From IMG/VR virus record IMGVR_UViG_3300024272_000027: a stretch of 64,000 bases of DNA, one strand, 5' to 3'. A program made the translations under genes and the position numbers. The DNA is from a virus (lineage: Duplodnaviria > Heunggongvirae > Uroviricota > Caudoviricetes). The notes below the pieces were generated by a model. It saw only the letters and a list, made by a program, of their open reading frames with translations. It made no database searches and was not told the origin of the DNA. Below, in pieces: positions 1-64,000 of the stretch. Every line of letters begins with the position of its first letter. The first letter of the stretch is position 1.

Positions 1-291
1 TTCAACTTGGTCTCTACATCTTGACATTCGGAAAGACTGTTTGCCAAATATATACTCCTGACAGCTTAATGCTGCTAAATTCTTTTCCCAAGTCTTATCC
101 TTAGGGTATTCAGTTATCAACTCTGCGTTAATTCCAGCTTTCTTTAAATCTGCAAATATTTGAGCAGCTCCTGTACTCTTGCCAGCCCCTGGAGGGCCAA
201 ATAGATTCACAACGATAGGACTCTTTCTTGTTGATGTATGTAATACTACATCGTGTGCGTTAAATGTAACATCTTTAACTGCTATCTCCAT
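1..291 (-). CDS. P-loop NTPase / kinase-like protein (5'-truncated by window edge; N-terminus MEIAVKD... present)
   Basis: Reverse translation gives MEIAVKDVTFNAHDVVLHTSTRKSPIVVNLFGPPGAGKST..., with a Walker A GPPGAGKST about 30 aa from the start; ORF runs off the window start. Confidence 0.5.
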   Translation of the reverse strand, partial: MEIAVKDVTFNAHDVVLHTSTRKSPIVVNLFGPPGAGKSTGAAQIFADLKKAGINAELITEYPKDKTWEKNLAALSCQEYIFGKQSFRMSRCRDQVE

Positions 292-292
292 C

Positions 293-490
293 CTACGCTA
301 ACCACCCTTTCACTAATTCAATTGATGTTTTAATTGCTTCGCCTAATCCTTCAGCAAAGATGTATGCTGAGCCAACACCTGCAAACAGTAATCCTATCAT
401 CGGAGTGTTTAATTTTTTAGAAACTCTTTCAGGTATAAATACTACCACTATACCGATTACAAGTAAAATCAATGATATAAATGAAGTCAT
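293..490 (-). CDS. small membrane protein (two hydrophobic helices)
   Basis: ORF track; hydrophobic segments FISLILLVIGIVVVFI and MIGLLFAGVGSAYIF. Confidence 0.4.
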   Translation of the reverse strand: MTSFISLILLVIGIVVVFIPERVSKKLNTPMIGLLFAGVGSAYIFAEGLGEAIKTSIELVKGWLA

Positions 491-891
491 ATACTCACCT
501 CCGATTTAGATAAGCGTTCAGCCCTTGGTATATATGTACGACAGTTGTGATACGCTTCTTGTTTACGAACTCTGCCTAAGCATTCAGTCAACCCATTAAC
601 AAATGCTTTTGACGTGTTTTCGTTAAGCAGTTTTATAAAAGGTTCAAGTTCTTCAACTCTATCCTTATAATACCTACGCTCTTTAAGATGCTGTTTTAAA
701 GCGGTACCTAACTTAGCTTTGTTAGCTGACGATAAACTGTCTAATTCAAACTTATGTAAAAAATCTGATGTAAGTTTATCATACTTTTCTGACTGCTCTG
801 AACAGTAATCATACATTGACTTTGCTTCATTTATTAACTGCACAAACTTTGTAATTGAATCACTTAGATTTATCTTGTATTGACTTGTCAT
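487..891 (-). CDS. hypothetical protein
   Basis: ORF track; start/stop overlap coupling with neighbours. Confidence 0.45.
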   Translation of the reverse strand: MTSQYKINLSDSITKFVQLINEAKSMYDYCSEQSEKYDKLTSDFLHKFELDSLSSANKAKLGTALKQHLKERRYYKDRVEELEPFIKLLNENTSKAFVNGLTECLGRVRKQEAYHNCRTYIPRAERLSKSEVSI

Positions 892-1159
892 TTTTTATAA
901 CCCCATCTTCAATGAACTTCCCCGATACACATAGTACTTGCGTATAAGGTTCCAATCTTATAAAATCACCGAAAGCTAACCCTACAGCATATTGATACTC
1001 AACATTAGTGTCATCGCCCACTTCAGGTTTTAAGAAACTCTTAATACTATGTTGACCTACCTTTACATAAAGATTATTATTTGAATGCATAAATACATTT
1101 CCACAGCAAACATCTCGAATATCTTTATATTCAGTTTGTGCTCTTTTGATAACGTCCAT
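860..1159 (-). CDS. hypothetical protein
   Basis: ORF track. Confidence 0.4.
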   Translation of the reverse strand: MDVIKRAQTEYKDIRDVCCGNVFMHSNNNLYVKVGQHSIKSFLKPEVGDDTNVEYQYAVGLAFGDFIRLEPYTQVLCVSGKFIEDGVIKNDKSIQDKSK

Positions 1160-1162
1160 CTA

Positions 1163-1417
1163 TCATCTTCCTTTCTTTATTCTTGCTTTTCGTAACTGTT
1201 TACTTTCTTGTTTACTTGGAATATGCTCACGTGTAGCTAATACTGCTTTAATTCGTGATTGGTATCCTTCAATAATACCTCTATATTCAATATCCCATTC
1301 AATGGAGTGTGTTGCTCTAAGTTCTTTTAACAAAACACGAGTTTTCATAGCATTTAATTCGTCAGTTGTATAAAAGTGTTCTCCCCTACCGCTACGAGTT
1401 AATTGAACAAATTCCAT
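1163..1417 (-). CDS. hypothetical protein
   Basis: ORF track; consensus promoter immediately upstream. Confidence 0.45.
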   Translation of the reverse strand: MEFVQLTRSGRGEHFYTTDELNAMKTRVLLKELRATHSIEWDIEYRGIIEGYQSRIKAVLATREHIPSKQESKQLRKARIKKGR

Positions 1418-1500
1418 ATAAACAATCCTCCATCTAGTATATCATTATTATAGTATAAAAAAGGCGATATATCAACTAATTGTCAATATATCGCGTAATA

Positions 1501-1770
1501 TTAACTTGGAGGAAGTTTTGCTCCAATATTCATCAAGTCAACTGCTTGTGGACTTGAGTCATCGGACTCTTCTGCGATTTTAACTTGAATAGCTGTGTCA
1601 ATAAGTGCTCGAACATTTACAAGTTGGTCTAAGCTACAATCAAGCATTAAGTCGAAATTCTTTGGTAATGCTATCACGTCATTATCAACAACTGACTTAA
1701 CCGCTGCAACAGCTTCATTCACTTGAGCAGGTCCTTCCGTTTCATCAAAGTATAATACTGTTATCTTCAC
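1501..1770 (-). CDS. small acidic protein
   Basis: ORF track; acidic C-terminus (EESDDSS). Confidence 0.4.
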   Translation of the reverse strand: MKITVLYFDETEGPAQVNEAVAAVKSVVDNDVIALPKNFDLMLDCSLDQLVNVRALIDTAIQVKIAEESDDSSPQAVDLMNIGAKLPPS

Positions 1771-2668
1771 CTTTATTTGTCACCTTCTCTAGTAGTTTGC
1801 ATCTGTATGAATAACTCCACGGACAGTCAGGCTTACAGTGCTCTGCGTCTGTAAAACTGCTATGTTTACAACCGCTGAAACCATCGTCCTCATAACAAGG
1901 ATGAGTACCTTCATTTTGAAGTCTTTTCAATAAATCAAGTATCACATTGTAAGCATTGGAACATACTTTATCATATTGTTCAGCTGCTTGTCTGCGTTCT
2001 TTCATATAATGTTTATCTGCTTTATTTAAAAACGTATGCAGCAAAGAGTTATAAAGTTCAAAATCAATTTGTTGGTCATAGTAGGCAGGACGTTGTTGTT
2101 TTAGTCGTCCTATCTTATTCTCATCTTTATAATGATATGTAATAACTCCTATATCACCTGCAATTTCATTTTGAACTTCTTTATATAAGTTGTAAGGCAT
2201 AACATAGTAATTAAGATTGCCAATAAAGTTATGCCCATTCTTGCTATGAAAATCAGCTTTTGAAACTTTTATTTCAAAACAAATACAAGCAACAACTTCA
2301 TCTTTAGCTACTGATTTGCGTTTATAATAACAGCCGCCATCGTAGTTACATTGGAATACGTGATGGTCTGGTATTGATTTCAATTCATCAATAGTTAGTG
2401 CACAAGAATTGTCGTGAGCTAATTCGTTACTCCACATAAGAGCCCTAGGAGCTGAACAGTAATAATCATCTCTATGATTAGCGTACCCTTCAGCTAACCA
2501 CACACAATCAACTAATCCTTTATTTATATGAGCGTGTTCAACGGGTACTTCAAACTCCATATACTGATGTCTACGATAGTTTATCTCTAACTCACTTAGT
2601 TTAGCAGGGGAATAAGAACTTAAAGCGGCTTCTATATTCTTTGTTAGTATTGATTTACTCATCGTCAA
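1745..2668 (-). CDS. Cys/His-rich hypothetical protein (putative metal-binding)
   Basis: ORF track; many CxxC / HxxC-like clusters. Confidence 0.45.
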   Translation of the reverse strand: MTMSKSILTKNIEAALSSYSPAKLSELEINYRRHQYMEFEVPVEHAHINKGLVDCVWLAEGYANHRDDYYCSAPRALMWSNELAHDNSCALTIDELKSIPDHHVFQCNYDGGCYYKRKSVAKDEVVACICFEIKVSKADFHSKNGHNFIGNLNYYVMPYNLYKEVQNEIAGDIGVITYHYKDENKIGRLKQQRPAYYDQQIDFELYNSLLHTFLNKADKHYMKERRQAAEQYDKVCSNAYNVILDLLKRLQNEGTHPCYEDDGFSGCKHSSFTDAEHCKPDCPWSYSYRCKLLEKVTNKGEDNSIIL

Positions 2669-2849
2669 ACTCCACCTTTACCTTACAATCTAGAGGACAT
2701 ACGTCTGGTGCACAGTAATACTTATAAGGGTCACCTAACAGCTCACAACCACATTCTCTGTAACCAGTGTCACTTTCATAATGAGTTGTTTTACAATATT
2801 CACAAGTTTCCCAATCTGTGAGATATACATCTTCCTCTATACGACTCAA
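2655..2849 (-). CDS. small Cys-rich zinc-ribbon protein
   Basis: ORF track; CEYCK...CGC...C...C pattern. Confidence 0.4.
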   Translation of the reverse strand: MSRIEEDVYLTDWETCEYCKTTHYESDTGYRECGCELLGDPYKYYCAPDVCPLDCKVKVEFDDE

Positions 2850-3412
2850 TCTTCACTCAACCTCTTAATATTATTATTGATACGTTTGAACTGTTCACTT
2901 TCAAATATTACGTCAACCACTGACGCTCCAACCGCTTTACTTAATTCACTGTTATAAGTGTCTTTTATCAAACGATTTATTTCACCCTTAGTATCACGTG
3001 CAAAATCTTTCATAGCCGCTTGTATTTGTGTTGTAGGGTTAAGCTCTGATTTAATAAAGTCATCAAAACCTATCTTGCGTTCTTCAGTACGATATGTTCC
3101 CTCTACTTTTATAGTGAATGTCTTATCTTGGAAAGTTTTTTCAATCGTGCTGTTGATGTACTGACGAGGAGTCATCATTACCGGTTCACAGCCTAATCCT
3201 GTGCCAATAGGTATTTCAGTCTTATCAATATAATCACGAATAGATTGCTCTAGTATTTCATTTGTAATCTGTTCGATTTTATCTTTGTAATTTGCATTTA
3301 TAAAAGAAGTCGCTACTGAACGTATTGCATCTTCAATAGCCTCACCTGTCTGTTTTTTAGCAACTTCTTCAATTACGCCTTGAAGATTTTCTAAGTCAAG
3401 TGTTATTTTCAT
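2846..3412 (-). CDS. hypothetical protein
   Basis: ORF track. Confidence 0.45.
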   Translation of the reverse strand: MKITLDLENLQGVIEEVAKKQTGEAIEDAIRSVATSFINANYKDKIEQITNEILEQSIRDYIDKTEIPIGTGLGCEPVMMTPRQYINSTIEKTFQDKTFTIKVEGTYRTEERKIGFDDFIKSELNPTTQIQAAMKDFARDTKGEINRLIKDTYNSELSKAVGASVVDVIFESEQFKRINNNIKRLSED

Positions 3413-3644
3413 CTGTTTGAACCTCCACTAATTCAAATGTTACAAGTTCTATAGTTCCGTGTTTTCCTTTATTGGTGGAATACTTTGAGAACTCTTTATT
3501 AGCATAATTTCTATTGTAGTTATCAATTGTGCTTTGTGCGTTACCTTTTCGGTCCCAATACTTTCTTCTTGGGTATGTTAAATCTGACACAAGTTTACCA
3601 CTGCGAGTATCTCTTGCTGCGTACAAGTATATCTTATCTGCCAT
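3396..3644 (-). CDS. hypothetical protein
   Basis: ORF track. Confidence 0.35.
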   Translation of the reverse strand: MADKIYLYAARDTRSGKLVSDLTYPRRKYWDRKGNAQSTIDNYNRNYANKEFSKYSTNKGKHGTIELVTFELVEVQTDENNT

Positions 3645-4357
3645 TATAATTCACACATATCCTTGTAATTATGATAATCCTCAAATATCTCAGCAAGTCG
3701 GGGATGTCTGTTGCACTTAAGCTGCTCCCTACGCTGTTTTGTTTCAGTACAGAATCCAAACTCTTTACCATATTTCTCGCATTTAGGTACAAGATAACTA
3801 TCAAGTTCTGGAACTTGTAATAATACTTGTTTACGCATCTCCCAAGCAAGATTTCTTATTTCCCACTGAGCACAGGTACAAAGTCGCTCATTCATAAAGT
3901 TCATAAGAGTTCTAAGATTCATCTTAACTTCAATTTGAGTCTCACAAGCATTCGGTAATACCATACGAGCATCTTCATTAGGGATACCGAGTTCTTGTAG
4001 AAGCTTATATGTGTTAGCAAGATACTCCATTGCATTATCATAGATAACATTTGCGGCATCGCCTGGCTTCACTGTATTTGGTTTCACGTAATTAAAACCA
4101 TCTTCTGAACAGTATCTCTGACTCCTCTGTGCATAACTTGCAAGTCTATGCCTTACTAACTGATGACTTAATGCCCTACTGATTCCTTCAATATGGAATG
4201 TAAAGTCACAAAATTCAGTAACACTTGTGTGTCCTGATTTAATGCAATGCTTCATAATCTTTCCATCGCCAGTTGCTTCACTGTTATAACAATTACTCGC
4301 AGCTTCTTCAATAGCAAGAATTGGATTTTCAGTTATTCTTGTTAATGTTACTTTCAT
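3644..4357 (-). CDS. thyX: flavin-dependent thymidylate synthase ThyX
   Basis: 237 aa; ThyX signature RHR...S...SxR present as LVRHRLASYAQRSQRY. Confidence 0.85.
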   Translation of the reverse strand: MKVTLTRITENPILAIEEAASNCYNSEATGDGKIMKHCIKSGHTSVTEFCDFTFHIEGISRALSHQLVRHRLASYAQRSQRYCSEDGFNYVKPNTVKPGDAANVIYDNAMEYLANTYKLLQELGIPNEDARMVLPNACETQIEVKMNLRTLMNFMNERLCTCAQWEIRNLAWEMRKQVLLQVPELDSYLVPKCEKYGKEFGFCTETKQRREQLKCNRHPRLAEIFEDYHNYKDMCEL

Positions 4358-4368
4358 ATATAATCTCC

Positions 4369-4668
4369 TTAATCTTGTGATAATGAATAACCTTTGATAT
4401 GATTATCAAGTGCATTCAAGAATAATTCCAACTCATCAACCAATACGTCACGCCCTTGATATTTGCTACCTTTTCGTTTTTCTAATTCATAGAAATAATC
4501 ACGATAACTAACAAAATCAATACCAATGATTCCGTAACGCTCCGCTTTTGTTTTGTAGATATCCGGATTAGTGCAAACAACAATAGCTCCTGTTTCCTTT
4601 GCTAAAAGCATAAGTCGACTTGTCTTACCCGTTGCTCTCTTGTCAATAATTCTAATCATTTCCATCAT
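4369..4668 (-). CDS. hypothetical protein
   Basis: ORF track. Confidence 0.4.
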   Translation of the reverse strand: MMEMIRIIDKRATGKTSRLMLLAKETGAIVVCTNPDIYKTKAERYGIIGIDFVSYRDYFYELEKRKGSKYQGRDVLVDELELFLNALDNHIKGYSLSQD

Positions 4669-5251
4669 CCTTCTTTAATATTATGCAGTCACCGTAGTGA
4701 TTCTCACAATCATCATAGTGACATAAACAATCTGTATAAGAGCCTTCATACAGTTCAGTTCCAGTTCTCTCACAAACAATGACATATGTACCTTTAGGAA
4801 TCAATTTCCATTGATGCGAACGTTTACATTTACTAGTACAGTTAGTAAAATGATGCGCTTCAAGTACTGTAGCTATCTCCGCTACCATCTTAAATGTATC
4901 AGGAACTGGGCAGTCAGCTCGAGTAATATCGCTTTCAAAATCCGCCTCACTGCATATGTTGTAAAAACTACATCGTGGGCACATATAATCGTGGAAGAAT
5001 TCAGTAATATTGTAATCAAAGTCACTACTATCTAATTCATTATCCCACGGGTCAATCCAAGACCATAAGTCATTTATGACTTTATAACACTCAATATGTT
5101 GCTTCCAGTGGTAAACTTCACCGTCTTCTTTACATAAGTCATCGTGATAACTTGACCCTTTCGCAATAGTATCACCACACCAACTACAGGTATGCTCTTT
5201 ACGTGATTTATGTATATCTCTTGAACTAATCAACTGTGCCATACTTACCAT
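4652..5251 (-). CDS. Cys/His-rich hypothetical protein
   Basis: ORF track; CSWCGD, CPRC and other Cys pairs. Confidence 0.45.
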   Translation of the reverse strand: MVSMAQLISSRDIHKSRKEHTCSWCGDTIAKGSSYHDDLCKEDGEVYHWKQHIECYKVINDLWSWIDPWDNELDSSDFDYNITEFFHDYMCPRCSFYNICSEADFESDITRADCPVPDTFKMVAEIATVLEAHHFTNCTSKCKRSHQWKLIPKGTYVIVCERTGTELYEGSYTDCLCHYDDCENHYGDCIILKKDDGND

Positions 5252-5471
5252 TACCTCTTATTAGATTTTTCCAATGTGAAAGTTTATCCAACCCTTCAAA
5301 CTTATTATGAGTTCCGCATACAGGACATTGCCAGTACCATACATCATCGCCAGTTTGTAATGATTGAGTTACACTAAAATTCAAATCGTATGGATATATT
5401 GATAATGCAGAGTGACATCGCTCGCAATATCTAATTTCACTATAATTTCTATTTGTTTGAAGTATTTGCAT
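5226..5471 (-). CDS. zinc-ribbon protein
   Basis: CERCHS ... CPVCGTHN. Confidence 0.4.
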   Translation of the reverse strand: MQILQTNRNYSEIRYCERCHSALSIYPYDLNFSVTQSLQTGDDVWYWQCPVCGTHNKFEGLDKLSHWKNLIRGNGKYGTVD

Positions 5472-5697
5472 AATCTTTATCCATCCTTAGTATGTAATAG
5501 ACGTTAATCATCAAGGCAAATATATTTAAGAATGCGGTGCTATAAGCCGGTAGTAAAAATCCGTATATAATGAATATAGCACTGCCCAAAGAATTTAAAC
5601 TGCGTAGTATTAGCGCACCTTTACGAGTATTTGTTTTGAATAACAATGACACTAATACAAAAGCACTTGCAACAAAACCTATGATTTCAACCATCAA
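5449..5697 (-). CDS. small integral membrane protein
   Basis: Strongly hydrophobic throughout. Confidence 0.4.
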   Translation of the reverse strand: MMVEIIGFVASAFVLVSLLFKTNTRKGALILRSLNSLGSAIFIIYGFLLPAYSTAFLNIFALMINVYYILRMDKDYANTSNK

Positions 5698-5830
5698 TTA
5701 TCTCCCACATTTTATTATCAATATGTATGTAAAGTAATCCAAGATGATGCTTGATTACACAACGGTCATCTGACGTCATATCTCCTTGGACTGCGAATAC
5801 ATCTCCTGTGATTAAATTCTTAACAGACAT
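5687..5830 (-). CDS. small hypothetical protein (about 47 aa, not in ORF track)
   Basis: ATG preceded by AAGGAAGGTG RBS at 8-nt spacing; consensus promoter just upstream; reads MSVKNLITGDVFAVQGD... Confidence 0.3.
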   Translation of the reverse strand: MSVKNLITGDVFAVQGDMTSDDRCVIKHHLGLLYIHIDNKMWEIIDG

Positions 5831-5862
5831 ACAACATACACCTTCCTTTATATTACATTGTT

Positions 5863-5896
5863 ATTATAATATATGTATGATGTTTTATCAACTAAA
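5863..5896 (-). promoter_or_regulatory. sigma70-like promoter (TTGATA - 17 nt - TATAAT, extended AGTTGA upstream)
   Basis: Minus-strand read: TAGTTGATAAAACATCATACATATATTATAAT. Confidence 0.5.
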
Positions 5897-5897
5897 A

Positions 5898-5932
5898 TAA
5901 AATGAGCCGACGGTTTATTCGGCTCATTTTAA
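5898..5932. terminator. bidirectional intrinsic terminator (GAGCCGA...TCGGCTC flanked by A- and T-runs)
   Basis: Perfect 7-bp stem, symmetric AAAAT/ATTTT flanks. Confidence 0.55.
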
Positions 5933-6038
5933 AATAACTAGCTTATAATGTTTTATTTCCACAAGATATATGTAAGTTTACACTTTGGCACTATCTTCAA
6001 ATATGTTTATTATTTTTAATCTAACATATTTCTCTCAA

Positions 6039-6812
6039 TTACACGCTACGAAAATATTGCAATGCTTTTGTTGCATTACGTTGTCGTACCGAGTAATACT
6101 TAGAACTACATCTCTCATAATATTTTGCAAAATATAATGCTGCCTCTTGTTCATTTTGCATACTATAGAATGCATTTCCGCTTGGAATAACTTCAAATAA
6201 CTCAACACTAAGGAACTCAAGTTGTGCTTCTAAAGATGTTCCAAAATTATTCAACAGTCGAGATTTACGTCCTCCTGCCCACTGGCATATACCGTAGTAA
6301 GTAGAACTATTACTTGAATAATACGCCCATCTTGAAATATCAAGTGTTTGACCGCCTACTTCAGCCATTATATTTCCAAGTATACCTGCACATACGTAAT
6401 CATTAAGACCTAACCCTTTTAAATGATTCCACACTTGCGTTGCTTGTGTGTAGTTACCATCGGGCACGTGCTTCTTTGCAAGTGCTACTGGTTTACTCTG
6501 TTGTGCAATTCTCGCTTGTTGTTTTGCTTCTTCGAGCTGCTTCTTGAGTTCGTCAATCTCAGTCTGCTGCTCAGTTACTTTTTCCTCATATTCCTGAATT
6601 TGCTGATTCAATGCGTCATTGTCAGCTTCTGTTGCTGCCATATCATCCTGAGTCGATGTTACGGCATCCTTTTGCTTGTTGTAACGATTGTAATAATCAA
6701 CTGTGTACCCTGCAAGTACTACAATAGCAACTATACAAAGTGCTATGATTATATTTTTTATTAGATTGCTGCGTTTCTTAAGATAGTCAAGTATCTTAAA
6801 AATAATATTCAT
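6039..6812 (-). CDS. membrane-anchored coiled-coil protein with C-terminal lysozyme-like domain (putative)
   Basis: N-terminal TM helix, Q/E-rich coiled coil, C-terminal block AGILGNIMAEVGG...GICQWAG resembling phage tail-lysozyme-type domains. Confidence 0.4.
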   Translation of the reverse strand: MNIIFKILDYLKKRSNLIKNIIIALCIVAIVVLAGYTVDYYNRYNKQKDAVTSTQDDMAATEADNDALNQQIQEYEEKVTEQQTEIDELKKQLEEAKQQARIAQQSKPVALAKKHVPDGNYTQATQVWNHLKGLGLNDYVCAGILGNIMAEVGGQTLDISRWAYYSSNSSTYYGICQWAGGRKSRLLNNFGTSLEAQLEFLSVELFEVIPSGNAFYSMQNEQEAALYFAKYYERCSSKYYSVRQRNATKALQYFRSV

Positions 6813-6842
6813 TATTTACTCCCTTCGATTTAAGAAGAGCAC

Positions 6843-7022
6843 CTAACCATTCAACTGTTTATTTTTTCTATAAATGATAGTATACCCTTCGCTATCGCTA
6901 GTTATGTATAGAATAGTACCTCCGCAATTTTCTATTTCGTTCAACTTACTGGACAAGCGTTTCTGCCTGTCATCATACTCTAGTGGATGTGGTACTGTTG
7001 CAACTTCAATATTACTGTTCAT
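6843..7022 (-). CDS. small hypothetical protein (about 59 aa, not in ORF track)
   Basis: ATG with AAGGAGAT RBS 7 nt upstream; reads MNSNIEVATVPHPLEYDDRQ... Confidence 0.3.
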   Translation of the reverse strand: MNSNIEVATVPHPLEYDDRQKRLSSKLNEIENCGGTILYITSDSEGYTIIYRKNKQLNG

Positions 7023-7055
7023 AGTATATCTCCTTTGCTAAGTACTTGTATCATA

Positions 7056-7090
7056 AAGTTAGCCGTGATAGTTGTACCACGGCTAACAAT
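7056..7090 (-). terminator. intrinsic terminator hairpin GTTAGCCGTG...CACGGCTAAC
   Basis: 10-bp perfect stem just downstream of the 7111..7683 gene. Confidence 0.45.
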
Positions 7091-7110
7091 ACAACAATTA
7101 TATTATACAT

Positions 7111-7683
7111 TTAACTGAATAAACTCGGAACATCAGGATTGTCAAGAGTTCCGAATCCAGGACCTTCGCTACCGATACGATAGATGTTCTCAAAAGAGAT
7201 ATTTCTAATTTCTGTAGCGTCACCCTTCTTCCAATAAGAAGGGATAAGAATATCTTTATACTCTGATTCTTCCAAATCAAGCGGGCTGAGCCACTTAACA
7301 TCTGACCTGTCAGGAGTCATCAAGATATAACAACTGTAAGTGTGATGGCCTTTGTTAAAAGCAGCTGCATACAAGTAATCTTTACCTGTAGCTGTATTAT
7401 GGCGAACTTTATTCTTAAGAACCCATTCGTAGTTATTAACTCGTGCGACAGTTTCCTTAAGTCCTTCTTCTGCTTTGCGTGCAATCACGCTTGCTATATT
7501 GTGATAGTTAACACCCAATCGGGCAGAGGTTTCAACCACTTTAACCATCCTGTAACCCTGCTTCTTGTATTCGGCTTTAACGGGACATTCGGTCTTGTAC
7601 ATAATACGTGTAATAGTACCAGGTCTAACCTTTGCTGCCTCATTGATAATAACTTCCCTTTCCAATGCTTTCATAATAAACAA
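7111..7683 (-). CDS. hypothetical protein
   Basis: ORF track. Confidence 0.5.
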   Translation of the reverse strand: MFIMKALEREVIINEAAKVRPGTITRIMYKTECPVKAEYKKQGYRMVKVVETSARLGVNYHNIASVIARKAEEGLKETVARVNNYEWVLKNKVRHNTATGKDYLYAAAFNKGHHTYSCYILMTPDRSDVKWLSPLDLEESEYKDILIPSYWKKGDATEIRNISFENIYRIGSEGPGFGTLDNPDVPSLFS

Positions 7684-7712
7684 CCTTCCTATATGATTTA
7701 TTTTACAATATT

Positions 7713-7746
7713 ATTATATAGGAAGGCTGAAAATATTACAACTATT
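7713..7746 (-). promoter_or_regulatory. sigma70-like promoter (TTGTAA - 17 - TATAAT)
   Basis: Minus read TAGTTGTAATATTTTCAGCCTTCCTATATAAT. Confidence 0.45.
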
Positions 7747-8680
7747 TATTAACTTTTGCCATAAGTTTTTGGAAAACAGTATCTATAACTACGTGACCAT
7801 CAAGTACACGATTGAAGTTGTTTTCCTGATAGCTACCAGTTGCTCTCTTTGGAGCTATATGAGTAGCGAAGTCCGACGCTGCATTTACCATACCATAAGC
7901 TGTATTCTTATACTTAAGAATATCAGGAGCAAACATACATACCATAAACTGATTTTTAACTTCCTGAATGTTCTGCTTACGACGGTCGCTATCCTCTTCG
8001 TTAACAGGGAACAACTCGCTGAGAATCTTCTCAACTTCCTCATCAGTTATCTTTGTATGAGCAAGCTTATCCGCTGTAACAGCTAACTCATCCATATATT
8101 CATTTGCGAGCTGTAATGTGTGACGAGCTTCTGCCATTTTGCTTTCAAGATTACCAATGTGTTTTGTTGACCACGAACGAGTTGCCTTACTGAGTGCAAG
8201 ACTCAATGTGTTCTGACAAACAACTCTTACAGGAGTCATTATCGCTTTAATAGCACCGTAACCATCGTGTGAGTTTGTGAAACAGAGGTAAGGGTCAAAA
8301 TCTTCTTCAAGAATTTTCTTCTCGGGCATCTTTGCAAGTAAAAATATCTTCTTACCACCCATAAGAGAACCTGCTGTTTCATACTGACATCCTTCACCAA
8401 TAAGAGAATCTGTAAAGTCAAATGCATCTTTATTCTGAACTATCTGATATCTATCAGATACAATACCGAGAACTTTATTATCTGTATCACGCACATTGGC
8501 TTTATGATTCGGGATAACAATTCCGCCTTCAGTATAGATTGGTTTAGACTCAACAGTCCAGTTAAGGCCCGCCTTCTCGATTGCTTCAGCTGAGCATAAT
8601 GTGCCTTCAACAATCTCTCCTAAACCGTGCCAAGGAACTTGACGATTACCGCTAAACATTGTTTCTACTTCGTGTGACAT
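7742..8680 (-). CDS. DUF932 / phage-plasmid-like protein
   Basis: N-terminus MSHEVETMFSGNRQVPWHGLG matches the characteristic start of the DUF932 (TIGR03299) family. Confidence 0.5.
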   Translation of the reverse strand: MSHEVETMFSGNRQVPWHGLGEIVEGTLCSAEAIEKAGLNWTVESKPIYTEGGIVIPNHKANVRDTDNKVLGIVSDRYQIVQNKDAFDFTDSLIGEGCQYETAGSLMGGKKIFLLAKMPEKKILEEDFDPYLCFTNSHDGYGAIKAIMTPVRVVCQNTLSLALSKATRSWSTKHIGNLESKMAEARHTLQLANEYMDELAVTADKLAHTKITDEEVEKILSELFPVNEEDSDRRKQNIQEVKNQFMVCMFAPDILKYKNTAYGMVNAASDFATHIAPKRATGSYQENNFNRVLDGHVVIDTVFQKLMAKVNK

Positions 8681-8714
8681 AATAATTACCTTCCTTTTTA
8701 TTTATTATGTTTAT

Positions 8715-8748
8715 ATTATATATTGACAGTTTGAATATTACAACTAAC
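8715..8748 (-). promoter_or_regulatory. sigma70-like promoter (TTGTAA - 17 - TATAAT)
   Basis: Minus read TAGTTGTAATATTCAAACTGTCAATATATAAT. Confidence 0.45.
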
Positions 8749-8775
8749 AGTTAATAAAAAATAATATCGAATAAC

Positions 8776-9138
8776 TCATTTTACTTCCTCTAACATTTGT
8801 TTAGTAACTGTATCTAAATCGTCTTCATCTAGTACTCGTAATTCAACTTTACGTCGGTGAGCAGGATAGTACAGATGCGTTTTAAGTAAATCATTCATAC
8901 GCTGTATAGCAGAACGTAGATGGACACGGCGTGTATTTCTATGATACTGCGTGTTAGTTTCTATAACTTTCAACGCATCTTCCATCAACTTTTGTTTGCA
9001 CTTATCGGCATCTGATGCATATTCATTTAACGGACATTGAGCGCAAGGCTGCTCTTGAGAACATATCTTCAATGCTTTAATAGTTTCTTGTCTACTCATT
9101 ATATACTCCTCCTTGACTTTTATACCACTTGATGGCAT
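8776..9138 (-). CDS. hypothetical protein (Cys-containing)
   Basis: ORF track. Confidence 0.4.
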   Translation of the reverse strand: MPSSGIKVKEEYIMSRQETIKALKICSQEQPCAQCPLNEYASDADKCKQKLMEDALKVIETNTQYHRNTRRVHLRSAIQRMNDLLKTHLYYPAHRRKVELRVLDEDDLDTVTKQMLEEVK

Positions 9139-9358
9139 CTAATAGTTTAGTATTTTGTGGAATTTCAACTACAGACATCTCTTTGTGGTCAGACCATCCG
9201 GTAATGTTAACAGTTTTGGTGATATAATACTCCCCTTTGCTTTCAATCAATGCTAATTCTTCATTGATATAAACATCGTTACCAGGGCGGCTCAAGTCCG
9301 TAACAGAAATTATTTTCAAAAGATTTCCACCTTTCTTTAAGATTTTAATGAAAAACAA
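9092..9358 (-). CDS. hypothetical protein
   Basis: ORF track. Confidence 0.35.
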   Translation of the reverse strand: MFFIKILKKGGNLLKIISVTDLSRPGNDVYINEELALIESKGEYYITKTVNITGWSDHKEMSVVEIPQNTKLLDAIKWYKSQGGVYNE

Positions 9359-9469
9359 TTGTATAAATAAGTATTTAAGTTAATAAAGAAGGTAACTTAA
9401 TTTACTTATATTACATTATATAGAGATTTTAAAAGGTTTCACCTTAATTGATAGCGGCTTGGACGGCCG

Positions 9470-9742
9470 CTATTTTTGTTTGAATATATCACCTGCACGA
9501 TAACTTTGATGAACTGAATTGTTAACATATACAATACAAGGCATATTGTACTCTTTGAACTTTTGTAATCTGGCGTCTGCCCAAATAATACATTCGCAGT
9601 TATCATCAGCATAGATGTGTCGTTCTTCGACAGCTTCTGTTATTGGACTGTAATAGAATACGATAGCACTAAAAAGCCCTTTACTTGAAACATTACTAAG
9701 AATAACTTCTGCTTGTTCTCTTGTCATTCTAATTTCCTCCAA
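9470..9742 (-). CDS. hypothetical protein
   Basis: ORF track. Confidence 0.4.
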   Translation of the reverse strand: MEEIRMTREQAEVILSNVSSKGLFSAIVFYYSPITEAVEERHIYADDNCECIIWADARLQKFKEYNMPCIVYVNNSVHQSYRAGDIFKQK

Positions 9743-9797
9743 TGTAGCATTAGCTTACTTAGACGCTGCTAAGTTTTTATTGAAAAGTAATATAAGG

Positions 9798-16789: not shown

Positions 16790-17960
16790 GTTGATAAGGT
16801 CCAACTGAAAACACCACTCGTAGTCTATGACTGTTTACGTCAATTGGACAACTACGTTGCCCCAGAGAAGTCTAACCCAATTCTCGCCTGCATCTAACTT
16901 CTTCTCTGCCCGCCAACACATCCACATACCTGTGCACTAATATCATCACCAATATTACTGATAATCTCAAGATTCGGCTTATTATTCCTACTACCCAATA
17001 TATCTGGGAATATACTCCCTTGATGAATTCTCATTCCTCACTTCAAGTATAAGATTAAGCAGTTTATATCCTCTTATACCGTTTAGTGTCGTGCGCTCCA
17101 CTCAGGGCAGTCGGCTACCACTTATAACCAAAAGTACTATATACCTCAGATTATAAGCTGTCCGAAATTCATACCCAGCCTTGTAAGCCTTTGCGAGGCT
17201 ACTGCCAAATATGACCTCACTGACCTATTCTGCGTGGGGTCTCCTATCTTCTTGTGCGGAGTTTCCAAATTCGTACCTTCAAAAACATATACAACAATTA
17301 CCCCTTCGGGTTACTGATAACTATTTTCAAACATATTCAGTCACATAGATGACAAGTCTGAGCTTCGAGTAGCGACCTCTAACTTCTTGCCACGAAGTCT
17401 GGGCTTCCCGTTAACGGCGGGACCCTGGACCACAAAAACTATGACAGGAATGATTACCTGTACCTTTCACCGTCTGTTCAGAAGAATTTGATAATTTTTA
17501 ATTTCTAAATTATATGTTCTTCACTTACCAATGGTCTTCGGCTACTTGGAGATTGGATGAGCATCTTATACTTTCTCTTTCGAGAACATCACGACCAACA
17601 CTCTTACGGCTATTCCAAGGTTTATATACAGTCACCAGCTAAATATCTAACTTGGATTCGGAAAGGCCTGTTCAGCACAATCTTTCAATTACGAGTGCGA
17701 TGCACATTCTACCTTTGTTTGCAATAATCTCAGTACAGAGTCCGTTCCATTGAAGTTTACTTCTGCAACCTTAAGCATCACTACTTAAAGTAACGACATT
17801 TTCCGAGTATCCTCTTACGTTCCTCTGTCGTGGAACAGTATCCGAAGATTTAGGACCCTTCTCAGCATTGGAAGCGTATCCAATGTTTATCACTGAGTTA
17901 TATTGTATACGTTTGTCAAGGTACGAATATAAGTTTTATTTTTATCTATGTCAGTTAAAA
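16790..17960 (-). ncRNA. candidate large structured ncRNA (ORF-free, GC-enriched 1.15-kb spacer inside the tRNA array; strand uncertain)
   Basis: No ORF of 60 aa or more on any frame between 16182 and 18193 apart from tRNAs; local GC clearly above genome average; multiple GC-rich hairpins with UUCG/GAAA-type loops (e.g. CCCCUUCGGGG at about 17300, CCGUUAACGG at about 17415). Confidence 0.3.
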
Positions 17961-17978
17961 CTTATAAATAACTTCCAT

Positions 17979-18053
17979 TGGAGCTGATGATAGGATTCGA
18001 ACCTACAACCAGCTGATTACAAATCAGCTGCTCTACCATTGAGCCACATCAGC
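17979..18053 (-). tRNA. tRNA-Thr(UGU)
   Basis: Acceptor GCUGAUG/CAUCAGC, D-arm UGGCUCAAUGGUAGAGC, anticodon arm GCUGA-UUUGUAA-UCAGC. Confidence 0.7.
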
Positions 18054-18149
18054 AAATATATGTAAAGGTTTGTAAAAGTAGCGCTAGTGCAGGCACCAAC
18101 TCTCAAAGACTCCACCTTTGTGTCTTCTGCACTTATTTATTATACAATA

Positions 18150-18183
18150 ATTATATATTAAAATCTTAAAAGATTCAACTAAA
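18150..18183 (-). promoter_or_regulatory. sigma70-like promoter upstream of tRNA-Thr (TTGAAT - 17 - TATAAT)
   Basis: Minus read TTAGTTGAATCTTTTAAGATTTTAATATATAAT. Confidence 0.45.
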
Positions 18184-18192
18184 TCTTATATT

Positions 18193-18975
18193 TTATTCTG
18201 AACAATCTATCCACTTAGTACCGTTGTATATCTTAGGAGTTGCTTTTACCCACTTAGTGCCGTTATATATATGAGCACTGTAAAACTTACCTCCAATATG
18301 AACACCATACTTTGTAACTTCAGGTTCGGGTTCGGGCTCAGGTTCAGGCGGTGTAGGAGGGTTTGGATTATCAGGCACCTCTGCAACGCCTGGGTTAACA
18401 ACAAATCCTAAACACACAGTTCCGGACGGACAAGTGTTTTGATAAGGCCATAAGTTATTAGAACCTCTACTAATCGTTCGAGTGTCACAACACCAGCCTG
18501 TACCGTCAGTACTTAATTCAGTCCACGATGGTGTGTTATAACCTGATTGGATAATAGTTATTGTGTTATTATCAATAACTTCGGCAATGTAAGCAACGTG
18601 ATTAGCTCCGCCACCCCAAGCAATCAATCCTCCAACCGGAGGAACGCCTGATGCTGCTATAGTGGTTAACCCTAATGATTGCGCAGTCTCAATAGTTTTA
18701 TTGCCGTTACGTACAAATCCATAATACTGTTTAGCAGTAAAGTTACTATTAACAAGTTGTTTACATTTTACATAAGTTTCATTGAATGCACCATTTGCAA
18801 GTCCTACACAGTTACATAAAACATCTGCACCGCTTCGTACAGGGCTACCTGCAATACAACCGGAGTAACCTCCACTGGATGTGCGATTGTAAAATTTGTT
18901 GTTTTTTACTATATAACCATTTTTACGGATACCGTTCACAAAAGATTCGGATTTTAAACCCTTATTAACAGCCAT
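18193..18975 (-). CDS. cell-wall hydrolase / endolysin: N-terminal CHAP-like cysteine peptidase, PEPEPEPEPE linker, C-terminal YNGTKW repeats
   Basis: Cys motif GYSGCIAGS and His motif GGANHVAYIAEV typical of the CHAP/NlpC-P60 fold; Pro-Glu linker; duplicated cell-wall-binding-like C-terminal repeats. Confidence 0.5.
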   Translation of the reverse strand: MAVNKGLKSESFVNGIRKNGYIVKNNKFYNRTSSGGYSGCIAGSPVRSGADVLCNCVGLANGAFNETYVKCKQLVNSNFTAKQYYGFVRNGNKTIETAQSLGLTTIAASGVPPVGGLIAWGGGANHVAYIAEVIDNNTITIIQSGYNTPSWTELSTDGTGWCCDTRTISRGSNNLWPYQNTCPSGTVCLGFVVNPGVAEVPDNPNPPTPPEPEPEPEPEVTKYGVHIGGKFYSAHIYNGTKWVKATPKIYNGTKWIDCSE

Positions 18976-18980
18976 CTACA

Positions 18981-19796
18981 TCACTTCTTAAATAAGTTTA
19001 ACATCCAGTTAATTATCTTATATATGACATCAATAAATTTACCACGTACGGGGACCATTACATCTGAAGGTAAATCATCAACTAATCCTTTTGCTTCTGC
19101 AACTGGGATTTCATAAGGGAGAATAAATCTACCATTTGTACCCCAGTTAGTTCCCCAACTGTTTTGACATAAGAAACCTCTTGCATTCCAACCGTAAATC
19201 ATAACAGCGTGATAACCATAATCGCCTTTTCGAGCTCCTGTAAGAACTCCATCTTTATCACACTTGAAAGTGTCATACCACTTGATAGAACATAATACGG
19301 GACCGTAATTATATAAAGCTCTTTGGATATCATCCACAGTTGTACAGTTAAAATATGTCTTTGTATTGAAGTTTGCAGCCCTTTCTTTACGGTCTTCGTG
19401 TGTTAAAGCTTCTTCCGCTATCTCCCACGATTTGGGCACTTCGTCATTACCAGGGCAATCTGATTCTAACATATCACCATAAGTAGTAACTATCTTGCAA
19501 GCGTCTCTAAGATACATACCTGAACCTTCGTGACCACAAAGTTGTTTCTGTATTCCATATATAAAGTTTGTTGATAGTGTATTATTGCCAATACCCATAT
19601 CGTGAAACTCAAGGATAGAACTTGTTGTATGTGCTACACAAGATGAAACACTTCTTTGATTTTTAACTTTAGGTAACCCTTTTTGAGGAATATATGCAAC
19701 GGGTAAAGGATTACTACTAGTTGATTTTGCTAATCTAAAGTCCCTGACGTCAACTTTAGGAGGCATACAGCCGTAATCATAATGTATCTTACTCAT
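18981..19796 (-). CDS. papain-like (C1-type) cysteine peptidase
   Basis: Cys motif SVSSCVAHTTSS, His motif GYHAVMIYGW, and QNSWGTNWGTNGRF matching the C1 NSWG..WG..GY signature. Confidence 0.5.
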   Translation of the reverse strand: MSKIHYDYGCMPPKVDVRDFRLAKSTSSNPLPVAYIPQKGLPKVKNQRSVSSCVAHTTSSILEFHDMGIGNNTLSTNFIYGIQKQLCGHEGSGMYLRDACKIVTTYGDMLESDCPGNDEVPKSWEIAEEALTHEDRKERAANFNTKTYFNCTTVDDIQRALYNYGPVLCSIKWYDTFKCDKDGVLTGARKGDYGYHAVMIYGWNARGFLCQNSWGTNWGTNGRFILPYEIPVAEAKGLVDDLPSDVMVPVRGKFIDVIYKIINWMLNLFKK

Positions 19797-19854
19797 CTAG
19801 GACCTGTCCTTTCTGACATTACCAACCACGCTCTTTTTCGTTAGAATGCATCCA

Positions 19855-19989
19855 TCATCTGCCGCCTTCTCTATCTTCAATGTTTCTAAGTTTTCTCATA
19901 AGTTTCTTAACAATTCTTCCGTTATCCTTACCTCTGTTTGTAAGTAACTGAATTCTGTTCTCATAGTAAAGTTTATCTCTTATAACCAT
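19855..19989 (-). CDS. small basic protein (about 44 aa, not in ORF track)
   Basis: ATG with GAGGTGA RBS 6 nt upstream; reads MVIRDKLYYENRIQLLTNRGKDNGRIVKKLMRKL... Confidence 0.25.
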   Translation of the reverse strand: MVIRDKLYYENRIQLLTNRGKDNGRIVKKLMRKLRNIEDREGGR

Positions 19990-19999
19990 TGGATTCACC

Positions 20000-20164
20000 T
20001 CATATATGTTTTGACTTAATAAATCCACATTTATCGCAACACATTACAATCTTCTCACCACAAGGACGTTTTGCAAAGTCATCCTCATAAAGAAGTACAC
20101 GTTTTATAACTGTGAACTTATGAGCGCAAAAACATTGTCTTATGTACATCAATAAACTTCTCAT
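20000..20164 (-). CDS. small Cys-rich protein (ORF-track start at 20224 overlaps tRNA-Ser; internal Met start used)
   Basis: ORF track 20000..20224; CFCAHK...CGEKIVMCCDKC Cys cluster; upstream part overlaps the tRNA-Ser 3' end. Confidence 0.3.
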   Translation of the reverse strand: MRSLLMYIRQCFCAHKFTVIKRVLLYEDDFAKRPCGEKIVMCCDKCGFIKSKHI

Positions 20165-20192
20165 CAATAAGTCTTCTTTCAATAAAATAAAA

Positions 20193-20278
20193 TGGCGGAA
20201 CCGCCGCGACTCGAACGCGGACAACCTTTCGGTTGGACACCTTAGCAGGGTGTTGAGATACCATTACTCCACGGCTCC
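20193..20278 (-). tRNA. tRNA-Ser(GCU), type II
   Basis: Anticodon arm ACACC-CUGCUAA-GGUGU, long variable arm CAACCGAAAGGUUG, T-arm CGCGUUCGAGUCGCG, CCA encoded. Confidence 0.7.
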
Positions 20279-20530
20279 ATAGAATTCACTGTGGACAACT
20301 TCTCACTAGTCACCGGATATCAGTGTGCATATCCTTTACTAGTGCGTTTATCTTTTATCTATAGAGCACTACCAATATAGATACACGGGCACAGCTACTT
20401 TACTCCGTGGTGACGATTAGCTGATTATCACGTCCAACGATGTCCCCGCCCCAGTACTCTCCCAGTAGGAACTTAAAAACTATATATAGTTAGGATGTCC
20501 ATATTTGAAACTTCCACGCTGGACAAGCGC

Positions 20531-20618
20531 TGGCGCCGGATGAGGGACTCGAACCCCCACAGACTTGCATCTGAACGGTTTTCAAGACCGCTGCAGTTCC
20601 AATTATGCTTAATCCGGC
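20531..20618 (-). tRNA. tRNA-Ser(UGA), type II
   Basis: Acceptor GCCGGAU/AUCCGGC, anticodon arm GCGGU-CUUGAAA-ACCGU, long variable arm, T-arm GGGGGUUCGAGUCCCUC. Confidence 0.65.
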
Positions 20619-20629
20619 ATATAATTAAA

Positions 20630-21245
20630 ATGTGGTTTTTCGCGATGCTCCTGATTCACACGCCTTGTCCTTACCTAATCGGGCTAATGTGTTATACCCT
20701 CTCGACCACGAACACTTCAGGTCTACCTTTCGGCGAGTAGTATATTCCGACCTACTAACGAGTTGGGGACTTTATTTTACTTCGTTGCTCCAACCCTCGA
20801 AGTTACTTACCATAACACTTGGATAAAAACTACCCAGACCCATCCGGAAAACTGGGGTAGATATGCTAGCTTTCGATTAAATAGGCGAGGCACAGCCCAA
20901 CCAATATCTCACATATCTCACTTAGTATATTATGCTTACTTTGGACCGGATTTTTATACCTCAGAGCACCCGGAAACTGAGGAGTATTTATGACTTAAAA
21001 GATACGTAGCCAATGACTGCATAGTTCTCCCAGTATCATAAACCATTTAGTGTATAGTCATTCGTTCGACCGGATTTTTGTTTGATTATCAAAGTTATCA
21101 TCTTCACTAGGCCTATTCGTCGCTGCCTATTGTCTGAGCGTCTGTGAGCACATCGGACTTTCCTCACAGCTCTTAGTAGTCTCTACAGTATGAGTCACTG
21201 ATTTATAGGAAAAGTGTTGTGCCTTTTAACCTATGCAAGACCTCA
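20630..21245 (-). ncRNA. second ORF-free GC-enriched spacer in the tRNA array, candidate structured ncRNA
   Basis: About 600 nt without ORFs; repeated GNRA-type loop motifs on the minus strand (CCGAAAGG, CCAGUUUUCCGG, CUCAGUUUCCGGG). Confidence 0.25.
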
Positions 21246-21255
21246 ATCCGTCTAG

Positions 21256-21332
21256 TGGTACCCACTGAGAGACTCGAACTCCCGACACCTTGGTTCGTAG
21301 CCAAGTGCTCTAATCCACTGAGCTAAGTGGGC
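21256..21332 (-). tRNA. tRNA-Arg(ACG)
   Basis: Anticodon arm CUUGG-CUACGAA-CCAAG, D-arm UAGCUCAGUGGAUUAGAGC. Confidence 0.7.
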
Positions 21333-21341
21333 ATATGTATA

Positions 21342-21416
21342 TGGTACCCTCACTAGGAATCGAACCTAGATAGCGGCCTTAGAAGGACCGAGTTCTATCC
21401 ATTGAACTATGAGGGC
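21342..21416 (-). tRNA. tRNA-Arg(UCU)
   Basis: Anticodon arm CGGUC-CUUCUAA-GGCCG, T-arm UAGGUUCGAUUCCUA. Confidence 0.65.
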
Positions 21417-21604
21417 AAATACTGGAAGCTTCCTACACCGTTTCGGATAGAGGTTTACCAACCCCAATGCATTGTCGCCCGTTTATGCTTTGGTCACTAA
21501 CGGTCCGTTAAATATACCCTTGTTACACCGCTATTTGATTTATAGGCGTTACCCTATGGGAAGTTATCATAACAACAGGACATTCTTCCCCGACTGGTAC
21601 AAGA

Positions 21605-21678
21605 TGTCGGATTCGAACCGCGCTGCATCATCCCAAATGACGCGTGCTACCATTACACTACATCCTGTATATTGATGG
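21605..21678 (-). tRNA. tRNA-Pro(UGG)
   Basis: Anticodon arm CGUCA-UUUGGGA-UGAUG, T-arm GCGCGGUUCGAAUCCG. Confidence 0.65.
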
Positions 21679-21685
21679 AGGAAAG

Positions 21686-21759
21686 TATTGGAGTCGAACC
21701 AATTTAAAGCGGGTTGCAACCGCCTACATAGCCGTCCTGACCACTTTCCTTATGGTGGG
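21686..21759 (-). tRNA. tRNA-Cys(GCA)
   Basis: Acceptor GGAAAGU/ACUUUCC, anticodon arm GGCGG-UUGCAAC-CCGCU. Confidence 0.65.
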
Positions 21760-21762
21760 AAG

Positions 21763-21837
21763 CCAGGGACTTGAACCCTGCCTAAGAGAGCCACAACCTC
21801 TCGTGCTACCGCTACACTAGCAACCCCGTATAAGATG
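21763..21837 (-). tRNA. tRNA-His(GUG) with extra 5' G; acceptor stem carries two U.U mismatches
   Basis: Anticodon arm AGAGG-UUGUGGC-UCUCU; 5' GGGGUUGC vs 3' GCUUCCC. Confidence 0.55.
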
Positions 21838-22034
21838 ATTTACAGATATTCCGGATATATCTCTTTATGAAAGCAAATCAATTCCAACACTTAGCTCTTA
21901 ACTTAAGTTCGTTTTCGTACAACTTAGCAAACAAGTATTAACAAACTTTAAAACGGAAGGTTTTCTGGTACTACCTACAAACCCAACACTGTCGTAGTGG
22001 TACGCATAGCCTTGTACAGAGGGGCTTGACCTCT

Positions 22035-22119
22035 TGGTGGGCAGGGTGGGTGTCGAGCCCACTATTCCCGAAGGAGCCGGATTTACAGTCCGGTGCGTTT
22101 GCCGATTCGCTACCTACCC
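22035..22119 (-). tRNA. tRNA-Tyr(GUA), type II
   Basis: Acceptor GGGUAGG/CCUGCCC, anticodon arm CCGGA-CUGUAAA-UCCGG, long variable arm CUCCUUCGGGAAUAGU. Confidence 0.65.
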
Positions 22120-22487
22120 GTATTATATAAATGACTTCTCCTACTGTTAACCACTTAGGTATGTGCTCCGCTGCTTTCCGTCATTAGCAGGATTGACCTT
22201 TCCTGAGCCTTCTTACATCAACTGGACATCTCTTATAGTTGCAACTATAAATGGTAACACAAGATGGATTCAAATTGAACCTTATATGTTGATTTAACTC
22301 CACTTCTCCGTAATCAATCGGAATACATTATTTCATTATTCACGTGTCTATGTGCACTATAGATAAACTGGCAACGGGCGAGCTATTTAACTTCGAAGTT
22401 TGCAACCCTCTCCGTGAACACTTCTTCCTCCCAGTAATTAGCTGGTTAACGAGCTTATCCCTGTTAACTAGTATAGTGGACCGCGTC

Positions 22488-22564
22488 TGGTACCTGAAAT
22501 TGGAATTGAACCAACGACCTTCGGGGTATGAATCCGATGCTCTTACCTGCTGAGCTATTCAGGC
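22488..22564 (-). tRNA. tRNA-Met(CAU), initiator-like anticodon arm (UCGGA-UUCAUAC-CCCGA)
   Basis: Resembles the bacterial tRNA-fMet anticodon arm CUCGGGCUCAUAACCCGAAG. Confidence 0.6.
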
Positions 22565-22575
22565 ATATTTAATCT

Positions 22576-22746
22576 TTATTGTTTAAAAGGATTCTCACTG
22601 TTAAGCCATTTCTTTAATTCTTCAGTACACTCAGAGCACAACTCATAGTCTGTATCGCCGTAAGGATGAACATAAATCTTTATCTTTGTATCAGGTGCAT
22701 ACTGCAATACTCTTTTACACTTGTCACATATCTTTGCGTGTCCCAT
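22576..22746 (-). CDS. small zinc-ribbon protein (56 aa, not in ORF track)
   Basis: Reads MGHAKICDKCKRVLQYAPDTKIKIYVHPYGDTDYELCSECTEELKKWLNSENPFKQ with two CxxC pairs; sits between tRNAs. Confidence 0.4.
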   Translation of the reverse strand: MGHAKICDKCKRVLQYAPDTKIKIYVHPYGDTDYELCSECTEELKKWLNSENPFKQ

Positions 22747-22767
22747 CTAAAACCTCATAAACAATAT

Positions 22768-22851
22768 TGGTGCCGGTGACAGGACTTGAACCTGCACGCA
22801 CTTGGCACTAGTTCCTAAGACTAGTGTGTCTGCCAATTCCACCACACCGGC
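22768..22851 (-). tRNA. tRNA-Leu(UAG), type II
   Basis: Acceptor GCCGGUG/CACCGGC, anticodon arm CUAGU-CUUAGGA-ACUAG, long variable arm. Confidence 0.7.
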
Positions 22852-22859
22852 ATACTAGT

Positions 22860-22935
22860 TGGTGGGTTGAGTTGGTATCGAACCAACATCCGTGGATTTT
22901 CAGTCCACTGCATAGACCGTCTTTGCTATCAACCC
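22860..22935 (-). tRNA. tRNA-Phe(GAA)
   Basis: Acceptor GGGUUGA/UCAACCC, anticodon arm GUGGA-CUGAAAA-UCCAC. Confidence 0.7.
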
Positions 22936-22937
22936 AT

Positions 22938-23013
22938 TGGTGTGCCTGAGAGGGCTTGAACCTCCGACAACTCGATTAAAAGTCGAGTGCTCTACCAACT
23001 GAGCTACAGGCAC
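22938..23013 (-). tRNA. tRNA-Lys(UUU)
   Basis: Acceptor GUGCCUG/CAGGCAC, anticodon arm CUCGA-CUUUUAA-UCGAG. Confidence 0.7.
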
Positions 23014-23147
23014 ATATATTATGTTAAAAGGAACTAACAAATCGTGCACCACTACACTATCCGAATCGAACGGTTCTTCAACAATGTTCCTAGGATTGTT
23101 GACGCACACCTCGTGCTCCCGAATTGAACGGTCCTTATTTGTTACCT

Positions 23148-23224
23148 TGGTGCAAGTGAGTGGATTCGAACCACTGACCTTCCGCTTATCAGACGGAAAC
23201 TCTAACCAACTGAGCTACACTTGC
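23148..23224 (-). tRNA. tRNA-Ile(GAU)
   Basis: Acceptor GCAAGUG/CACUUGC, anticodon arm UCCGU-CUGAUAA-GCGGA. Confidence 0.7.
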
Positions 23225-23582
23225 ATAAAAACACCATTTCTGACCATATCGCACTTTATATGTGGAGCATCTGAATCCATTAGCAGATAACCTATTCGTT
23301 AGATAATGGTGTTTAGTTAAAGTACTCTCACTTCTCTTTTGGTTTAGGATGTTCAGATTCAATTAGCTGACAACCCTTGTTGAACTTTCAGTTTTGAGTA
23401 CTAGTTTAATGCCAAGTCTACTCTTTCGTATCTTGCCGGACTTTCACCGCTTGGACTTCTTATATATGAGCATTGCATAAGTCACTCATTCAAGGGATGA
23501 ACCAACCCCCACTCATATATCTATCCTAATCAACCTCAAACGGACAGCTGAAATATCAATAGCAACTTTCACGATTAGGATT

Positions 23583-23658
23583 TGGTGCGGAATGTAGGAC
23601 TCGAACCTACAACTTTCTCCTTGTAAGGGAGGCACGCTTCCAGTTGCGTCAATCCCGC
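23583..23658 (-). tRNA. tRNA-Val(UAC)
   Basis: Anticodon loop CUUACAA, T-arm GUAGGUUCGAGUCCUAC. Confidence 0.65.
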
Positions 23659-23662
23659 ATAT

Positions 23663-23739
23663 TGGTGGGAACGACAGGATTCGAACCTGTGACCTGCCGG
23701 TTATGAGCCGGATGCTCTGACCAACTGAGCTAAGTTCCC
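23663..23739 (-). tRNA. tRNA-Met/Ile2(CAU), third CAU species (loop CUCAUAA)
   Basis: Anticodon arm CCGG-CUCAUAA-CCGG; D-arm UAGCUCAGUUGGUCAGAGC. Confidence 0.6.
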
Positions 23740-23773
23740 ATAAAGGGTGTTGCCACCCTAAAAGATATGTAAC

Positions 23774-24103
23774 TTACTTGCCGATGATGTCGAGAATCTT
23801 CTTACGAACAGCTTCGTTATCAGAAATAACTTTTTCAACATTCGCCTTGTTCTCTTCTGCAAACTTCTTAAGCTTATCAAGGTCAGCAACGGATTTTGTT
23901 AACCCTTTGTTAACGGTCTCAAGCTTATTAGCAGTCTGACGGAACACGCTTAATGCTGAGTCTTTCTGAGTTGAAAAAGTGTCAATGTCGCCAAGAATTT
24001 TTTCCTTTGCAGAAGCAATAACTTCTTCTGTTGTAGGAGGAGTTACAATAGCAACTTGTTTCTTTTTCTTGAAAATGTTTTTCATACTAATACATCCTTT
24101 CAA
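23774..24103 (-). CDS. small coiled-coil protein (ORF-track TTG start; probable ATG start near 24085)
   Basis: ORF track; K/E-rich heptad-like sequence. Confidence 0.4.
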   Translation of the reverse strand: MKGCISMKNIFKKKKQVAIVTPPTTEEVIASAKEKILGDIDTFSTQKDSALSVFRQTANKLETVNKGLTKSVADLDKLKKFAEENKANVEKVISDNEAVRKKILDIIGK

Positions 24104-24120
24104 CTTATCTTTCTAAACAT

Positions 24121-24154
24121 ATTATATAATAAACTCATCAAGAGTTCAACTAAC
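24121..24154 (-). promoter_or_regulatory. sigma70-like promoter (TTGAAC - 17 - TATAAT)
   Basis: Minus read TAGTTGAACTCTTGATGAGTTTATTATATAAT. Confidence 0.45.
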
Positions 24155-24156
24155 TT

Positions 24157-24230
24157 TGGCATACCCTCAAAGATTTGAACTTTGACTAATGGTTTTGGAG
24201 ACCATCGTGCTACCGTTACACCAAGGATAT
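24157..24230 (-). tRNA. tRNA-Trp(CCA)
   Basis: Acceptor AUAUCCU/AGGGUAU (A1-U72), anticodon arm AUGGU-CUCCAAA-ACCAU. Confidence 0.6.
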
Positions 24231-24408
24231 ATGGTGCCAAGTGTTCCCTCTACGGTTGGCAACACTAGCCGTAAGCCACCACTATCAAATTTGACTTGCT
24301 CTATACTTTCAAGAGTCATAGCGTCCTGTGTTGTTTATGCTCTGCACCAAGCGTCCTCAGTGTTGAATGAAGTTCAAAACGCTTCAGGAATCTAAAAACC
24401 ATAGCACT

Positions 24409-24494
24409 TGGCATCTTTGGTAGGGCTCGAACCTACAAGAAGGACTGCGCTGTCCTCAGCCACCTTTTTACGGCAGCCGCGTTTGCCAATTTCG
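24409..24494 (-). tRNA. aberrant type-II tRNA-like gene (Tyr/Leu-like scaffold, A-rich anticodon loop GUAAAAA; specificity unclear, possibly pseudogene)
   Basis: Perfect 7-bp acceptor AUCUUUG/CAAAGAU + G + CCA, D-arm GCGAAAUUGGCAAACGC (near-identical to the tRNA-Tyr D-arm), stem GCUGCC/GGUGGC, long variable arm AGGACAGCGCAGUCCU, T-arm GUAGGUUCGAGCCCUAC. Confidence 0.4.
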
Positions 24495-24881
24495 CCACAA
24501 AGATAAATGGGCGTAACATCAAGAATCGAACTTGAATATCTTCATCTATGTAACTTGTACTTAATTACAATCATTGATGGTCTTTTACCTGGGATTCGGT
24601 TGCTTTACCATTAAGCTATATCACGTTATAAACTGATTTATTTGACTTTAGTGCTGCAGACACCATCCATCATATCGGACATAAATCAAATCCGGCTAGG
24701 CAGCTTGGTTTGTAGTTTCGCATCTACTTTCCTTTCGTGAAATTATCGGAGTGCCTTTGCCGTCTATCCATATAAAACCGAGTCATACGTTTCAGGTTCG
24801 TGTGACTATCACCATACCCACCTATATACGCTGTGGTTCGACTCATTCGTGCGATTTTTAAATATCGGGAAGAGTGTCCCT

Positions 24882-24955
24882 TGGCAGTCCCGACTGGGTT
24901 CGAACCAATAACAACGCAGTCAAAGTGCGTTGTGTTACCATTACACTACGGGACT
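24882..24955 (-). tRNA. tRNA-Gln(UUG)
   Basis: Acceptor AGUCCCG/CGGGACU, anticodon arm ACGCA-CUUUGAC-UGCGU. Confidence 0.7.
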
Positions 24956-25060
24956 ATGTAGTCTTTACTGTTGAAAGACGAAAGTCAACGGTCTTTGCCA
25001 GTTGTCATCTATTTTGCTCCTTGACACATCTAAATAGATAAAAATGTGTCTCAAACGGAC

Positions 25061-25135
25061 TGGTGACGCTACCCGGAGTCGAACCGGGCTTACGAGAATG
25101 AAAATCTCGTGTACTAACCGATATACGATAGCGCC
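25061..25135 (-). tRNA. tRNA-Glu(UUC)
   Basis: Anticodon arm CGAGA-UUUUCAU-UCUCG, T-arm CCCGGUUCGACUCCGGG. Confidence 0.7.
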
Positions 25136-25138
25136 ATT

Positions 25139-25217
25139 TGGTGGACCTTGTGGGAATCGAACCCACCTGATTTCCTCTTTGCAGGAGAGGTGACCACCCC
25201 TTGCAGTCCCAAGGCCC
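25139..25217 (-). tRNA. tRNA-Ala(UGC)
   Basis: Anticodon arm CCUCU-CCUGCAA-AGAGG, T-arm GGUGGGUUCGAUUCCCAC; enlarged D-loop. Confidence 0.6.
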
Positions 25218-25281
25218 TTATGTAAGGAAGGTTGTGTAAGTTTAGGGTTACGGTCGCGACGAACTCTTACAAACTCGACCT

Positions 25282-25368
25282 TGGTGGGGGAGAAGGGACT
25301 TGAACCCTCACGACCAAACGGCCAACGGATTTTAAGTCCGTTGCGTCTGCCTATTCCGCCACTCCCCC
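25282..25368 (-). tRNA. tRNA-Leu(UAA), type II
   Basis: Perfect acceptor GGGGGAG/CUCCCCC, anticodon arm AACGGA-CUUAAAA-UCCGUU, long variable arm. Confidence 0.7.
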
Positions 25369-26217
25369 TTATTTAAAAGTTGTGTGTCTTATTATATACA
25401 ATATATTTGTAAGTATTCCCAGCTTTATTTCTTACTACCCCGAATAGTCGGCATTGTCGATATCCTTAAGCATTGTTGAGGCGACGGTCACTACCACGCA
25501 CTTATACCTCTCAGCAACTCTTTATTTCACTGGTTTTCGTCTGCCAGGGCAATTGTATATCTGTTCCGCCAGAGGACTTACACCTCTGGGAGCAAAGGTT
25601 GGTTTCACGTATGCATCCGTTTCCAACAGTCTTACTACCGCTATGTTGATGACTAATCTTCTAATCTTGTTTACTTTGCTATTTCATATCCTCGTACTTT
25701 TAAGAGTTTTTCTTTTTGGTCATCCTCAGGAGATTCGAACTCCAACCCCAGCCCCTACGGCTGGTGCTCTACCCTTAAGCTATCGTTGGACTAAACTCTG
25801 CTACATCTCAATTCAACCATTGTACAGATGGCTAATCAATTACTTACGTCATATTTACAGACCTGCCAGGAAATTTCACCTCACGGTCAAGCGTGATGAT
25901 ATGATACATTTATAATTGTTTCATTGAGTTTGTACATTGTAGCATACTTGAATATGGCTTTATACTCACTACGGAATTAAGATTAAGTCAGTCGCAAACA
26001 TATACCGATTTTAGTGCTACTGTTATCTGTTACAGTGTAGACGCAACTACTTATTCTACTTTGATGCGCTTAATCTTTAGATGTCGATTAGGATGGGCTC
26101 CTTATTAAGCTACTTACTGCAACTGAGTAGCTCCTAATCTAAATAAATAAGAAAATACACTTGCAAGTCACCAACTTCAACTGTCGTCGGATGTATTTAA
26201 TTATTTATTATGATACT

Positions 26218-26251
26218 ATTATAATATATCTTTTATGATAATACAACTAAA
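26218..26251 (-). promoter_or_regulatory. sigma70-like promoter heading the tRNA array (TTGTAT - 17 - TATAAT)
   Basis: Minus read TTAGTTGTATTATCATAAAAGATATATTATAAT, just after the 26256..26873 stop. Confidence 0.45.
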
Positions 26252-26255
26252 TATA

Positions 26256-26873
26256 TTATTTCTTCTTATAAACTTTTCTTGCTTCTTTTATAGTTTGAAC
26301 TACAGCCTTACCCTTACGGAATTCAGCTTCAGGCAACCAAGCTTCAATAGTATTCTTGATGTGAGTGCTACCACACATCTTCTTTAACATACAGAGTACT
26401 AAACCTGTTTCAGGATTATACTTATCGTCCCCGTGACACTTTGAAACAGTCTTAGTACCATCGTTCCAGAATACGATAGTAGCAGGTTTACTGTACACAA
26501 CTCGTGTAATAAAGAGTTCTTCAATTTTACCATCATCAGCAATAAATCGGATGTCTCCAGGTAACTTATAATTCTTCAGGTACTCTTTGTTAACATAGAG
26601 GGATTTCGGTTTGATTTGAGAACCGATTGCGTACCCTGCGCACAGTGAACTTAGACAAGAACTCACTGAAGCATTACTGCAAGTACACGCGGTGTCCACA
26701 CAACTGTTTAATTTCATTTCAGACATATTATAATCTCCTTCAAGATATTTTCTTGGAATTCCAAGTACTTTATACATTTCTTCTTTCATTTGTTTAACTT
26801 CTGACATCATATCTCTGTCAAAAAGCTTTACAGGATATAACCTATGATTCTTTGTATATATGTAGTTACTCAT
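26256..26873 (-). CDS. hypothetical protein (Cys-containing)
   Basis: ORF track. Confidence 0.5.
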   Translation of the reverse strand: MSNYIYTKNHRLYPVKLFDRDMMSEVKQMKEEMYKVLGIPRKYLEGDYNMSEMKLNSCVDTACTCSNASVSSCLSSLCAGYAIGSQIKPKSLYVNKEYLKNYKLPGDIRFIADDGKIEELFITRVVYSKPATIVFWNDGTKTVSKCHGDDKYNPETGLVLCMLKKMCGSTHIKNTIEAWLPEAEFRKGKAVVQTIKEARKVYKKK

Positions 26874-27273
26874 CTGCAGGTATCTCCCTCAGGTAGTGAG
26901 GCATATCGTCCCACTGCATTTCACCAAGTTCTTGATGATGCATTATAGCAATAATATTCCAACAAGCTGCTGCTAAGTGGTCCTCGTCTTCCATACCCAT
27001 TACATACTTGTTAAGATGTCTTTTTGCAGAATCAACATAACGAGAAAATGGCATCCCTTTCTCCCAGTTTCTATCCGCATACTTTTTCGCACCAAGTTCA
27101 TACCACTTAGCAATACGGTCAATACCGAAAGGTGATATTAAATCATATCTACCTTTACCTGTGGTAGGTTCACGGATAGCATTACCGTCACCGTATGAAA
27201 TTCTTTCACCACTATCATCGATTTTGTTGATAGCTATTGTATTATCAGGTTCTCCAATAAGCAATCTATTCAC
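26866..27273 (-). CDS. MazG-like / DUF550-type nucleotide pyrophosphohydrolase (putative)
   Basis: 135 aa all-alpha-looking protein; EDEDHLAAACWNIIAIMHHQE region resembles the phage dNTP pyrophosphohydrolase N-domain; weak assignment. Confidence 0.35.
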   Translation of the reverse strand: MNRLLIGEPDNTIAINKIDDSGERISYGDGNAIREPTTGKGRYDLISPFGIDRIAKWYELGAKKYADRNWEKGMPFSRYVDSAKRHLNKYVMGMEDEDHLAAACWNIIAIMHHQELGEMQWDDMPHYLREIPADE

Positions 27274-27275
27274 CT

Positions 27276-27773
27276 CTATTCAATCATCTCGTGGTCGTGG
27301 TCTTTATACCACTCCTCGAGTGAAACAGTTTTATCATTTATTTTTTCGGCACAGCTGCTACACCAAGGACTTATCCAATCGGTACTAACTCTTGTAGCAG
27401 GTTCGCCACAATGTATACAGACTTTACGAGACAGCTTTTCATACTTAGTACATACATCTCTGATAAAAGGAGTGTAACTGGATAAGTATATATGCAGATA
27501 ACCGTATTTTTCTTTAAGACATTTTATGTAAACACAGTCTTTATCAACATCAGGAAGTAAGTTATATGCTTGTTGTAAATCCTCAGCAAACTGATTACCA
27601 AATGCTTTACGCCACCCATCGGGCATATCATCCAGCAGTGTATAATCATATTCCCAGTTGCCGTCATCAATCTTATCGTGTGGGATAAGAATAGGCCACT
27701 GCATACATAAAGCATAGTTTGAACGCTGTGTTGGTGTTAAATCAGCTAACCAATCTTTATATTCATTTGACAT
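27276..27773 (-). CDS. hypothetical protein with C-terminal zinc ribbon (CIHCGEP...CSSC)
   Basis: ORF track. Confidence 0.45.
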   Translation of the reverse strand: MSNEYKDWLADLTPTQRSNYALCMQWPILIPHDKIDDGNWEYDYTLLDDMPDGWRKAFGNQFAEDLQQAYNLLPDVDKDCVYIKCLKEKYGYLHIYLSSYTPFIRDVCTKYEKLSRKVCIHCGEPATRVSTDWISPWCSSCAEKINDKTVSLEEWYKDHDHEMIE

Positions 27774-27774
27774 T

Positions 27775-28191
27775 TTAATTCAACAACTTTGCTATATCAT
27801 CAAGTTCAAGTTCTACTTTCTTATCTTCAGAAAGTAACTTATCAAGTTTAGACTCAAGTGCTGTAATGTCTCTCAACTTTTTCACATACTGTATTGAAGA
27901 TAACTTGCTGAGTAAGTCGTTATACCACTCAGTAATGTCAAATCCATCTATAATGATATCTTCAGGTGAGGCTTCCGGAACATCTTTCACAGCTTCAATC
28001 ATTGATTTAAACTGTGTAAGATAAAACAAAGTCTTTGACATATCAAGTGTATGGATATTTACTTTTTCGCCATATAGTGTAAACACACAAGTAGTAACAG
28101 GTGCAAACTTAGGCTCAGCGCCCAACTCCGCACGCTTCTTTTTTGCTTTTTCTTTTAATAGTAATATTGTATTATCATTCTTCGTAGCCAT
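27775..28191 (-). CDS. hypothetical protein
   Basis: ORF track. Confidence 0.45.
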   Translation of the reverse strand: MATKNDNTILLLKEKAKKKRAELGAEPKFAPVTTCVFTLYGEKVNIHTLDMSKTLFYLTQFKSMIEAVKDVPEASPEDIIIDGFDITEWYNDLLSKLSSIQYVKKLRDITALESKLDKLLSEDKKVELELDDIAKLLN

Positions 28192-29410
28192 CTACTTTAC
28201 CCCATTTACATTCATATTCTTTACCATTCAATAAGAACAACTTTGTTTTAACAGGTGTATACTTCTCATACAGTTCTTCTAGTGTAATGGTTTCAAAAGT
28301 TTTGTTGAAATCATTATATGCAGGATATTCAACAGGATGGATATACCAACGGTATTCTACGCGTTGACTATTTATCTTAACTTCACCTTTACGTAGATAT
28401 CCATCAGAGCCTACAAATTCAATATGTTCTGTTGATGTATAACCTCGTTCTTTTGCTCGGTCCAGAGCATTAGTGAATTTTTCTACAAATTCATCACGTG
28501 GTTCCGGAACATATTGATATTGTGTATAATCAATCGGCGTATAATCCGAATAAGATTCTAATGCTTCATTGAATATATGATAGTCTTTGTGAACACCTTC
28601 ACACGAATAAAATTTACGTGGAATAGATGCAAAATCCACAATGTATGCGTTACCACCACGTAACTCAATAAACCAATGTTTTTGTTTATCGCTATGTTTA
28701 TTGATTACATATTGTAGATATGGGGATGTAGGTTCACGCACTGCATCAGGATATTGAGCTTTAAACTCTTTAGCATTGCTACCACGGCTATAACCCCACC
28801 AATGATAATAACTTCTTTCACAGCCCCACTTGTAGCCTTTACCCATATAAACATAACGTTCATTTTTTGCAGTAAGATATGTGTGACCTATCTTCATATC
28901 CTTTGCTCCAAGAGGTTTAGTATCAAACACTAAGGAAGTCATCTCTTCCATAGCTTTATACTCAGGAGCATTAACAGGAACTAATACTAGGTCTTTACCA
29001 TCCCAACCGTATACGAACTCACCTTCGAGACCTTTACCTTTTATACAGTTGGTATTTTCAAGTATGTATAGAAGATTGGGAAGTGTTATCTCAAATTCAA
29101 ATCCACGAGGGTCATAGATGCGAATATAAGCTTTTCTTGCATCCCAATGATACGCGTATCCACCTACATTTTTATTCAGTACAAATCCGCTTGTAGGCGT
29201 GTTATCATACGCTTCAGGAGGAATGTCTTTATCACGCCATCCTTCCCAAGATGTTTCTTTGCGTAATTTGCCTTTTTCATCCCAGTAGATAACATAAGCA
29301 AGTTTTTGAGTATATGTATCGGCTCGTTTATTGAAGCCGACATTTATACGCTTGGGTATAAAAATATTACTTGTCATAGCCATTCTCCTCTGGTAGAGGA
29401 CGAGAATCAA
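28175..29410 (-). CDS. hypothetical protein (411 aa)
   Basis: ORF track. Confidence 0.5.
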   Translation of the reverse strand: MILVLYQRRMAMTSNIFIPKRINVGFNKRADTYTQKLAYVIYWDEKGKLRKETSWEGWRDKDIPPEAYDNTPTSGFVLNKNVGGYAYHWDARKAYIRIYDPRGFEFEITLPNLLYILENTNCIKGKGLEGEFVYGWDGKDLVLVPVNAPEYKAMEEMTSLVFDTKPLGAKDMKIGHTYLTAKNERYVYMGKGYKWGCERSYYHWWGYSRGSNAKEFKAQYPDAVREPTSPYLQYVINKHSDKQKHWFIELRGGNAYIVDFASIPRKFYSCEGVHKDYHIFNEALESYSDYTPIDYTQYQYVPEPRDEFVEKFTNALDRAKERGYTSTEHIEFVGSDGYLRKGEVKINSQRVEYRWYIHPVEYPAYNDFNKTFETITLEELYEKYTPVKTKLFLLNGKEYECKWGKVDGYEE

Positions 29411-29570
29411 CTAACAAGCTAACATTGTAGCGGTCATTGTCAGTACCTACTACTTCCGCACCTGAAATAAAACAATCTTTATCACGGAACGCATAGCTAT
29501 CAATTGTTACCTTTACTTCAGTATCATCATCTAAGATACTGAGGACGCGTCTTAACTGTCCTACTGTCAT
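29367..29570 (-). CDS. hypothetical protein
   Basis: ORF track; consensus promoter upstream. Confidence 0.4.
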   Translation of the reverse strand: MTVGQLRRVLSILDDDTEVKVTIDSYAFRDKDCFISGAEVVGTDNDRYNVSLLVDSRPLPEENGYDK

Positions 29571-29600
29571 ACATATCTTCCTTTCATTTTTTATACTTAT

Positions 29601-29634
29601 ATTATATAGTAAGATAGTAAGTTATCCAACTTTA
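29601..29634 (-). promoter_or_regulatory. sigma70-like promoter (TTGGAT - 17 - TATAAT)
   Basis: Minus read AGTTGGATAACTTACTATCTTACTATATAAT. Confidence 0.45.
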
Positions 29635-31032
29635 TGCATAACTTACTTCTTTACCAATTTCACGAAACTGTACAAATGTTGGGAACTGTAAACTTTCCTT
29701 GCCTGTTGATTTATCTTTTGTGATTTCTTTATACTTAACTTCTGCAATACGTCCGAGATATTTATCTTGATTATTCCATATCTCAGTTCTCAAAGCGTCT
29801 GTAAATCCACCAACGCCTACTCGATTACCTTTATAATCAACAACGATGCTACCAAGTGTACCTTCGTTCTTACCGTTGCCCTCTTCAAAACCGATAATCT
29901 TCAAGTCCATAGTGTAAAAAGTTTTAACTTTAAGTAATCCGCTATGTCGTTTACACTTATAAGTCACATCTCGTGCAAGCATACAGCCCTCTTTACCTTG
30001 AGCATCCATTTCAGCAAGACACGTTTCAACCATTGAGTGGTCATTACCCGCATACAAGAAGTCTACAACATCGACGTGTTCTAGCCCCACCTTCGCAATA
30101 TACTCTAAAACTTGGCACATTGTTTTCATTCGCTCTTGGTAGGTAAGTTTACTTTCACCGTTTTTAAACTCAGAATAAGGCAATAAATCGAATATTACAA
30201 AAGACAATGCAGTCTTATCTTCTTCGTCAGAATTAAGTAATCCTGTTCCTATGCGGAAGTTTTCGTTATCTGGAATACCGTCAACATTCTTACGGATTAT
30301 TTCACCATCAAATACCATATTAACATCAAACAAACTTCTTATACGATTTAAGTCTTTTATAATGTGGTCAACATTGCTAAATTCACGTCCTTGGCGGCTT
30401 ACTATTTTACCGTTTATATATGTGGCTCTATTACCATTTAATTTTTCTGATAAACAAATCCATTCGCCATCTTTTAACTTTGTGTCCTGCAATTTGTTTG
30501 CTTGTTGAACTTCGTGTACTTCAATTAAACCGAGTATAGCGGTATTGGCTAACTTAGTATCAATTCCAAGTTTAAGTGTCTTTATAATAATTTTCTTAAG
30601 CAATTCATTAAACTCTACCGCGTCTGCTAATGAATTGCCTCCGTTGAATTCTTCTTTGTAGAATCCTGTAATAGATGCAAGATAAACTTGACATACTGCA
30701 ATATCAACATCACTGCCAGTATTGTGCACTTTTAAGTAGCGAATGACATCAATAATAGTTCTACAGTCACCTGTAACTGTCGGATAATTTGCAAGTGTTT
30801 TATTTATCTTTGCTTTACTGATACCCGTAACAACTGTTTTGTCTAATAAGAATTGTAAGAACTCAAGTATAATATCATTGCTCTTCCAACGCTTAAGAAT
30901 TGCTTTCTTTTCGGTTGTTGAAGTTGTACTTTGTATTTCAGCACAAAACTTCATAATGTCATACTCAGCCTTCATTCTTGGAAGTGCTGCCAAATCCGCC
31001 TTCTCGTATTCCATCTGTATTGTCTCCTTCAA
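29632..31032 (-). CDS. ATP-dependent polynucleotide ligase (DNA ligase-like; RNA-ligase function not excluded)
   Basis: Nucleotidyltransferase motifs: I SEKLNGNR (K-x-N/D-G), III VFDGEII, IV EGCMLAR, V LLKVK; 466 aa. Confidence 0.6.
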   Translation of the reverse strand: MKETIQMEYEKADLAALPRMKAEYDIMKFCAEIQSTTSTTEKKAILKRWKSNDIILEFLQFLLDKTVVTGISKAKINKTLANYPTVTGDCRTIIDVIRYLKVHNTGSDVDIAVCQVYLASITGFYKEEFNGGNSLADAVEFNELLKKIIIKTLKLGIDTKLANTAILGLIEVHEVQQANKLQDTKLKDGEWICLSEKLNGNRATYINGKIVSRQGREFSNVDHIIKDLNRIRSLFDVNMVFDGEIIRKNVDGIPDNENFRIGTGLLNSDEEDKTALSFVIFDLLPYSEFKNGESKLTYQERMKTMCQVLEYIAKVGLEHVDVVDFLYAGNDHSMVETCLAEMDAQGKEGCMLARDVTYKCKRHSGLLKVKTFYTMDLKIIGFEEGNGKNEGTLGSIVVDYKGNRVGVGGFTDALRTEIWNNQDKYLGRIAEVKYKEITKDKSTGKESLQFPTFVQFREIGKEVSYA

Positions 31033-31450
31033 CTGTATAATATGGCATTATGATGCCTTGACAAACGGCTTCACCTTGTTTTACAGTTAATGTATGACCT
31101 TCAGGAGAGTCATTATATAACTTAAGCCAGATGTGCCCTTCGTTCTTGTTATTATTATAATAGTCTGCATCCACGATTCCAACTGTATTGTATAACTGCA
31201 CTTTGTATTTAAAGCCCTGACCACTACGCGGTGCAACGAATAAGAACTTATCCGTATCGCAATCAAACTTAATGCCTGTGGGTAGTAATATAGTTTGATT
31301 AGGTCTCAACTCAAAATCACAAATACTGTAGATATCATATCCTGCTGAATACTTTGTTGCTCTCTGTGGCAATTTTATCTGTGCATATCCGATATTGATA
31401 TCTAGATTCTCTTTCTCATACATTGTATAACTTATTTTTTCAAATTTCAT
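30965..31450 (-). CDS. dut: dUTP diphosphatase
   Basis: 161 aa; dUTPase motifs AGYDIYS and APRSGQGFK. Confidence 0.7.
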   Translation of the reverse strand: MKFEKISYTMYEKENLDINIGYAQIKLPQRATKYSAGYDIYSICDFELRPNQTILLPTGIKFDCDTDKFLFVAPRSGQGFKYKVQLYNTVGIVDADYYNNNKNEGHIWLKLYNDSPEGHTLTVKQGEAVCQGIIMPYYTVEGDNTDGIREGGFGSTSKNEG

Positions 31451-31471
31451 AATAAATCTCCTTAGTATATA

Positions 31472-31510
31472 ATAAAAAGCCTGCAGCGACTAATCTGCAG
31501 GCTTTTACTT
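31472..31510. terminator. bidirectional intrinsic terminator (AAAGCCTGCAG...CTGCAGGCTTT)
   Basis: 11-bp stem with A/T flanks. Confidence 0.5.
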
Positions 31511-31522
31511 AATTATTATTTA

Positions 31523-32473
31523 TTATTCTGCGTCTTTATAAGAAGGTAGAATCATTGAAACATCTTCGCCTGCTACAACTTCAGGTAGTTTACCGTCCCA
31601 CTTGTCAAGATACATCTTCTGTAAAATCTTATCAGTAAGTGACTTTTCAAGTAATGCACTAGCTTTAGCTTCGCCTTCTGCTGCAAGAATTTTTGCCTCT
31701 GCTTCAGCCTTTGCCTTTGCTACTTTAGCTTCATTTTCATATTCTGCTTTAAGTGCATTCTGTTCAGCAATCATCTTTTCTTCAACAGCAGTTTCAAACT
31801 GTTCACTAAATTCAATATCTGTAATTGCTACATTTGTTACAGTTACGAAGAACTTTGTACCTAATGCGTCAGTAACTGCTTTTGCTGCTTCGGAGGACAT
31901 TGCTTCACGCTTTTCAATAATACCCATCGCAGTGTGCTTTGATAAAACTGTCTTAACTTTATCTCTTACAGTAGGTGTGATACGAGCTTCTAATGTTTTA
32001 AGATTACCATACTGTGTAGTAATTTCCTTAATCTTATCCGGCATAATCTGATACTGGAATTTAATATTAAGAGTCATTTGCTGAGCATCGCTTGAATATG
32101 CTATGTCATCAATATTAACTTCCTGTACTTTTGTGCTATACTTGGTATGTGCATTAAGAACCCAGAAATCAAAATATGTGCCTGCAGTTCTTGTTTCTTT
32201 AATCTTACCAAGAGACTTAACAACTGCAACTTCACTCTGGTCAACTGTGTAGAATGAAGGTGAAACAAATATTACACATACAATCATAAGAATAACGAGT
32301 AGAAGTGCAACTGCTGCATTTTTATCACGTTTCTTATTACGTGCTTTTGCTTCATCTGATAAGTCTGAAGACCATCCTGCCTTTTCTTTTGCGCTTTCTT
32401 GTTTCATACCGTAGATAAGTGCTGCTGCACCAATTCCGACAAATACAAGTGCTGTTATAAAACCAATAACCAT
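31523..32473 (-). CDS. SPFH / band-7 (prohibitin-stomatin family) membrane protein
   Basis: N-terminal TM helices, central SPFH-like region, Ala/Glu/Lys-rich coiled coil (AEYENEAKVAKAKAEAEAKILAAEGEAKA). Confidence 0.55.
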   Translation of the reverse strand: MVIGFITALVFVGIGAAALIYGMKQESAKEKAGWSSDLSDEAKARNKKRDKNAAVALLLVILMIVCVIFVSPSFYTVDQSEVAVVKSLGKIKETRTAGTYFDFWVLNAHTKYSTKVQEVNIDDIAYSSDAQQMTLNIKFQYQIMPDKIKEITTQYGNLKTLEARITPTVRDKVKTVLSKHTAMGIIEKREAMSSEAAKAVTDALGTKFFVTVTNVAITDIEFSEQFETAVEEKMIAEQNALKAEYENEAKVAKAKAEAEAKILAAEGEAKASALLEKSLTDKILQKMYLDKWDGKLPEVVAGEDVSMILPSYKDAE

Positions 32474-32492
32474 TAATCATCTTTCCTTTCAA

Positions 32493-33629
32493 TTATGAGT
32501 GCATCTTTAATAAATACTTATTTGATACGTTTTTAAAACTTTCAACACCGTCAAGACTTCTATAAACAAAGCCTTCACGCATAACTTTTGGGTTTACAAC
32601 AGAATTACCATCAGCTAATGCTTTAAGTTCTTCCATTGTGTCGGGCATTTTAACTTTTCCGATAATAGGAACCCATTTCATACCCCATCCTTCAACAATA
32701 TCCTTTCCTTCGAAAGAACTATGTCGTCCAAATTCTGAGGTCTTGAAATTGAATACATACAAATCATCTTCCGCAAGTTCAAGCGGATTTCCTTGTACTG
32801 AACCTACGCCTTCACCTTGAATGCATACCCACTTATAATCTTTATGAAGTTCTAAGTAGTTTTTCAGATGCTCTTCAATGTTGTACTTGAATGCTAAATC
32901 CCAATAAATATTGTGGTCGTGATAAGTCTTTTGATTTTCATCTGCTTGTCTCACATTACGTGAACAAACATAGAACTCAAACTTATTCTTTCCCTTTCGC
33001 TCAAGGGCGTATGTACAAGAAGTTCCATCTAATTTCTCAGTGCAAAGATAAGTCTTTCCGTCACCAATGCGCCAAGGTTGATTTTCAACTCTTTCTTCAT
33101 CGGTCTTTGAAATAAATGCTGGGAATCCTCTCGGATTATCTTTCTTCTTTCCGAAGAATAAGAACATCAACTTTCGTCCCCAAGCCCTCTTCATAAGCCA
33201 CTTTGCCCAAGGCTTCTTGAACAACTTCTTATGTCGAGCCTTCATTGAGTCATACTTTGCATTAGGATTAACATTCTTTCTTGAATTGTCTTCGGCTTCA
33301 GCATAAACTACTTTCAAGATGTCAGTAACATCAGTGCCTACGTCTTTGCCTTCTAATTCAGGGAATGACGATATTGGCATAATCAAACCTTGTGACAACA
33401 CTTTGCACATCTTTAAGGTTTTAATCTTATAATGCCGTTTTTCAAGGAACGCAAATCGCTCGTCCGTTTCCGGAACCTTACTGTCAACCTCGAAGTATAC
33501 AACTTTGTCGCCTACTTGCATTGCATCGCCTTTGTTGATAATACACCACCAACCACCGACACGTCCGTGCTCAACTCGGTCATATCCTTCAATAGGTTTG
33601 ATTTCGTCAAGAGTAGTTATGTATACCAA
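32493..33629 (-). CDS. RNA ligase, Rnl1-like
   Basis: 378 aa (T4 Rnl1 is 374 aa); adenylyltransferase motif I CTEKLDGTS (KxDG); co-occurrence with a large tRNA set, kinase and phosphatase genes. Confidence 0.55.
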   Translation of the reverse strand: MVYITTLDEIKPIEGYDRVEHGRVGGWWCIINKGDAMQVGDKVVYFEVDSKVPETDERFAFLEKRHYKIKTLKMCKVLSQGLIMPISSFPELEGKDVGTDVTDILKVVYAEAEDNSRKNVNPNAKYDSMKARHKKLFKKPWAKWLMKRAWGRKLMFLFFGKKKDNPRGFPAFISKTDEERVENQPWRIGDGKTYLCTEKLDGTSCTYALERKGKNKFEFYVCSRNVRQADENQKTYHDHNIYWDLAFKYNIEEHLKNYLELHKDYKWVCIQGEGVGSVQGNPLELAEDDLYVFNFKTSEFGRHSSFEGKDIVEGWGMKWVPIIGKVKMPDTMEELKALADGNSVVNPKVMREGFVYRSLDGVESFKNVSNKYLLKMHS

Positions 33630-33720
33630 AGCTCTCTTGCCGTCAATTATCAGTCTAACTCACTCCTTCCGTTAACTTGATATCTATATTCAATAAACCT
33701 TTAAAGGTTTAATTGCTAAC

Positions 33721-34362
33721 TTATGTATGAGGTATTCCGTCCCATACCATATTCGCTGTTGTCCAGATATAATTACAGTGTGGAATATTTTTATCTAAAA
33801 CTTGCATAAATTCAAGTGTTTCCTGAATGGCTCTTCGGCACATCTTACCGGGTTTAGCTCCACTGTTGAACACTCTCTTACGTTCGCATAAGAAATGAAT
33901 AGCATCCTCAACTGAGATAAATTTTACAATGTTTTCAGGATTATTTACATCTGTGCCTACTATTGAAGGAATAGGTTCATTATAAATACTGCCCTTTGCT
34001 TTGTTGCATTCAACGCACATTGTCTGTAGATTATCCACAACATCCAGCCCGCCTAATTTCTTAGGACGTATATGGTCCTTTGTCATCAGTGTGCCGTCAT
34101 CAGCATATAGGTTAAAGTGTCTACGTGTCTCTGCACTTAAACCATCTTTATCTTCTTCAAGTTTAAAATATGTACCTTCTTTACCGCAACAAGCACACTT
34201 TGTGCCCTTCTGATAAAAAGTAGCATATCTTAAAGACTGCTGATAAACATCAAATCCATTTACTTTAATACTAGTCCTATTCTTCTTGTTCACGGATTGA
34301 ATGTTAAGTGCTTCATCACCTAAGATAGTAAACACTACATCCACGGGAAAAATATTTTGCAT
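33721..34362 (-). CDS. HNH endonuclease
   Basis: CACCGKEG...HIRPKKLGGLDVVDNLQTMCVECNKAKG, the classic HNH His-Asn-Cys motif. Confidence 0.65.
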   Translation of the reverse strand: MQNIFPVDVVFTILGDEALNIQSVNKKNRTSIKVNGFDVYQQSLRYATFYQKGTKCACCGKEGTYFKLEEDKDGLSAETRRHFNLYADDGTLMTKDHIRPKKLGGLDVVDNLQTMCVECNKAKGSIYNEPIPSIVGTDVNNPENIVKFISVEDAIHFLCERKRVFNSGAKPGKMCRRAIQETLEFMQVLDKNIPHCNYIWTTANMVWDGIPHT

Positions 34363-34380
34363 AACAACCTTCCTTTTAAG

Positions 34381-34590
34381 TTATTCAGCTTTTGAATTAT
34401 CCATAAGCTGTTTTAACTTATAATCAAAAGCGATACTTAACAACGCAGCAGCCTTCATAGCCTCAATCTGCTCATCGTCATTGTAATATGACCGACCTTG
34501 ACCTAATCCAATGTTTGTTGCTCGTTGTTGTAGTTTTCGTAATTGAGTTAAATCTTCTTCAATCAACTCTTGTAATTTTTCGTTATCCAT
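34381..34590 (-). CDS. hypothetical protein
   Basis: ORF track; consensus promoter upstream. Confidence 0.4.
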   Translation of the reverse strand: MDNEKLQELIEEDLTQLRKLQQRATNIGLGQGRSYYNDDEQIEAMKAAALLSIAFDYKLKQLMDNSKAE

Positions 34591-34603
34591 TAACTACACC
34601 TTA

Positions 34604-34637
34604 ATAATAATATGTTAAATAAAAATATTCAACTAAT
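34604..34637 (-). promoter_or_regulatory. sigma70-like promoter (TTGAAT - 17 - TATTAT)
   Basis: Minus read TTAGTTGAATATTTTTATTTAACATATTATTAT. Confidence 0.4.
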
Positions 34638-35166
34638 CTTTCATCTTTTCCAATATCTCAGCTTTCAAATCATTAGCATAATCTATCAAATGGGCTCGAT
34701 TTTGAATGTCAATATTCATACCAGGGAATATGAATATAAGCTCATTTGTACTCTCGCGTTCACTCATTGCAAGTTGAGCGAGTATATATGCGTCATCAGG
34801 ATTATCAATGAACTCATATAGTGTTCTGTAAGTGTATTCTTTGTTGCCTGTAGGAATCAGCTTACAAACTGACATATTTTTTGAAGGTTCTTTCTCATAC
34901 GGCCATTCAAGCCACTTACTTGCAGAGTCATAACACTCTTTACGAAACATTATAGCAGACATTGCTGATGCAATACACTGTTTACAAACCTTTATGTGAC
35001 AGTTAGGAGCACAAGTTTTGGGTAACTCAGCGGCTTCCTCAACATCGCCATACTTAAAAGTAACTTTCCAACGAGTGCGCAAATCTTTAACACCTGTAAT
35101 ATCGATATAATCAGGACACACACTTCTTAAACATTCAATCATAGTTTCGTATCTCATACTACGCAC
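34633..35166 (-). CDS. hypothetical protein (Cys-containing)
   Basis: ORF track. Confidence 0.5.
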   Translation of the reverse strand: MRSMRYETMIECLRSVCPDYIDITGVKDLRTRWKVTFKYGDVEEAAELPKTCAPNCHIKVCKQCIASAMSAIMFRKECYDSASKWLEWPYEKEPSKNMSVCKLIPTGNKEYTYRTLYEFIDNPDDAYILAQLAMSERESTNELIFIFPGMNIDIQNRAHLIDYANDLKAEILEKMKD

Positions 35167-35374
35167 CTCTTGTAAGTAAAACGAATAAGTTATAAGCGGA
35201 ATATGTAGGGTTAGGTTCGAGGTTCTTTGAAATAACTTCTAACCAACTAAAACCAAACCACGCTATCAACGCGATAGCTAACGCTGTAATCAATACTGAT
35301 AAAATACTTAACTTCCTTGTCATATGTAACAACCTTCCTTTTTATTTTACATACTTATTATATAATAAATATGT

Positions 35375-35545
35375 TTATTTTTCAACTTTCGGAATAAATT
35401 GATAAACAACTTCTCCCGTTGTATTATCAATGACATCAGCTCTCAATTGACTTTGAATAACAATCTGTTGAGCCATTGCTAGTTTAGGTACGCAAAAATT
35501 ATGAAATAGGTTTTCCGGATTTTGATTAAATATGATTTTGAACAT
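35375..35545 (-). CDS. small hypothetical protein (start revised to internal ATG MFKIIF; ORF-track start 35575 lies inside the promoter -10)
   Basis: AAGGAAGTGG RBS before the internal ATG; the consensus promoter -10 overlaps the track start codon. Confidence 0.4.
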   Translation of the reverse strand: MFKIIFNQNPENLFHNFCVPKLAMAQQIVIQSQLRADVIDNTTGEVVYQFIPKVEK

Positions 35546-35573
35546 TTCTACCACTTCCTTATTTTCTAATTTC

Positions 35574-35607
35574 ATTATATATTAACAGTTAAAAGATTAC
35601 AACTAAA
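35574..35607 (-). promoter_or_regulatory. sigma70-like promoter (TTGTAA - 17 - TATAAT)
   Basis: Minus read TTAGTTGTAATCTTTTAACTGTTAATATATAAT. Confidence 0.45.
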
Positions 35608-35631
35608 CAAAAAAAGAATAGCATTTTACTG

Positions 35632-36174
35632 CTATTCCTCATATAATGTAATTTGTTTATTCTGGATTGTTTTCTTTACATCAATTACTCTTTGATTAGA
35701 ACTACCACAATACTTCTGCATCAGGTCTCGCTGTGACTCTATATAAGGACCATCAACAACAACATCGCATAAACTAAGTAATTGATTAATATTGTTATGC
35801 TTTCTATGTTCCGGAGCAATACCACGTATCTTATATAAGAATTGGTCTAGTGTTAGAGTTAATCCTGTATATAACCAGATTGTTTTTTCTGGGAATCTGT
35901 TTCGTATGTATTGACATAATGCAATACATTCAAGAATATTAGATTCTTCTAAAGGATGTCCGCCACTCAATGTAATCCCATCAACGTGTTCGTATTTCAA
36001 TTCATCAACTATCTGTTGTACAGCGGATTGATTGAAAGTATAACCACCATTAAAGTCCCAAGTGGATTCATTATGGCATCCTTGACAATGTATAGAGCAA
36101 CCTTGACACCATAACACAACGCGTATGCCAGGCCCATTTGCTACAGAGTTCTTCTCTATCTTTGCATATCTCAT
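35632..36174 (-). CDS. nrdG: anaerobic ribonucleotide reductase activating protein NrdG
   Basis: Cys cluster CQGCSIHCQGCHN near the N-terminus (radical-SAM type) directly downstream of nrdD. Confidence 0.7.
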   Translation of the reverse strand: MRYAKIEKNSVANGPGIRVVLWCQGCSIHCQGCHNESTWDFNGGYTFNQSAVQQIVDELKYEHVDGITLSGGHPLEESNILECIALCQYIRNRFPEKTIWLYTGLTLTLDQFLYKIRGIAPEHRKHNNINQLLSLCDVVVDGPYIESQRDLMQKYCGSSNQRVIDVKKTIQNKQITLYEE

Positions 36175-36734
36175 TCAATACTCTTCTCCCTTAATCTATG
36201 AAATAAAATACCTCCAAATGCATTACCAAGTATGACTATAACTAAGTAACTCAATGTTTGAAGATTAAAAGTTCTTGCGGCTATCACAAGACATACTCGA
36301 GCTATGGAATGATTAAATCCGCATATAACGAATAGTGTAACAGCTAATATAACTAATGCAAAATCTGATTTATTGTAGCCCTCAACGGCAACATATATAA
36401 GTATGTTACACATTATAGAAGTGACAACAATAGTGACTATATCTTTGTTCAACGCAAGGGTTAACTGTTCTTTAGCTGCCTCAACAGGACAGAGAAATAA
36501 AATCGAGCATCCTATAATGTTTCCTAGTAACACTGTTAAGATATAAGGAAGTTCCTTATAACTTTTGATATAAGGAACTTTGCCTGTAAATAAATGCAAC
36601 TTACAATCCAATATTGCGAGTAATCCGACAGAGAACAATACAGCTCCGACAATACTTGGATTGTGTAGATATCCAAGAGTACTTATAGCTATCATTACAC
36701 CCGCTAATATAGCAGATTCTAACACTCTTTTCAT
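36171..36734 (-). CDS. formate/nitrite transporter (FNT)-like integral membrane protein (short form)
   Basis: 187 aa, about 6 TM; FNT signature-like motifs KLHLFTG (cf. [DES]-L-F-T-G), SIMCNILIYVAV (cf. xxCNxxVCLA), GFNHSIA (cf. GFEHSxAN) and LGNAFGG (cf. LGNxxGG). Confidence 0.45.
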   Translation of the reverse strand: MKRVLESAILAGVMIAISTLGYLHNPSIVGAVLFSVGLLAILDCKLHLFTGKVPYIKSYKELPYILTVLLGNIIGCSILFLCPVEAAKEQLTLALNKDIVTIVVTSIMCNILIYVAVEGYNKSDFALVILAVTLFVICGFNHSIARVCLVIAARTFNLQTLSYLVIVILGNAFGGILFHRLREKSIE

Positions 36735-36745
36735 TTAATCACCCA

Positions 36746-38992
36746 TTATTCGTCACCTAGATGTAATACTCTTTCTTTGATTTCTTGAGTTCTTCCTTGA
36801 TTCCAGAATTGAGTACCAATATATCCACAAGTTCTTCTTGCTACATTTAATTTGCTTTGGTCAGTATTACCACAGTTAGGGCACTCCCAGTACAACTTGT
36901 TATTCTCGTCTTCTTTGATAACTATCTCACCATCGAACCCACATTCTTGACAATAGTCACTCTTGCAGTTCAATTCGGCATACATTATGTTATCATATAT
37001 AAATTTAATTACTGATAACACAGCCGGAATATTTTTCTGTAAATCAGGAACTTCAACATAACTAATCGCTCCGCCAGGAGATAGTTTTTGGAACTTAGCT
37101 TCTGTTGCTAACTTTGTAAAGGCATCAATAGGTTCTGTAACGTGAATGTGATAACTATTTGTTATGTAATTCTTATCGGTTACGCCCTCAATAACTCCAT
37201 AGTGGTCTTGACAAGCTTTAGCAAACTTATAAGTAACTGATTCAATAGGCGTCCCGTAAACTGAATAATCAATCTTTTCAGCAGTTTTCCACTCTTTACA
37301 TTTATCGTTCATATACTGCATTATCTTAAGTCCGATATGTTCACCTTCAGGTTCTGTTAGTTTACTGCCTGTAAGAGCATAAACACATTCCCACAATCCT
37401 GCATATCCTAACGAAATTGTTGAATAGCCGTTATGTAGTAAATCGTGAATATTTTCACCTTTTGCTAATCTTGCGATAGCTCCGTGTTGCCAATGGATTG
37501 GTGAAGTATCACTATATGTATTAGCAAGTCTTTCGTGTCTAATCTGTAATGCTTTATGACATAATTCTAATCTTGCATCAAATATCTCCCAGAATTTTTC
37601 TAAATCTTTATCTGCCGCAAGGCCTACATCAACTAAGTTAATAGTAACAACGCCTTGATTAAATCTACCATAGTATTTAGGGTCAACTTTAATACCGCTT
37701 TTTGATTTATCCTCTTCAGTAGTCCAAGGAGTTAAGAATGAGCGACATCCCATACAAGGATAACAATCACCATCGCCATTTTTGTTTATCTTGTACTCCT
37801 TCATTTTCTTTTCAGATATGTAATCAGGGACTAATCTTTTAGCTGTGCACTTAGCAGCTAATTCAGTTAAATACCAATACTTAGTATCTTCTTTGCAATT
37901 GTCCTCTTCTAATACATATAGAAGTTTAGGGAATGCAGGAGTAATCCAAACACCCTTTTCGTTCTTTACGCCTTCAATACGCTGACGAAGGACTTCTTCA
38001 ATAACTAAAGCAAGGTCTACTTTTTCCTGTTCGCTCTTTGCTTCATTTAGATACATATTAACTGATAAGAAGGGTGCTTGACCGTTAGTTGTCATAAGAG
38101 TTACAACTTGATACTGAATAGTCTGAATTCCTCGCTTTATTTCGTCAGCAACTCGCTGTTCAGTAATGTCATCAATAGCTGACTTCATCTTATCCGAAAA
38201 TTCTACAAGTTCTCCTACGTGACAAGATTCCCAAGCAAACTTCTGCTCGGCTTCGACTTGCTTACGAATTTTCTGACGACTTATATCGACAAACGGTGCA
38301 AGATGTGCTAAACTGATTGTCTGTCCACCGTATTGATTACTTGCTACTTGAGCAATAATCTGTGTTGCAATATTACAAGCAGTGCTGAATGAATGTGGTT
38401 TTTCAATCAATGTGCCACTAATAACAGTACCATTCTGTAACATATCTTCAAGGTTTATCAAACAACAATTAAATATATGTTGGGCGAAATAATCTGCATC
38501 GTGAAAATGAATAATTCCTTGATTATGTGCTTCTACTATATCATCCGACAATAGAATACGATTAGTAATATCTTTACTAACCTCACCTGCCATATAATCC
38601 CTCTGTGTAGATGCTATGACAGGATTCTTGTTGCTATTCTCTTGCTTTATTTCTTCATTTGACTCTTCAAGTAATGCAATTATCTTGTCATCAACAGTAC
38701 TTGAAGTTCTTGCAAGAGTCCTTTTATATCGATATGTAATGTACTCTTTTGCCACTGCGTATGCATTATATTCAATTAGTTTATTCTCAATCTGGTCTTG
38801 AATATACTCTACACTACGAGTGCGTTTTGAATTCACATAAGCCTCTGCAATTTCTTCAGCAATTAACTTAATAAGTCGCTTACCTATGCGTTGACTCTTA
38901 ACTGTGATAGAATCGTTTGCCTTCACTAAGGCGTTTTCAATTTTTGAGGAGTCAAATTCAACTTCGGCTCCGTTTCGCTTAATAATTTTCAT
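36746..38992 (-). CDS. nrdD: anaerobic (class III) ribonucleoside-triphosphate reductase NrdD
   Basis: 748 aa; C-terminal glycyl-radical motif RRTCGYIG; Cys-rich zinc site CQECGFDGE...CPNCGN. Confidence 0.85.
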   Translation of the reverse strand: MKIIKRNGAEVEFDSSKIENALVKANDSITVKSQRIGKRLIKLIAEEIAEAYVNSKRTRSVEYIQDQIENKLIEYNAYAVAKEYITYRYKRTLARTSSTVDDKIIALLEESNEEIKQENSNKNPVIASTQRDYMAGEVSKDITNRILLSDDIVEAHNQGIIHFHDADYFAQHIFNCCLINLEDMLQNGTVISGTLIEKPHSFSTACNIATQIIAQVASNQYGGQTISLAHLAPFVDISRQKIRKQVEAEQKFAWESCHVGELVEFSDKMKSAIDDITEQRVADEIKRGIQTIQYQVVTLMTTNGQAPFLSVNMYLNEAKSEQEKVDLALVIEEVLRQRIEGVKNEKGVWITPAFPKLLYVLEEDNCKEDTKYWYLTELAAKCTAKRLVPDYISEKKMKEYKINKNGDGDCYPCMGCRSFLTPWTTEEDKSKSGIKVDPKYYGRFNQGVVTINLVDVGLAADKDLEKFWEIFDARLELCHKALQIRHERLANTYSDTSPIHWQHGAIARLAKGENIHDLLHNGYSTISLGYAGLWECVYALTGSKLTEPEGEHIGLKIMQYMNDKCKEWKTAEKIDYSVYGTPIESVTYKFAKACQDHYGVIEGVTDKNYITNSYHIHVTEPIDAFTKLATEAKFQKLSPGGAISYVEVPDLQKNIPAVLSVIKFIYDNIMYAELNCKSDYCQECGFDGEIVIKEDENNKLYWECPNCGNTDQSKLNVARRTCGYIGTQFWNQGRTQEIKERVLHLGDE

Positions 38993-39062
38993 CTACTCTA
39001 TCTCCGTTATTTTAATGATGTATAATTAAATACAATGTGAATAGTAACGGAATAGGCGGATT

Positions 39063-39540
39063 TTACTCCGCCTTTACCCACACGATTCCGATTGACCCGC
39101 CAGTTGAATTCCAAGTGTCATACACTGTTCCTTCAACGATTGCTACAATGTGATGTCCACCAAGATTAGCAATAACACGATGCCAATTAAACGGTTTATC
39201 TGTGAGATTCAGCTCTTCACTGTAGATGGGGTGCGACAATGTTCTGCAGAATTCTGCGCCAGTATATTTAGTGCCGTCAGCTTGTTTAGGCTGCTTACAT
39301 CTGGTCCAGCCGTTTTTCTGCAAGTATCTATCAATAAGTGAGTTCTCACTCATATCAAAACCTGTCTCGCACTGCATCTGAGCAAGTTCCATAACCACAT
39401 CATTGTATGGTTTTTCCATACCTGTGCACAATGCCCTTATAACACAATCTGTTGTAATCTTATTCTTCGGATTTGCGTTATAATAAGTAAATGTGTCTGT
39501 ATTTGGATATTTTGCCATCCTTTTTTCTGTAAGTGTCATT
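39063..39540 (-). CDS. putative papain-fold cysteine peptidase (start revised to internal ATG MTLTEK; ORF-track start is GTG inside the promoter)
   Basis: Cys CVIRALCTG and His GGHHIVAIVEG motifs; AAGGAAGGT RBS before the internal ATG. Confidence 0.4.
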
Positions 39541-39569
39541 AGTATTACCTTCCTTTCTTTATACACATA

Positions 39570-39603
39570 TTATATAATAAAAAGAAACATAATCCAACTG
39601 TAC
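39570..39603 (-). promoter_or_regulatory. sigma70-like promoter (TTGGAT - 17 - TATAAT)
   Basis: Minus read CAGTTGGATTATGTTTCTTTTTATTATATAAT. Confidence 0.45.
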
Positions 39604-39667
39604 ATTTTCCAAAGATAACAAAACTCCAACCATTTATATATTAAATGATTGGAGTTATAAATACAAC

Positions 39668-39871
39668 TTAAAACTTCAATAACATTAACAATCGGTCACC
39701 TTTACCTAAAGTTTTTCCATAGAAGTCTGTTGTTATGTTTAATCGTTTGTTGTATCTACCTAACATCCTACCATAAAAGTCTCTTACAACTTTATTACCA
39801 TTTGATGTATCTGTATCAATAAATCCAACAATTTTACCTTTTATATCTTTAACTTTATCTCTCTCAATCAT
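39668..39871 (-). CDS. hypothetical protein
   Basis: ORF track. Confidence 0.4.
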   Translation of the reverse strand: MIERDKVKDIKGKIVGFIDTDTSNGNKVVRDFYGRMLGRYNKRLNITTDFYGKTLGKGDRLLMLLKF

Positions 39872-40218
39872 AAGAATGTCACCAAATCCTTTATACGTTC
39901 TTGTGCTTCCTCGATTGTAATTAAAACGGCTTGCTGTGCAAGGGTTTTACCATTTAACCAACTATCTATTATACGCCTTATCTTGCCCTCGTTAAAATCA
40001 AATTCGCTATAGGTATAACTAACCTCATTAGGAATAGTAACGTCATTATCAATGTATCGAGGACCGTATTGTATAATCTTTGTTCGACCGCCTTCAGTCT
40101 TTACTATCATTATATATTCAGTATATAACATAGTTGTAGCACTGATACAGCAGTTCCCTATATCGTCAACTTCTAAAAACCCAGTTGCTTGCATCTGGTA
40201 TAGATAATCAAACTGCAT
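39868..40218 (-). CDS. hypothetical protein
   Basis: ORF track. Confidence 0.45.
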   Translation of the reverse strand: MQFDYLYQMQATGFLEVDDIGNCCISATTMLYTEYIMIVKTEGGRTKIIQYGPRYIDNDVTIPNEVSYTYSEFDFNEGKIRRIIDSWLNGKTLAQQAVLITIEEAQERIKDLVTFL

Positions 40219-40844
40219 TATTCAATTACCTCATAATCAAGTACAAGTAGCTCGTGCGCTACTCTGAACTCAATTTCACCGTTTTCGAGTACTTTCTTAT
40301 GTTCACGTGAATGTAATTCACCTTTTAATCTTAATTGAGTATTAACGGACAACTTAGCGAGCTCCTTAGCTAGTTTATTCCAAGCTATGCAAGGAATATA
40401 ACTGTTAAGTCTTTTTGAGCCATCATTCGACATCAAGTTGTTAGCAAGAATAAAATGAACATTTTGTTTCCCATTCTTATTTGTACGTAATTCATTTATC
40501 TTGCATACGCGTCCATCAATATTAACAGTGTTAACAGTAGAAGTTATATTGTCATCTACATCACTAGGAATATCAAAATAAGTAAAAACATATATAATTA
40601 CTTTGTTTTTATCTTCAGACACTTTATATGAATAAGAACGAACATTACCTTTTAATGTAACTTCATCGTTTTCTTTATACTTATTACTAAATGTTTTAAA
40701 TCTCAAGTTTATAACATCTTCGGCACCATTAGCTCTAGGCACAATAAGTTTAGCCTTACTAAAACTGATGCTATCGATGGAATGAGACAATTCAATATCT
40801 TTTATAATGCCTTTTAATTGCACATCGTTCACATTTTCCACCAC
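40218..40844 (-). CDS. hypothetical protein (possibly virion-associated)
   Basis: ORF track. Confidence 0.45.
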   Translation of the reverse strand: MVENVNDVQLKGIIKDIELSHSIDSISFSKAKLIVPRANGAEDVINLRFKTFSNKYKENDEVTLKGNVRSYSYKVSEDKNKVIIYVFTYFDIPSDVDDNITSTVNTVNIDGRVCKINELRTNKNGKQNVHFILANNLMSNDGSKRLNSYIPCIAWNKLAKELAKLSVNTQLRLKGELHSREHKKVLENGEIEFRVAHELLVLDYEVIE

Positions 40845-40847
40845 ACT

Positions 40848-43415
40848 TTACTTACAAATTTTCCAGCTACCACCTGACCATACATAAGGCTGAGCAATTG
40901 TCCAATTAGGTTTACCATAATCTGTTGATTTGTTTATAAATACAGTTCCATACTTCCATCCACTGTCATATATTCTAACCACACCGGTACACTGATAAGG
41001 TCCCGCAGTAACGGAAGAGGTTACATTGTTTGCAGCTTTAGCACTTACCCTAATATCAAACGGTTTTGCTGGAGGAATCTTTGAGACAGTTTTAGTAGCG
41101 GACTTGCCGTCAGACGCTACTATCATTCTACTTTGAGATAAGGGTGAAGTAGAACCGTCTTTCATAACAATACTGCAGTACCAATCAGTCATCGGTTGCT
41201 GTGCAGTAGCTCTAAAAGAACAAATGTTTCCTCCTGTCTGCACGTCTACTATCTGGATAGCACTTTCTGTAGTATCACAAGTAACAGTTGCTTTGTTTTT
41301 AAGAGCATTACAATCTAACCTCCACACCTCAACTTCGTAAGATGAATTACTATTTGCACGTAAAGGCATATCTGTAACTTGTAGGAGTTTACTTGCAACA
41401 GTAGGAGGACACTTGAGTGACCCTTCTGCTGACTGTACTGTTGATGCACCTTTAAAAGACCATCCACAGTTGTAATTAGTTTTTAACGTCATAGTACCTA
41501 GTCTATTAGCTGTAGGATTTAGAGTGAATGTGTTAATCTGTGGAATACTGGAGTCACACTCTGCACTATAGGTGCTTTTAAGGATTTCATTTACTACACG
41601 TTTTATATGTAACTTAAATGTTCCTTTATCATTGGTTGTACTTTTATCAAACTGTATAACAGGCTTATATGTAGTCAGTGCAATGCACTCATTAGACCAC
41701 GTGTTTTTCCCATTAGTGCTGTAACAGGAACCATCAGGACCTTCAAGTTGCCAACGAAACTTACACCAAGTCCAAAATTCGAGTTGAACTTTACAACGAG
41801 CAACAGGATTTATAATAAATCCTTCTTTAGGTGCGTTTGTTGGTCCGTGTCGTACTGCAGGTCTTTCTGCATAATATTCTGTGTTCTGTGATTCTGATAT
41901 CAACGGACAATCGCTACGAGTAACTGTTAGGGTGTAGTATTTTCCATTAGTTATATTGCGGTCATCTGCAGTTACTGAAATATTTTCAACTGTGATTGTT
42001 TGAGTGCTACCACTGGCTTTCTTGGTGAAAGACCCTTTATAAACTGTCGCACTCTTACCATTATCTCCAACAGTACTTAGGACATAAGAACACGGATAGT
42101 TGTATACTCTAAATTGAAGCGTTGCTTTAGTACCTGGGTTACTCGTAGCTTTCAACGATAGTGTTTCTATTAAAGGAATAGCTGTGTCACACTCAACCGC
42201 TGAAGAAGTTCCTGTAGTATGACGTGTGATGTCTCGTGCACGAACTGTTACCACTGGAGCAACAACAGACACTTTTATATTTTTTACTTCTATTTTCTTG
42301 TTGTTTGAAGTGCTAACATTGACCCAGTTACCACTGTCAATCTTGTATTGCCAAGTATCACAAGGCACATCAGAAGTAGCAACAAAACTAATATTTCTAT
42401 AAGTAAATAGACTTTTTGTAGGTGTCAAAGTAATTTTTGGACAGCTCATATCCACGGATTGAACAGAAGACGTGCCTACAATTCCATTAGACACTTTAGT
42501 AGCCCTTACTGAAAAAGTATGTTTCCCTGCGGATAATGCACTCGTTGTATATGTGGTCTGCTTAGTGCTTACTGTTTTAAAAGTGGTCCAAGAGCCTGTA
42601 TCTATCTTTACTTGCCAATCTTTACAACTGTCTGCAGAACTAGCAGTTAAGGTAACTTTGCCTCCGGATGCTAGTGCAGCTGATAATTGAATAGTAGGCT
42701 TGACGCAGTCAAAAGTGATTGTGCTTGACTGTCCACTAACGCCATTTGACGATTTAACTGCTTTTAATCTAATAGTGGGAGAACTCGTTGAAACAGTAAC
42801 TGTTTGAGTTCCTCCTTTACCAGACAATGTACTAGTTTTCCAAGCTCCTCCATTTAAACTATACTGCCAAGAACCGCAAGTAACATTAGCAGACCCTTTA
42901 AATGTCACACTATTTGTTGTACAAGAACTCTTAGTTGCTGTTATTGTAGGAGCAGTTCTGTCATTAGGCCCACCGGAGTCCGATTGTACTGACGCTGCAA
43001 TATTGTGAGTAGCTGACACATTAACTGAAATGTATTTACCTGCTGATAACCATTTTACGCTACTGTTATAACATTTCACAGTTAAGTTAACAGCAGGGCA
43101 TTTTCCGCTACTATCTCCATTAACTGTATGTGTAAGTCCTACTGTCTGATATCCGGACTTAGGCAGCCATCCTGAATACGTATTGCTACCGGATGAAGGT
43201 ATTGTACCTGTTTTCTTAGACGACCCTATACTTATTTCCCAGTTTGTACGGAAATTCCATTTACCTCCGTGAGCACGAATTCCTGTTACCTTTATGGTGT
43301 AAGTGTTATTTAATTCATTACGTGTCGCGGAATACTGTACCTCTCCATAGTACTTATATGTGTCAGATGAAGTATTCCATAACTGTTGAACAGATGTTTT
43401 ACAAGTTTTTGACAC
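40848..43415 (-). CDS. large Ser/Thr-rich protein with tandem Ig-like repeats (putative fibre / adhesin / receptor-binding protein)
   Basis: 855 aa; at least four about 90-aa repeats sharing C-x-x-W-Q-x-K-I-D-(S/T)-G-x-W; no enzymatic motifs. Confidence 0.5.
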   Translation of the reverse strand: MSKTCKTSVQQLWNTSSDTYKYYGEVQYSATRNELNNTYTIKVTGIRAHGGKWNFRTNWEISIGSSKKTGTIPSSGSNTYSGWLPKSGYQTVGLTHTVNGDSSGKCPAVNLTVKCYNSSVKWLSAGKYISVNVSATHNIAASVQSDSGGPNDRTAPTITATKSSCTTNSVTFKGSANVTCGSWQYSLNGGAWKTSTLSGKGGTQTVTVSTSSPTIRLKAVKSSNGVSGQSSTITFDCVKPTIQLSAALASGGKVTLTASSADSCKDWQVKIDTGSWTTFKTVSTKQTTYTTSALSAGKHTFSVRATKVSNGIVGTSSVQSVDMSCPKITLTPTKSLFTYRNISFVATSDVPCDTWQYKIDSGNWVNVSTSNNKKIEVKNIKVSVVAPVVTVRARDITRHTTGTSSAVECDTAIPLIETLSLKATSNPGTKATLQFRVYNYPCSYVLSTVGDNGKSATVYKGSFTKKASGSTQTITVENISVTADDRNITNGKYYTLTVTRSDCPLISESQNTEYYAERPAVRHGPTNAPKEGFIINPVARCKVQLEFWTWCKFRWQLEGPDGSCYSTNGKNTWSNECIALTTYKPVIQFDKSTTNDKGTFKLHIKRVVNEILKSTYSAECDSSIPQINTFTLNPTANRLGTMTLKTNYNCGWSFKGASTVQSAEGSLKCPPTVASKLLQVTDMPLRANSNSSYEVEVWRLDCNALKNKATVTCDTTESAIQIVDVQTGGNICSFRATAQQPMTDWYCSIVMKDGSTSPLSQSRMIVASDGKSATKTVSKIPPAKPFDIRVSAKAANNVTSSVTAGPYQCTGVVRIYDSGWKYGTVFINKSTDYGKPNWTIAQPYVWSGGSWKICK

Positions 43416-43424
43416 TTAATCACC

Positions 43425-44075
43425 TCACTCAGAAATTAAGAAAAATACTTGTCCTTCAACACCACTTAAAGGCAAGGAAGTTCCGTAAACGGCGTCGGTG
43501 TCTTTATATAGTGTCAATCTAGGAATCTGTGTTAAAGATAACCCGTTTATACTAATACTTGAGTTAACGTAATCTTCAGTGCCGGTAACTTTACTTGCAG
43601 GACGAATCTGTGTTCCTCCATACATAACCATATTAAAACCATAAATAGTGGGGTAGTTATCGTTCTTGTCTTCAGTGCCGTATATTGCGTTGTTATGTAT
43701 AGATATCGACGGCGCTCGTCGTTGTCCTGCGGTAACGCTACCCTCCCCTTTAGGGTATAAAAATATAAGCGCACCTGATTTAGATTTATCGTCCGCTGAA
43801 GCTCCTATTGTAATTGCGACGTCTCCGTCGTTACTATCATCAATAAAACTTGTAAGTCTGTGTGAGAGGTTTGATTCGTCAGCATACTGTGCAGCTACCT
43901 TGAGAGGATTCTGATACGCACCTCTACTAGTACCTTTTCCTACGTATAGATATGCATAGTTGCCTGTGTTATGAATATATAATTCACGGTCTTCTAATTG
44001 TGCTGACGCGTCAGGAGGTGACTGCTGACTGCCTCCGTTCAATTGCAATATAGCATTTAACCTACCGTCATTCAT
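43425..44075 (-). CDS. hypothetical structural protein
   Basis: ORF track. Confidence 0.45.
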   Translation of the reverse strand: MNDGRLNAILQLNGGSQQSPPDASAQLEDRELYIHNTGNYAYLYVGKGTSRGAYQNPLKVAAQYADESNLSHRLTSFIDDSNDGDVAITIGASADDKSKSGALIFLYPKGEGSVTAGQRRAPSISIHNNAIYGTEDKNDNYPTIYGFNMVMYGGTQIRPASKVTGTEDYVNSSISINGLSLTQIPRLTLYKDTDAVYGTSLPLSGVEGQVFFLISE

Positions 44076-44078
44076 TTA

Positions 44079-44816
44079 TCAATCATCCTTTTCGTCTGAA
44101 TTTGCATCTGATTGAGCCGATTGTAATGCTTCAATTTCTTCTTCTGTCATCGGAATGCTTTCTATAACAGTTTCTCCCTTACGAACACTTTCCATAAAAC
44201 GGATAGCATCTGATAACTGCTGAGCATCTTTGTCGTCTTTTATAGCTGCGTCAATCTCTTTTCGTTTTAAATCCAATGAATCAAGATACATATCGAGTAC
44301 TTCTTTGCGCTCTTCATCCGTTGCAACATCAAAAGCATCATCTATTTCTAACCCAATATCTGACAATAGAAGTCCATCTAAGTGGTCTATGTGATGTTGC
44401 ATAATACGGGCAGCTAGTCCTAAAAGCTCAATAGACTCTACTTTACCTAGTGGTGTTTGATATGTAATATCAACTTTACTGTATCTTGTTCTTATGTATG
44501 TTTTATCAGGAATGGAGTGACAAGTTTCTCTTGATAATTCAAAACCATCAACTTTAGTAATTATCGGGTTGATAAAAGTTCTGATATCTCCACTAAAGTT
44601 TAAACATATAATTCGTTTATCATAACCAATCTGATTAGCAGATAAACCCACCATATTTGGATGTGCTCTTAAAGTGTTCTTTAAAGCTAAAGTAATCTGC
44701 TGTGCCTCGCCATTCTTCTTTGTAATATCAAATTCATTACAGCGTTCTGATAATGCTTCATAATCGGTTACGATTTCTTTGACGTATTTGTCCAACTTAA
44801 TAATTTTATCTGCCAT
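44079..44816 (-). CDS. def: peptide deformylase
   Basis: PDF motifs: I GLSANQIG (GxGxAAxQ), II ETCHS (EGCLS), III QHHIDHLDG (QHExDH). Confidence 0.65.
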   Translation of the reverse strand: MADKIIKLDKYVKEIVTDYEALSERCNEFDITKKNGEAQQITLALKNTLRAHPNMVGLSANQIGYDKRIICLNFSGDIRTFINPIITKVDGFELSRETCHSIPDKTYIRTRYSKVDITYQTPLGKVESIELLGLAARIMQHHIDHLDGLLLSDIGLEIDDAFDVATDEERKEVLDMYLDSLDLKRKEIDAAIKDDKDAQQLSDAIRFMESVRKGETVIESIPMTEEEIEALQSAQSDANSDEKDD

Positions 44817-44817
44817 T

Positions 44818-45093
44818 TTAATTCTCTCCTAATTCAGTGACTACAAGTTTATAAGTATCAGCTGAGAAATCAGCTATAAGATTCAATGAATAGTCATCTG
44901 CAATATACATAACATTTGTTACATTTAGATTAACCACACTGGAATCTTCATTTTCATCAACTAAGTCACTTTTATCTAACTTACTAAATGCTTTATTGAA
45001 TGCGTCACTATTTTCAAAATCAATGACGTAATTCTTGTCTTTTGAAAAATAACCTGCGTCGGTTATTCCAATTTTTGAGAGTAATTCTTTCAT
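44818..45093 (-). CDS. small acidic protein
   Basis: ORF track; D/E-rich. Confidence 0.4.
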   Translation of the reverse strand: MKELLSKIGITDAGYFSKDKNYVIDFENSDAFNKAFSKLDKSDLVDENEDSSVVNLNVTNVMYIADDYSLNLIADFSADTYKLVVTELGEN

Positions 45094-45119
45094 ATAAATC
45101 CTCCAATTTTACATACAAT

Positions 45120-45452
45120 TTATCTAGATTTGAGTGTACTAATTAGCTTGTCATTACTAGGCAACACTTTATCCGCTGTGTGACTTCCTGCTTGAGCCAA
45201 TACTTTATGACTGCGTTTGTTATACTGTGCGTGTTTGCTACTACGTGTAGGCTTATCTAATAAATATCTAATATAACTGAGAGACTCAAAACTGTTTTTA
45301 ACTGGTAGTATAGTTTGTTTTATCTGCTCAACGCGTTCAGGAGGCAACATACCTGCGTCAACTTCTGCTGACATATCGGCTAATACCGCTTGTAATTCAA
45401 CATACTGCTTATAAACTTTATTGTAGTAATCATCAAAATGCTTTCTTGCCAT
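45120..45452 (-). CDS. hypothetical protein
   Basis: ORF track. Confidence 0.45.
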   Translation of the reverse strand: MARKHFDDYYNKVYKQYVELQAVLADMSAEVDAGMLPPERVEQIKQTILPVKNSFESLSYIRYLLDKPTRSSKHAQYNKRSHKVLAQAGSHTADKVLPSNDKLISTLKSR

Positions 45453-45469
45453 TTGTCATCACCTCATAT

Positions 45470-45528
45470 AAAAAATAAGGTACTTGTATATGAAGATAAT
45501 TCTTGATAATACAAGTACCTTTATTTGT
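45470..45528. terminator. bidirectional intrinsic terminator (13-bp stem AAGGTACTTGTAT...ATACAAGTACCTT)
   Basis: Long perfect stem with A-run / T-run flanks. Confidence 0.5.
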
Positions 45529-45598
45529 TAAACTATATATTCATCAATTGACGTTATCTTACTGATATTATATTAAGCTGCAATACAATTTGTTTTAA

Positions 45599-46033
45599 CT
45601 AGATTCCAAATAATTGCTTAAACAATGTGTCAAAGCTCGCTAAAGACCTCTCAAATTCTTTCTGAGCTCGGTCACCTGTGTAAGTGGTGCGAAATGCACC
45701 GAATTCTTTATTGAAATTCTGGATAGCTTCTAAGCGTTTAGCTTGAGCAGTTTTAACAATCTGTGTTGCAGGTTCCATAATTTCAGCAATCAATCTTTTT
45801 GTTTCTTCACGCATTTCATCGCAAGTTTTCTTAGCTTCCTCATATGCTTCGTAGGCTGCGTCAAGTTCATTATCAGCAACTTCTACAGCTTTTGCTAACT
45901 CTTTCTTACGACTTGTAATAGCATCTTCTTTAGCTTTTTGTTCAGCTAATTCCTTTTGATACGCCGCTTCTTCACTTTTTAAAGTGTCTACGTCATCAAA
46001 TACTTTTTCTAATACTTCTGAATAAAATTTCAT
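45599..46033 (-). CDS. coiled-coil hypothetical protein
   Basis: ORF track; A/E/K-rich. Confidence 0.45.
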   Translation of the reverse strand: MKFYSEVLEKVFDDVDTLKSEEAAYQKELAEQKAKEDAITSRKKELAKAVEVADNELDAAYEAYEEAKKTCDEMREETKRLIAEIMEPATQIVKTAQAKRLEAIQNFNKEFGAFRTTYTGDRAQKEFERSLASFDTLFKQLFGI

Positions 46034-46116
46034 TTACCTATCTCCTATTCTTTGGGCTTACTCTTTCGAGGCTTACCTCTGATATAATGTTATCTTGCAG
46101 CTTAATTTTATGTTAC

Positions 46117-47346
46117 TTAATTTAATACAATTCTATGTATGTAATCTGCAACGCTTTTTTCTGTTACGAGTATAATATTCTGGGACGCTTTAGATGATAA
46201 TCTCAAATCCTTTGCGTAACTGTCAGTTCCCATTAGAGAACCGTTTGAAACTACAAGTGTTTCGTTCTTTTCGTCGCAACTAAAATGATGTAAGTGTGCA
46301 GTAAGAACCAAATCATAATGATGCTTTGTCATCATTGTTAGATTATCAATCACCTTACCAGGCTTATCTTTATGCCCGTGAACACCAGCAACTGTGTACT
46401 TTCCGTTCATTACTGAGAATGTTATAATATCATCACTGAATTCATTTGTATGAAACATTACGGGTATACTTAAGTTACGGAAGCGTTCTTTTAGATACCA
46501 AGGCACAATACGTACTAGGGATTCAAGGTCTAATGAGTCTGACTTTATAGGCTCAAGTCTGCTATGATTGTCTAAACAATCATAATAGTGGATTGAAGGT
46601 CCATCATTACTTGCAATATCTGAGATAAATTCAGCAAGTATTTCAGAAACCTCTATTGTTTGTGTAATAACATCGCAACGAGATTCAAATCTAATAGTTG
46701 AATGTATTCTGCCTGCTATCAAATCTGATAGGTTTACAATATGTAATTGAACAATATCATACTGATTACAGAAAGCAATAACTTCGTCTCTAAGTTTTGC
46801 TACTCTTTCTTTACAAATATCAGGATTGAATGTGTTCCAGTAATTGTTTACCTCAATGCCAAAATGCCAATCAGATAAGGTTAGAATAGCTTCATTTGTA
46901 GACTCACTAATAGTGAATACACTCGGCTCTGCTAGCATTTTCTTGCTACCAATTTCTTTAGCGGCTTGAGCAGCAATCTCTTTAATTGAATCTTCACGAG
47001 CTAATCTTCGTATATAGGCTCTATTCTGAGTATTGATATCACTTACTTTAATTCGCTCTTTCTGATATTCAACAAGTACATCTTCAACTTCTTGTTTTGC
47101 TTTCTTAACTTCAGCAACTTGTCCATCAACTATTTCTTGTGCTTGAAGTAGCTTATTTATATATTTGTGAGCTTCTCGTCTCCAAGTACTCTCATCTTTC
47201 CATTCCCCTGTTTTACGTCCTATCAAATCAGCAATAATCTGCCAACTTATATGAGTTCCAGAAAACTTTAACCCATATAAGCGTTCACGATACTGTTGAT
47301 TAGATTCGCCTTCCTTTAATTCAAGAAAATCAGCCATCGGTATCAC
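46117..47346 (-). CDS. calcineurin-like metallophosphoesterase (putative)
   Basis: LTLSDWHFG, GVHGHKDKPG and LTAHLHHF blocks resemble metallophosphatase motifs. Confidence 0.4.
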   Translation of the reverse strand: MIPMADFLELKEGESNQQYRERLYGLKFSGTHISWQIIADLIGRKTGEWKDESTWRREAHKYINKLLQAQEIVDGQVAEVKKAKQEVEDVLVEYQKERIKVSDINTQNRAYIRRLAREDSIKEIAAQAAKEIGSKKMLAEPSVFTISESTNEAILTLSDWHFGIEVNNYWNTFNPDICKERVAKLRDEVIAFCNQYDIVQLHIVNLSDLIAGRIHSTIRFESRCDVITQTIEVSEILAEFISDIASNDGPSIHYYDCLDNHSRLEPIKSDSLDLESLVRIVPWYLKERFRNLSIPVMFHTNEFSDDIITFSVMNGKYTVAGVHGHKDKPGKVIDNLTMMTKHHYDLVLTAHLHHFSCDEKNETLVVSNGSLMGTDSYAKDLRLSSKASQNIILVTEKSVADYIHRIVLN

Positions 47347-47836
47347 CTTTACCTTCTGTTACATTTTGGACAACTTCCACCACATTGTCATCCGGATTAG
47401 ATGCCTTTGCTAAAATTGCTTTTATAGCATCTGCAACTCTTTCTTTTGACTCACGGTCAAAAGTATCAATGATATTTACATTAACATTATTCTGTTGTAG
47501 TTGAATGGGTGGTGTCTCATCAACTAAATGTAAATTCTTATTTGCTTTATCAATTGCTGCCTCAGTAACTTGCATATATTTAATCAAGTCATCGTTACTA
47601 AAGTTTTCAGGATATTTATCAAAACGCTCAATAACTTTATCTGTCACCTTATCAAGTAAACCATTCATTTTGATTACTCGCATAACATTACGTTTCTGAG
47701 CATTCAAGTTAAACAATGCAGTTAAATCTTTTACTCTTTCAACATCTTGTTCGTCAAGTATTTGTTGAGCAATACGTAACGTACTAGTATCAAGTGGCTC
47801 TAGATTTAACGGCTGTACATTTGTTAATTCATCCAT
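47330..47836 (-). CDS. hypothetical protein
   Basis: ORF track. Confidence 0.45.
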   Translation of the reverse strand: MDELTNVQPLNLEPLDTSTLRIAQQILDEQDVERVKDLTALFNLNAQKRNVMRVIKMNGLLDKVTDKVIERFDKYPENFSNDDLIKYMQVTEAAIDKANKNLHLVDETPPIQLQQNNVNVNIIDTFDRESKERVADAIKAILAKASNPDDNVVEVVQNVTEGKGDTDG

Positions 47837-48165
47837 TAAAACAAATCCTTATATGTGTTTGTTATTCGTCGGCCTAATGCGGCATCAATTTCAAGAAGTA
47901 GTGGACTCTGTTTTGATTTATATGTTGTCTCAACAGCTGAACTTAACTTCTTTGATGGAACGAACTTATACTGAATTGTATCTTCAATATTAGTTATATA
48001 AAGTTCACCTATTCCAACATCAACAACAGTAACTTTTTCTTTGTCTTTTATTGATTCAAAAACATCGTGACTGATTATAGCTACTGATTTATTAACAAGT
48101 TCATCAAGATTATACTTACCTATTGTAGTTAATGTTGAAATATCTTCAATAAGATTTTTCATCAT
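47836..48165 (-). CDS. hypothetical protein
   Basis: ORF track. Confidence 0.45.
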   Translation of the reverse strand: MMKNLIEDISTLTTIGKYNLDELVNKSVAIISHDVFESIKDKEKVTVVDVGIGELYITNIEDTIQYKFVPSKKLSSAVETTYKSKQSPLLLEIDAALGRRITNTYKDLF

Positions 48166-48365
48166 TTTCCTCGATTTAGTTTTTTCAGTATGGTCAACTC
48201 ATTCTTACTATCTAAGTATTCACAACTCTTTTCAAGTGCATTTTCATATACTTCTAATGCATCATTCAATCGTTTCTGTACACATTGAGCTAACAATTCA
48301 CTTCGTGAACCCTTATAACTTTGGAGTTCATCTAATATGTTATACAATTTATCCTTATACAACAT
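48162..48365 (-). CDS. hypothetical protein
   Basis: ORF track. Confidence 0.4.
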   Translation of the reverse strand: MLYKDKLYNILDELQSYKGSRSELLAQCVQKRLNDALEVYENALEKSCEYLDSKNELTILKKLNRGK

Positions 48366-48366
48366 A

Positions 48367-48744
48367 CTAGTTTCTCCCTGAATTAAAGTTATAATTCTTA
48401 AGTAGTTCTCTTACGATTTTATAGTTACGAACCAATATATCAGAATCTGTGCCTTTAGCAACTAATTTTTTAACTGCTAAATCATAGTCTTGATGTTCTA
48501 TATCTACTTGCTGAAATAAGAGTAAAGCAGTTAAGAAAGATTCAAGCTCCTCTACTGTGGGTATACTTATTGTTTGACCGCCGTAGTATTGACATAATCT
48601 AAGTAAATTATCTTTATCAACTATGTATGCTAACTGGCTTAAGGCAGCATATTCTGGCGCTTCATTCACTTTGTACATCGCAAACAACATCAAACTGTAT
48701 ATATCAGCTTTACTTAATTGTTCAAGTTCTGTTTTTATATTCAT
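48367..48744 (-). CDS. hypothetical protein
   Basis: ORF track. Confidence 0.45.
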   Translation of the reverse strand: MNIKTELEQLSKADIYSLMLFAMYKVNEAPEYAALSQLAYIVDKDNLLRLCQYYGGQTISIPTVEELESFLTALLLFQQVDIEHQDYDLAVKKLVAKGTDSDILVRNYKIVRELLKNYNFNSGRN

Positions 48745-49558
48745 TATGCGTTACCTCAATCAATTCAAAATCGTTACTCACTGGAGTATGTAATATATCT
48801 GATAAATCTCTGGCTACAATTGTTTGTAACTGTCGTGATAATACTGTTATATATGGACCTAACGACTTAGGTATGTGGAATAGTATTGGTGGTGAATTAC
48901 GAGACGCAGCGTGGAAATCATTTATATGTGACTCCTTTAATCTAGCGGTTGACTCCAAGTGATTTATTCTATCAATATGCTTATTGCTAAGTGTTACGTA
49001 GTTTAGAAAAGTTAACATTACACTTGCATATATGTTATACCACATACTGCTATCTTTAGTGTACGGTATTGTGGACAAGAAATGTTTACACGTATTACTA
49101 ATATCGTTGAGAGTCATACCAAAATCACAGAAACTAAGCTTATCAATAGCGTGTGTTATAATTTGATTATATGTATATTGATTTATTTCTATATCATCAG
49201 TTGTCACTATAGTTTGAGCATATTCTTCTTGCTCAAAATCCACTTTCAACGGGTATAGGATGTTCTTGATGTAATTCAATACACTTTTTATCTTATCCAT
49301 CTTAACGGTGCCATCGGGTTTTAATTCAAATTGTTTTTTATTTGTTAATCGGAAGTAAACTCTTGATGCACCAAATATCGCAAAACTGTCATAATACTTA
49401 TGCTTATTAAATAGCTGCGACTGTTTCGCTAACATAAATATTATATGATATAAGTACTCATAAACGGTGTTAACGTCGTACTTATCGGTATATATGTTAT
49501 TATCAATATAGATGCACATATCAGTATATGTTACATCTTTCGGTCTCATAAAAGTCAT
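48722..49558 (-). CDS. hypothetical protein (candidate late-transcription factor, by gp55-like position only)
   Basis: Sits immediately downstream of the SbcC/SbcD (gp46/47-like) pair as gene 55 does in T4; no motif support. Confidence 0.3.
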   Translation of the reverse strand: MTFMRPKDVTYTDMCIYIDNNIYTDKYDVNTVYEYLYHIIFMLAKQSQLFNKHKYYDSFAIFGASRVYFRLTNKKQFELKPDGTVKMDKIKSVLNYIKNILYPLKVDFEQEEYAQTIVTTDDIEINQYTYNQIITHAIDKLSFCDFGMTLNDISNTCKHFLSTIPYTKDSSMWYNIYASVMLTFLNYVTLSNKHIDRINHLESTARLKESHINDFHAASRNSPPILFHIPKSLGPYITVLSRQLQTIVARDLSDILHTPVSNDFELIEVTHNEYKNRT

Positions 49559-51426
49559 TGTAAGTAACTAACTCCACTTGCATCTTTTACAATAGTAAGT
49601 TCTGCATCACAAGGAATATTCAGGTATGAGTTGTGATGCGTTATAATATAAATACTGCTAATGTCAACTAACTTTTCAGATATCAAATCAATAACTTTAC
49701 TGCAACCAATATCATCAAGATTGTCAAATATCTCATCCAATACTATTAGATTTGTTGAAAATCCTGTGTGACTGCATAACATCTCTCGGATTGAGAACTG
49801 GACAATCAAATCCACTTTTTGCCGTTCGCCACCTGATAAAGCTTCATACTCTTTACCTGCATACGATATTGATATGTTGTTACCATCAAGTGTAAATTCA
49901 ATTAAATCAGTTTCAAATATTGATTGTGAATACTTCTTAGCGGTCTCGTTAATAAACGTGATAACATTACTTAACAAGTGGCCTCGGAAGTCACGAGTTA
50001 CAGCTGTATTAAATTTACTTATAATATCAAGTCTTGCTTGATAATCAGCTTTTAAAGCAGTATTTGATTTAATCTCTGTTTCATATAGTTTAATATTGTT
50101 TTCGCCTACTTCGATATCATTACGAACTTTCCGCAACGCTTCCGAATGATTCTCTTTACGAACAGTTAACCTTTCGATTTCAGCATCAAGTTCTCTGATA
50201 CGATATTGAAGCTGGACATTCATACCATAGACATCATTCATTGAACCCTTTAATCGTTTGATTTGATTTGTATACTCATTTTCTCTATCATCAAATCCCT
50301 TTGATATAGCTGTTTGAGCAAGAGTAAAATCATTTCTAACTGACTGTTGTAATTCTCCGATACGTAATATTTCTGCATTATAATTGTTTATACTGTTTTC
50401 AAGTTCAGTTGTATCAGGTTTTTGTACGTTAGGTAACTTTTGCCCACAAGTAGGACAAGTATCAGTGATACTCTTTAGACGATTAAATTCTGCACGAGCC
50501 GTATTTAATTTCAGTTGAATATCAGAAACTTGTTCTTTCAATTCATCTAGTTTAGGGTCATACTCTTTACGAACATTATCTAAAGCTCTATATTTCTCCT
50601 CTGTCAAGCCACGTTTTAATTCAACAATAGCATCGTGTTCTGTTTGTAATGTGTCATATTCCGCTGCATTCTTTTCAGCACTTTCTTGGTGACTTTTGCG
50701 AGCTGTTTGAGCTGATAGTATTTGCTCATCAAATGATGTCTGATGCTGTAAATCTAACAACTCTGCCTTAGCTTTACCTACCGCTTCAATAGCTAATGAC
50801 AGTTTTGTGTTGTTTTGTAATATATTATCTTCAGCAGTTCTTAAGAGTGCTGTTAGGTCTGATTTACGTTGATTGATTCTATCTTTTAAGTCCTGAATCA
50901 TAAAATCAGATTTACACAGTTTCTCTAGTACATCTTTACGTCCAGATGGGGAGTTGTGTGTAAATCTGTTCGGAAGCCCTTGTCCAAGAATTATCACAGA
51001 GCCAATCAATGATGGAGTTAAATCAGGTAAATATTCAGCAAGTAGTTTTTCACTATCTCGTATGCCTTTTCCGGATTTATCTTGTCCGTCAATCATAATC
51101 TTAAGATTAGTTTTATGCACGCTGTGTTCTTTTGAACGCAACAGTGTGTATGATTTACCATCGCAATCAAATTCCAATGTAACAGCAGTTCCACCTGTGG
51201 TGTTCTGATTAACAATATTTTTATTACCACGCATTGTGTCACCGGTTAAACACCAAACAATAGCTTCAAATATTGAGCTCTTACCCGAGCCATTACTTTT
51301 AGCTAAATCATCAGGATTATTATTGATACCTGATACTAAAGTGTATCCTGCATCATCAAGTATTACAGTAGCGTTGCCAAGGGACATAAAATTCTCGATT
51401 TCAATTTTTCTAAATAAGATTTTCAT
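49555..51426 (-). CDS. SbcC / Rad50-like ATPase (T4 gp46-like recombination nuclease subunit)
   Basis: N-terminal Walker A NGSGKSS, long central coiled coil with CPTCGQ zinc hook, C-terminal signature/Walker B LSGGERQK...LIVLDEIF. Confidence 0.7.
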   Translation of the reverse strand: MKILFRKIEIENFMSLGNATVILDDAGYTLVSGINNNPDDLAKSNGSGKSSIFEAIVWCLTGDTMRGNKNIVNQNTTGGTAVTLEFDCDGKSYTLLRSKEHSVHKTNLKIMIDGQDKSGKGIRDSEKLLAEYLPDLTPSLIGSVIILGQGLPNRFTHNSPSGRKDVLEKLCKSDFMIQDLKDRINQRKSDLTALLRTAEDNILQNNTKLSLAIEAVGKAKAELLDLQHQTSFDEQILSAQTARKSHQESAEKNAAEYDTLQTEHDAIVELKRGLTEEKYRALDNVRKEYDPKLDELKEQVSDIQLKLNTARAEFNRLKSITDTCPTCGQKLPNVQKPDTTELENSINNYNAEILRIGELQQSVRNDFTLAQTAISKGFDDRENEYTNQIKRLKGSMNDVYGMNVQLQYRIRELDAEIERLTVRKENHSEALRKVRNDIEVGENNIKLYETEIKSNTALKADYQARLDIISKFNTAVTRDFRGHLLSNVITFINETAKKYSQSIFETDLIEFTLDGNNISISYAGKEYEALSGGERQKVDLIVQFSIREMLCSHTGFSTNLIVLDEIFDNLDDIGCSKVIDLISEKLVDISSIYIITHHNSYLNIPCDAELTIVKDASGVSYLQ

Positions 51427-52481
51427 ATTCCAGCTACCTTTCTTAATTCATCAAGAACCTGTTCTGACTCTCCCAATTCAGCAGTCATATAAGATACAAA
51501 CTGTGATAAGTGGTCAACAGAAAAGTCCGTCACAGTTTCTGAAACAGTGTTCTGTATGTCACGCATCATATCAACAATAACTCGTGATTCAATAATATTC
51601 GGATTATCTTTGATGCTTTGTCGTACAATAGATTCATTCTTTTTACAAGTTTTAACAGTTACAATAGCTGTGCCTGTAGTTCCAAACTTAAAAATATCTG
51701 GTATTGTCATATCTGTATCAGTAAGTGGTTCATAACCTACAAGTGATAGTTTATAGAAATTGAATGCATACGGATTTTCAATAAATTCAACACCGAAAGT
51801 ATCTGTATCAATCAACAAAGCATAGTGTCTGTAGTAGTTTGCATCTTCGCTAAAGTTTTGCCCTGTTATATTGCCTAAGTTAATTATTTTAGTGCCTACG
51901 TGAGATGTGTTATGGATATGTCCATTAACAAACAATCTACAGTTCCTCTCGATTTCTTCAATTGAAAATCCTTCTGTGGATTTAAATCGTCCCATCTGTA
52001 TATCTTTGATGTCATTATGCGAAAATATGATACGGTCTTTTGTTGTAGGCACTAGATATTCTTCTAGAGGCTTTCTATCACTTTCAAGTACATAAGGCAA
52101 GAAGCATAACTGAACATTTTCACAGTTATATATTCCAACAGAATCTGCAACTTCGAAATTCTGCGATAGACCGAATAAATGAGCAGTACTCATCTTTACA
52201 TCACTTCTAGCCATTTCGTGATTACCAACAATATATGTATGCATAATATCAGTCCAACGAATTTCCTCTAAAGCTGTAATTTCCTCACCCGTTAACTCTG
52301 CCCTATCAAAAAAGTCACCTAAACAAATTATCCGTTCACAGTAATTGTTAACGGCGGTGTCTTCAATCCAATTCATTGTTTGTATTAGATTTTCAAGTCG
52401 CGTTGAATATTTATTACCGCGACTACGTACAATTGACGAATACGCACACCAATGAGGGTCACCATAAACTAGTATTTTCAT
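51423..52481 (-). CDS. SbcD / Mre11-like nuclease (T4 gp47-like)
   Basis: Metallophosphoesterase motifs YGDPHW, LGDFFD, VGNHE, GHIH. Confidence 0.7.
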   Translation of the reverse strand: MKILVYGDPHWCAYSSIVRSRGNKYSTRLENLIQTMNWIEDTAVNNYCERIICLGDFFDRAELTGEEITALEEIRWTDIMHTYIVGNHEMARSDVKMSTAHLFGLSQNFEVADSVGIYNCENVQLCFLPYVLESDRKPLEEYLVPTTKDRIIFSHNDIKDIQMGRFKSTEGFSIEEIERNCRLFVNGHIHNTSHVGTKIINLGNITGQNFSEDANYYRHYALLIDTDTFGVEFIENPYAFNFYKLSLVGYEPLTDTDMTIPDIFKFGTTGTAIVTVKTCKKNESIVRQSIKDNPNIIESRVIVDMMRDIQNTVSETVTDFSVDHLSQFVSYMTAELGESEQVLDELRKVAGI

Positions 52482-52491
52482 TGTTACCTCC

Positions 52492-53406
52492 CTAGTATGT
52501 TAATACTCTACATACAACATAATCAATCAGCCACTTTGTGTCAATGTTGCCTGTCTTTAACTGTTTATCAATATCATTGAGTAATTGAAATGCTTTTAAT
52601 AACTGCTGTTTATCATACACTCGTGGCTGTTTACTTAAAGCGTATATGACGTTTGATTTTAGTCCAGTACTCTCAGGTGTTGCCTGTTTAGCTAACCATA
52701 CCTGTATCAATTTTCTAAAGCCTTGATATAATAATGTAATAACCCCTAACGGTTCAGCATCAAAACTTTTTATTTCTTTCAATGCATTCGTCAGCATTGC
52801 ATAATCTTTACTTGTCACTGCGTTTGTTATGTTAAATACATTAAAGCTTGATAAGTCACTAAACGCACCTTCGTGTAACATATCATTAAACAGATATTTT
52901 TGCTCATTCTTTTCAAACAGACGAAACTTATCAAGTTCATTTTCAATTCGGTAAATGTCGTTATTACACGAAGTCATCAACCAATCAAGCGATTTATGAG
53001 GAACACCTTCTGCAACTGAATATAAGTAATCTTGTAGTTGCCAGCCCTCAAGTTTAGGTATATAGATTATATATTCATCAAATAATGCTAAAGTGTCTTT
53101 ATCTTTAAGTTTATTTACAACAATATAAAGATTAGTTTCATACTTTAACTTCTCTGAAAGTTTTTCAATTTCTTTTGTTTTGTATACCCTAATTCCATCG
53201 TCAACTTCTGATAACCCGAATATATCATTCACATTTCCTGCAATATTATCAATTGACTCAAGATACTGTACACTTTTATTTCGTATGCGACTAATTTCGC
53301 GTATATACTGGTCAGCTACAAACGGCTCGTCCTCATATACGAATATAACCATTTGCTCACTTACGCTGCCTTGCTCAATCGAGTTTTTAAACTGTTCTAA
53401 GTTCAT
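52492..53406 (-). CDS. putative clamp-loader delta-like subunit / hypothetical
   Basis: Position immediately downstream of two AAA+ clamp-loader genes; no motifs. Confidence 0.3.
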   Translation of the reverse strand: MNLEQFKNSIEQGSVSEQMVIFVYEDEPFVADQYIREISRIRNKSVQYLESIDNIAGNVNDIFGLSEVDDGIRVYKTKEIEKLSEKLKYETNLYIVVNKLKDKDTLALFDEYIIYIPKLEGWQLQDYLYSVAEGVPHKSLDWLMTSCNNDIYRIENELDKFRLFEKNEQKYLFNDMLHEGAFSDLSSFNVFNITNAVTSKDYAMLTNALKEIKSFDAEPLGVITLLYQGFRKLIQVWLAKQATPESTGLKSNVIYALSKQPRVYDKQQLLKAFQLLNDIDKQLKTGNIDTKWLIDYVVCRVLTY

Positions 53407-54275
53407 TATATACCTCTTTCAAAAAGCTGTTTTAGCTCGATTAAATAGTGCTCAAATAAGTGCTGTTTATTTATATGCGGTATATAACAATCATTATAAA
53501 AATCAGCAGTTAAACTAAACGCACTGTATGGAATCTTACCCTCTGCATACATATCAGTAGCTTTATTTACTAACAAGTAAATAAAGACATTAAATTCATA
53601 TAAATCAGACTCATCTTTAAATGCAATCTTATTTGGAATTGTCAGTATGTTTGAATAGTTTGCTACACCAATCTGCAAGAATATTTTTTCAATAAAAGTA
53701 AGCATAGCTTCAATTGAATGCTGGTGAAACTGCACAATCCTGCCAGGGGTACGGGCATACTTTTCAGTGGAAGTTAAACACCAATTATACTTGCCCTCGT
53801 ATACAAATTGTTCTAACTCTGCATCTGTATACTGCTCAAACGACAAACAAACACATCTATTAACAACTGTATTCAATAGTTTGTTCTTGTTTTCAACAAG
53901 GAGCACTATGTATGAGTTCTTTAGTGGCTCTTCAAGAAATTTTAAGATAACATTCTGCTCTTTTATTGAAATACGTGATGCATCAATTACATATACTCGA
54001 GGAATCGGGCTTAACATAATCTGTTCAATTGTTTCTAAATTCAAAGTAGCTGTAATATCCTGTACTTCTACTTTTAGCTTAGCCCCCACTTCTTGTGCAA
54101 GAGTATGTTTACCACATCCCCACTCACCTTCAAATAACAAAGTTCGTGGTAAAGTTTCAGATGATATGTAAGCATCAATCTGTGCTAAAAGTTTCTCTTG
54201 CCCTATCATTAGACTACTCCCATCTTGAAATATGTAAAAATGTTGCCTCAACTGTTGTTCTGATTGAGGTGTCAT
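53406..54275 (-). CDS. AAA+ clamp-loader small subunit (delta-prime-like)
   Basis: Walker A GEWGCGKHT; overlaps the upstream DnaX-like gene. Confidence 0.5.
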   Translation of the reverse strand: MTPQSEQQLRQHFYIFQDGSSLMIGQEKLLAQIDAYISSETLPRTLLFEGEWGCGKHTLAQEVGAKLKVEVQDITATLNLETIEQIMLSPIPRVYVIDASRISIKEQNVILKFLEEPLKNSYIVLLVENKNKLLNTVVNRCVCLSFEQYTDAELEQFVYEGKYNWCLTSTEKYARTPGRIVQFHQHSIEAMLTFIEKIFLQIGVANYSNILTIPNKIAFKDESDLYEFNVFIYLLVNKATDMYAEGKIPYSAFSLTADFYNDCYIPHINKQHLFEHYLIELKQLFERGI

Positions 54276-55233
54276 TCTTTATCTTATTCTTTAATTCCAA
54301 CAATTTATCAACAATATACATATAATATTTTTCAGGTGTCTCAAAGTTTGTACTTAACTTAAGTTTCTCTTCAAGACTTGAGGGAATACCAATTAAATCA
54401 GTTGACTTGAATAAACAATACTTTGTAACATCTAAACAGAAGTTGAAAAATGAATCTACAAAGAGTTTCAAATCATTACCTTTGTGATAAACTTCAGATA
54501 CAATCTTTGAAACTTCAGCTGTGTTACTATCAATAATGGCATTCACAAGATGGAAGAACATATCATAAGAATAAGCACCCAAAGCTTCAAGAGTGTTTTC
54601 AATTGATATATCAGTACTCAATGATGCAACTTTTTCAAGAGTTGCAATAGCATCACGAGCTCCACCATCACTAATCTTTGCGATATAATCAATACTTTCT
54701 TCGTAGTTAGTGAAGCCTTCTTTCTGACAGATATAGTTAAGTCTCTCTCTAATCTTGTCAGTGCTGATTTTACTTAGATTATATCTCTGACATCTGTTCA
54801 CAATAGTAGCAGGAATCTTCTGTGGGTCAGTTGTGCAAAACATAAAGATTGTAAATTCAGGAGGTTCCTCAATACATTTAAGGAACGCTTGCCAAGCTTG
54901 ATTACTTAAAGCGTGACACTCGTCAATGATATAAATCTTATATTTACTGCTGATAGAGCGCTCCTGTGCGCCTTTAATAATAGCCCTTACATTATCAACA
55001 CCGTTGTTGGATGCGGCGTCGAGTTCTTCAAGCCCTGCCAAACTTCCGTTTATCTTTGACGCCATAATACGTGCAATTGTTGTTTTACCACAACCAGAAG
55101 GGCCTGTAAACAGATATGTATGTTTATACTCTTGTTTTTGAGCTTGTCGCTCTAGAATTTTAATTATAGATGACTGACCAACACAATCGGTAAACTCACG
55201 TGGTCTGTATCTAACTGCTAGTGACTCAGCCAT
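54214..55233 (-). CDS. clamp-loader ATPase (DnaX / gp44 / RFC-like)
   Basis: RYRPREFTDCVGQ...YLFTGPSGCGKTT...IIDECH (Walker A, DExx box), SRC-like region. Confidence 0.65.
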   Translation of the reverse strand: MAESLAVRYRPREFTDCVGQSSIIKILERQAQKQEYKHTYLFTGPSGCGKTTIARIMASKINGSLAGLEELDAASNNGVDNVRAIIKGAQERSISSKYKIYIIDECHALSNQAWQAFLKCIEEPPEFTIFMFCTTDPQKIPATIVNRCQRYNLSKISTDKIRERLNYICQKEGFTNYEESIDYIAKISDGGARDAIATLEKVASLSTDISIENTLEALGAYSYDMFFHLVNAIIDSNTAEVSKIVSEVYHKGNDLKLFVDSFFNFCLDVTKYCLFKSTDLIGIPSSLEEKLKLSTNFETPEKYYMYIVDKLLELKNKIKNDTSIRTTVEATFLHISRWE

Positions 55234-55306
55234 TAGTTATCTCCTTAAAGTTTTATCATAAATATTATAAGTGGTATCAGCCGATAAATCAACTAATACC
55301 ACTTTC

Positions 55307-55681
55307 TTATAACTGTGCTATGATAGTTACGCTTTCAATCGGCAACCACAATCCATTATACACATCATCCAATGTACACTGTGATACATAATCATACCCC
55401 TGAGCGTTCACTTTAACCATTTTACCAAATAGCTGTGTAACATACACCATCAAACAAGTGCTTTTCGGAACTACTCCTTGATTCCAGTTTGCAGACAGAT
55501 TATAATTAGCAGGCTCATTTACGATATAATCAGGCAATCCTACTAAGTATCGACCTGCTACTTGAAATGTTATTTGAGGTTCGGGTTGATATTTCGGTAT
55601 ACGGATGACTTTTGTAGTATCGTCAATCGGAGGTAGAGGAGCTCTTATCTTTTCAAGTTCACGTTCGATTACTGGATTCAT
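55307..55681 (-). CDS. hypothetical protein
   Basis: ORF track. Confidence 0.45.
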   Translation of the reverse strand: MNPVIERELEKIRAPLPPIDDTTKVIRIPKYQPEPQITFQVAGRYLVGLPDYIVNEPANYNLSANWNQGVVPKSTCLMVYVTQLFGKMVKVNAQGYDYVSQCTLDDVYNGLWLPIESVTIIAQL

Positions 55682-56325
55682 TCTGATTCTCGCTCATCTA
55701 CATAACAACTTATCATATCCGCAATGTAAAGCATCAATGCTAATGAATATTGATTAAATACTTCACCGATATTATCTTTAGCACTATCCCACGCCATACT
55801 TCCCATATGATGTAGAATGGCTACACTTTCATCAAGTGTTAACGGAATAAACTGACGGGCAATATATTCAGAAGTTGATTCGTGTGAACCAAATACAAAT
55901 TTACGCTCTTTTGTTTTCCACTCCAGAGAGGGAACCCACTTAAAATGCCCCATCTCATCATACAACTTTGATTCAGAAGCATCACAATAAACTTTGTTAT
56001 TCTTGACATACTGCTCATAAGTATTCATCTTACTAATATCGTGAAGTAATGCGACAATTTTAAGTGAATCATCATCGTAACAGCTTTCATCTAACCCTGG
56101 CTTATTCTTAATAAGCTCATATAAGTTGTGGTATACATTCAATGAATGTTCACATAAACCTCCTGCATAAGCTCCGTGAAATTTTGTTGATGCAGGGGCA
56201 TAGAAAAAGTCTGAGTTCTGTAACTTAGCTATAAGTTTTTCAATATCTGCACCTTCGCGCTTAATTGAAGATATTAAGTTAATAAACTCGTCTTTATTAT
56301 TTTCAATTTGGTGTTGTTCTAACAT
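55678..56325 (-). CDS. HD-domain phosphohydrolase
   Basis: HGAYAGGL...LLHDISK H...HD motif. Confidence 0.6.
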   Translation of the reverse strand: MLEQHQIENNKDEFINLISSIKREGADIEKLIAKLQNSDFFYAPASTKFHGAYAGGLCEHSLNVYHNLYELIKNKPGLDESCYDDDSLKIVALLHDISKMNTYEQYVKNNKVYCDASESKLYDEMGHFKWVPSLEWKTKERKFVFGSHESTSEYIARQFIPLTLDESVAILHHMGSMAWDSAKDNIGEVFNQYSLALMLYIADMISCYVDERESE

Positions 56326-56344
56326 TTTATATCTCCTATAAAAA

Positions 56345-56385
56345 ATAAAGCTGACAAGATGTTACTTGCCAGCTAAGATATGTAA
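56345..56385 (-). terminator. intrinsic terminator (AGCTGGCAAG...CTTGTCAGCT followed by a U-run on the minus strand)
   Basis: Hairpin then TTATTTTTTAT downstream of the 56386..56736 gene. Confidence 0.45.
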
Positions 56386-56736
56386 TTAAGCTACAACGCT
56401 GCCGGCTGCTACAAGAGAACGCTTATATGCTACGCGGTCTTTAATTGTAATATGTGTCTTACCGGTATGTTTACCGTCGCGTTTTTCATTGAATTCTTTC
56501 TTAAATACAGGGTCAACATTATAACGAACTGCTGTATAATTCAAGCCCATTTTCTGTGCAATCTGTGAAATAGTTTTACCTTTCTTGAATAGCTTAGCCA
56601 TTTCCTTCAACTGAGTTGCCGAGAACTTACGTTTACGGTCATAAGGAGTGCCTTGAATTTTAACGGTTGCATTCAACTCGTCGTCGGTCATTGCAAGAAT
56701 TTCAATCTTACGTTTGTCTGTCATTTTCTTTGCCAT
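56386..56736 (-). CDS. HTH DNA-binding protein (putative transcription regulator)
   Basis: TISQIAQKMGLNYTAVRYN helix-turn-helix. Confidence 0.45.
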   Translation of the reverse strand: MAKKMTDKRKIEILAMTDDELNATVKIQGTPYDRKRKFSATQLKEMAKLFKKGKTISQIAQKMGLNYTAVRYNVDPVFKKEFNEKRDGKHTGKTHITIKDRVAYKRSLVAAGSVVA

Positions 56737-56777
56737 CTTTAAATCCTCTTTCTTATGTAAATTTTTTTTATATCATT

Positions 56778-56811
56778 ATTATAATATGTAACGCACTATA
56801 ATTCAACTATC
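56778..56811 (-). promoter_or_regulatory. sigma70-like promoter (TTGAAT - 17 - TATAAT)
   Basis: Minus read TAGTTGAATTATAGTGCGTTACATATTATAAT. Confidence 0.45.
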
Positions 56812-57177
56812 TTCTTCAACAAGTTTTTCAACTAAGAATTTCATCAGCTTTTCATCAATCAAGTAATAGTTGTTTCCGTCAGGCTCAAAGTTTATACATA
56901 TGGCTTGATTAGCTTTTCGTATAGCAAAACTTTCAGCTTTATTCTTTTCAACCCATTCGCGTTTAATTGATACACTTTGTTTTGAAGTCATTGTACACTT
57001 AGCTTCAATAAGTAACGAGGCACCATCGTGTACAACATCCCCTTTACCAAATTTACCCGCGCCGCTGTTCGCTTGCTGTCGAGCACCTAATGCTTTACAT
57101 ATTGATTTTTCGTGTGCGTCAGAATAATATCGAGTGCTTGATGTATTATTGTTTTTCGCCATCGTGTACCTCGTCAA
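56803..57177 (-). CDS. PD-(D/E)XK nuclease, Hjc-like Holliday-junction resolvase (putative)
   Basis: ANSGAGKFGKGDVVHD...LLIEAKCT matches the Hjc pattern (S/A)GSG...PD(I/V)...E-x-K. Confidence 0.4.
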   Translation of the reverse strand: MTRYTMAKNNNTSSTRYYSDAHEKSICKALGARQQANSGAGKFGKGDVVHDGASLLIEAKCTMTSKQSVSIKREWVEKNKAESFAIRKANQAICINFEPDGNNYYLIDEKLMKFLVEKLVEEDS

Positions 57178-57697
57178 GTTTTTTCCTTAACATATCTAGA
57201 ATATCTTCAACTGTCTGCTGTGTTAACTCGTGCAATTGTATTTTAGGTTTATTTGATTTGTACCAACTGAATATTTCATATAAATCACCTTTAACCCAAC
57301 TAAATGCCCACCAGTCACATATCATTTCAATAATGTATTCATAAGGCATTTGTAATGCTTTCAACCCGCCATCGTCTTCTCTCAACAGCCAGTGTTGCCA
57401 ATGATGCGGATTGTTGTGTTGATGATGTAACCACGCTAAATCAAAATCATCTTTAACTTCTTGAGTGCGTTCTTCACCATAAAAATATTCTGCATAAGCA
57501 TAGTATTCTTCATCTGATGTTTTTGACGCATCGTGGTTCGCTACGATAGCTCCTAAAGCGTCCGCATCATACATTTCAAACAGATTAGGCAAATTTTTAA
57601 CTAACCAATCAAAACCTACTTGCACATTTGAAATATGTTGTTTTAGATATTCGTCATAATCGTCTCTCATCTTATCATCCATTAGACGTCTCCTCAC
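57146..57697 (-). CDS. hypothetical protein
   Basis: ORF track. Confidence 0.45.
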   Translation of the reverse strand: MRRRLMDDKMRDDYDEYLKQHISNVQVGFDWLVKNLPNLFEMYDADALGAIVANHDASKTSDEEYYAYAEYFYGEERTQEVKDDFDLAWLHHQHNNPHHWQHWLLREDDGGLKALQMPYEYIIEMICDWWAFSWVKGDLYEIFSWYKSNKPKIQLHELTQQTVEDILDMLRKKLDEVHDGEKQ

Positions 57698-58472
57698 TTA
57701 TCAATTTATCTAATTCAATGTTACACTCTCGTTGCAAGTCATAACATTGATATACTTTAAATTCAGCATCTGGATGCAAATAATCAAAATGAACAAGAAA
57801 ACATCTTCCGATAGGAATACCAAGTTCTCTTTGTATGATTGCTTTGTACATATTCAACTGAATAGAATAGTGCCCTAAACTGCTATCATCAAGATGTTTA
57901 AATGAACCTAAACATTTCTTTCCGTAATAGTTACGAGTTGAAAATTCTTTAAGATTCTTGTAGTCCCATATCTGAAATTCATTAGCATAAGAGTTCCAAC
58001 ATAACATATCAATATTACCTGCTATAATATCTTTGATACCAACTGTGTATTCAAGATGTATTGGATACAACTTATTCAACGTGTCTTTATGAAACTCTTT
58101 TGCTTGAGGTAATAATATTTCAACGCGTTCTTTTACTTCATCATATATCCCATCTTTAATAGCAGATGAATAGTCAATATCAAATGTCTTGCCCCTTTTT
58201 GCGTTCTCCATATAACTATGTATAAGAGTGCCCGCTGTAGCAGATACATTTGCGTTGCGTTCCCAAGAAGCTAATACATCAGCTTGGTTTAATCCGTGTT
58301 TTTCAGCATACTTCTTACTAATTGTTTCAGAATCAAATTCTTCAAAAAATCTACTTATATATTGTGTGACGGAGTATTTCACCCTACTACCATTCCAGTA
58401 GTAGGAGTGATTACTTTCAACAAAGTTATATCCGTTAAACTTTTGCCATACTAGTATTGAATTTATATCCAT
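57675..58472 (-). CDS. PD-(D/E)XK family nuclease (RecB/Cas4-like exonuclease fold, putative)
   Basis: GNIDMLC...EFQIWDYKN D...E-x-K arrangement. Confidence 0.35.
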   Translation of the reverse strand: MDINSILVWQKFNGYNFVESNHSYYWNGSRVKYSVTQYISRFFEEFDSETISKKYAEKHGLNQADVLASWERNANVSATAGTLIHSYMENAKRGKTFDIDYSSAIKDGIYDEVKERVEILLPQAKEFHKDTLNKLYPIHLEYTVGIKDIIAGNIDMLCWNSYANEFQIWDYKNLKEFSTRNYYGKKCLGSFKHLDDSSLGHYSIQLNMYKAIIQRELGIPIGRCFLVHFDYLHPDAEFKVYQCYDLQRECNIELDKLISEETSNG

Positions 58473-59659
58473 TATAGCTCTTCCAGATTAGAATCATCAA
58501 CATCAACACCAAGTTTCTCTTGAATGCTTGTATTAAGCATCTTTTCAAATGAAACTATGAAGGGGTCTTCTTTCTGAGTTAACTTATCGTAAACTTTATC
58601 ATACAGTTTACGCCATTCAACAGGTCTTTCACGGAAGTAAGGAACTACGTTCTTCTTGCCTCTGAACTTGATTTCGTTTCCGTCATCATCAACTGCAATT
58701 TCACCTGTATCAATATCAAGTAATCTAAATGTGCCTGACGCTGGATTATCGATATAACCGAAGTGTGTTGCTAACTCAACGGTATCCCACACAACATCAA
58801 TACCGCGGTCATAGTTAAGATGAGCATAACCTAACTTTCTATCCCATTTACAAACTTTTGTTTTGAGTACGTACATCTCAATAACGTGACCTGCAGGTGA
58901 CTGTGCGGATTTATTTAACTCATTTCCATCTTCATCGAAGAATGTTGAACGCTTAAACATCAATCTCATTGAACAAGCGTGTTTCCAAGCTCTACCACCA
59001 GGTGTTTGTAGTGGGTCTCCATAACCTGACATATTATCACGAACTTGATTTATTGCAATCAATGTTGCTTTATACTTTCTAAGGAGTCCAACGGCTGTAT
59101 TAGCAAAACGGGTTAACGCTTTTGCAATACCACCCATCTGTTGCTTTTCCATTGACTCATCAGCAATTTGCTGTGGTACAAGAGTTGCAATACTATCAAA
59201 GATAAGTAATCCAATTTCACCTGTTCTCAACAAATCAAGAGCCATATCAAATATTTCTTCTGCTGACTGACCTTCTGGTCTGATAATAATTGTAGGAACA
59301 TTAGCATCTTCTCTCATATCATATCCCATCTTACGAGCCCATACAGGGTCAGCGGTGCCTTCATTATCAAGAAGTATAATCGCTCTTGGATTATCAGGAT
59401 TTCTTTCTAACTCTGCTCTTTGATATGCGGCAGCTGCTAAGAAAGCATTTGTGGTCTTACCAGAACCTTCAGCTCCTGAAAATTCAACAATTCGACCCTC
59501 TGGAATACCACCGTAAATGCAGAAGTCAAGTGATGGCGAACCTAGCGATAGAATACCGTCAACTTCCAACCCATCAACACCAATTTTTACGACTGACTCT
59601 CCATATTCTTTTTGTATATTTTTCAATACTTCACTTAAACTTAGATTAGCTTTAGCCAT
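58472..59659 (-). CDS. RecA / UvsX-type recombinase
   Basis: Walker A GAEGSGKTT; RecA-core blocks IILLDNEG, LIAINQVR. Confidence 0.7.
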   Translation of the reverse strand: MAKANLSLSEVLKNIQKEYGESVVKIGVDGLEVDGILSLGSPSLDFCIYGGIPEGRIVEFSGAEGSGKTTNAFLAAAAYQRAELERNPDNPRAIILLDNEGTADPVWARKMGYDMREDANVPTIIIRPEGQSAEEIFDMALDLLRTGEIGLLIFDSIATLVPQQIADESMEKQQMGGIAKALTRFANTAVGLLRKYKATLIAINQVRDNMSGYGDPLQTPGGRAWKHACSMRLMFKRSTFFDEDGNELNKSAQSPAGHVIEMYVLKTKVCKWDRKLGYAHLNYDRGIDVVWDTVELATHFGYIDNPASGTFRLLDIDTGEIAVDDDGNEIKFRGKKNVVPYFRERPVEWRKLYDKVYDKLTQKEDPFIVSFEKMLNTSIQEKLGVDVDDSNLEEL

Positions 59660-60234
59660 TAGTTAACTTCTCCTGTTACAATGTTTAATGTGTTTCTTGG
59701 AGTATACATTGATAAACTCTGGTCTTGCATACGCTTACTAATTATTTTACGTAAACTGTTTACCATATCATACCCTGCATCCATCTTAAACTTAATCTGT
59801 TTATATACTCTCGCATATAAAGAATTAAGTACTGTTTCATACTTTGAAGCATCTTCTGCCAGTGCAGTTAATTCTGCAACTGTTGTTTTATTTCGGTGTT
59901 CTGCATCTTTCATACGATTGCTTAGATATGCTTCATTATATGACTCTTTGGCAGCTAGTTTTGATAAGTCGTCTTTAACTCCAACTGTTTCCAATTTACT
60001 ACCTAAGAAATAAAGCATATTATTCAATTCAAGTAGATATTTCTCGAGTTCTTTGTCACTCGCATCTTTCTGTATTGCATCTTGATACAAATCACGCATC
60101 AATCCATCTAAATCAGCTGTATACTCAGTTACAAGTTTATCAGAAATTCCTGTAAAATACTGCACATTTGTTTCAGTAGTCTGCACAACTTCATCCATCT
60201 GATTTTTATCTATATCAATTAAAATATTACTCAT
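59659..60234 (-). CDS. hypothetical protein
   Basis: ORF track. Confidence 0.45.
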   Translation of the reverse strand: MSNILIDIDKNQMDEVVQTTETNVQYFTGISDKLVTEYTADLDGLMRDLYQDAIQKDASDKELEKYLLELNNMLYFLGSKLETVGVKDDLSKLAAKESYNEAYLSNRMKDAEHRNKTTVAELTALAEDASKYETVLNSLYARVYKQIKFKMDAGYDMVNSLRKIISKRMQDQSLSMYTPRNTLNIVTGEVN

Positions 60235-60244
60235 CTATCGGCAC

Positions 60245-60811
60245 CTAAAACAACTCTTTCTTCTGTAATCTCTTGTTACTCTGCACAATAGAGTCACAAT
60301 AACCAACTTGGCCTTCAGGTAATAAATACATTCCGCTTAACCCTTTTTCTGCCATTTCGTGAATAAGACGGTCTTCCCATCTAACAGGTTTAGCAGTCAT
60401 TGGATTCACTTCCTCAACAATTAAACTTCTTGTTGAAGTTCTTGTTGTGTGCTGCGGAACTTTTGGTAATCTGAACACCGCTAAAAATTCAACAGGGTTC
60501 TTAAATCCTGATTCAATACTTGTGAATAAATCCTCATTTGGCATCAACGATGCTCGAGGAATTAAAGCTTTAAACTCATACATTGATTCTTGATAAGCTG
60601 AAAACATTGAAAACAGGTTTTCTGTAGTTACCCATAAAAATAATTCATTAACTGTTATATTCTGAAATATGTCAATACATCCGATGCCATCCCATAGAGC
60701 GTTAGAGTATCTATTCATAGGATAATTCCAAGGGGGGTCAATTATAACAAAATCTTTGTTGTTAACGTGATTAACAACAGTTTCAAGGAATTTTTCGTTT
60801 ACTCCGTACAA
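60245..60811 (-). CDS. DNA N6-adenine methyltransferase (MT-A70 / Dam-like, DPPW motif)
   Basis: VIIDPPWNYP catalytic motif IV near the N-terminus. Confidence 0.6.
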   Translation of the reverse strand: MYGVNEKFLETVVNHVNNKDFVIIDPPWNYPMNRYSNALWDGIGCIDIFQNITVNELFLWVTTENLFSMFSAYQESMYEFKALIPRASLMPNEDLFTSIESGFKNPVEFLAVFRLPKVPQHTTRTSTRSLIVEEVNPMTAKPVRWEDRLIHEMAEKGLSGMYLLPEGQVGYCDSIVQSNKRLQKKELF

Positions 60812-60813
60812 GT

Positions 60814-61284
60814 CTAATCCCCCTCATCTAATGTCATTAAAACAGAATAATCACTATCCAAGAATACACGTTTCTTTACAGAAGGAATAGTGATTATTCG
60901 GTAGTCATCATTACCGACCATCTTAACATTAACTGATTTCTTTCCATCAGCTTTAAGTTTTTCAAAGGTCGCTATAGGAACATACACAACTTTATCGTGT
61001 TTCACAAACCACAATACAACTCCACAACGAACACCTTTTCTACCTTTGCGAGCTAGTAACTTATCATACTGTGTTAGCCCGCCAAGTGGGAAAGTATTTT
61101 CATTTGTTGTTTTACATTCAATATAAAAGTAATATGGGTAGTTGTAAAGTGTAAAGTCGCTAACATTTGCCGAACCTTTGTAACCGGACATTTGGTCCGG
61201 CAAACGCTCAAGTGATACATCGCCTAATTTCAATAAATCAGATTTAACCTTTTCTTCAAAAGCTTTACCTCTGTTTATTGCCAT
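60814..61284 (-). CDS. PD-(D/E)XK nuclease (RecU-like resolvase or restriction-endonuclease-like)
   Basis: VSDFTLY...YFYIECKTT gives D...E-x-K. Confidence 0.35.
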   Translation of the reverse strand: MAINRGKAFEEKVKSDLLKLGDVSLERLPDQMSGYKGSANVSDFTLYNYPYYFYIECKTTNENTFPLGGLTQYDKLLARKGRKGVRCGVVLWFVKHDKVVYVPIATFEKLKADGKKSVNVKMVGNDDYRIITIPSVKKRVFLDSDYSVLMTLDEGD

Positions 61285-61286
61285 TA

Positions 61287-62408
61287 CTAATCATTGCACT
61301 CCGGAATAACCCATTTAATCATACCTTCAGATAACACCACTGCTTGTGAGTTACCGAAACTCATTGTTGCAAGCTGATTTGTACAACTCATAAGAGTCTT
61401 GGTTAAGTCCGTACTATCAATGAGTGCTTTATACATATCAAGTCCTTCAACTTCTTTGTTGTAAGGCACGTCCTCTCTGTTAACGTCCATTCTGTCAGAT
61501 AGTGTAACTGCATTTGGACCGAATTCCATCTTGATGATAGAAAGTGATAAATCTGATTTAGATGCAGCTTGACTGAATAACATCAAACGGTCAATTGCTT
61601 GAATTAACAAATCTTTGTTAATAGACATTGAATAAGGATAAACGGTGTTTGCTCTACCCCTAATACCATCAACAGGGAAGTTTATTACCATACTATCGTC
61701 ACAGTTGAGTGCTGCTGTAATAGTGATATTAGGTGCTTCAAAAGATACAACTGTTGCCATAACATCCGCACTAATAACATTGTGCCCAACGGTCATCTTA
61801 ACTTTAGTATCTTTAAATAACTTGAATAACTTAACTAACTTGTCGTTAAGAAGAAGTTTTGAAGTTAAATCAATGTCAAACTTGTTAATACAAGCACCTG
61901 TTGTAAAGGTAATTGCGCCGTCTTTATCAATATAATAAAGTCTCTGAATAGGTTTAGAGATTGTGCCTTTCTGGAGCTCTTTACTGTTGTAGTTAACAAT
62001 TGAACGAAGTACTGAACTGTCAACATCAATTGACTCAGTCACATTTTCAATGTTAATACGAGGAAGCTCCATCAAGCCTTCGCCGTCGTAGATGAGCGGA
62101 ATCTTGTAGTCGCCATTACATTTGATATGTAACGAATTTCCGTTTGTGGTTAATTCAATAGTTTCTGATGTAACTTTTGCAATCAATTTTAAGAATAGAT
62201 TTGCATTAACAGTTGCGTGGAATTCATCAGGAACCTCAATGTCCATCTTGATTTCAACAAAATATTCGCGGTTAGTAACTGCCATAACAAATACGTTATT
62301 TGCAGCTTTGATTTCAAGAGTCTCAGTGACTGCTGATAATACGTTTGAGTCAACAGCATTTAAAATCTTTGCACAAGAATCTTGAAGTAATTCGGTTCTA
62401 ATAATCAT
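61287..62408 (-). CDS. DNA polymerase sliding clamp (DnaN beta-clamp-like)
   Basis: 373 aa (bacterial DnaN size); adjacent to clamp loader and recombination genes; weak N-terminal similarity. Confidence 0.45.
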   Translation of the reverse strand: MIIRTELLQDSCAKILNAVDSNVLSAVTETLEIKAANNVFVMAVTNREYFVEIKMDIEVPDEFHATVNANLFLKLIAKVTSETIELTTNGNSLHIKCNGDYKIPLIYDGEGLMELPRINIENVTESIDVDSSVLRSIVNYNSKELQKGTISKPIQRLYYIDKDGAITFTTGACINKFDIDLTSKLLLNDKLVKLFKLFKDTKVKMTVGHNVISADVMATVVSFEAPNITITAALNCDDSMVINFPVDGIRGRANTVYPYSMSINKDLLIQAIDRLMLFSQAASKSDLSLSIIKMEFGPNAVTLSDRMDVNREDVPYNKEVEGLDMYKALIDSTDLTKTLMSCTNQLATMSFGNSQAVVLSEGMIKWVIPECND

Positions 62409-62420
62409 TTACATACTCCT

Positions 62421-63389
62421 TTAGAATAAACTAACTTTCTGTGATATATCAGGAATTTTCTTCCTTGATTTATAACTCGTGAGATTACTTCTAAAGTCAT
62501 CTACACGAGGAATTTCAATAATAGATGTGGCGCCCTCTCGAATTCGCTCTTTGGAGTTCTCAGTTGCCATTGTCTGAATTTCTTCCCAAGCTATCGGAGG
62601 GTATCCGTAAGTGGGCTTCCCGTTCTCGTCAGTTGAATTATGCATCCACGTGGAAGTTTTAGCGGGAGGTTTTGATATTGTTATCGACGGGCACAAATAA
62701 CATCTACAGCACTGCCTAAGTAGAGTTGAAAAATAAGTGTCTTCAGATGTCCCCTTCCAAGGGTCACAACGCTCATCAATATATAATTCTTCATCATAAT
62801 ACTTACGAAGATTTTTCATAAAACAACTATGCAGCCAGGGACTATTCTTAACGCTATAACGTGTCGTTGGCAACAATTTCAACACGTCAAAATAATCATC
62901 CATTGATGCAAGTTGTATTCTTTCACTTGAAGCAATAATACCAAGTGAACTAAACACTGCGTCAAAATCAACTTTGTCATTTCTAACAGCATCTACAAGC
63001 GTAAGAAATGAATTTAAGGTTGTATTGGTCATTGTTTCATTTGCATCCAACCATATAGCATAATCAAAGTCACTACGATAAAACCATTTCAGTAATTCAT
63101 TACGAGGCTTAACAAACCCTTGTGGCTCTGCCATCTTACCGATGAATTCAACATTAAGATGAGTTAAAGTTGCATAATCATTGTCAGTAAAACATTGAGC
63201 ATAGATAACGAACTTATCAGCTTGTGTCTTACTGATATTATCAGTTATGTATTTGATGTTTGCTTTACGATTGTTATCACGCATTAAACACGGGATAAGT
63301 ACACATATCTTGTTAATCGGACTCACCTCTACAGTCAATGAAGTTAAAGTTTGCTGCTTCACCGTTATCAACCAGAATTGACTGTCCAC
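62421..63389 (-). CDS. family-2 (GT-A) glycosyltransferase-like protein
   Basis: N-terminal KICVLIPCLMRDNN resembles the GT2 (V/I)S(V/I)IIPTYN motif; WLDANE as a DxD-like motif; the track start overlaps the upstream SDR gene by about 77 nt, so the true start may differ. Confidence 0.35.
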   Translation of the reverse strand: MDSQFWLITVKQQTLTSLTVEVSPINKICVLIPCLMRDNNRKANIKYITDNISKTQADKFVIYAQCFTDNDYATLTHLNVEFIGKMAEPQGFVKPRNELLKWFYRSDFDYAIWLDANETMTNTTLNSFLTLVDAVRNDKVDFDAVFSSLGIIASSERIQLASMDDYFDVLKLLPTTRYSVKNSPWLHSCFMKNLRKYYDEELYIDERCDPWKGTSEDTYFSTLLRQCCRCYLCPSITISKPPAKTSTWMHNSTDENGKPTYGYPPIAWEEIQTMATENSKERIREGATSIIEIPRVDDFRSNLTSYKSRKKIPDISQKVSLF

Positions 63390-63999
63390 ACATTGATTGA
63401 TTTACCACTGACATAAAATATGTCCATTCAGCAGCTTCCTCAACTGTTATCCACTTCTTCAACATATTTTCGTTAGCAACTGCTTGAACCATATCGTCAT
63501 TTGCATATAGCTTAGGTTCAAGACCCGTCATAACAGCTCCGAAGCATAATATATTGATAGGAACCTTTTTAAACCTATTTGTAAAGTTTATTGCGAGGTT
63601 CTTAGTATATGATATACGTCCGCCTTGCGAGGCCGCATACAAAGGGGTATCAAGTCCTACAATACCAGATATACTACCTATATTTAGAATTGACTTGATA
63701 CAGTTATTTCCCCAACCGTACTCATTAACGACATTAACATAACCTTCAAGATTAACTGGTATGGAAATATCCTCCTCAATAGTTCCAGCATTATTGATAA
63801 GATAGTTAATGCCTTTTATTGGAGGAAGAGTTTCAGGCTTACTAACATCACACTCATAATGTTTATAACTTCTATGTACGATTGTGCTCGGCTGTATATC
63901 CAAACCGAACACATCATATCCCCTATCTAAGAACAAAAGTGCAGTCGCTCTACCGATACCACTACTTGTTCCTGTTATCAAAACTTTACCGTTACTCAC
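63313..63999 (-). CDS. short-chain dehydrogenase/reductase (SDR)
   Basis: Rossmann motif VLITGTSSGIGRATA; YAASQ...K resembles the catalytic Y-x3-K. Confidence 0.65.
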   Translation of the reverse strand: MSNGKVLITGTSSGIGRATALLFLDRGYDVFGLDIQPSTIVHRSYKHYECDVSKPETLPPIKGINYLINNAGTIEEDISIPVNLEGYVNVVNEYGWGNNCIKSILNIGSISGIVGLDTPLYAASQGGRISYTKNLAINFTNRFKKVPINILCFGAVMTGLEPKLYANDDMVQAVANENMLKKWITVEEAAEWTYFMSVVNQSMCGQSILVDNGEAANFNFIDCRGESD

Positions 64000-64000
64000 C

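What the first reader, a model, noticed from the sequence alone, without database searches (positions are those of the whole stretch)
16790..17960. 1.15-kb ORF-free, GC-enriched block inside the tRNA array; candidate large structured ncRNA
Between tRNA-Met (16702-16779) and tRNA-Thr (17979-18053) there is about 1.17 kb with no ORF of 60 aa or more in any frame and no tRNA. Its GC content is visibly higher than the 33% genome background. It contains GC-rich hairpins with stable tetraloops, such as CCCCUUCGGGG near 17300 and CCGUUAACGG near 17415, plus several other UUCG loops. Large ornate ncRNAs of the GOLLD and ROOL classes are characteristically found in phages and prophages next to tRNA clusters. 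In total about 7 kb of the 9-kb tRNA region is neither tRNA nor protein-coding, which is far more spacer than a compact phage genome normally tolerates.
Basis: partly seen in the sequence, partly recalled or inferred. Interest (0 to 1): 0.7.

Follow-up and report, generated by a model that had tools for sequence, protein, structure and literature searches.

The report
ROOL RNA plus an undescribed companion RNA
The gene-free block in this phage's tRNA cluster holds two large folded RNAs side by side: a clear member of the known ROOL family, and next to it a roughly 480-base structured RNA that matches no described family and recurs beside ROOL in a distantly related phage.

Summary
The block is real and lies on the minus strand, like the tRNAs. 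Its right-hand 660 nt (17269-17928) is a full-length ROOL RNA: Rfam RF03087 scores 277 bits against a threshold of 99, covering model positions 1-574.

The left-hand 481 nt (16786-17266) is a separate element, which I call X. It has no Rfam match at E<=10 and no profile similarity to ROOL. It has sharp boundaries and recurs at 65-95% identity in seven other metagenomic lineages with unrelated flanks. Its fold is supported by covariation: 32 of 151 pairs change on both sides, against 12 in shuffles and 2-6 in slid controls. One pseudoknot covaries, one hairpin is swapped or deleted, and G.U pairs outnumber A.C mismatches 211 to 9. Its only notable ORF (46 aa) is broken in four homologues.

ROOL followed by X is conserved in a distant phage (L021) whose ROOL is only about 49% identical. 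Two close relatives carry reciprocal deletions (ROOL core lost, or X core lost). X also occurs without ROOL.

Function is unknown for both RNAs. Corrections: GC enrichment is modest (0.404 vs 0.364), and the non-coding share of the array was overstated.

The parts
17269..17928 (-). ROOL RNA gene, 660 nt. The Rfam match covers 17280-17921; the closing stem P1 extends it to 17269/17928.
   Evidence: RF03087, 277.3 bits vs gathering score 99.1, model 1-574/574; 26-nt inverted repeat 17269-17294 / 17903-17928; 20 of 200 predicted pairs keep pairing through changes on both sides among window, L012 and L001, including 2 in the extended outer stem. The length matches the 659-nt ROOL env-120 used for cryo-EM (PMC12286853).
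16786..17266 (-). Element X: a 481-nt conserved structured RNA with no match to any described family. It starts with GGAAACUCCG 2 nt after the ROOL 3' end, and ends 6 nt before tRNA-Met.
   Evidence: no Rfam match at E<=10; boundaries are sharp across 8 loci whose flanks are unrelated; 151 pairs, 95.8% of cells paired, 32 pairs changed on both sides (shuffles 12.1 +/- 2.5, 0 of 500 reach it; slid controls 2-6); a structure from the window sequence alone gives 26 such pairs (shuffles 10.5 +/- 2.1). G.U 211 vs A.C 9, and no profile similarity to ROOL; fold z = -2.9.
17098..17237 (-). X domain I: a four-way junction closed by an invariant helix. It holds a long irregular arm (17160-17224) tipped by a GCAA-containing hairpin (17183-17202), the variable hairpin, and a short hairpin (17106-17119).
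   Evidence: helices 3-9. The long arm has 4 pairs changed on both sides and the distal hairpin has 2.
17120..17158 (-). X variable hairpin. It is replaced by an unrelated hairpin in L012 and deleted in L017 and L021, while its basal 5 pairs covary.
   Evidence: helix 7: 3 of 5 pairs changed on both sides.
16911..17095 (-). X domain II, the central domain. The closing helix and the hairpin 17046-17080 hold up; the internal pairing is only partly resolved.
   Evidence: The RNAalifold version (helices at 16946-17026 and 16960-17004) has 5 pairs changed on both sides. The window-only MFE version of the same region has none.
16819..16908 (-). X domain III: an arm (16863-16908), a hairpin (16846-16862) whose loop CGUAG (16852-16856) forms a pseudoknot with CUACG (16819-16823), and a hairpin with the invariant loop GUAAACA (16828-16842).
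   Evidence: Pseudoknot pair 438/467 is A-U in 4 sequences, G-C in 3 and C-G in 1. Helix 24 has 3 of 4 pairs changed on both sides, helix 22 has 2 and helix 19 has 3.
16786..16809 (-). X 3'-terminal hairpin (CAGUUGG...CAACUG). It is present in all 8 X copies, and is the only part of X retained in L001.
   Evidence: helix 25: 3 pairs changed on both sides (CAGUUG/CAACUG, CGCUUG/CAAGCG, CGGUUG/CAACCG). L001 keeps about 38 nt of the X 3' end between its ROOL and tRNA-Met.
16894..17034 (-). A 46-aa ORF inside X that public assemblies call as a gene. It is not a real gene.
   Evidence: the frame is broken by stops or frameshifts in L016, L017, L018 and L021. Variable columns by codon position are 17, 16 and 17.
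17926..17954 (-). Promoter-like site (CTGACA, 17-nt spacer, TATATT) ending just before the ROOL 5' end. Weak evidence only.
   Evidence: consensus match, 10 of 12. 10 sites were found in the region against 5.1 +/- 2.1 in shuffles, so no single site carries much weight.
16702..16779 (-). tRNA-Met(cat), the downstream flank, 6 nt after X.
17979..18053 (-). tRNA-Thr(tgt), the upstream flank, 50 nt before ROOL.

Best explanation
The block encodes two adjacent large non-coding RNAs on the minus strand, inside the phage's tRNA operon.

(1) 17269-17928 is a genuine ROOL RNA. By homology with solved members, ROOL folds into a flat multi-junction monomer that self-assembles into a hollow homo-oligomeric nanocage. 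Its biological role is still unknown.

(2) 16786-17266 is a separate RNA of about 480 nt, X. It has three domains, at least two multi-helix junctions, one covarying pseudoknot, a variable hairpin and a 3'-terminal hairpin.

Shown: ROOL's identity, X's conservation, its sharp boundaries, the strand it is read from, its covariation, its lack of coding capacity, and its independence from ROOL in sequence and in distribution.

Inferred:
- In this phage both RNAs are made as part of the tRNA precursor transcript. They are on the same strand, no terminator lies between ROOL, X and tRNA-Met, and the spacers are only 2 nt and 6 nt.
- They are released by the tRNA-processing nucleases. RNase P cleavage at the tRNA-Met 5' end would leave X ending just after its terminal hairpin.
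- In L021 the two are separate transcription units, with an intrinsic terminator after ROOL and a TATAAT box 6-7 nt before X.
- X acts in trans as a folded RNA in the same infection-stage process as ROOL and the phage tRNAs. The reason is that the order ROOL then X has survived a divergence in which ROOL fell to about 49% identity. Each RNA can nevertheless be lost on its own, so neither is strictly required in cis by the other.
For: ROOL: 277 bits, full length; closing stem; 20 compensatory pairs; phage tRNA-array context, typical of the family per PMC5737381 and PMC12286853.

X as a structured RNA: 8 loci, 7 lineages, 65-95% identity, unrelated flanks; 32 pairs changed on both sides vs 12.1 +/- 2.5 in shuffles and 2-6 in slid controls; pseudoknot position with three pair types; a structure not derived from covariation gives 26 vs 10.5 +/- 2.1; G.U 211 vs A.C 9: 95.8% paired on the minus strand against 78.7% on the plus strand; z = -2.9, equal to ROOL's.

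X is not ROOL. X occurs without ROOL in L014-L017.

Association with ROOL: L021 has ROOL at 340 bits directly upstream of X; ROOL 49% vs X 65% global identity between window and L021; L018 keeps only the ROOL stem arms plus a full X; L001 keeps a full ROOL plus only the last ~38 nt of X.

Co-transcription: (no terminator-like site between ROOL, X and tRNA-Met).
Against: - No expression data, so transcript ends and processing are inferred.
- Only 8 X sequences from about 7 lineages, several of them more than 90% identical. The covariation tests do not correct for phylogeny.
- The central domain of X is not resolved: two alternative pairings exist, and only one has compensatory support.
- The main structure was derived from the same alignment it was scored on. 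mitigates this but does not remove it.
- A functional link between ROOL and X rests on synteny in three or four lineages. X stands without ROOL in at least L014, and ROOL stands without X in Streptococcus equinus phages.
- A direct test for conserved ROOL-X base pairing was inconclusive.
- No shared promoter is visible upstream of X across contexts.
Confidence: 0.8

Rival explanations
1. The whole 1.15-kb block is a single RNA: a ROOL with a long lineage-specific 3' extension.
For: Only 2 nt separate the ROOL 3' end from X, and no terminator lies between them. The tandem order recurs in L012 and L021. GOLLD is known to combine a conserved domain with a variable one (PMC12286853).
Against: X occurs at 77-95% identity with no ROOL beside it in L014, L015, L016 and L017. 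ROOL occurs without X in L001 and in S. equinus phages. In L021 an intrinsic terminator and a TATAAT box separate the two. ROOL closes on itself through a 28-bp P1 stem. X's boundary is sharp at GGAAAC in every context.
Confidence: 0.08
2. The left 481 nt is non-functional spacer or a decayed remnant (of a gene, of tRNAs, or of an older RNA), and its apparent structure is incidental.
For: X can be deleted: L001 lacks its core. It is rare: it was found neither in IMG/VR with six motif scans nor in 185,579 representative genomes. The shuffle control does not correct for relatedness.
Against: It is conserved at 65-95% identity where the flanks cannot be aligned at all. There are 26-32 pairs changed on both sides against 2-9 in slid controls, and slid controls do keep relatedness. 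A hairpin is swapped for another hairpin at the same position. The G.U excess is strand-specific. Between window and L021, X is more conserved than the functional ROOL next to it.
Confidence: 0.07
3. The left part encodes one or more small proteins, such as the 46-aa ORF that public gene callers annotate.
For: A 46-aa ATG ORF (16894-17034, minus strand) is called as a gene in several assemblies, and five related 'proteins' are in the database.
Against: Homologue lengths are 46, 46, 65, 38 and 36 aa. The frame has internal stops or frameshifts in L016, L017, L018 and L021. Variable columns are spread evenly over codon positions (17, 16, 17 in the ORF; 75, 70, 61 over the whole element). Indels are not multiples of three.
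Confidence: 0.02
4. X is (or is the RNA of) a mobile element, such as an intron fragment, a transposon-associated guide RNA or a small mobile cassette, which would explain its appearance in different flanking contexts.
For: X has sharp boundaries and sits behind different neighbours: ROOL, drum RNA, skipping-rope RNA, a tRNA, or a terminator. The slot shows presence/absence differences between close relatives.
Against: No match to group I or II intron, HEARO or other Rfam models at E<=10. No terminal inverted repeats or target duplications at the boundaries. No transposase, TnpB/IscB or reverse-transcriptase gene lies beside it in any locus. It is single-copy per genome. The absences in L001 and L018 are deletions that leave remnants, not empty sites.
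Confidence: 0.03

Closest known systems
ROOL RNA (Rfam RF03087; Weinberg et al. 2017, PMC5737381; cryo-EM nanocages, PMC12286853 and PMC12990946)
   Same: 17269-17928 is a member: full-length covariance-model match at 277 bits, about 660 nt, a long closing stem, an AU-rich variable linker, phage context inside a tRNA cluster, and base pairs kept through compensatory changes in relatives.
   Different: Nothing important for the ROOL half. It is about 49% identical to the ROOL of L021 and 85% to that of L001. X, although adjacent, shares no detectable sequence or model similarity with ROOL.
GOLLD RNA (Rfam RF01998)
   Same: The same kind of thing as ROOL and X: a large, elaborately folded RNA of unknown function, encoded by phages and prophages next to tRNA clusters. 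GOLLD is described as having a conserved domain plus a variable one, with tRNAs sometimes embedded (PMC12286853, PMC12990946).
   Different: No GOLLD model match anywhere in the window. X is shorter (about 480 nt against more than 800) and has a different architecture.
Skipping-rope, drum and DUF3800-I to -XI RNA motifs (Weinberg et al. 2017)
   Same: Phage-associated structured RNAs of unknown function. Skipping-rope, drum and DUF3800-XI lie directly next to X in L014, L015 and L017, and DUF3800-XI is present in this window at 11133-11179.
   Different: They are 50-110 nt long and typically followed by their own terminators. X is about 480 nt, multi-domain, and matches none of their models.
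Bacterial and phage Y RNAs (YrlA) with Ro60/Rsr
   Same: This phage and its relatives L001, L012 and L018 encode a TROVE/Ro60-like protein 2.5 kb downstream on the same strand. Ro60 binds structured non-coding RNAs, so X or ROOL could in principle be clients.
   Different: X lacks the defining Y-RNA layout, in which the 5' and 3' ends form a long stem beside a tRNA-like module. Better Y-RNA candidates lie directly after the TROVE gene.

Membership tests
ROOL RNA (RF03087), tested on 17269-17928 | Covariance-model score above the curated gathering score, over the full model | tested here: met
   277.3 bits vs 99.1, E 2e-62, model positions 1-574 of 574, not truncated.
ROOL RNA (RF03087), tested on 17269-17928 | Size of about 580-660 nt, closed by a long terminal stem (P1) | tested here: met
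   660 nt. The outer stem of 26 predicted pairs spans 28 nt on each arm (17901-17928 with 17269-17296) and has 2 compensatory changes. The cryo-EM construct was 659 nt (PMC12286853).
ROOL RNA (RF03087), tested on 17269-17928 | Multi-junction secondary structure maintained by compensatory substitutions | tested here: met
   200 predicted pairs among window, L012 and L001. 20 keep pairing through changes on both sides, and about 4 are broken or gapped in one sequence.
ROOL RNA (RF03087), tested on 17269-17928 | Poorly conserved AU-rich internal linker | tested here: met
   an AU-rich stretch at about 17450-17530 aligned to the model's poorly conserved region around positions 355-410. PMC12286853 describes a disordered linker at nt 414-464 of env-120.
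ROOL RNA (RF03087), tested on 17269-17928 | The three predicted pseudoknots, and the kissing-loop residues that build the cage | not tested
   Covariance models ignore pseudoknots, and I did not have the family's pseudoknot annotation to project onto this sequence.
ROOL RNA (RF03087), tested on 17269-17928 | Phage or prophage location near tRNA genes | tested here: met
   26 tRNA genes on the same strand, and phage replication and recombination genes in the window.
ROOL RNA (RF03087), tested on 17269-17928 | Self-assembly into a homo-oligomeric nanocage | not testable with these tools
   Needs in vitro transcription followed by cryo-EM or mass photometry.
ROOL, GOLLD or any other Rfam 15 family, tested on element X (16786-17266) | Any covariance-model match | tested here: not met
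   searching 16700-17350 against all 4,227 families at E<=10 returned only the flanking tRNA and two noise hits; no nhmmer hit between the X and ROOL profiles in either direction.
Structured non-coding RNA (generic criteria), tested on element X | Conserved base pairs with compensatory changes above controls, strand-specific G.U pairs, variable-length hairpins at fixed positions, and no coding signal | tested here: met
Structured non-coding RNA (generic criteria), tested on element X | A stable, discrete transcript | not testable with these tools
   No expression data available. The terminator plus TATAAT box upstream of X in L021 is only suggestive.
Y RNA / YrlA (RF02553), tested on element X | Model match, or a terminal stem plus tRNA-like module | tested here: not met
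   no match; the candidate helices joining X's ends are weak (87.5% and 72.7% of cells paired), with at most one compensatory change.

The most novel reading that the evidence does not exclude
X is a previously undescribed class of large pseudoknotted phage RNA that works as a partner of ROOL: as cargo, cap, assembly factor or regulator of the ROOL nanocage, or as a second RNA-only assembly in the same pathway. That would explain why the order ROOL then X has been kept while ROOL itself diverged to about 49% identity. It would be the first known RNA partner of an RNA nanocage, and a handle on ROOL's unknown function.
Probability: 0.2. Interest if true: 0.8.

Novelty: new variant of a known kind. 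Interest (0 to 1): 0.5.

Why it matters
The ROOL half is ordinary: one more member of a known family, found exactly where such RNAs are expected.

The value lies in the other half. Large, elaborately folded bacterial and phage RNAs are rare, and each one found so far (ROOL, GOLLD, OLE, raiA) has led to unexpected structural biology. The functions of ROOL and GOLLD are still unknown.

X appears to be a further RNA of this kind, with a defined boundary, a testable secondary structure and a pseudoknot. Its conserved position directly after ROOL gives a concrete experiment: fold or co-fold the two RNAs and image them. The natural deletion variants (ROOL only, X only, both) provide comparisons that might expose what either RNA does.

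It also shows that one slot in phage tRNA arrays exchanges large RNA cassettes, and that gene callers mis-annotate such RNAs as small proteins.

Tried and rejected
- Similar DNA among deposited phages and plasmids: none for the block. The L021 ROOL+X query gave only 38-nt ROOL-core matches in S. equinus phages and nothing in plasmids.
- IMG/VR scans with six X motifs: no true hit. The 46 loci returned (L029, L047-L091) match only the short query motif.
- Genome collection scan: chance hits only.
- Metagenome scan: one true hit (L021) and four chance hits.
- Contigs of homologues of the 109-aa neighbour gene: different, protein-dense contexts, no X.
- Paralogues of X elsewhere in the window or in any locus: none.
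- X as a diverged ROOL: rejected.
- X as coding: rejected.
- X as degenerate tRNAs: an 18-nt repeat of the tRNA-Met 5' edge at 16988-17005 was not supported by ARAGORN or by the tRNA model at E<=10.
- Conserved ROOL-X intermolecular pairing: 9 shared sites against a null mean of 1.2, but the null maximum was 13 and the ROOL alignment is unreliable at 49% identity, so this is inconclusive.
- A shared promoter upstream of X: none visible.
- Other Rfam families in the remaining spacers of the array: none at E<=0.05.
- I did not build a covariance model of X. The alignment exceeds the 400-column limit, and only sequence already held could have been searched.
- One 2026 preprint on mining non-coding elements could not be opened.

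Full report
OBSERVATION. ARAGORN places tRNA-Met at 16702-16779 and tRNA-Thr at 17979-18053, both on the minus strand, within a run of 26 minus-strand tRNA genes. Nothing longer than 56 aa is open in any frame between them. Three details need correcting. The window's GC is 0.364, not 0.33, and the block's 0.404 is matched or exceeded by 10.5% of equal-sized windows. The relevant strand is minus, so the 'UUCG' loops are GAAG-type loops in the RNA. The array from 16492 to 25368 holds 1,891 nt of tRNA, 1,599 nt of two peptidase genes, 1,141 nt of the two RNAs described here and 4,246 nt unassigned, which is well short of '7 of 9 kb' non-coding.

THE RIGHT HALF IS ROOL. A scan of the window against Rfam 15 gives ROOL (RF03087) at 17280-17921 on the minus strand. 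It scores 277.3 bits against a gathering score of 99.1 (E 2e-62), with all 574 model positions aligned. A 26-nt inverted repeat (17269-17294 with 17903-17928) lengthens the closing stem, which makes the RNA 660 nt. The ROOL used for cryo-EM was 659 nt (PMC12286853). Two relatives carry the same RNA at 99.2% (L012) and 85.5% (L001) identity. Among the three sequences, 20 of 200 predicted pairs keep pairing through changes on both sides, two of them in the extended outer stem. The context matches the family description: phages and prophages, often near tRNA islands (PMC5737381, PMC12286853). The window's proteins include an NrdD-like reductase, an SbcC-like nuclease subunit, an ATP-dependent DNA ligase and a UvsX-like recombinase, and the same phage is assembled elsewhere as a 161-kb contig. 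This half is therefore a new member of a known family. Solved members form hexameric or octameric RNA-only cages, and the function is unknown (PMC12286853, PMC12990946).

THE LEFT HALF IS SOMETHING ELSE. ROOL ends at 17269, which leaves about 490 nt before tRNA-Met. A permissive Rfam search of 16700-17350 (E<=10) finds only the tRNA and noise. The minus strand folds with z = -2.9, the same as ROOL.

Relatives settle what it is. In L001, the slot between ROOL and tRNA-Met holds about 10 nt where the window has about 460 nt. In L012 the segment is present, and its differences from the window cluster in a pattern typical of structured RNA: one hairpin exchanged for an unrelated hairpin, and paired G-to-A and C-to-U changes.

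Gene callers had annotated a 46-aa ORF inside the segment, so I used that 'protein' as an index into the protein database. This led to five more contigs. A motif scan of metagenomes added L021.

All copies share an element with sharp ends, from GGAAACUCCG to the hairpin CAGUUGG...CAACUG, which is 16786-17266 in the window. The sequences on either side are unrelated between contexts. I call this element X.

X IS A STRUCTURED RNA READ FROM THE MINUS STRAND. On an alignment of eight sequences (A5), the consensus fold plus one pseudoknot has 151 pairs, and 95.8% of cells are paired. 32 pairs change on both sides. Shuffling the 3' partners gives 12.1 +/- 2.5 such pairs (0 of 500 shuffles reach 32). 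Sliding the partners by 1-3 columns, a control that preserves relatedness, gives 2-6.

That fold was derived from the same alignment, so I repeated the count with the minimum-energy fold of the window sequence alone. It gives 26 pairs changed on both sides, against 10.5 +/- 2.1 in shuffles and 2-9 in slid controls.

The pseudoknot joins the loop CGUAG (16852-16856) to CUACG (16819-16823). One of its positions is A-U in four sequences, G-C in three and C-G in one. The 3'-terminal hairpin appears as CAGUUG/CAACUG, CGCUUG/CAAGCG and CGGUUG/CAACCG. One hairpin (17120-17158) is swapped in L012 and deleted in L017 and L021, while its base covaries.

G.U pairs outnumber A.C mismatches 211 to 9. The fold therefore works only for a minus-strand transcript: 95.8% of cells pair on that strand, against 78.7% on the other. 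The central domain (16911-17095) is only partly resolved.

X is not coding. The 46-aa frame is broken in four homologues, indels are not multiples of three, and variable columns show no codon periodicity. X is not a diverged ROOL, and it is single-copy per genome.

RELATION TO ROOL. X occurs with no ROOL next to it in L014 (beside drum and skipping-rope RNAs), L015 and L017 (after skipping-rope) and L016 (after a tRNA). It is therefore a separate module, not a ROOL extension.

The association is still not random. L021 is the most distant X homologue, at about 65% global identity. It carries a full ROOL (340 bits) directly upstream of X, and that ROOL is only about 49% identical to the window's. 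In L021 an intrinsic terminator and a TATAAT box lie between the two RNAs, so they look like separate transcription units.

L001 and L018 are close relatives with reciprocal deletions. L018 keeps only the two arms of the ROOL outer stem, fused into a hairpin, followed by an intact X. L001 keeps an intact ROOL followed by only the last ~38 nt of X. The tandem is therefore probably ancestral in this group, and each RNA can be lost separately.

ROOL-like sequences in Streptococcus equinus phages have no X. A search for conserved ROOL-X base pairing was inconclusive.

HOW IT PROBABLY WORKS. Shown: two independently folding RNAs, their strand, their limits and their conservation. Inferred: in this phage they are transcribed with the tRNAs, since no terminator-like site separates ROOL, X and tRNA-Met and the spacers are 2 nt and 6 nt. 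They would then be released by tRNA-processing nucleases. ROOL presumably forms its cage. X presumably acts in trans as a folded RNA in the same stage of infection. Nothing here reveals the biochemical activity of either RNA.

NOVELTY AND LIMITS. I found no Rfam family, no deposited phage or plasmid, no IMG/VR contig and no representative genome that contains X. None of the papers I could search describe a ROOL companion RNA; only homo-oligomers are reported. Absence from these sources does not prove that nobody has described X. The sequence set is small, the shuffle control ignores phylogeny, and there are no expression data.

VERDICT. The same block also contains a well-supported and apparently undescribed large structured RNA, whose conserved position after ROOL is worth testing experimentally.

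Noticed in passing
window 11623-14261 (minus strand): A 558-aa TROVE/Ro60-like protein (12585-14261; Pfam TROVE E 4.7e-6; PHROG 850 'RNA-binding protein') is followed by a 962-nt spacer. The spacer holds sub-threshold Y-RNA-like (YrlA) matches at 11822-11894 and 12141-12228, and tRNA-like matches at 12447-12508 (38 bits) and 12197-12254. This is probably a phage Ro60 plus Y-RNA module. The gene and parts of the spacer are conserved in L001, L012 and L018.
   Followed up: partly
window 20828-21078 (minus strand); L021 5293-5544; L001 8325-8638: A non-coding block between tRNA-Arg and tRNA-Ser is 95.6% identical to the sequence immediately 3' of X in L021, far more conserved than X or ROOL between these phages. 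It looks like two tandem units of about 125 nt, each starting AAAAUCCGGUC and ending in a CC.CAGUUUCCGG...CUG.GG hairpin. It has no conserved ORF and no Rfam match. The start motif resembles a tRNA T-arm.
   Followed up: partly
window 11133-11179 (minus strand): A DUF3800-XI RNA motif lies just above the Rfam threshold (39.4 vs 37.8 bits). The same motif, with skipping-rope RNA, lies directly upstream of X in L017. Drum and skipping-rope RNAs flank X in L014 and L015.
   Followed up: no
window 24409-24625 (minus strand): Two odd tRNA-like genes sit side by side. ARAGORN calls a 96-nt tRNA-Phe with anticodon AAA (24409-24504). The tRNA model also matches a 115-nt stretch (24511-24625, 37 bits) that would need a long insertion.
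   Followed up: no
window 23740-24156 (minus strand): This 'spacer' contains a gene called in public assemblies (103 aa, 23774-24085). It also folds unusually well (rough z about -4.4) and is 69% conserved in L001. The tRNA array is therefore not free of protein genes.
   Followed up: no
L018 208-253 and L001 11983-12020: These two close relatives carry clean reciprocal deletions. In L018 the ROOL core is removed and its two outer stem arms are left as a hairpin. In L001 the X core is removed and only its 3' hairpin is left. They are natural single-RNA variants, useful for experiments.
   Followed up: yes
L093 (Streptococcus phage Bsingle, PQ621708) 2730-3051; L092 (Javan207, MK448703) about 2570-3220: A ROOL-like sequence lies after the lysin gene in Streptococcus equinus phages and is not annotated as RNA. 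In Bsingle, two small 'hypothetical protein' CDS are called across it. In the same way, the 46-aa ORF inside X is called as a gene in several metagenome assemblies.
   Followed up: partly
window 18193-19796 (minus strand): Two peptidase genes (a CHAP-domain protein and a papain-family C1 peptidase) sit inside the tRNA array, just upstream of tRNA-Thr and ROOL. The pair is syntenic in L001, L011, L012 and L013.
   Followed up: no

Follow-up and report, generated by a model that had tools for sequence, protein, structure and literature searches.

The window, i.e. the whole stretch of 64,000 nucleotides that was analysed, derives from a large phage (~159 kb) whose hosts are anaerobic bacteria of the gut or rumen; a search for near-identical DNA among deposited phages returned no match. 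Three genes of its minus strand follow each other in the order nrdD-FNT-nrdG. The first (36746..38992) encodes a 748-residue class III (anaerobic) ribonucleoside-triphosphate reductase of the formate type, recognised in Pfam by NRDD (626 bits) together with ATP-cone and Gly_radical. The last (35632..36174) encodes the radical-SAM activase of NrdD, 180 residues long and recognised by Fer4_12 (143 bits) and Radical_SAM. The ORF lying between them (36171..36734, ATG start) encodes a 187-residue membrane protein, as the initial annotation had described, and is the gene of a short FNT-family channel. That annotation had this ORF overlapping both neighbours. The overlap with the nrdG start stands (4-nt ATGA, 36171-36174), whereas the nrdD stop (36746-36748) is separated from the FNT ATG (36732-36734) by an 11-nt spacer (36735..36745, minus strand), in which a Shine-Dalgarno-like GGGTGA precedes the ATG by 5 nt. 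No longer FNT ORF is possible because of an in-frame stop; in two relatives (L003 and L015), the FNT gene calls do overlap nrdD. The nrdG ATG overlapping the FNT stop suggests that translation of nrdG is coupled to that of the channel gene. A terminator-like hairpin with a T-run (35613..35640, minus strand), which is a consensus match from a scan, begins within the last nrdG codons, with an 11-pair stem followed by TTTTTGTTTAG, and likely marks where transcription of the nrdD-FNT-nrdG unit ends. Upstream of nrdD, a 70-nt intergenic region (38993..39062, minus strand) carries a GGAGAT ribosome-binding site and presumably a candidate operon promoter; the promoter scan returned sites no more numerous than in shuffled controls. 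The surrounding module is one of replication and nucleotide metabolism (SSB, dUTPase, ligases), not of lysis.

The HMM search against Form_Nir_trans (PF01226; TCDB 1.A.16), proposed earlier as a check of the FNT assignment, yields a clear match at 62.1 bits for a gathering score of 34.6 (E = 6.6e-17), in which residues 3-179 of the protein are aligned with profile positions 20-234 of 240. The AF2 model of the monomer is confident (pLDDT 96.4), and the top Foldseek matches of this model are all FNTs. The topology, also singled out for verification, is in the predicted structure that of the FNT six-helix fold, with TM2 and TM5 broken. The N-terminal half comprises TM1 (2-24), TM2a (28-43), the omega-loop (44-48), TM2b (49-55), and TM3 (59-81), and the C-terminal half a short helix (85-95), TM4 (99-121), TM5a (125-138), the S-loop (139-142), TM5b (143-153), and TM6 (158-186). 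All 187 residues of the model superpose on solved FNTs, with the six helices and both half-helix loops in place. This agrees with the idea of a minimal or divergent member of the family, as the protein fits onto the FNT core over its full length; the ~100 residues by which it falls short of FocA belong to the N-terminal helix, to loops, and to the C-terminus. The four motifs quoted in the initial annotation are all found: KLHLFTG (45-51), SIMCNILIYVAV (106-117), GFNHSIA (139-145), and LGNAFGG (169-175). No match to any other family was obtained, and none of the observations listed beforehand as contradicting an FNT (a missing profile hit, an incompatible topology, a different family) was made. 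A single-sequence phmmer search against the PDB reaches only an E-value of about 0.1, to FocA. The profile of the short-FNT family matches HSC (1e-22), FocA (1e-22 to 3e-19), LciA (4e-19), NirC (3e-18), and PfFNT, with E-values spanning 1e-22 to 8e-15. The PHROGs search gives no meaningful family (best E 0.037), and the protein therefore falls outside the described phage protein families. With this Pfam E-value, a confident structure model, and an arrangement kept in relatives, the observation is far beyond chance. The protein would be expected to assemble as a homopentamer in the host membrane.

The roles of FNT pore residues have been documented (PMC5525234, PMC9380403, PMC12559229), and the pore and structural positions considered here (F75, F202, A212; L79, L89, V175; Asn121, Asn262) are those of PMC5525234. 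As judged by alignment, the phage protein retains the full set. F34/F135/H142/A145 correspond to FocA F75/F202/H209/A212 of the central constriction, L38/L48/T50/I113 to L79/L89/T91/V175 of the cytoplasmic slit, and the structural Asn72 and Asn171 to Asn121 and Asn262. Thr50 (codon 36585..36587, minus strand) sits in the omega-loop at the position of FocA Thr91, which is essential for translocation (PMC9380403, PMC12559229). His142 (codon 36309..36311, minus strand) sits in the S-loop, in the central pore, at the position of His209, which FocA needs for pH-dependent uptake, the H209N variant being efflux-only (PMC12559229). Both are invariant among 120 short FNTs, as are, in FocA numbering, F75, L89, N121, F202, and G206, while A212 and N262 are kept in 119 of the 120. 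To note, channels for formate, nitrite, and hydrosulfide all have FFHA and LLT-I at their constrictions, and these residues do not tell the three kinds apart (PMC5525234).

The vestibule lysine of FocA, Lys156, is represented by Ala94. The FocA K156A variant loses export but retains hypophosphite import (PMC9380403), and an "import-only" channel was considered from this natural alanine. The idea was down-weighted, as an arginine at position 213 or 208 restores the charge: Arg146 (codon 36297..36299, minus strand), equivalent to FocA position 213, co-occurs with Ala94. Such an arginine is present in all nine clusters devoid of Lys156 and in none of the 12 that possess it (Fisher p = 3e-6). Since loss of the lysine is always paired with an arginine at one of these two positions, the vestibule charge is relocated rather than lost. 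The FNT gene is under purifying selection, with a dN/dS (omega) of 0.20, about six times that of the flanking genes; the 20 residues that differ from the nearest relative all fall outside the mapped pore positions, and most of the changes are conservative.

The partner enzyme is, by its sequence signatures, a formate-dependent class III RNR (NrdD1), every feature of the formate type (PMC11226230, PMC9176816, PMC4390871, PMC4493059) being present. It exhibits the finger loop M414-G-C416 (MGCRSFL), with a Met ahead of the thiyl Cys, the first-strand Cys (C176/C177, NCC), the glycyl-radical motif RRTCGY (G723), a C-terminal CxxC...CxxC, and Asn445 (GRFNQG) at the beta-6 site, where thioredoxin-type enzymes have a third Cys. 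Its closest PDB entries are 9d3x (E 1e-120), T4 NrdD (1h78, E 2e-101), and P. copri NrdD (8p23). The Met-Gly-Cys finger loop and the beta-6 Asn in place of the third Cys are shared by every FNT-linked NrdD that could be read at these sites. Within the clade of the window FNT itself, the adjacent NrdDs belong to two classes only ~29% identical, one T4/S. thermophilus-like (MGCRSFL) and the other P. copri-like (TMGCRT).

Linkage of short FNTs to nrdD/nrdG is phage-specific: it is observed for 18 of 39 distinct phage FNTs as compared to 1 of 81 cellular ones (p = 9e-10). Inheritance of the operon from bacteria was rejected, nrdDG being near only one of 80 cellular loci. Relatives at identities as low as 43-48% still have the order nrdD-FNT-nrdG, although in a different gene setting, and other phage FNT lineages display the orders nrdD-nrdG-FNT or FNT-nrdG. 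Phage copies linked to nrd genes are enriched in the FocA-like Asn172 (10/18 versus 7/80, p = 3e-5) and also in Ile/Val175. About half of the phage FNT loci have no nrd gene within 5 kb. The neighbors of these unlinked copies, assigned by eye, are metallophosphoesterase-like, HAD-like, vWA-like, and Pol III alpha-like, and give no clue to the substrate. Among 50,697 deposited phage records, FNT matches occur in only three, none of them nrd-linked; the matches in a Staphylococcus phage and in MT839063 were inspected as linked cases and discarded, nrd genes not being nearby. FNT is likewise absent from about 2,600 other deposited phage records that have nrdD and nrdG, and the channel is thus not generally required, because thousands of cultured phages possess NrdD without it. 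The short-FNT subfamily of gut and rumen anaerobes comprises at least 703 clusters at 50% identity, across which the short form is the norm. The pattern used to scan for the family was built on the narrower alignment (A2); the broad one (A1) offers no sufficiently conserved stretch. In cells, the neighbors of short FNTs are heterogeneous, and the family as a whole may therefore not be dedicated to formate. At about five cellular loci the gene belongs to a purine operon with formyltransferases, an independent hint of a formate link.

The best reading of the locus is that of a minimal but complete FNT channel encoded in the same operon as NrdD and NrdG. We consider it probable that the protein is an auxiliary formate/formic-acid channel feeding the class III RNR of the phage; direction is deduced from context, as is the substrate, which is not assigned from subfamily-specific residues. 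The wider proposition, namely that a minimal FNT devoid of the N-terminal helix has been recruited beside nrdDG in gut and rumen phages, probably several times, and imports formate for dNTP synthesis, is about evenly balanced. The FNT pentamer in the host membrane would conduct formate or formic acid, and NrdD would oxidise one formate to CO2 per dNTP made. Because NrdD consumes formate inside the cell, formate would be drawn in from the formate-containing anaerobic surroundings; alternatively, the channel would prevent the host's own formate supply from turning limiting. Phage DNA synthesis would then be free of reductant limitation. FNT channels are bidirectional (PMC12559229), and the retained central His fits uptake competence, since the H209N variant of FocA works in efflux alone. 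Without the N-terminal helix, through which FocA is coupled to pyruvate formate-lyase (PflB), the channel may be constitutively available and PflB-independent. No published description of such a phage channel was found.

Might the channel be functional for another small anion or weak acid, such as nitrite, hydrosulfide, lactate/acetate, or bicarbonate? In that case the gene would sit beside nrdDG because all three are expressed early and anaerobically, or because the channel shields NrdD and NrdG, both sensitive to oxygen and radicals, for instance by clearing nitrite or sulfide harmful to Fe-S clusters, and not in order to supply reductant. The FFHA and LLT(I) residues, found in FocA, FdhC, NirC-beta/gamma, and HSC alike (PMC5525234), are compatible with this, as are the roughly equal profile distances to HSC, FocA, LciA, and NirC and the heterogeneous neighbors of cellular members. 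Moreover, the changes G86 to K and N254 to Y resemble uncharacterised YfdC groups, as does the change N172 to G that most cellular members show. However, NrdD, a consumer of formate, and its activase are the sole neighbors that recur beside phage copies, and they do so in several different orders and with NrdDs of two or more classes, while nir, asr, and other anion-metabolism genes were not seen beside phage copies. The basic residue typical of NirC/HSC at position 167 is absent (Thr105), the nrd-linked copies are those enriched for FocA-like Asn172 and Ile/Val175, and CO2, the product of NrdD, requires no channel. Transport of another anion is hence held to be unlikely.

A formate channel for which import is not the main role appears quite doubtful. 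It could vent or buffer formate and protons and so regulate cytoplasmic pH in the course of infection, as the bidirectionality of FNTs would allow, but there would be little point in exporting what the neighboring enzyme needs as reductant, and the central His, on which uptake depends, does not vary. It could also form a membrane platform tethering NrdD/NrdG near a host formate source, as in the FocA-PflB complex. FocA does bind the glycyl-radical enzymes PflB and TdcE, a contact that controls translocation (PMC5600444, PMC12559229); NrdD is likewise a glycyl-radical enzyme, and tight translational coupling with nrdG would favor co-assembly. Conversely, the helix contacting PflB is wholly missing, TM1 starting at residue 2, and not one of the PflB positions that cross-link with FocA is conserved in E. 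coli NrdD, FocA binding glycyl-radical enzymes with specificity for PflB and TdcE (PMC5600444). That the gene has no transport role at all, being a hitch-hiking or decaying fragment of a host gene, or encoding a small membrane protein co-opted for lysis timing or superinfection exclusion, is very improbable. The protein is indeed shorter than FocA by some 100 residues, dN/dS is about sixfold that of the flanking genes, and deposited phages rarely carry an FNT, never linked to nrd genes. Yet omega is well under 1, the short form is normal in this large family, all helices and half-helix loops are intact in a model superposing over its entire length, and the pore residues are invariant over 120 homologues. 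The compensatory relocation of charge, the repeated conservation or re-creation of the nrdDG linkage, and a location within the replication/nucleotide module rather than a lysis module also speak against loss of transport.

If the protein is indeed a formate channel serving the phage RNR, it would represent a new type of auxiliary metabolic gene, a channel delivering the stoichiometric reductant of a phage enzyme, and the first FNT encoded by a virus to which a physiological role is assigned. The virus would control the reductant supply for its own dNTP synthesis, beyond the enzyme alone. It would follow that the synthesis of viral DNA in the anaerobic gut and rumen can be limited by the supply of formate, a bottleneck managed by the phage, and phage replication would be linked to formate cross-feeding within the community. 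Naturally minimal FNTs (178-195 residues) without the N-terminal gating and PflB-binding helix, some with the vestibule lysine relocated, bear on FNT gating and directionality and on the roles of K156 and the N-terminus. Attention is also drawn to a large subfamily from methanogenic archaea and gut anaerobes, which the published survey of FNT subfamilies may have left out, as it dropped sequences with missing or short transmembrane helices.

Compared to FocA of E. coli, Salmonella, and Vibrio (PDB 3KCU, 3KLY, 3Q7K, 9G49), the central constriction is identical and the cytoplasmic slit alike except for V175, replaced by Ile; F90, N172, N121, and N262 are also kept. Both proteins are encoded beside a formate-handling glycyl-radical enzyme, but the partner is here a formate consumer (NrdD), whereas that of FocA is a formate producer (PflB). 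The phage protein is 187 residues long instead of 285, with a shorter C-terminus and loops that are all reduced, TM5b-TM6 the most. It lacks the N-terminal amphipathic helix (residues 1-30), the PflB-binding and pore-gating element of FocA (PMC12559229, PMC5600444), and alignments begin at FocA residue 32-33. The FocA-specific set S92, T/S93, L167, E208, N254 (PMC5525234, Table 4) is replaced by G51, K52, T105, N141, and Y163, and N213 and K156 by R146 and A94, leaving F90, N172, F202, A212, and L79 as the only FocA subfamily residues that agree. The NCBIfam FocA models score below cut-off (TIGR04060, 32.9 for 290.1; PRK10805, 16.5 for 440), as does the generic fnt model TIGR00790 (33.5 for 232.3), and the protein is not a FocA orthologue. 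PFL is ~750 residues long. No pflB association was seen: the neighbors are nrdD and nrdG instead, and the window has only three ORFs of at least 600 residues, one of 623 residues and two covered by the Pfam scan, namely NrdD and one of 855 residues without match.

The features of YfdC-alpha/beta (F202 replaced by I/V/M/L, A212 by V, S92 by E) are not found, the phage protein having F135, A145, and G51. In NirC/HSC, position 167 is basic (at least 95% conserved), while here it is Thr105, and neither nir nor asr genes were seen among the gene-annotated phage FNT loci. Other solved FNTs (HSC/FNT3 of C. difficile, 3TDO; NirC, 4FC4; PfFNT, 6VQQ; LciA, 9V2A) are all much longer. Being about equidistant from all solved FNTs, the protein belongs to none of the eight subfamilies of PMC5525234. 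Its cellular counterparts, from Clostridia, Acholeplasmataceae, Treponema, Bacteroidales, Fibrobacter, and Methanomassiliicoccales, are automatically annotated as "formate/nitrite transporter family protein"; the literature yielded no experimental characterisation of any of them. They are similarly compact (~180-220 residues), 30-40% identical to the window protein, and share its invariant pore residues, but in most of them positions 172 and 175 are Gly and Met, not Asn and Ile. As for phage modules, T4 nrdD/nrdG and those of Enterocloster phage CB457P2 (53% NrdD identity) likewise encode a formate-type RNR and its activase within a set of nucleotide-metabolism genes; the "hypothetical protein" following nrdD in CB457P2, considered as a hidden FNT, is NrdG. 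These two modules are devoid of an FNT, whereas here a channel gene is inserted between nrdD and nrdG and appears coupled to the latter.

The genes nrdD (36746..38992, 748 aa; Pfam NRDD 626 bits, plus ATP-cone and Gly_radical), the short FNT gene (36171..36734, 187 aa) and nrdG (35632..36174, 180 aa; Pfam Fer4_12 143 bits) form a consecutive trio, all on the minus strand. The position of the ORF between nrdD and nrdG, as described in the initial annotation, is borne out, the flanking identities being backed by Pfam, and the four FNT-type motifs quoted there are all found in the ORF. The claimed overlap with the nrdG start exists (ATGA); that with the nrdD stop does not, since an 11-nt spacer with a GGGTGA ribosome-binding site (36735-36745, minus strand) separates the nrdD stop from the FNT start. 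An in-frame stop in front of the ORF precludes a longer reading frame. A sequence scan identified a terminator-like hairpin with a T-run 3' of nrdG (35640-35613, minus strand). In view of the ribosome-binding site, the ATGA overlap and the hairpin, the trio looks like one transcription unit, in which FNT and nrdG appear translationally coupled. The scan for an operon promoter gave promoter-like sites no more often than shuffled sequence.

Minus-strand genes at 32493-34362 and 29632-31032 code for a 378-aa RNA ligase with a PHA02142 OB domain, a 213-aa HNH endonuclease and a 466-aa DNA-ligase OB-domain protein; together with an SSB gene (40218-40844), they place the operon within a module for replication and nucleotide metabolism. 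The second membrane-associated protein of this module is a 316-aa SPFH/Band 7 membrane-scaffold protein (31523-32473, minus strand), encoded a few genes downstream of nrdG; its position is kept in the closest relative, L001, and in the related locus L015. Directly upstream of the SSB gene, an 855-aa ORF (40848-43415, minus strand) has no match in a Pfam search; its sequence is internally repetitive and Ser/Thr-rich, resembling Ig-like modules in tandem. On the strand shared by all large ORFs lies an array of 26 tRNA genes (11250-25368, minus strand), three of them tRNA-Met; 19 of the 20 amino-acid specificities are represented, Lys and Ile being among those called. Such an array fits a large phage with its own translation supply, the contig of a relative being 159 kb long. 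NrdD similarity and sample origins point to a gut or rumen Clostridia-type host.

The assignment of the 187-aa protein to the FNT family, put forward in the initial annotation, holds for profile and topology alike. Pfam Form_Nir_trans (PF01226) matches it with 62.1 bits (gathering score 34.6), residues 3-179 aligning with profile positions 20-234 of 240. The AlphaFold2 monomer model, built with 47 homologues, is very confident (pLDDT 96.4, pTM 0.91) and exhibits the six transmembrane helices of an FNT-like fold, TM2 and TM5 each being split into two half-helices. In a Foldseek search of the PDB, each of the best 50 matches is an FNT (HSC, FocA, NirC, PfFNT, LciA). Profile, model and structural matches agree on family membership and, taken together, mark the protein as a complete FNT core without anything extra. 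As compared to FocA (285 aa), the protein lacks the N-terminal helix (~30 residues), ~25 residues of the TM5b-TM6 loop and the C-terminal tail, and is shorter by 5-10 residues in each of four loops.

A FocA orthologue was considered and rejected: the protein reaches ~33 bits with the NCBIfam FocA and fnt models, whose cut-offs lie at 232-290, the PflB-binding N-terminal helix is missing, and FocA-specific residues are replaced (S92G, T93K, L167T, E208N, N254Y). The YfdC groups do not fit either, as F202 and A212 are retained, nor do the NirC/HSC groups, as position 167 lacks a basic residue. To the family profile, all solved FNTs are similarly remote (E 1e-22 to 8e-15). From these failed signatures and this similar distance, it is concluded that the protein belongs to a separate short FNT subfamily. 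An exhaustive HMMER scan returned 1,626 clusters (50% identity) at E <= 1e-3, 703 of them at E <= 1e-10, and nearly all of the best 150 are within 176-250 aa. Relatives in GTDB genomes reach at most 40% identity, and gut and rumen samples are the source of most of them; they are spread over Clostridia (Ruminococcus, Oscillospiraceae, Lachnospiraceae), Acholeplasmataceae, Treponema, Bacteroidales, Fibrobacter and, among archaea, Methanomassiliicoccales. The short group may lie outside the eight subfamilies of the FNT survey because sequences with missing or short TM helices were excluded from it (PMC5525234).

The pore was mapped in FocA (3KCU) numbering with the residue lists of PMC5525234. 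The window protein has F34 at F75, L38 at L79, L48 at L89, F49 at F90, T50 at T91, N72 at N121, N110 at N172, I113 at V175, F135 at F202, G139 at G206, H142 at H209, A145 at A212 and N171 at N262; A171 is replaced by C109, Cys being the commonest residue at this position in FNTs. In a set of 120 distinct short FNTs, drawn from phage as well as cellular loci, F75, L89, T91, N121, F202, G206 and H209 never vary, and A212 and N262 are each kept in 119. Against the closest relative, the FNT (89% protein identity) has a dN/dS of 0.20, versus 0.03 for NrdD and NrdG (99% and 97% identity) in the same pairwise comparison; all 20 FNT substitutions fall outside the mapped pore positions and the majority are conservative. 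Nucleotide identity of the operon (35632-38992) to this relative is patchy, from 0.875 to 0.98 per 200 nt, which would agree with a less constrained FNT gene or with local recombination there.

The window sub-clade carries an unusual triple change: K156 to Ala94, E208 to Asn141 and N213 to Arg146. Within 21 phage-clade clusters, all nine without Lys156 have an Arg, at 213 in eight and at 208 in one, versus none of the 12 with Lys156 (p = 3e-6). This pattern reads as a relocation of the vestibule positive charge and, as such, adds to the evidence for the upkeep of a working anion pore. To note, FocA K156A loses formate export and retains hypophosphite import (PMC9380403); an import-only phage channel is not claimed from the loss of Lys156, because the Arg at 213 or 208 appears to relocate the charge.

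The main new evidence is the linkage of FNT to nrdD/nrdG, which is phage-specific and recurrent. In metagenomic contigs of up to 219 kb, the order nrdD-FNT-nrdG is kept in relatives of 89%, 51%, 48%, 48% and 46% identity, whose flanking genes differ. An IMG/VR scan yielded 42 viral FNT loci, about half with NrdD and/or NrdG within 5 kb, the linked loci being ordered D-FNT-G, D-G-FNT or FNT-G; nrdD/nrdG lie nearby in one of the best 80 cellular loci. Counted as distinct FNT sequences, 18/39 phage copies are linked versus 1/81 cellular ones (p = 9e-10), linkage being scored on 5-6 kb flanks, so that phage copies counted as 'unlinked' may have an nrdD elsewhere in their genome. The sole nrdD-nrdG-FNT among the 80 cellular loci (L081, 3083-5525, an uncultured Tenericutes UMGS1402 contig) may stem from a prophage or from a phage contig that was binned wrongly. 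In an approximate neighbour-joining tree, with long branches and without support values, nrd-linked phage FNTs fall at eight or more positions, interspersed with unlinked phage and cellular sequences, a scatter that fits repeated capture or re-association. Sturdier evidence comes from the window FNT clade, which keeps D-FNT-G yet has adjacent NrdDs of two classes, ~29% identical, one T4/S. thermophilus-like (MGCRSFL) and one P. copri-like (TMGCRT); the FNT therefore stays with nrdG beside whichever reductase is present. In one related locus (L013, 2342-6004, ERZ28614238 scaffold_39), the nrdD upstream of FNT is called in three pieces with a LAGLIDADG-type ORF (3437-4252) between them, a pattern resembling invasion by a homing endonuclease of the intron or intein type.

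Formate is the reductant of NrdD1-type class III reductases; NrdD2 and NrdD3 rely on thioredoxin or NrdH, and their active site contains a third Cys (PMC9176816, PMC4493059). The P. copri NrdD, which is formate-dependent, has Asn435 at the position of this third Cys on beta-strand 6 (PMC11226230), and Asn435 aligns with T4 N311. The window NrdD, with 9d3x, T4 NrdD and P. copri NrdD as its nearest solved relatives, exhibits the finger loop M414-G-C416, C176/C177, the glycyl motif RRTCGY and, at the diagnostic position, Asn445. MGCR and GR(F/G)N are found in all FNT-linked NrdDs readable at the diagnostic positions, and by these residues the NrdD beside the FNT is assigned to the formate-consuming type. 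The P. copri-like NrdDs beside FNTs in four related loci (L015, L018, L025, L029) read GRGNICPV, with a Cys two residues past the beta-6 Asn on the same strand face, where it might serve as a third active-site Cys. One formate is oxidised per dNTP (PMC4390871; Mulliez et al. 1995, cited in PMC11226230), and replicating a ~159-kb genome many times would thus constitute a substantial formate sink.

The window protein has an FNT pore that is intact as judged from its residues, together with signals of co-expression with a formate-type NrdD and NrdG. It would assemble in the host membrane as a pentameric channel for formate/formic acid, NrdD consumption pulling formate in from the anaerobic environment or keeping the host supply non-limiting. 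The invariant central His is in line with uptake competence, given that the H209N variant of FocA mediates efflux only (PMC12559229). A docking or efflux role is less likely: the absence of the N-terminal helix speaks against gating of the FocA kind through a partner glycyl-radical enzyme (PMC5600444), and the pathway logic runs against such a role. A non-functional hitch-hiker is contradicted by conservation, purifying selection and compensatory change.

Two weak hints accompany the formate-supply reading. The FocA-like Asn172 occurs in 10 of 18 nrd-linked phage copies versus 7/80 and Ile/Val175 in 15 of 18, most cellular copies having Gly172 and Met175, an enrichment that may be a sign of specialisation. 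Independently, about five cellular short FNTs lie within purine operons with a PurN-type formyltransferase, AICAR transformylase and IMP cyclohydrolase, which would tie short FNTs to one-carbon and nucleotide metabolism. These purine-cluster copies (L105, L118, L134, L135 and similar, from Ruminococcaceae/Oscillospiraceae MAGs) are also accompanied by a PurF-like amidotransferase.

Such proteins are already auto-annotated as 'formate/nitrite transporter', as in a 191-aa Siphoviridae protein in BFVD and in JGI names. The literature search found no paper on an FNT together with nrdD/nrdG in phages, nor on a viral FNT as an auxiliary gene. The FNT family itself being known, the short subfamily in a phage-specific functional context is therefore rated as new. 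An NrdD homologue (E <= 1e-50) is present in 2,604 of 50,697 deposited phage records and an FNT match in just three, none of these three being nrd-linked. In the Enterocloster phages, the closest cultured NrdD relatives, nrdG directly follows nrdD, whereas in the window the FNT gene lies between the two.
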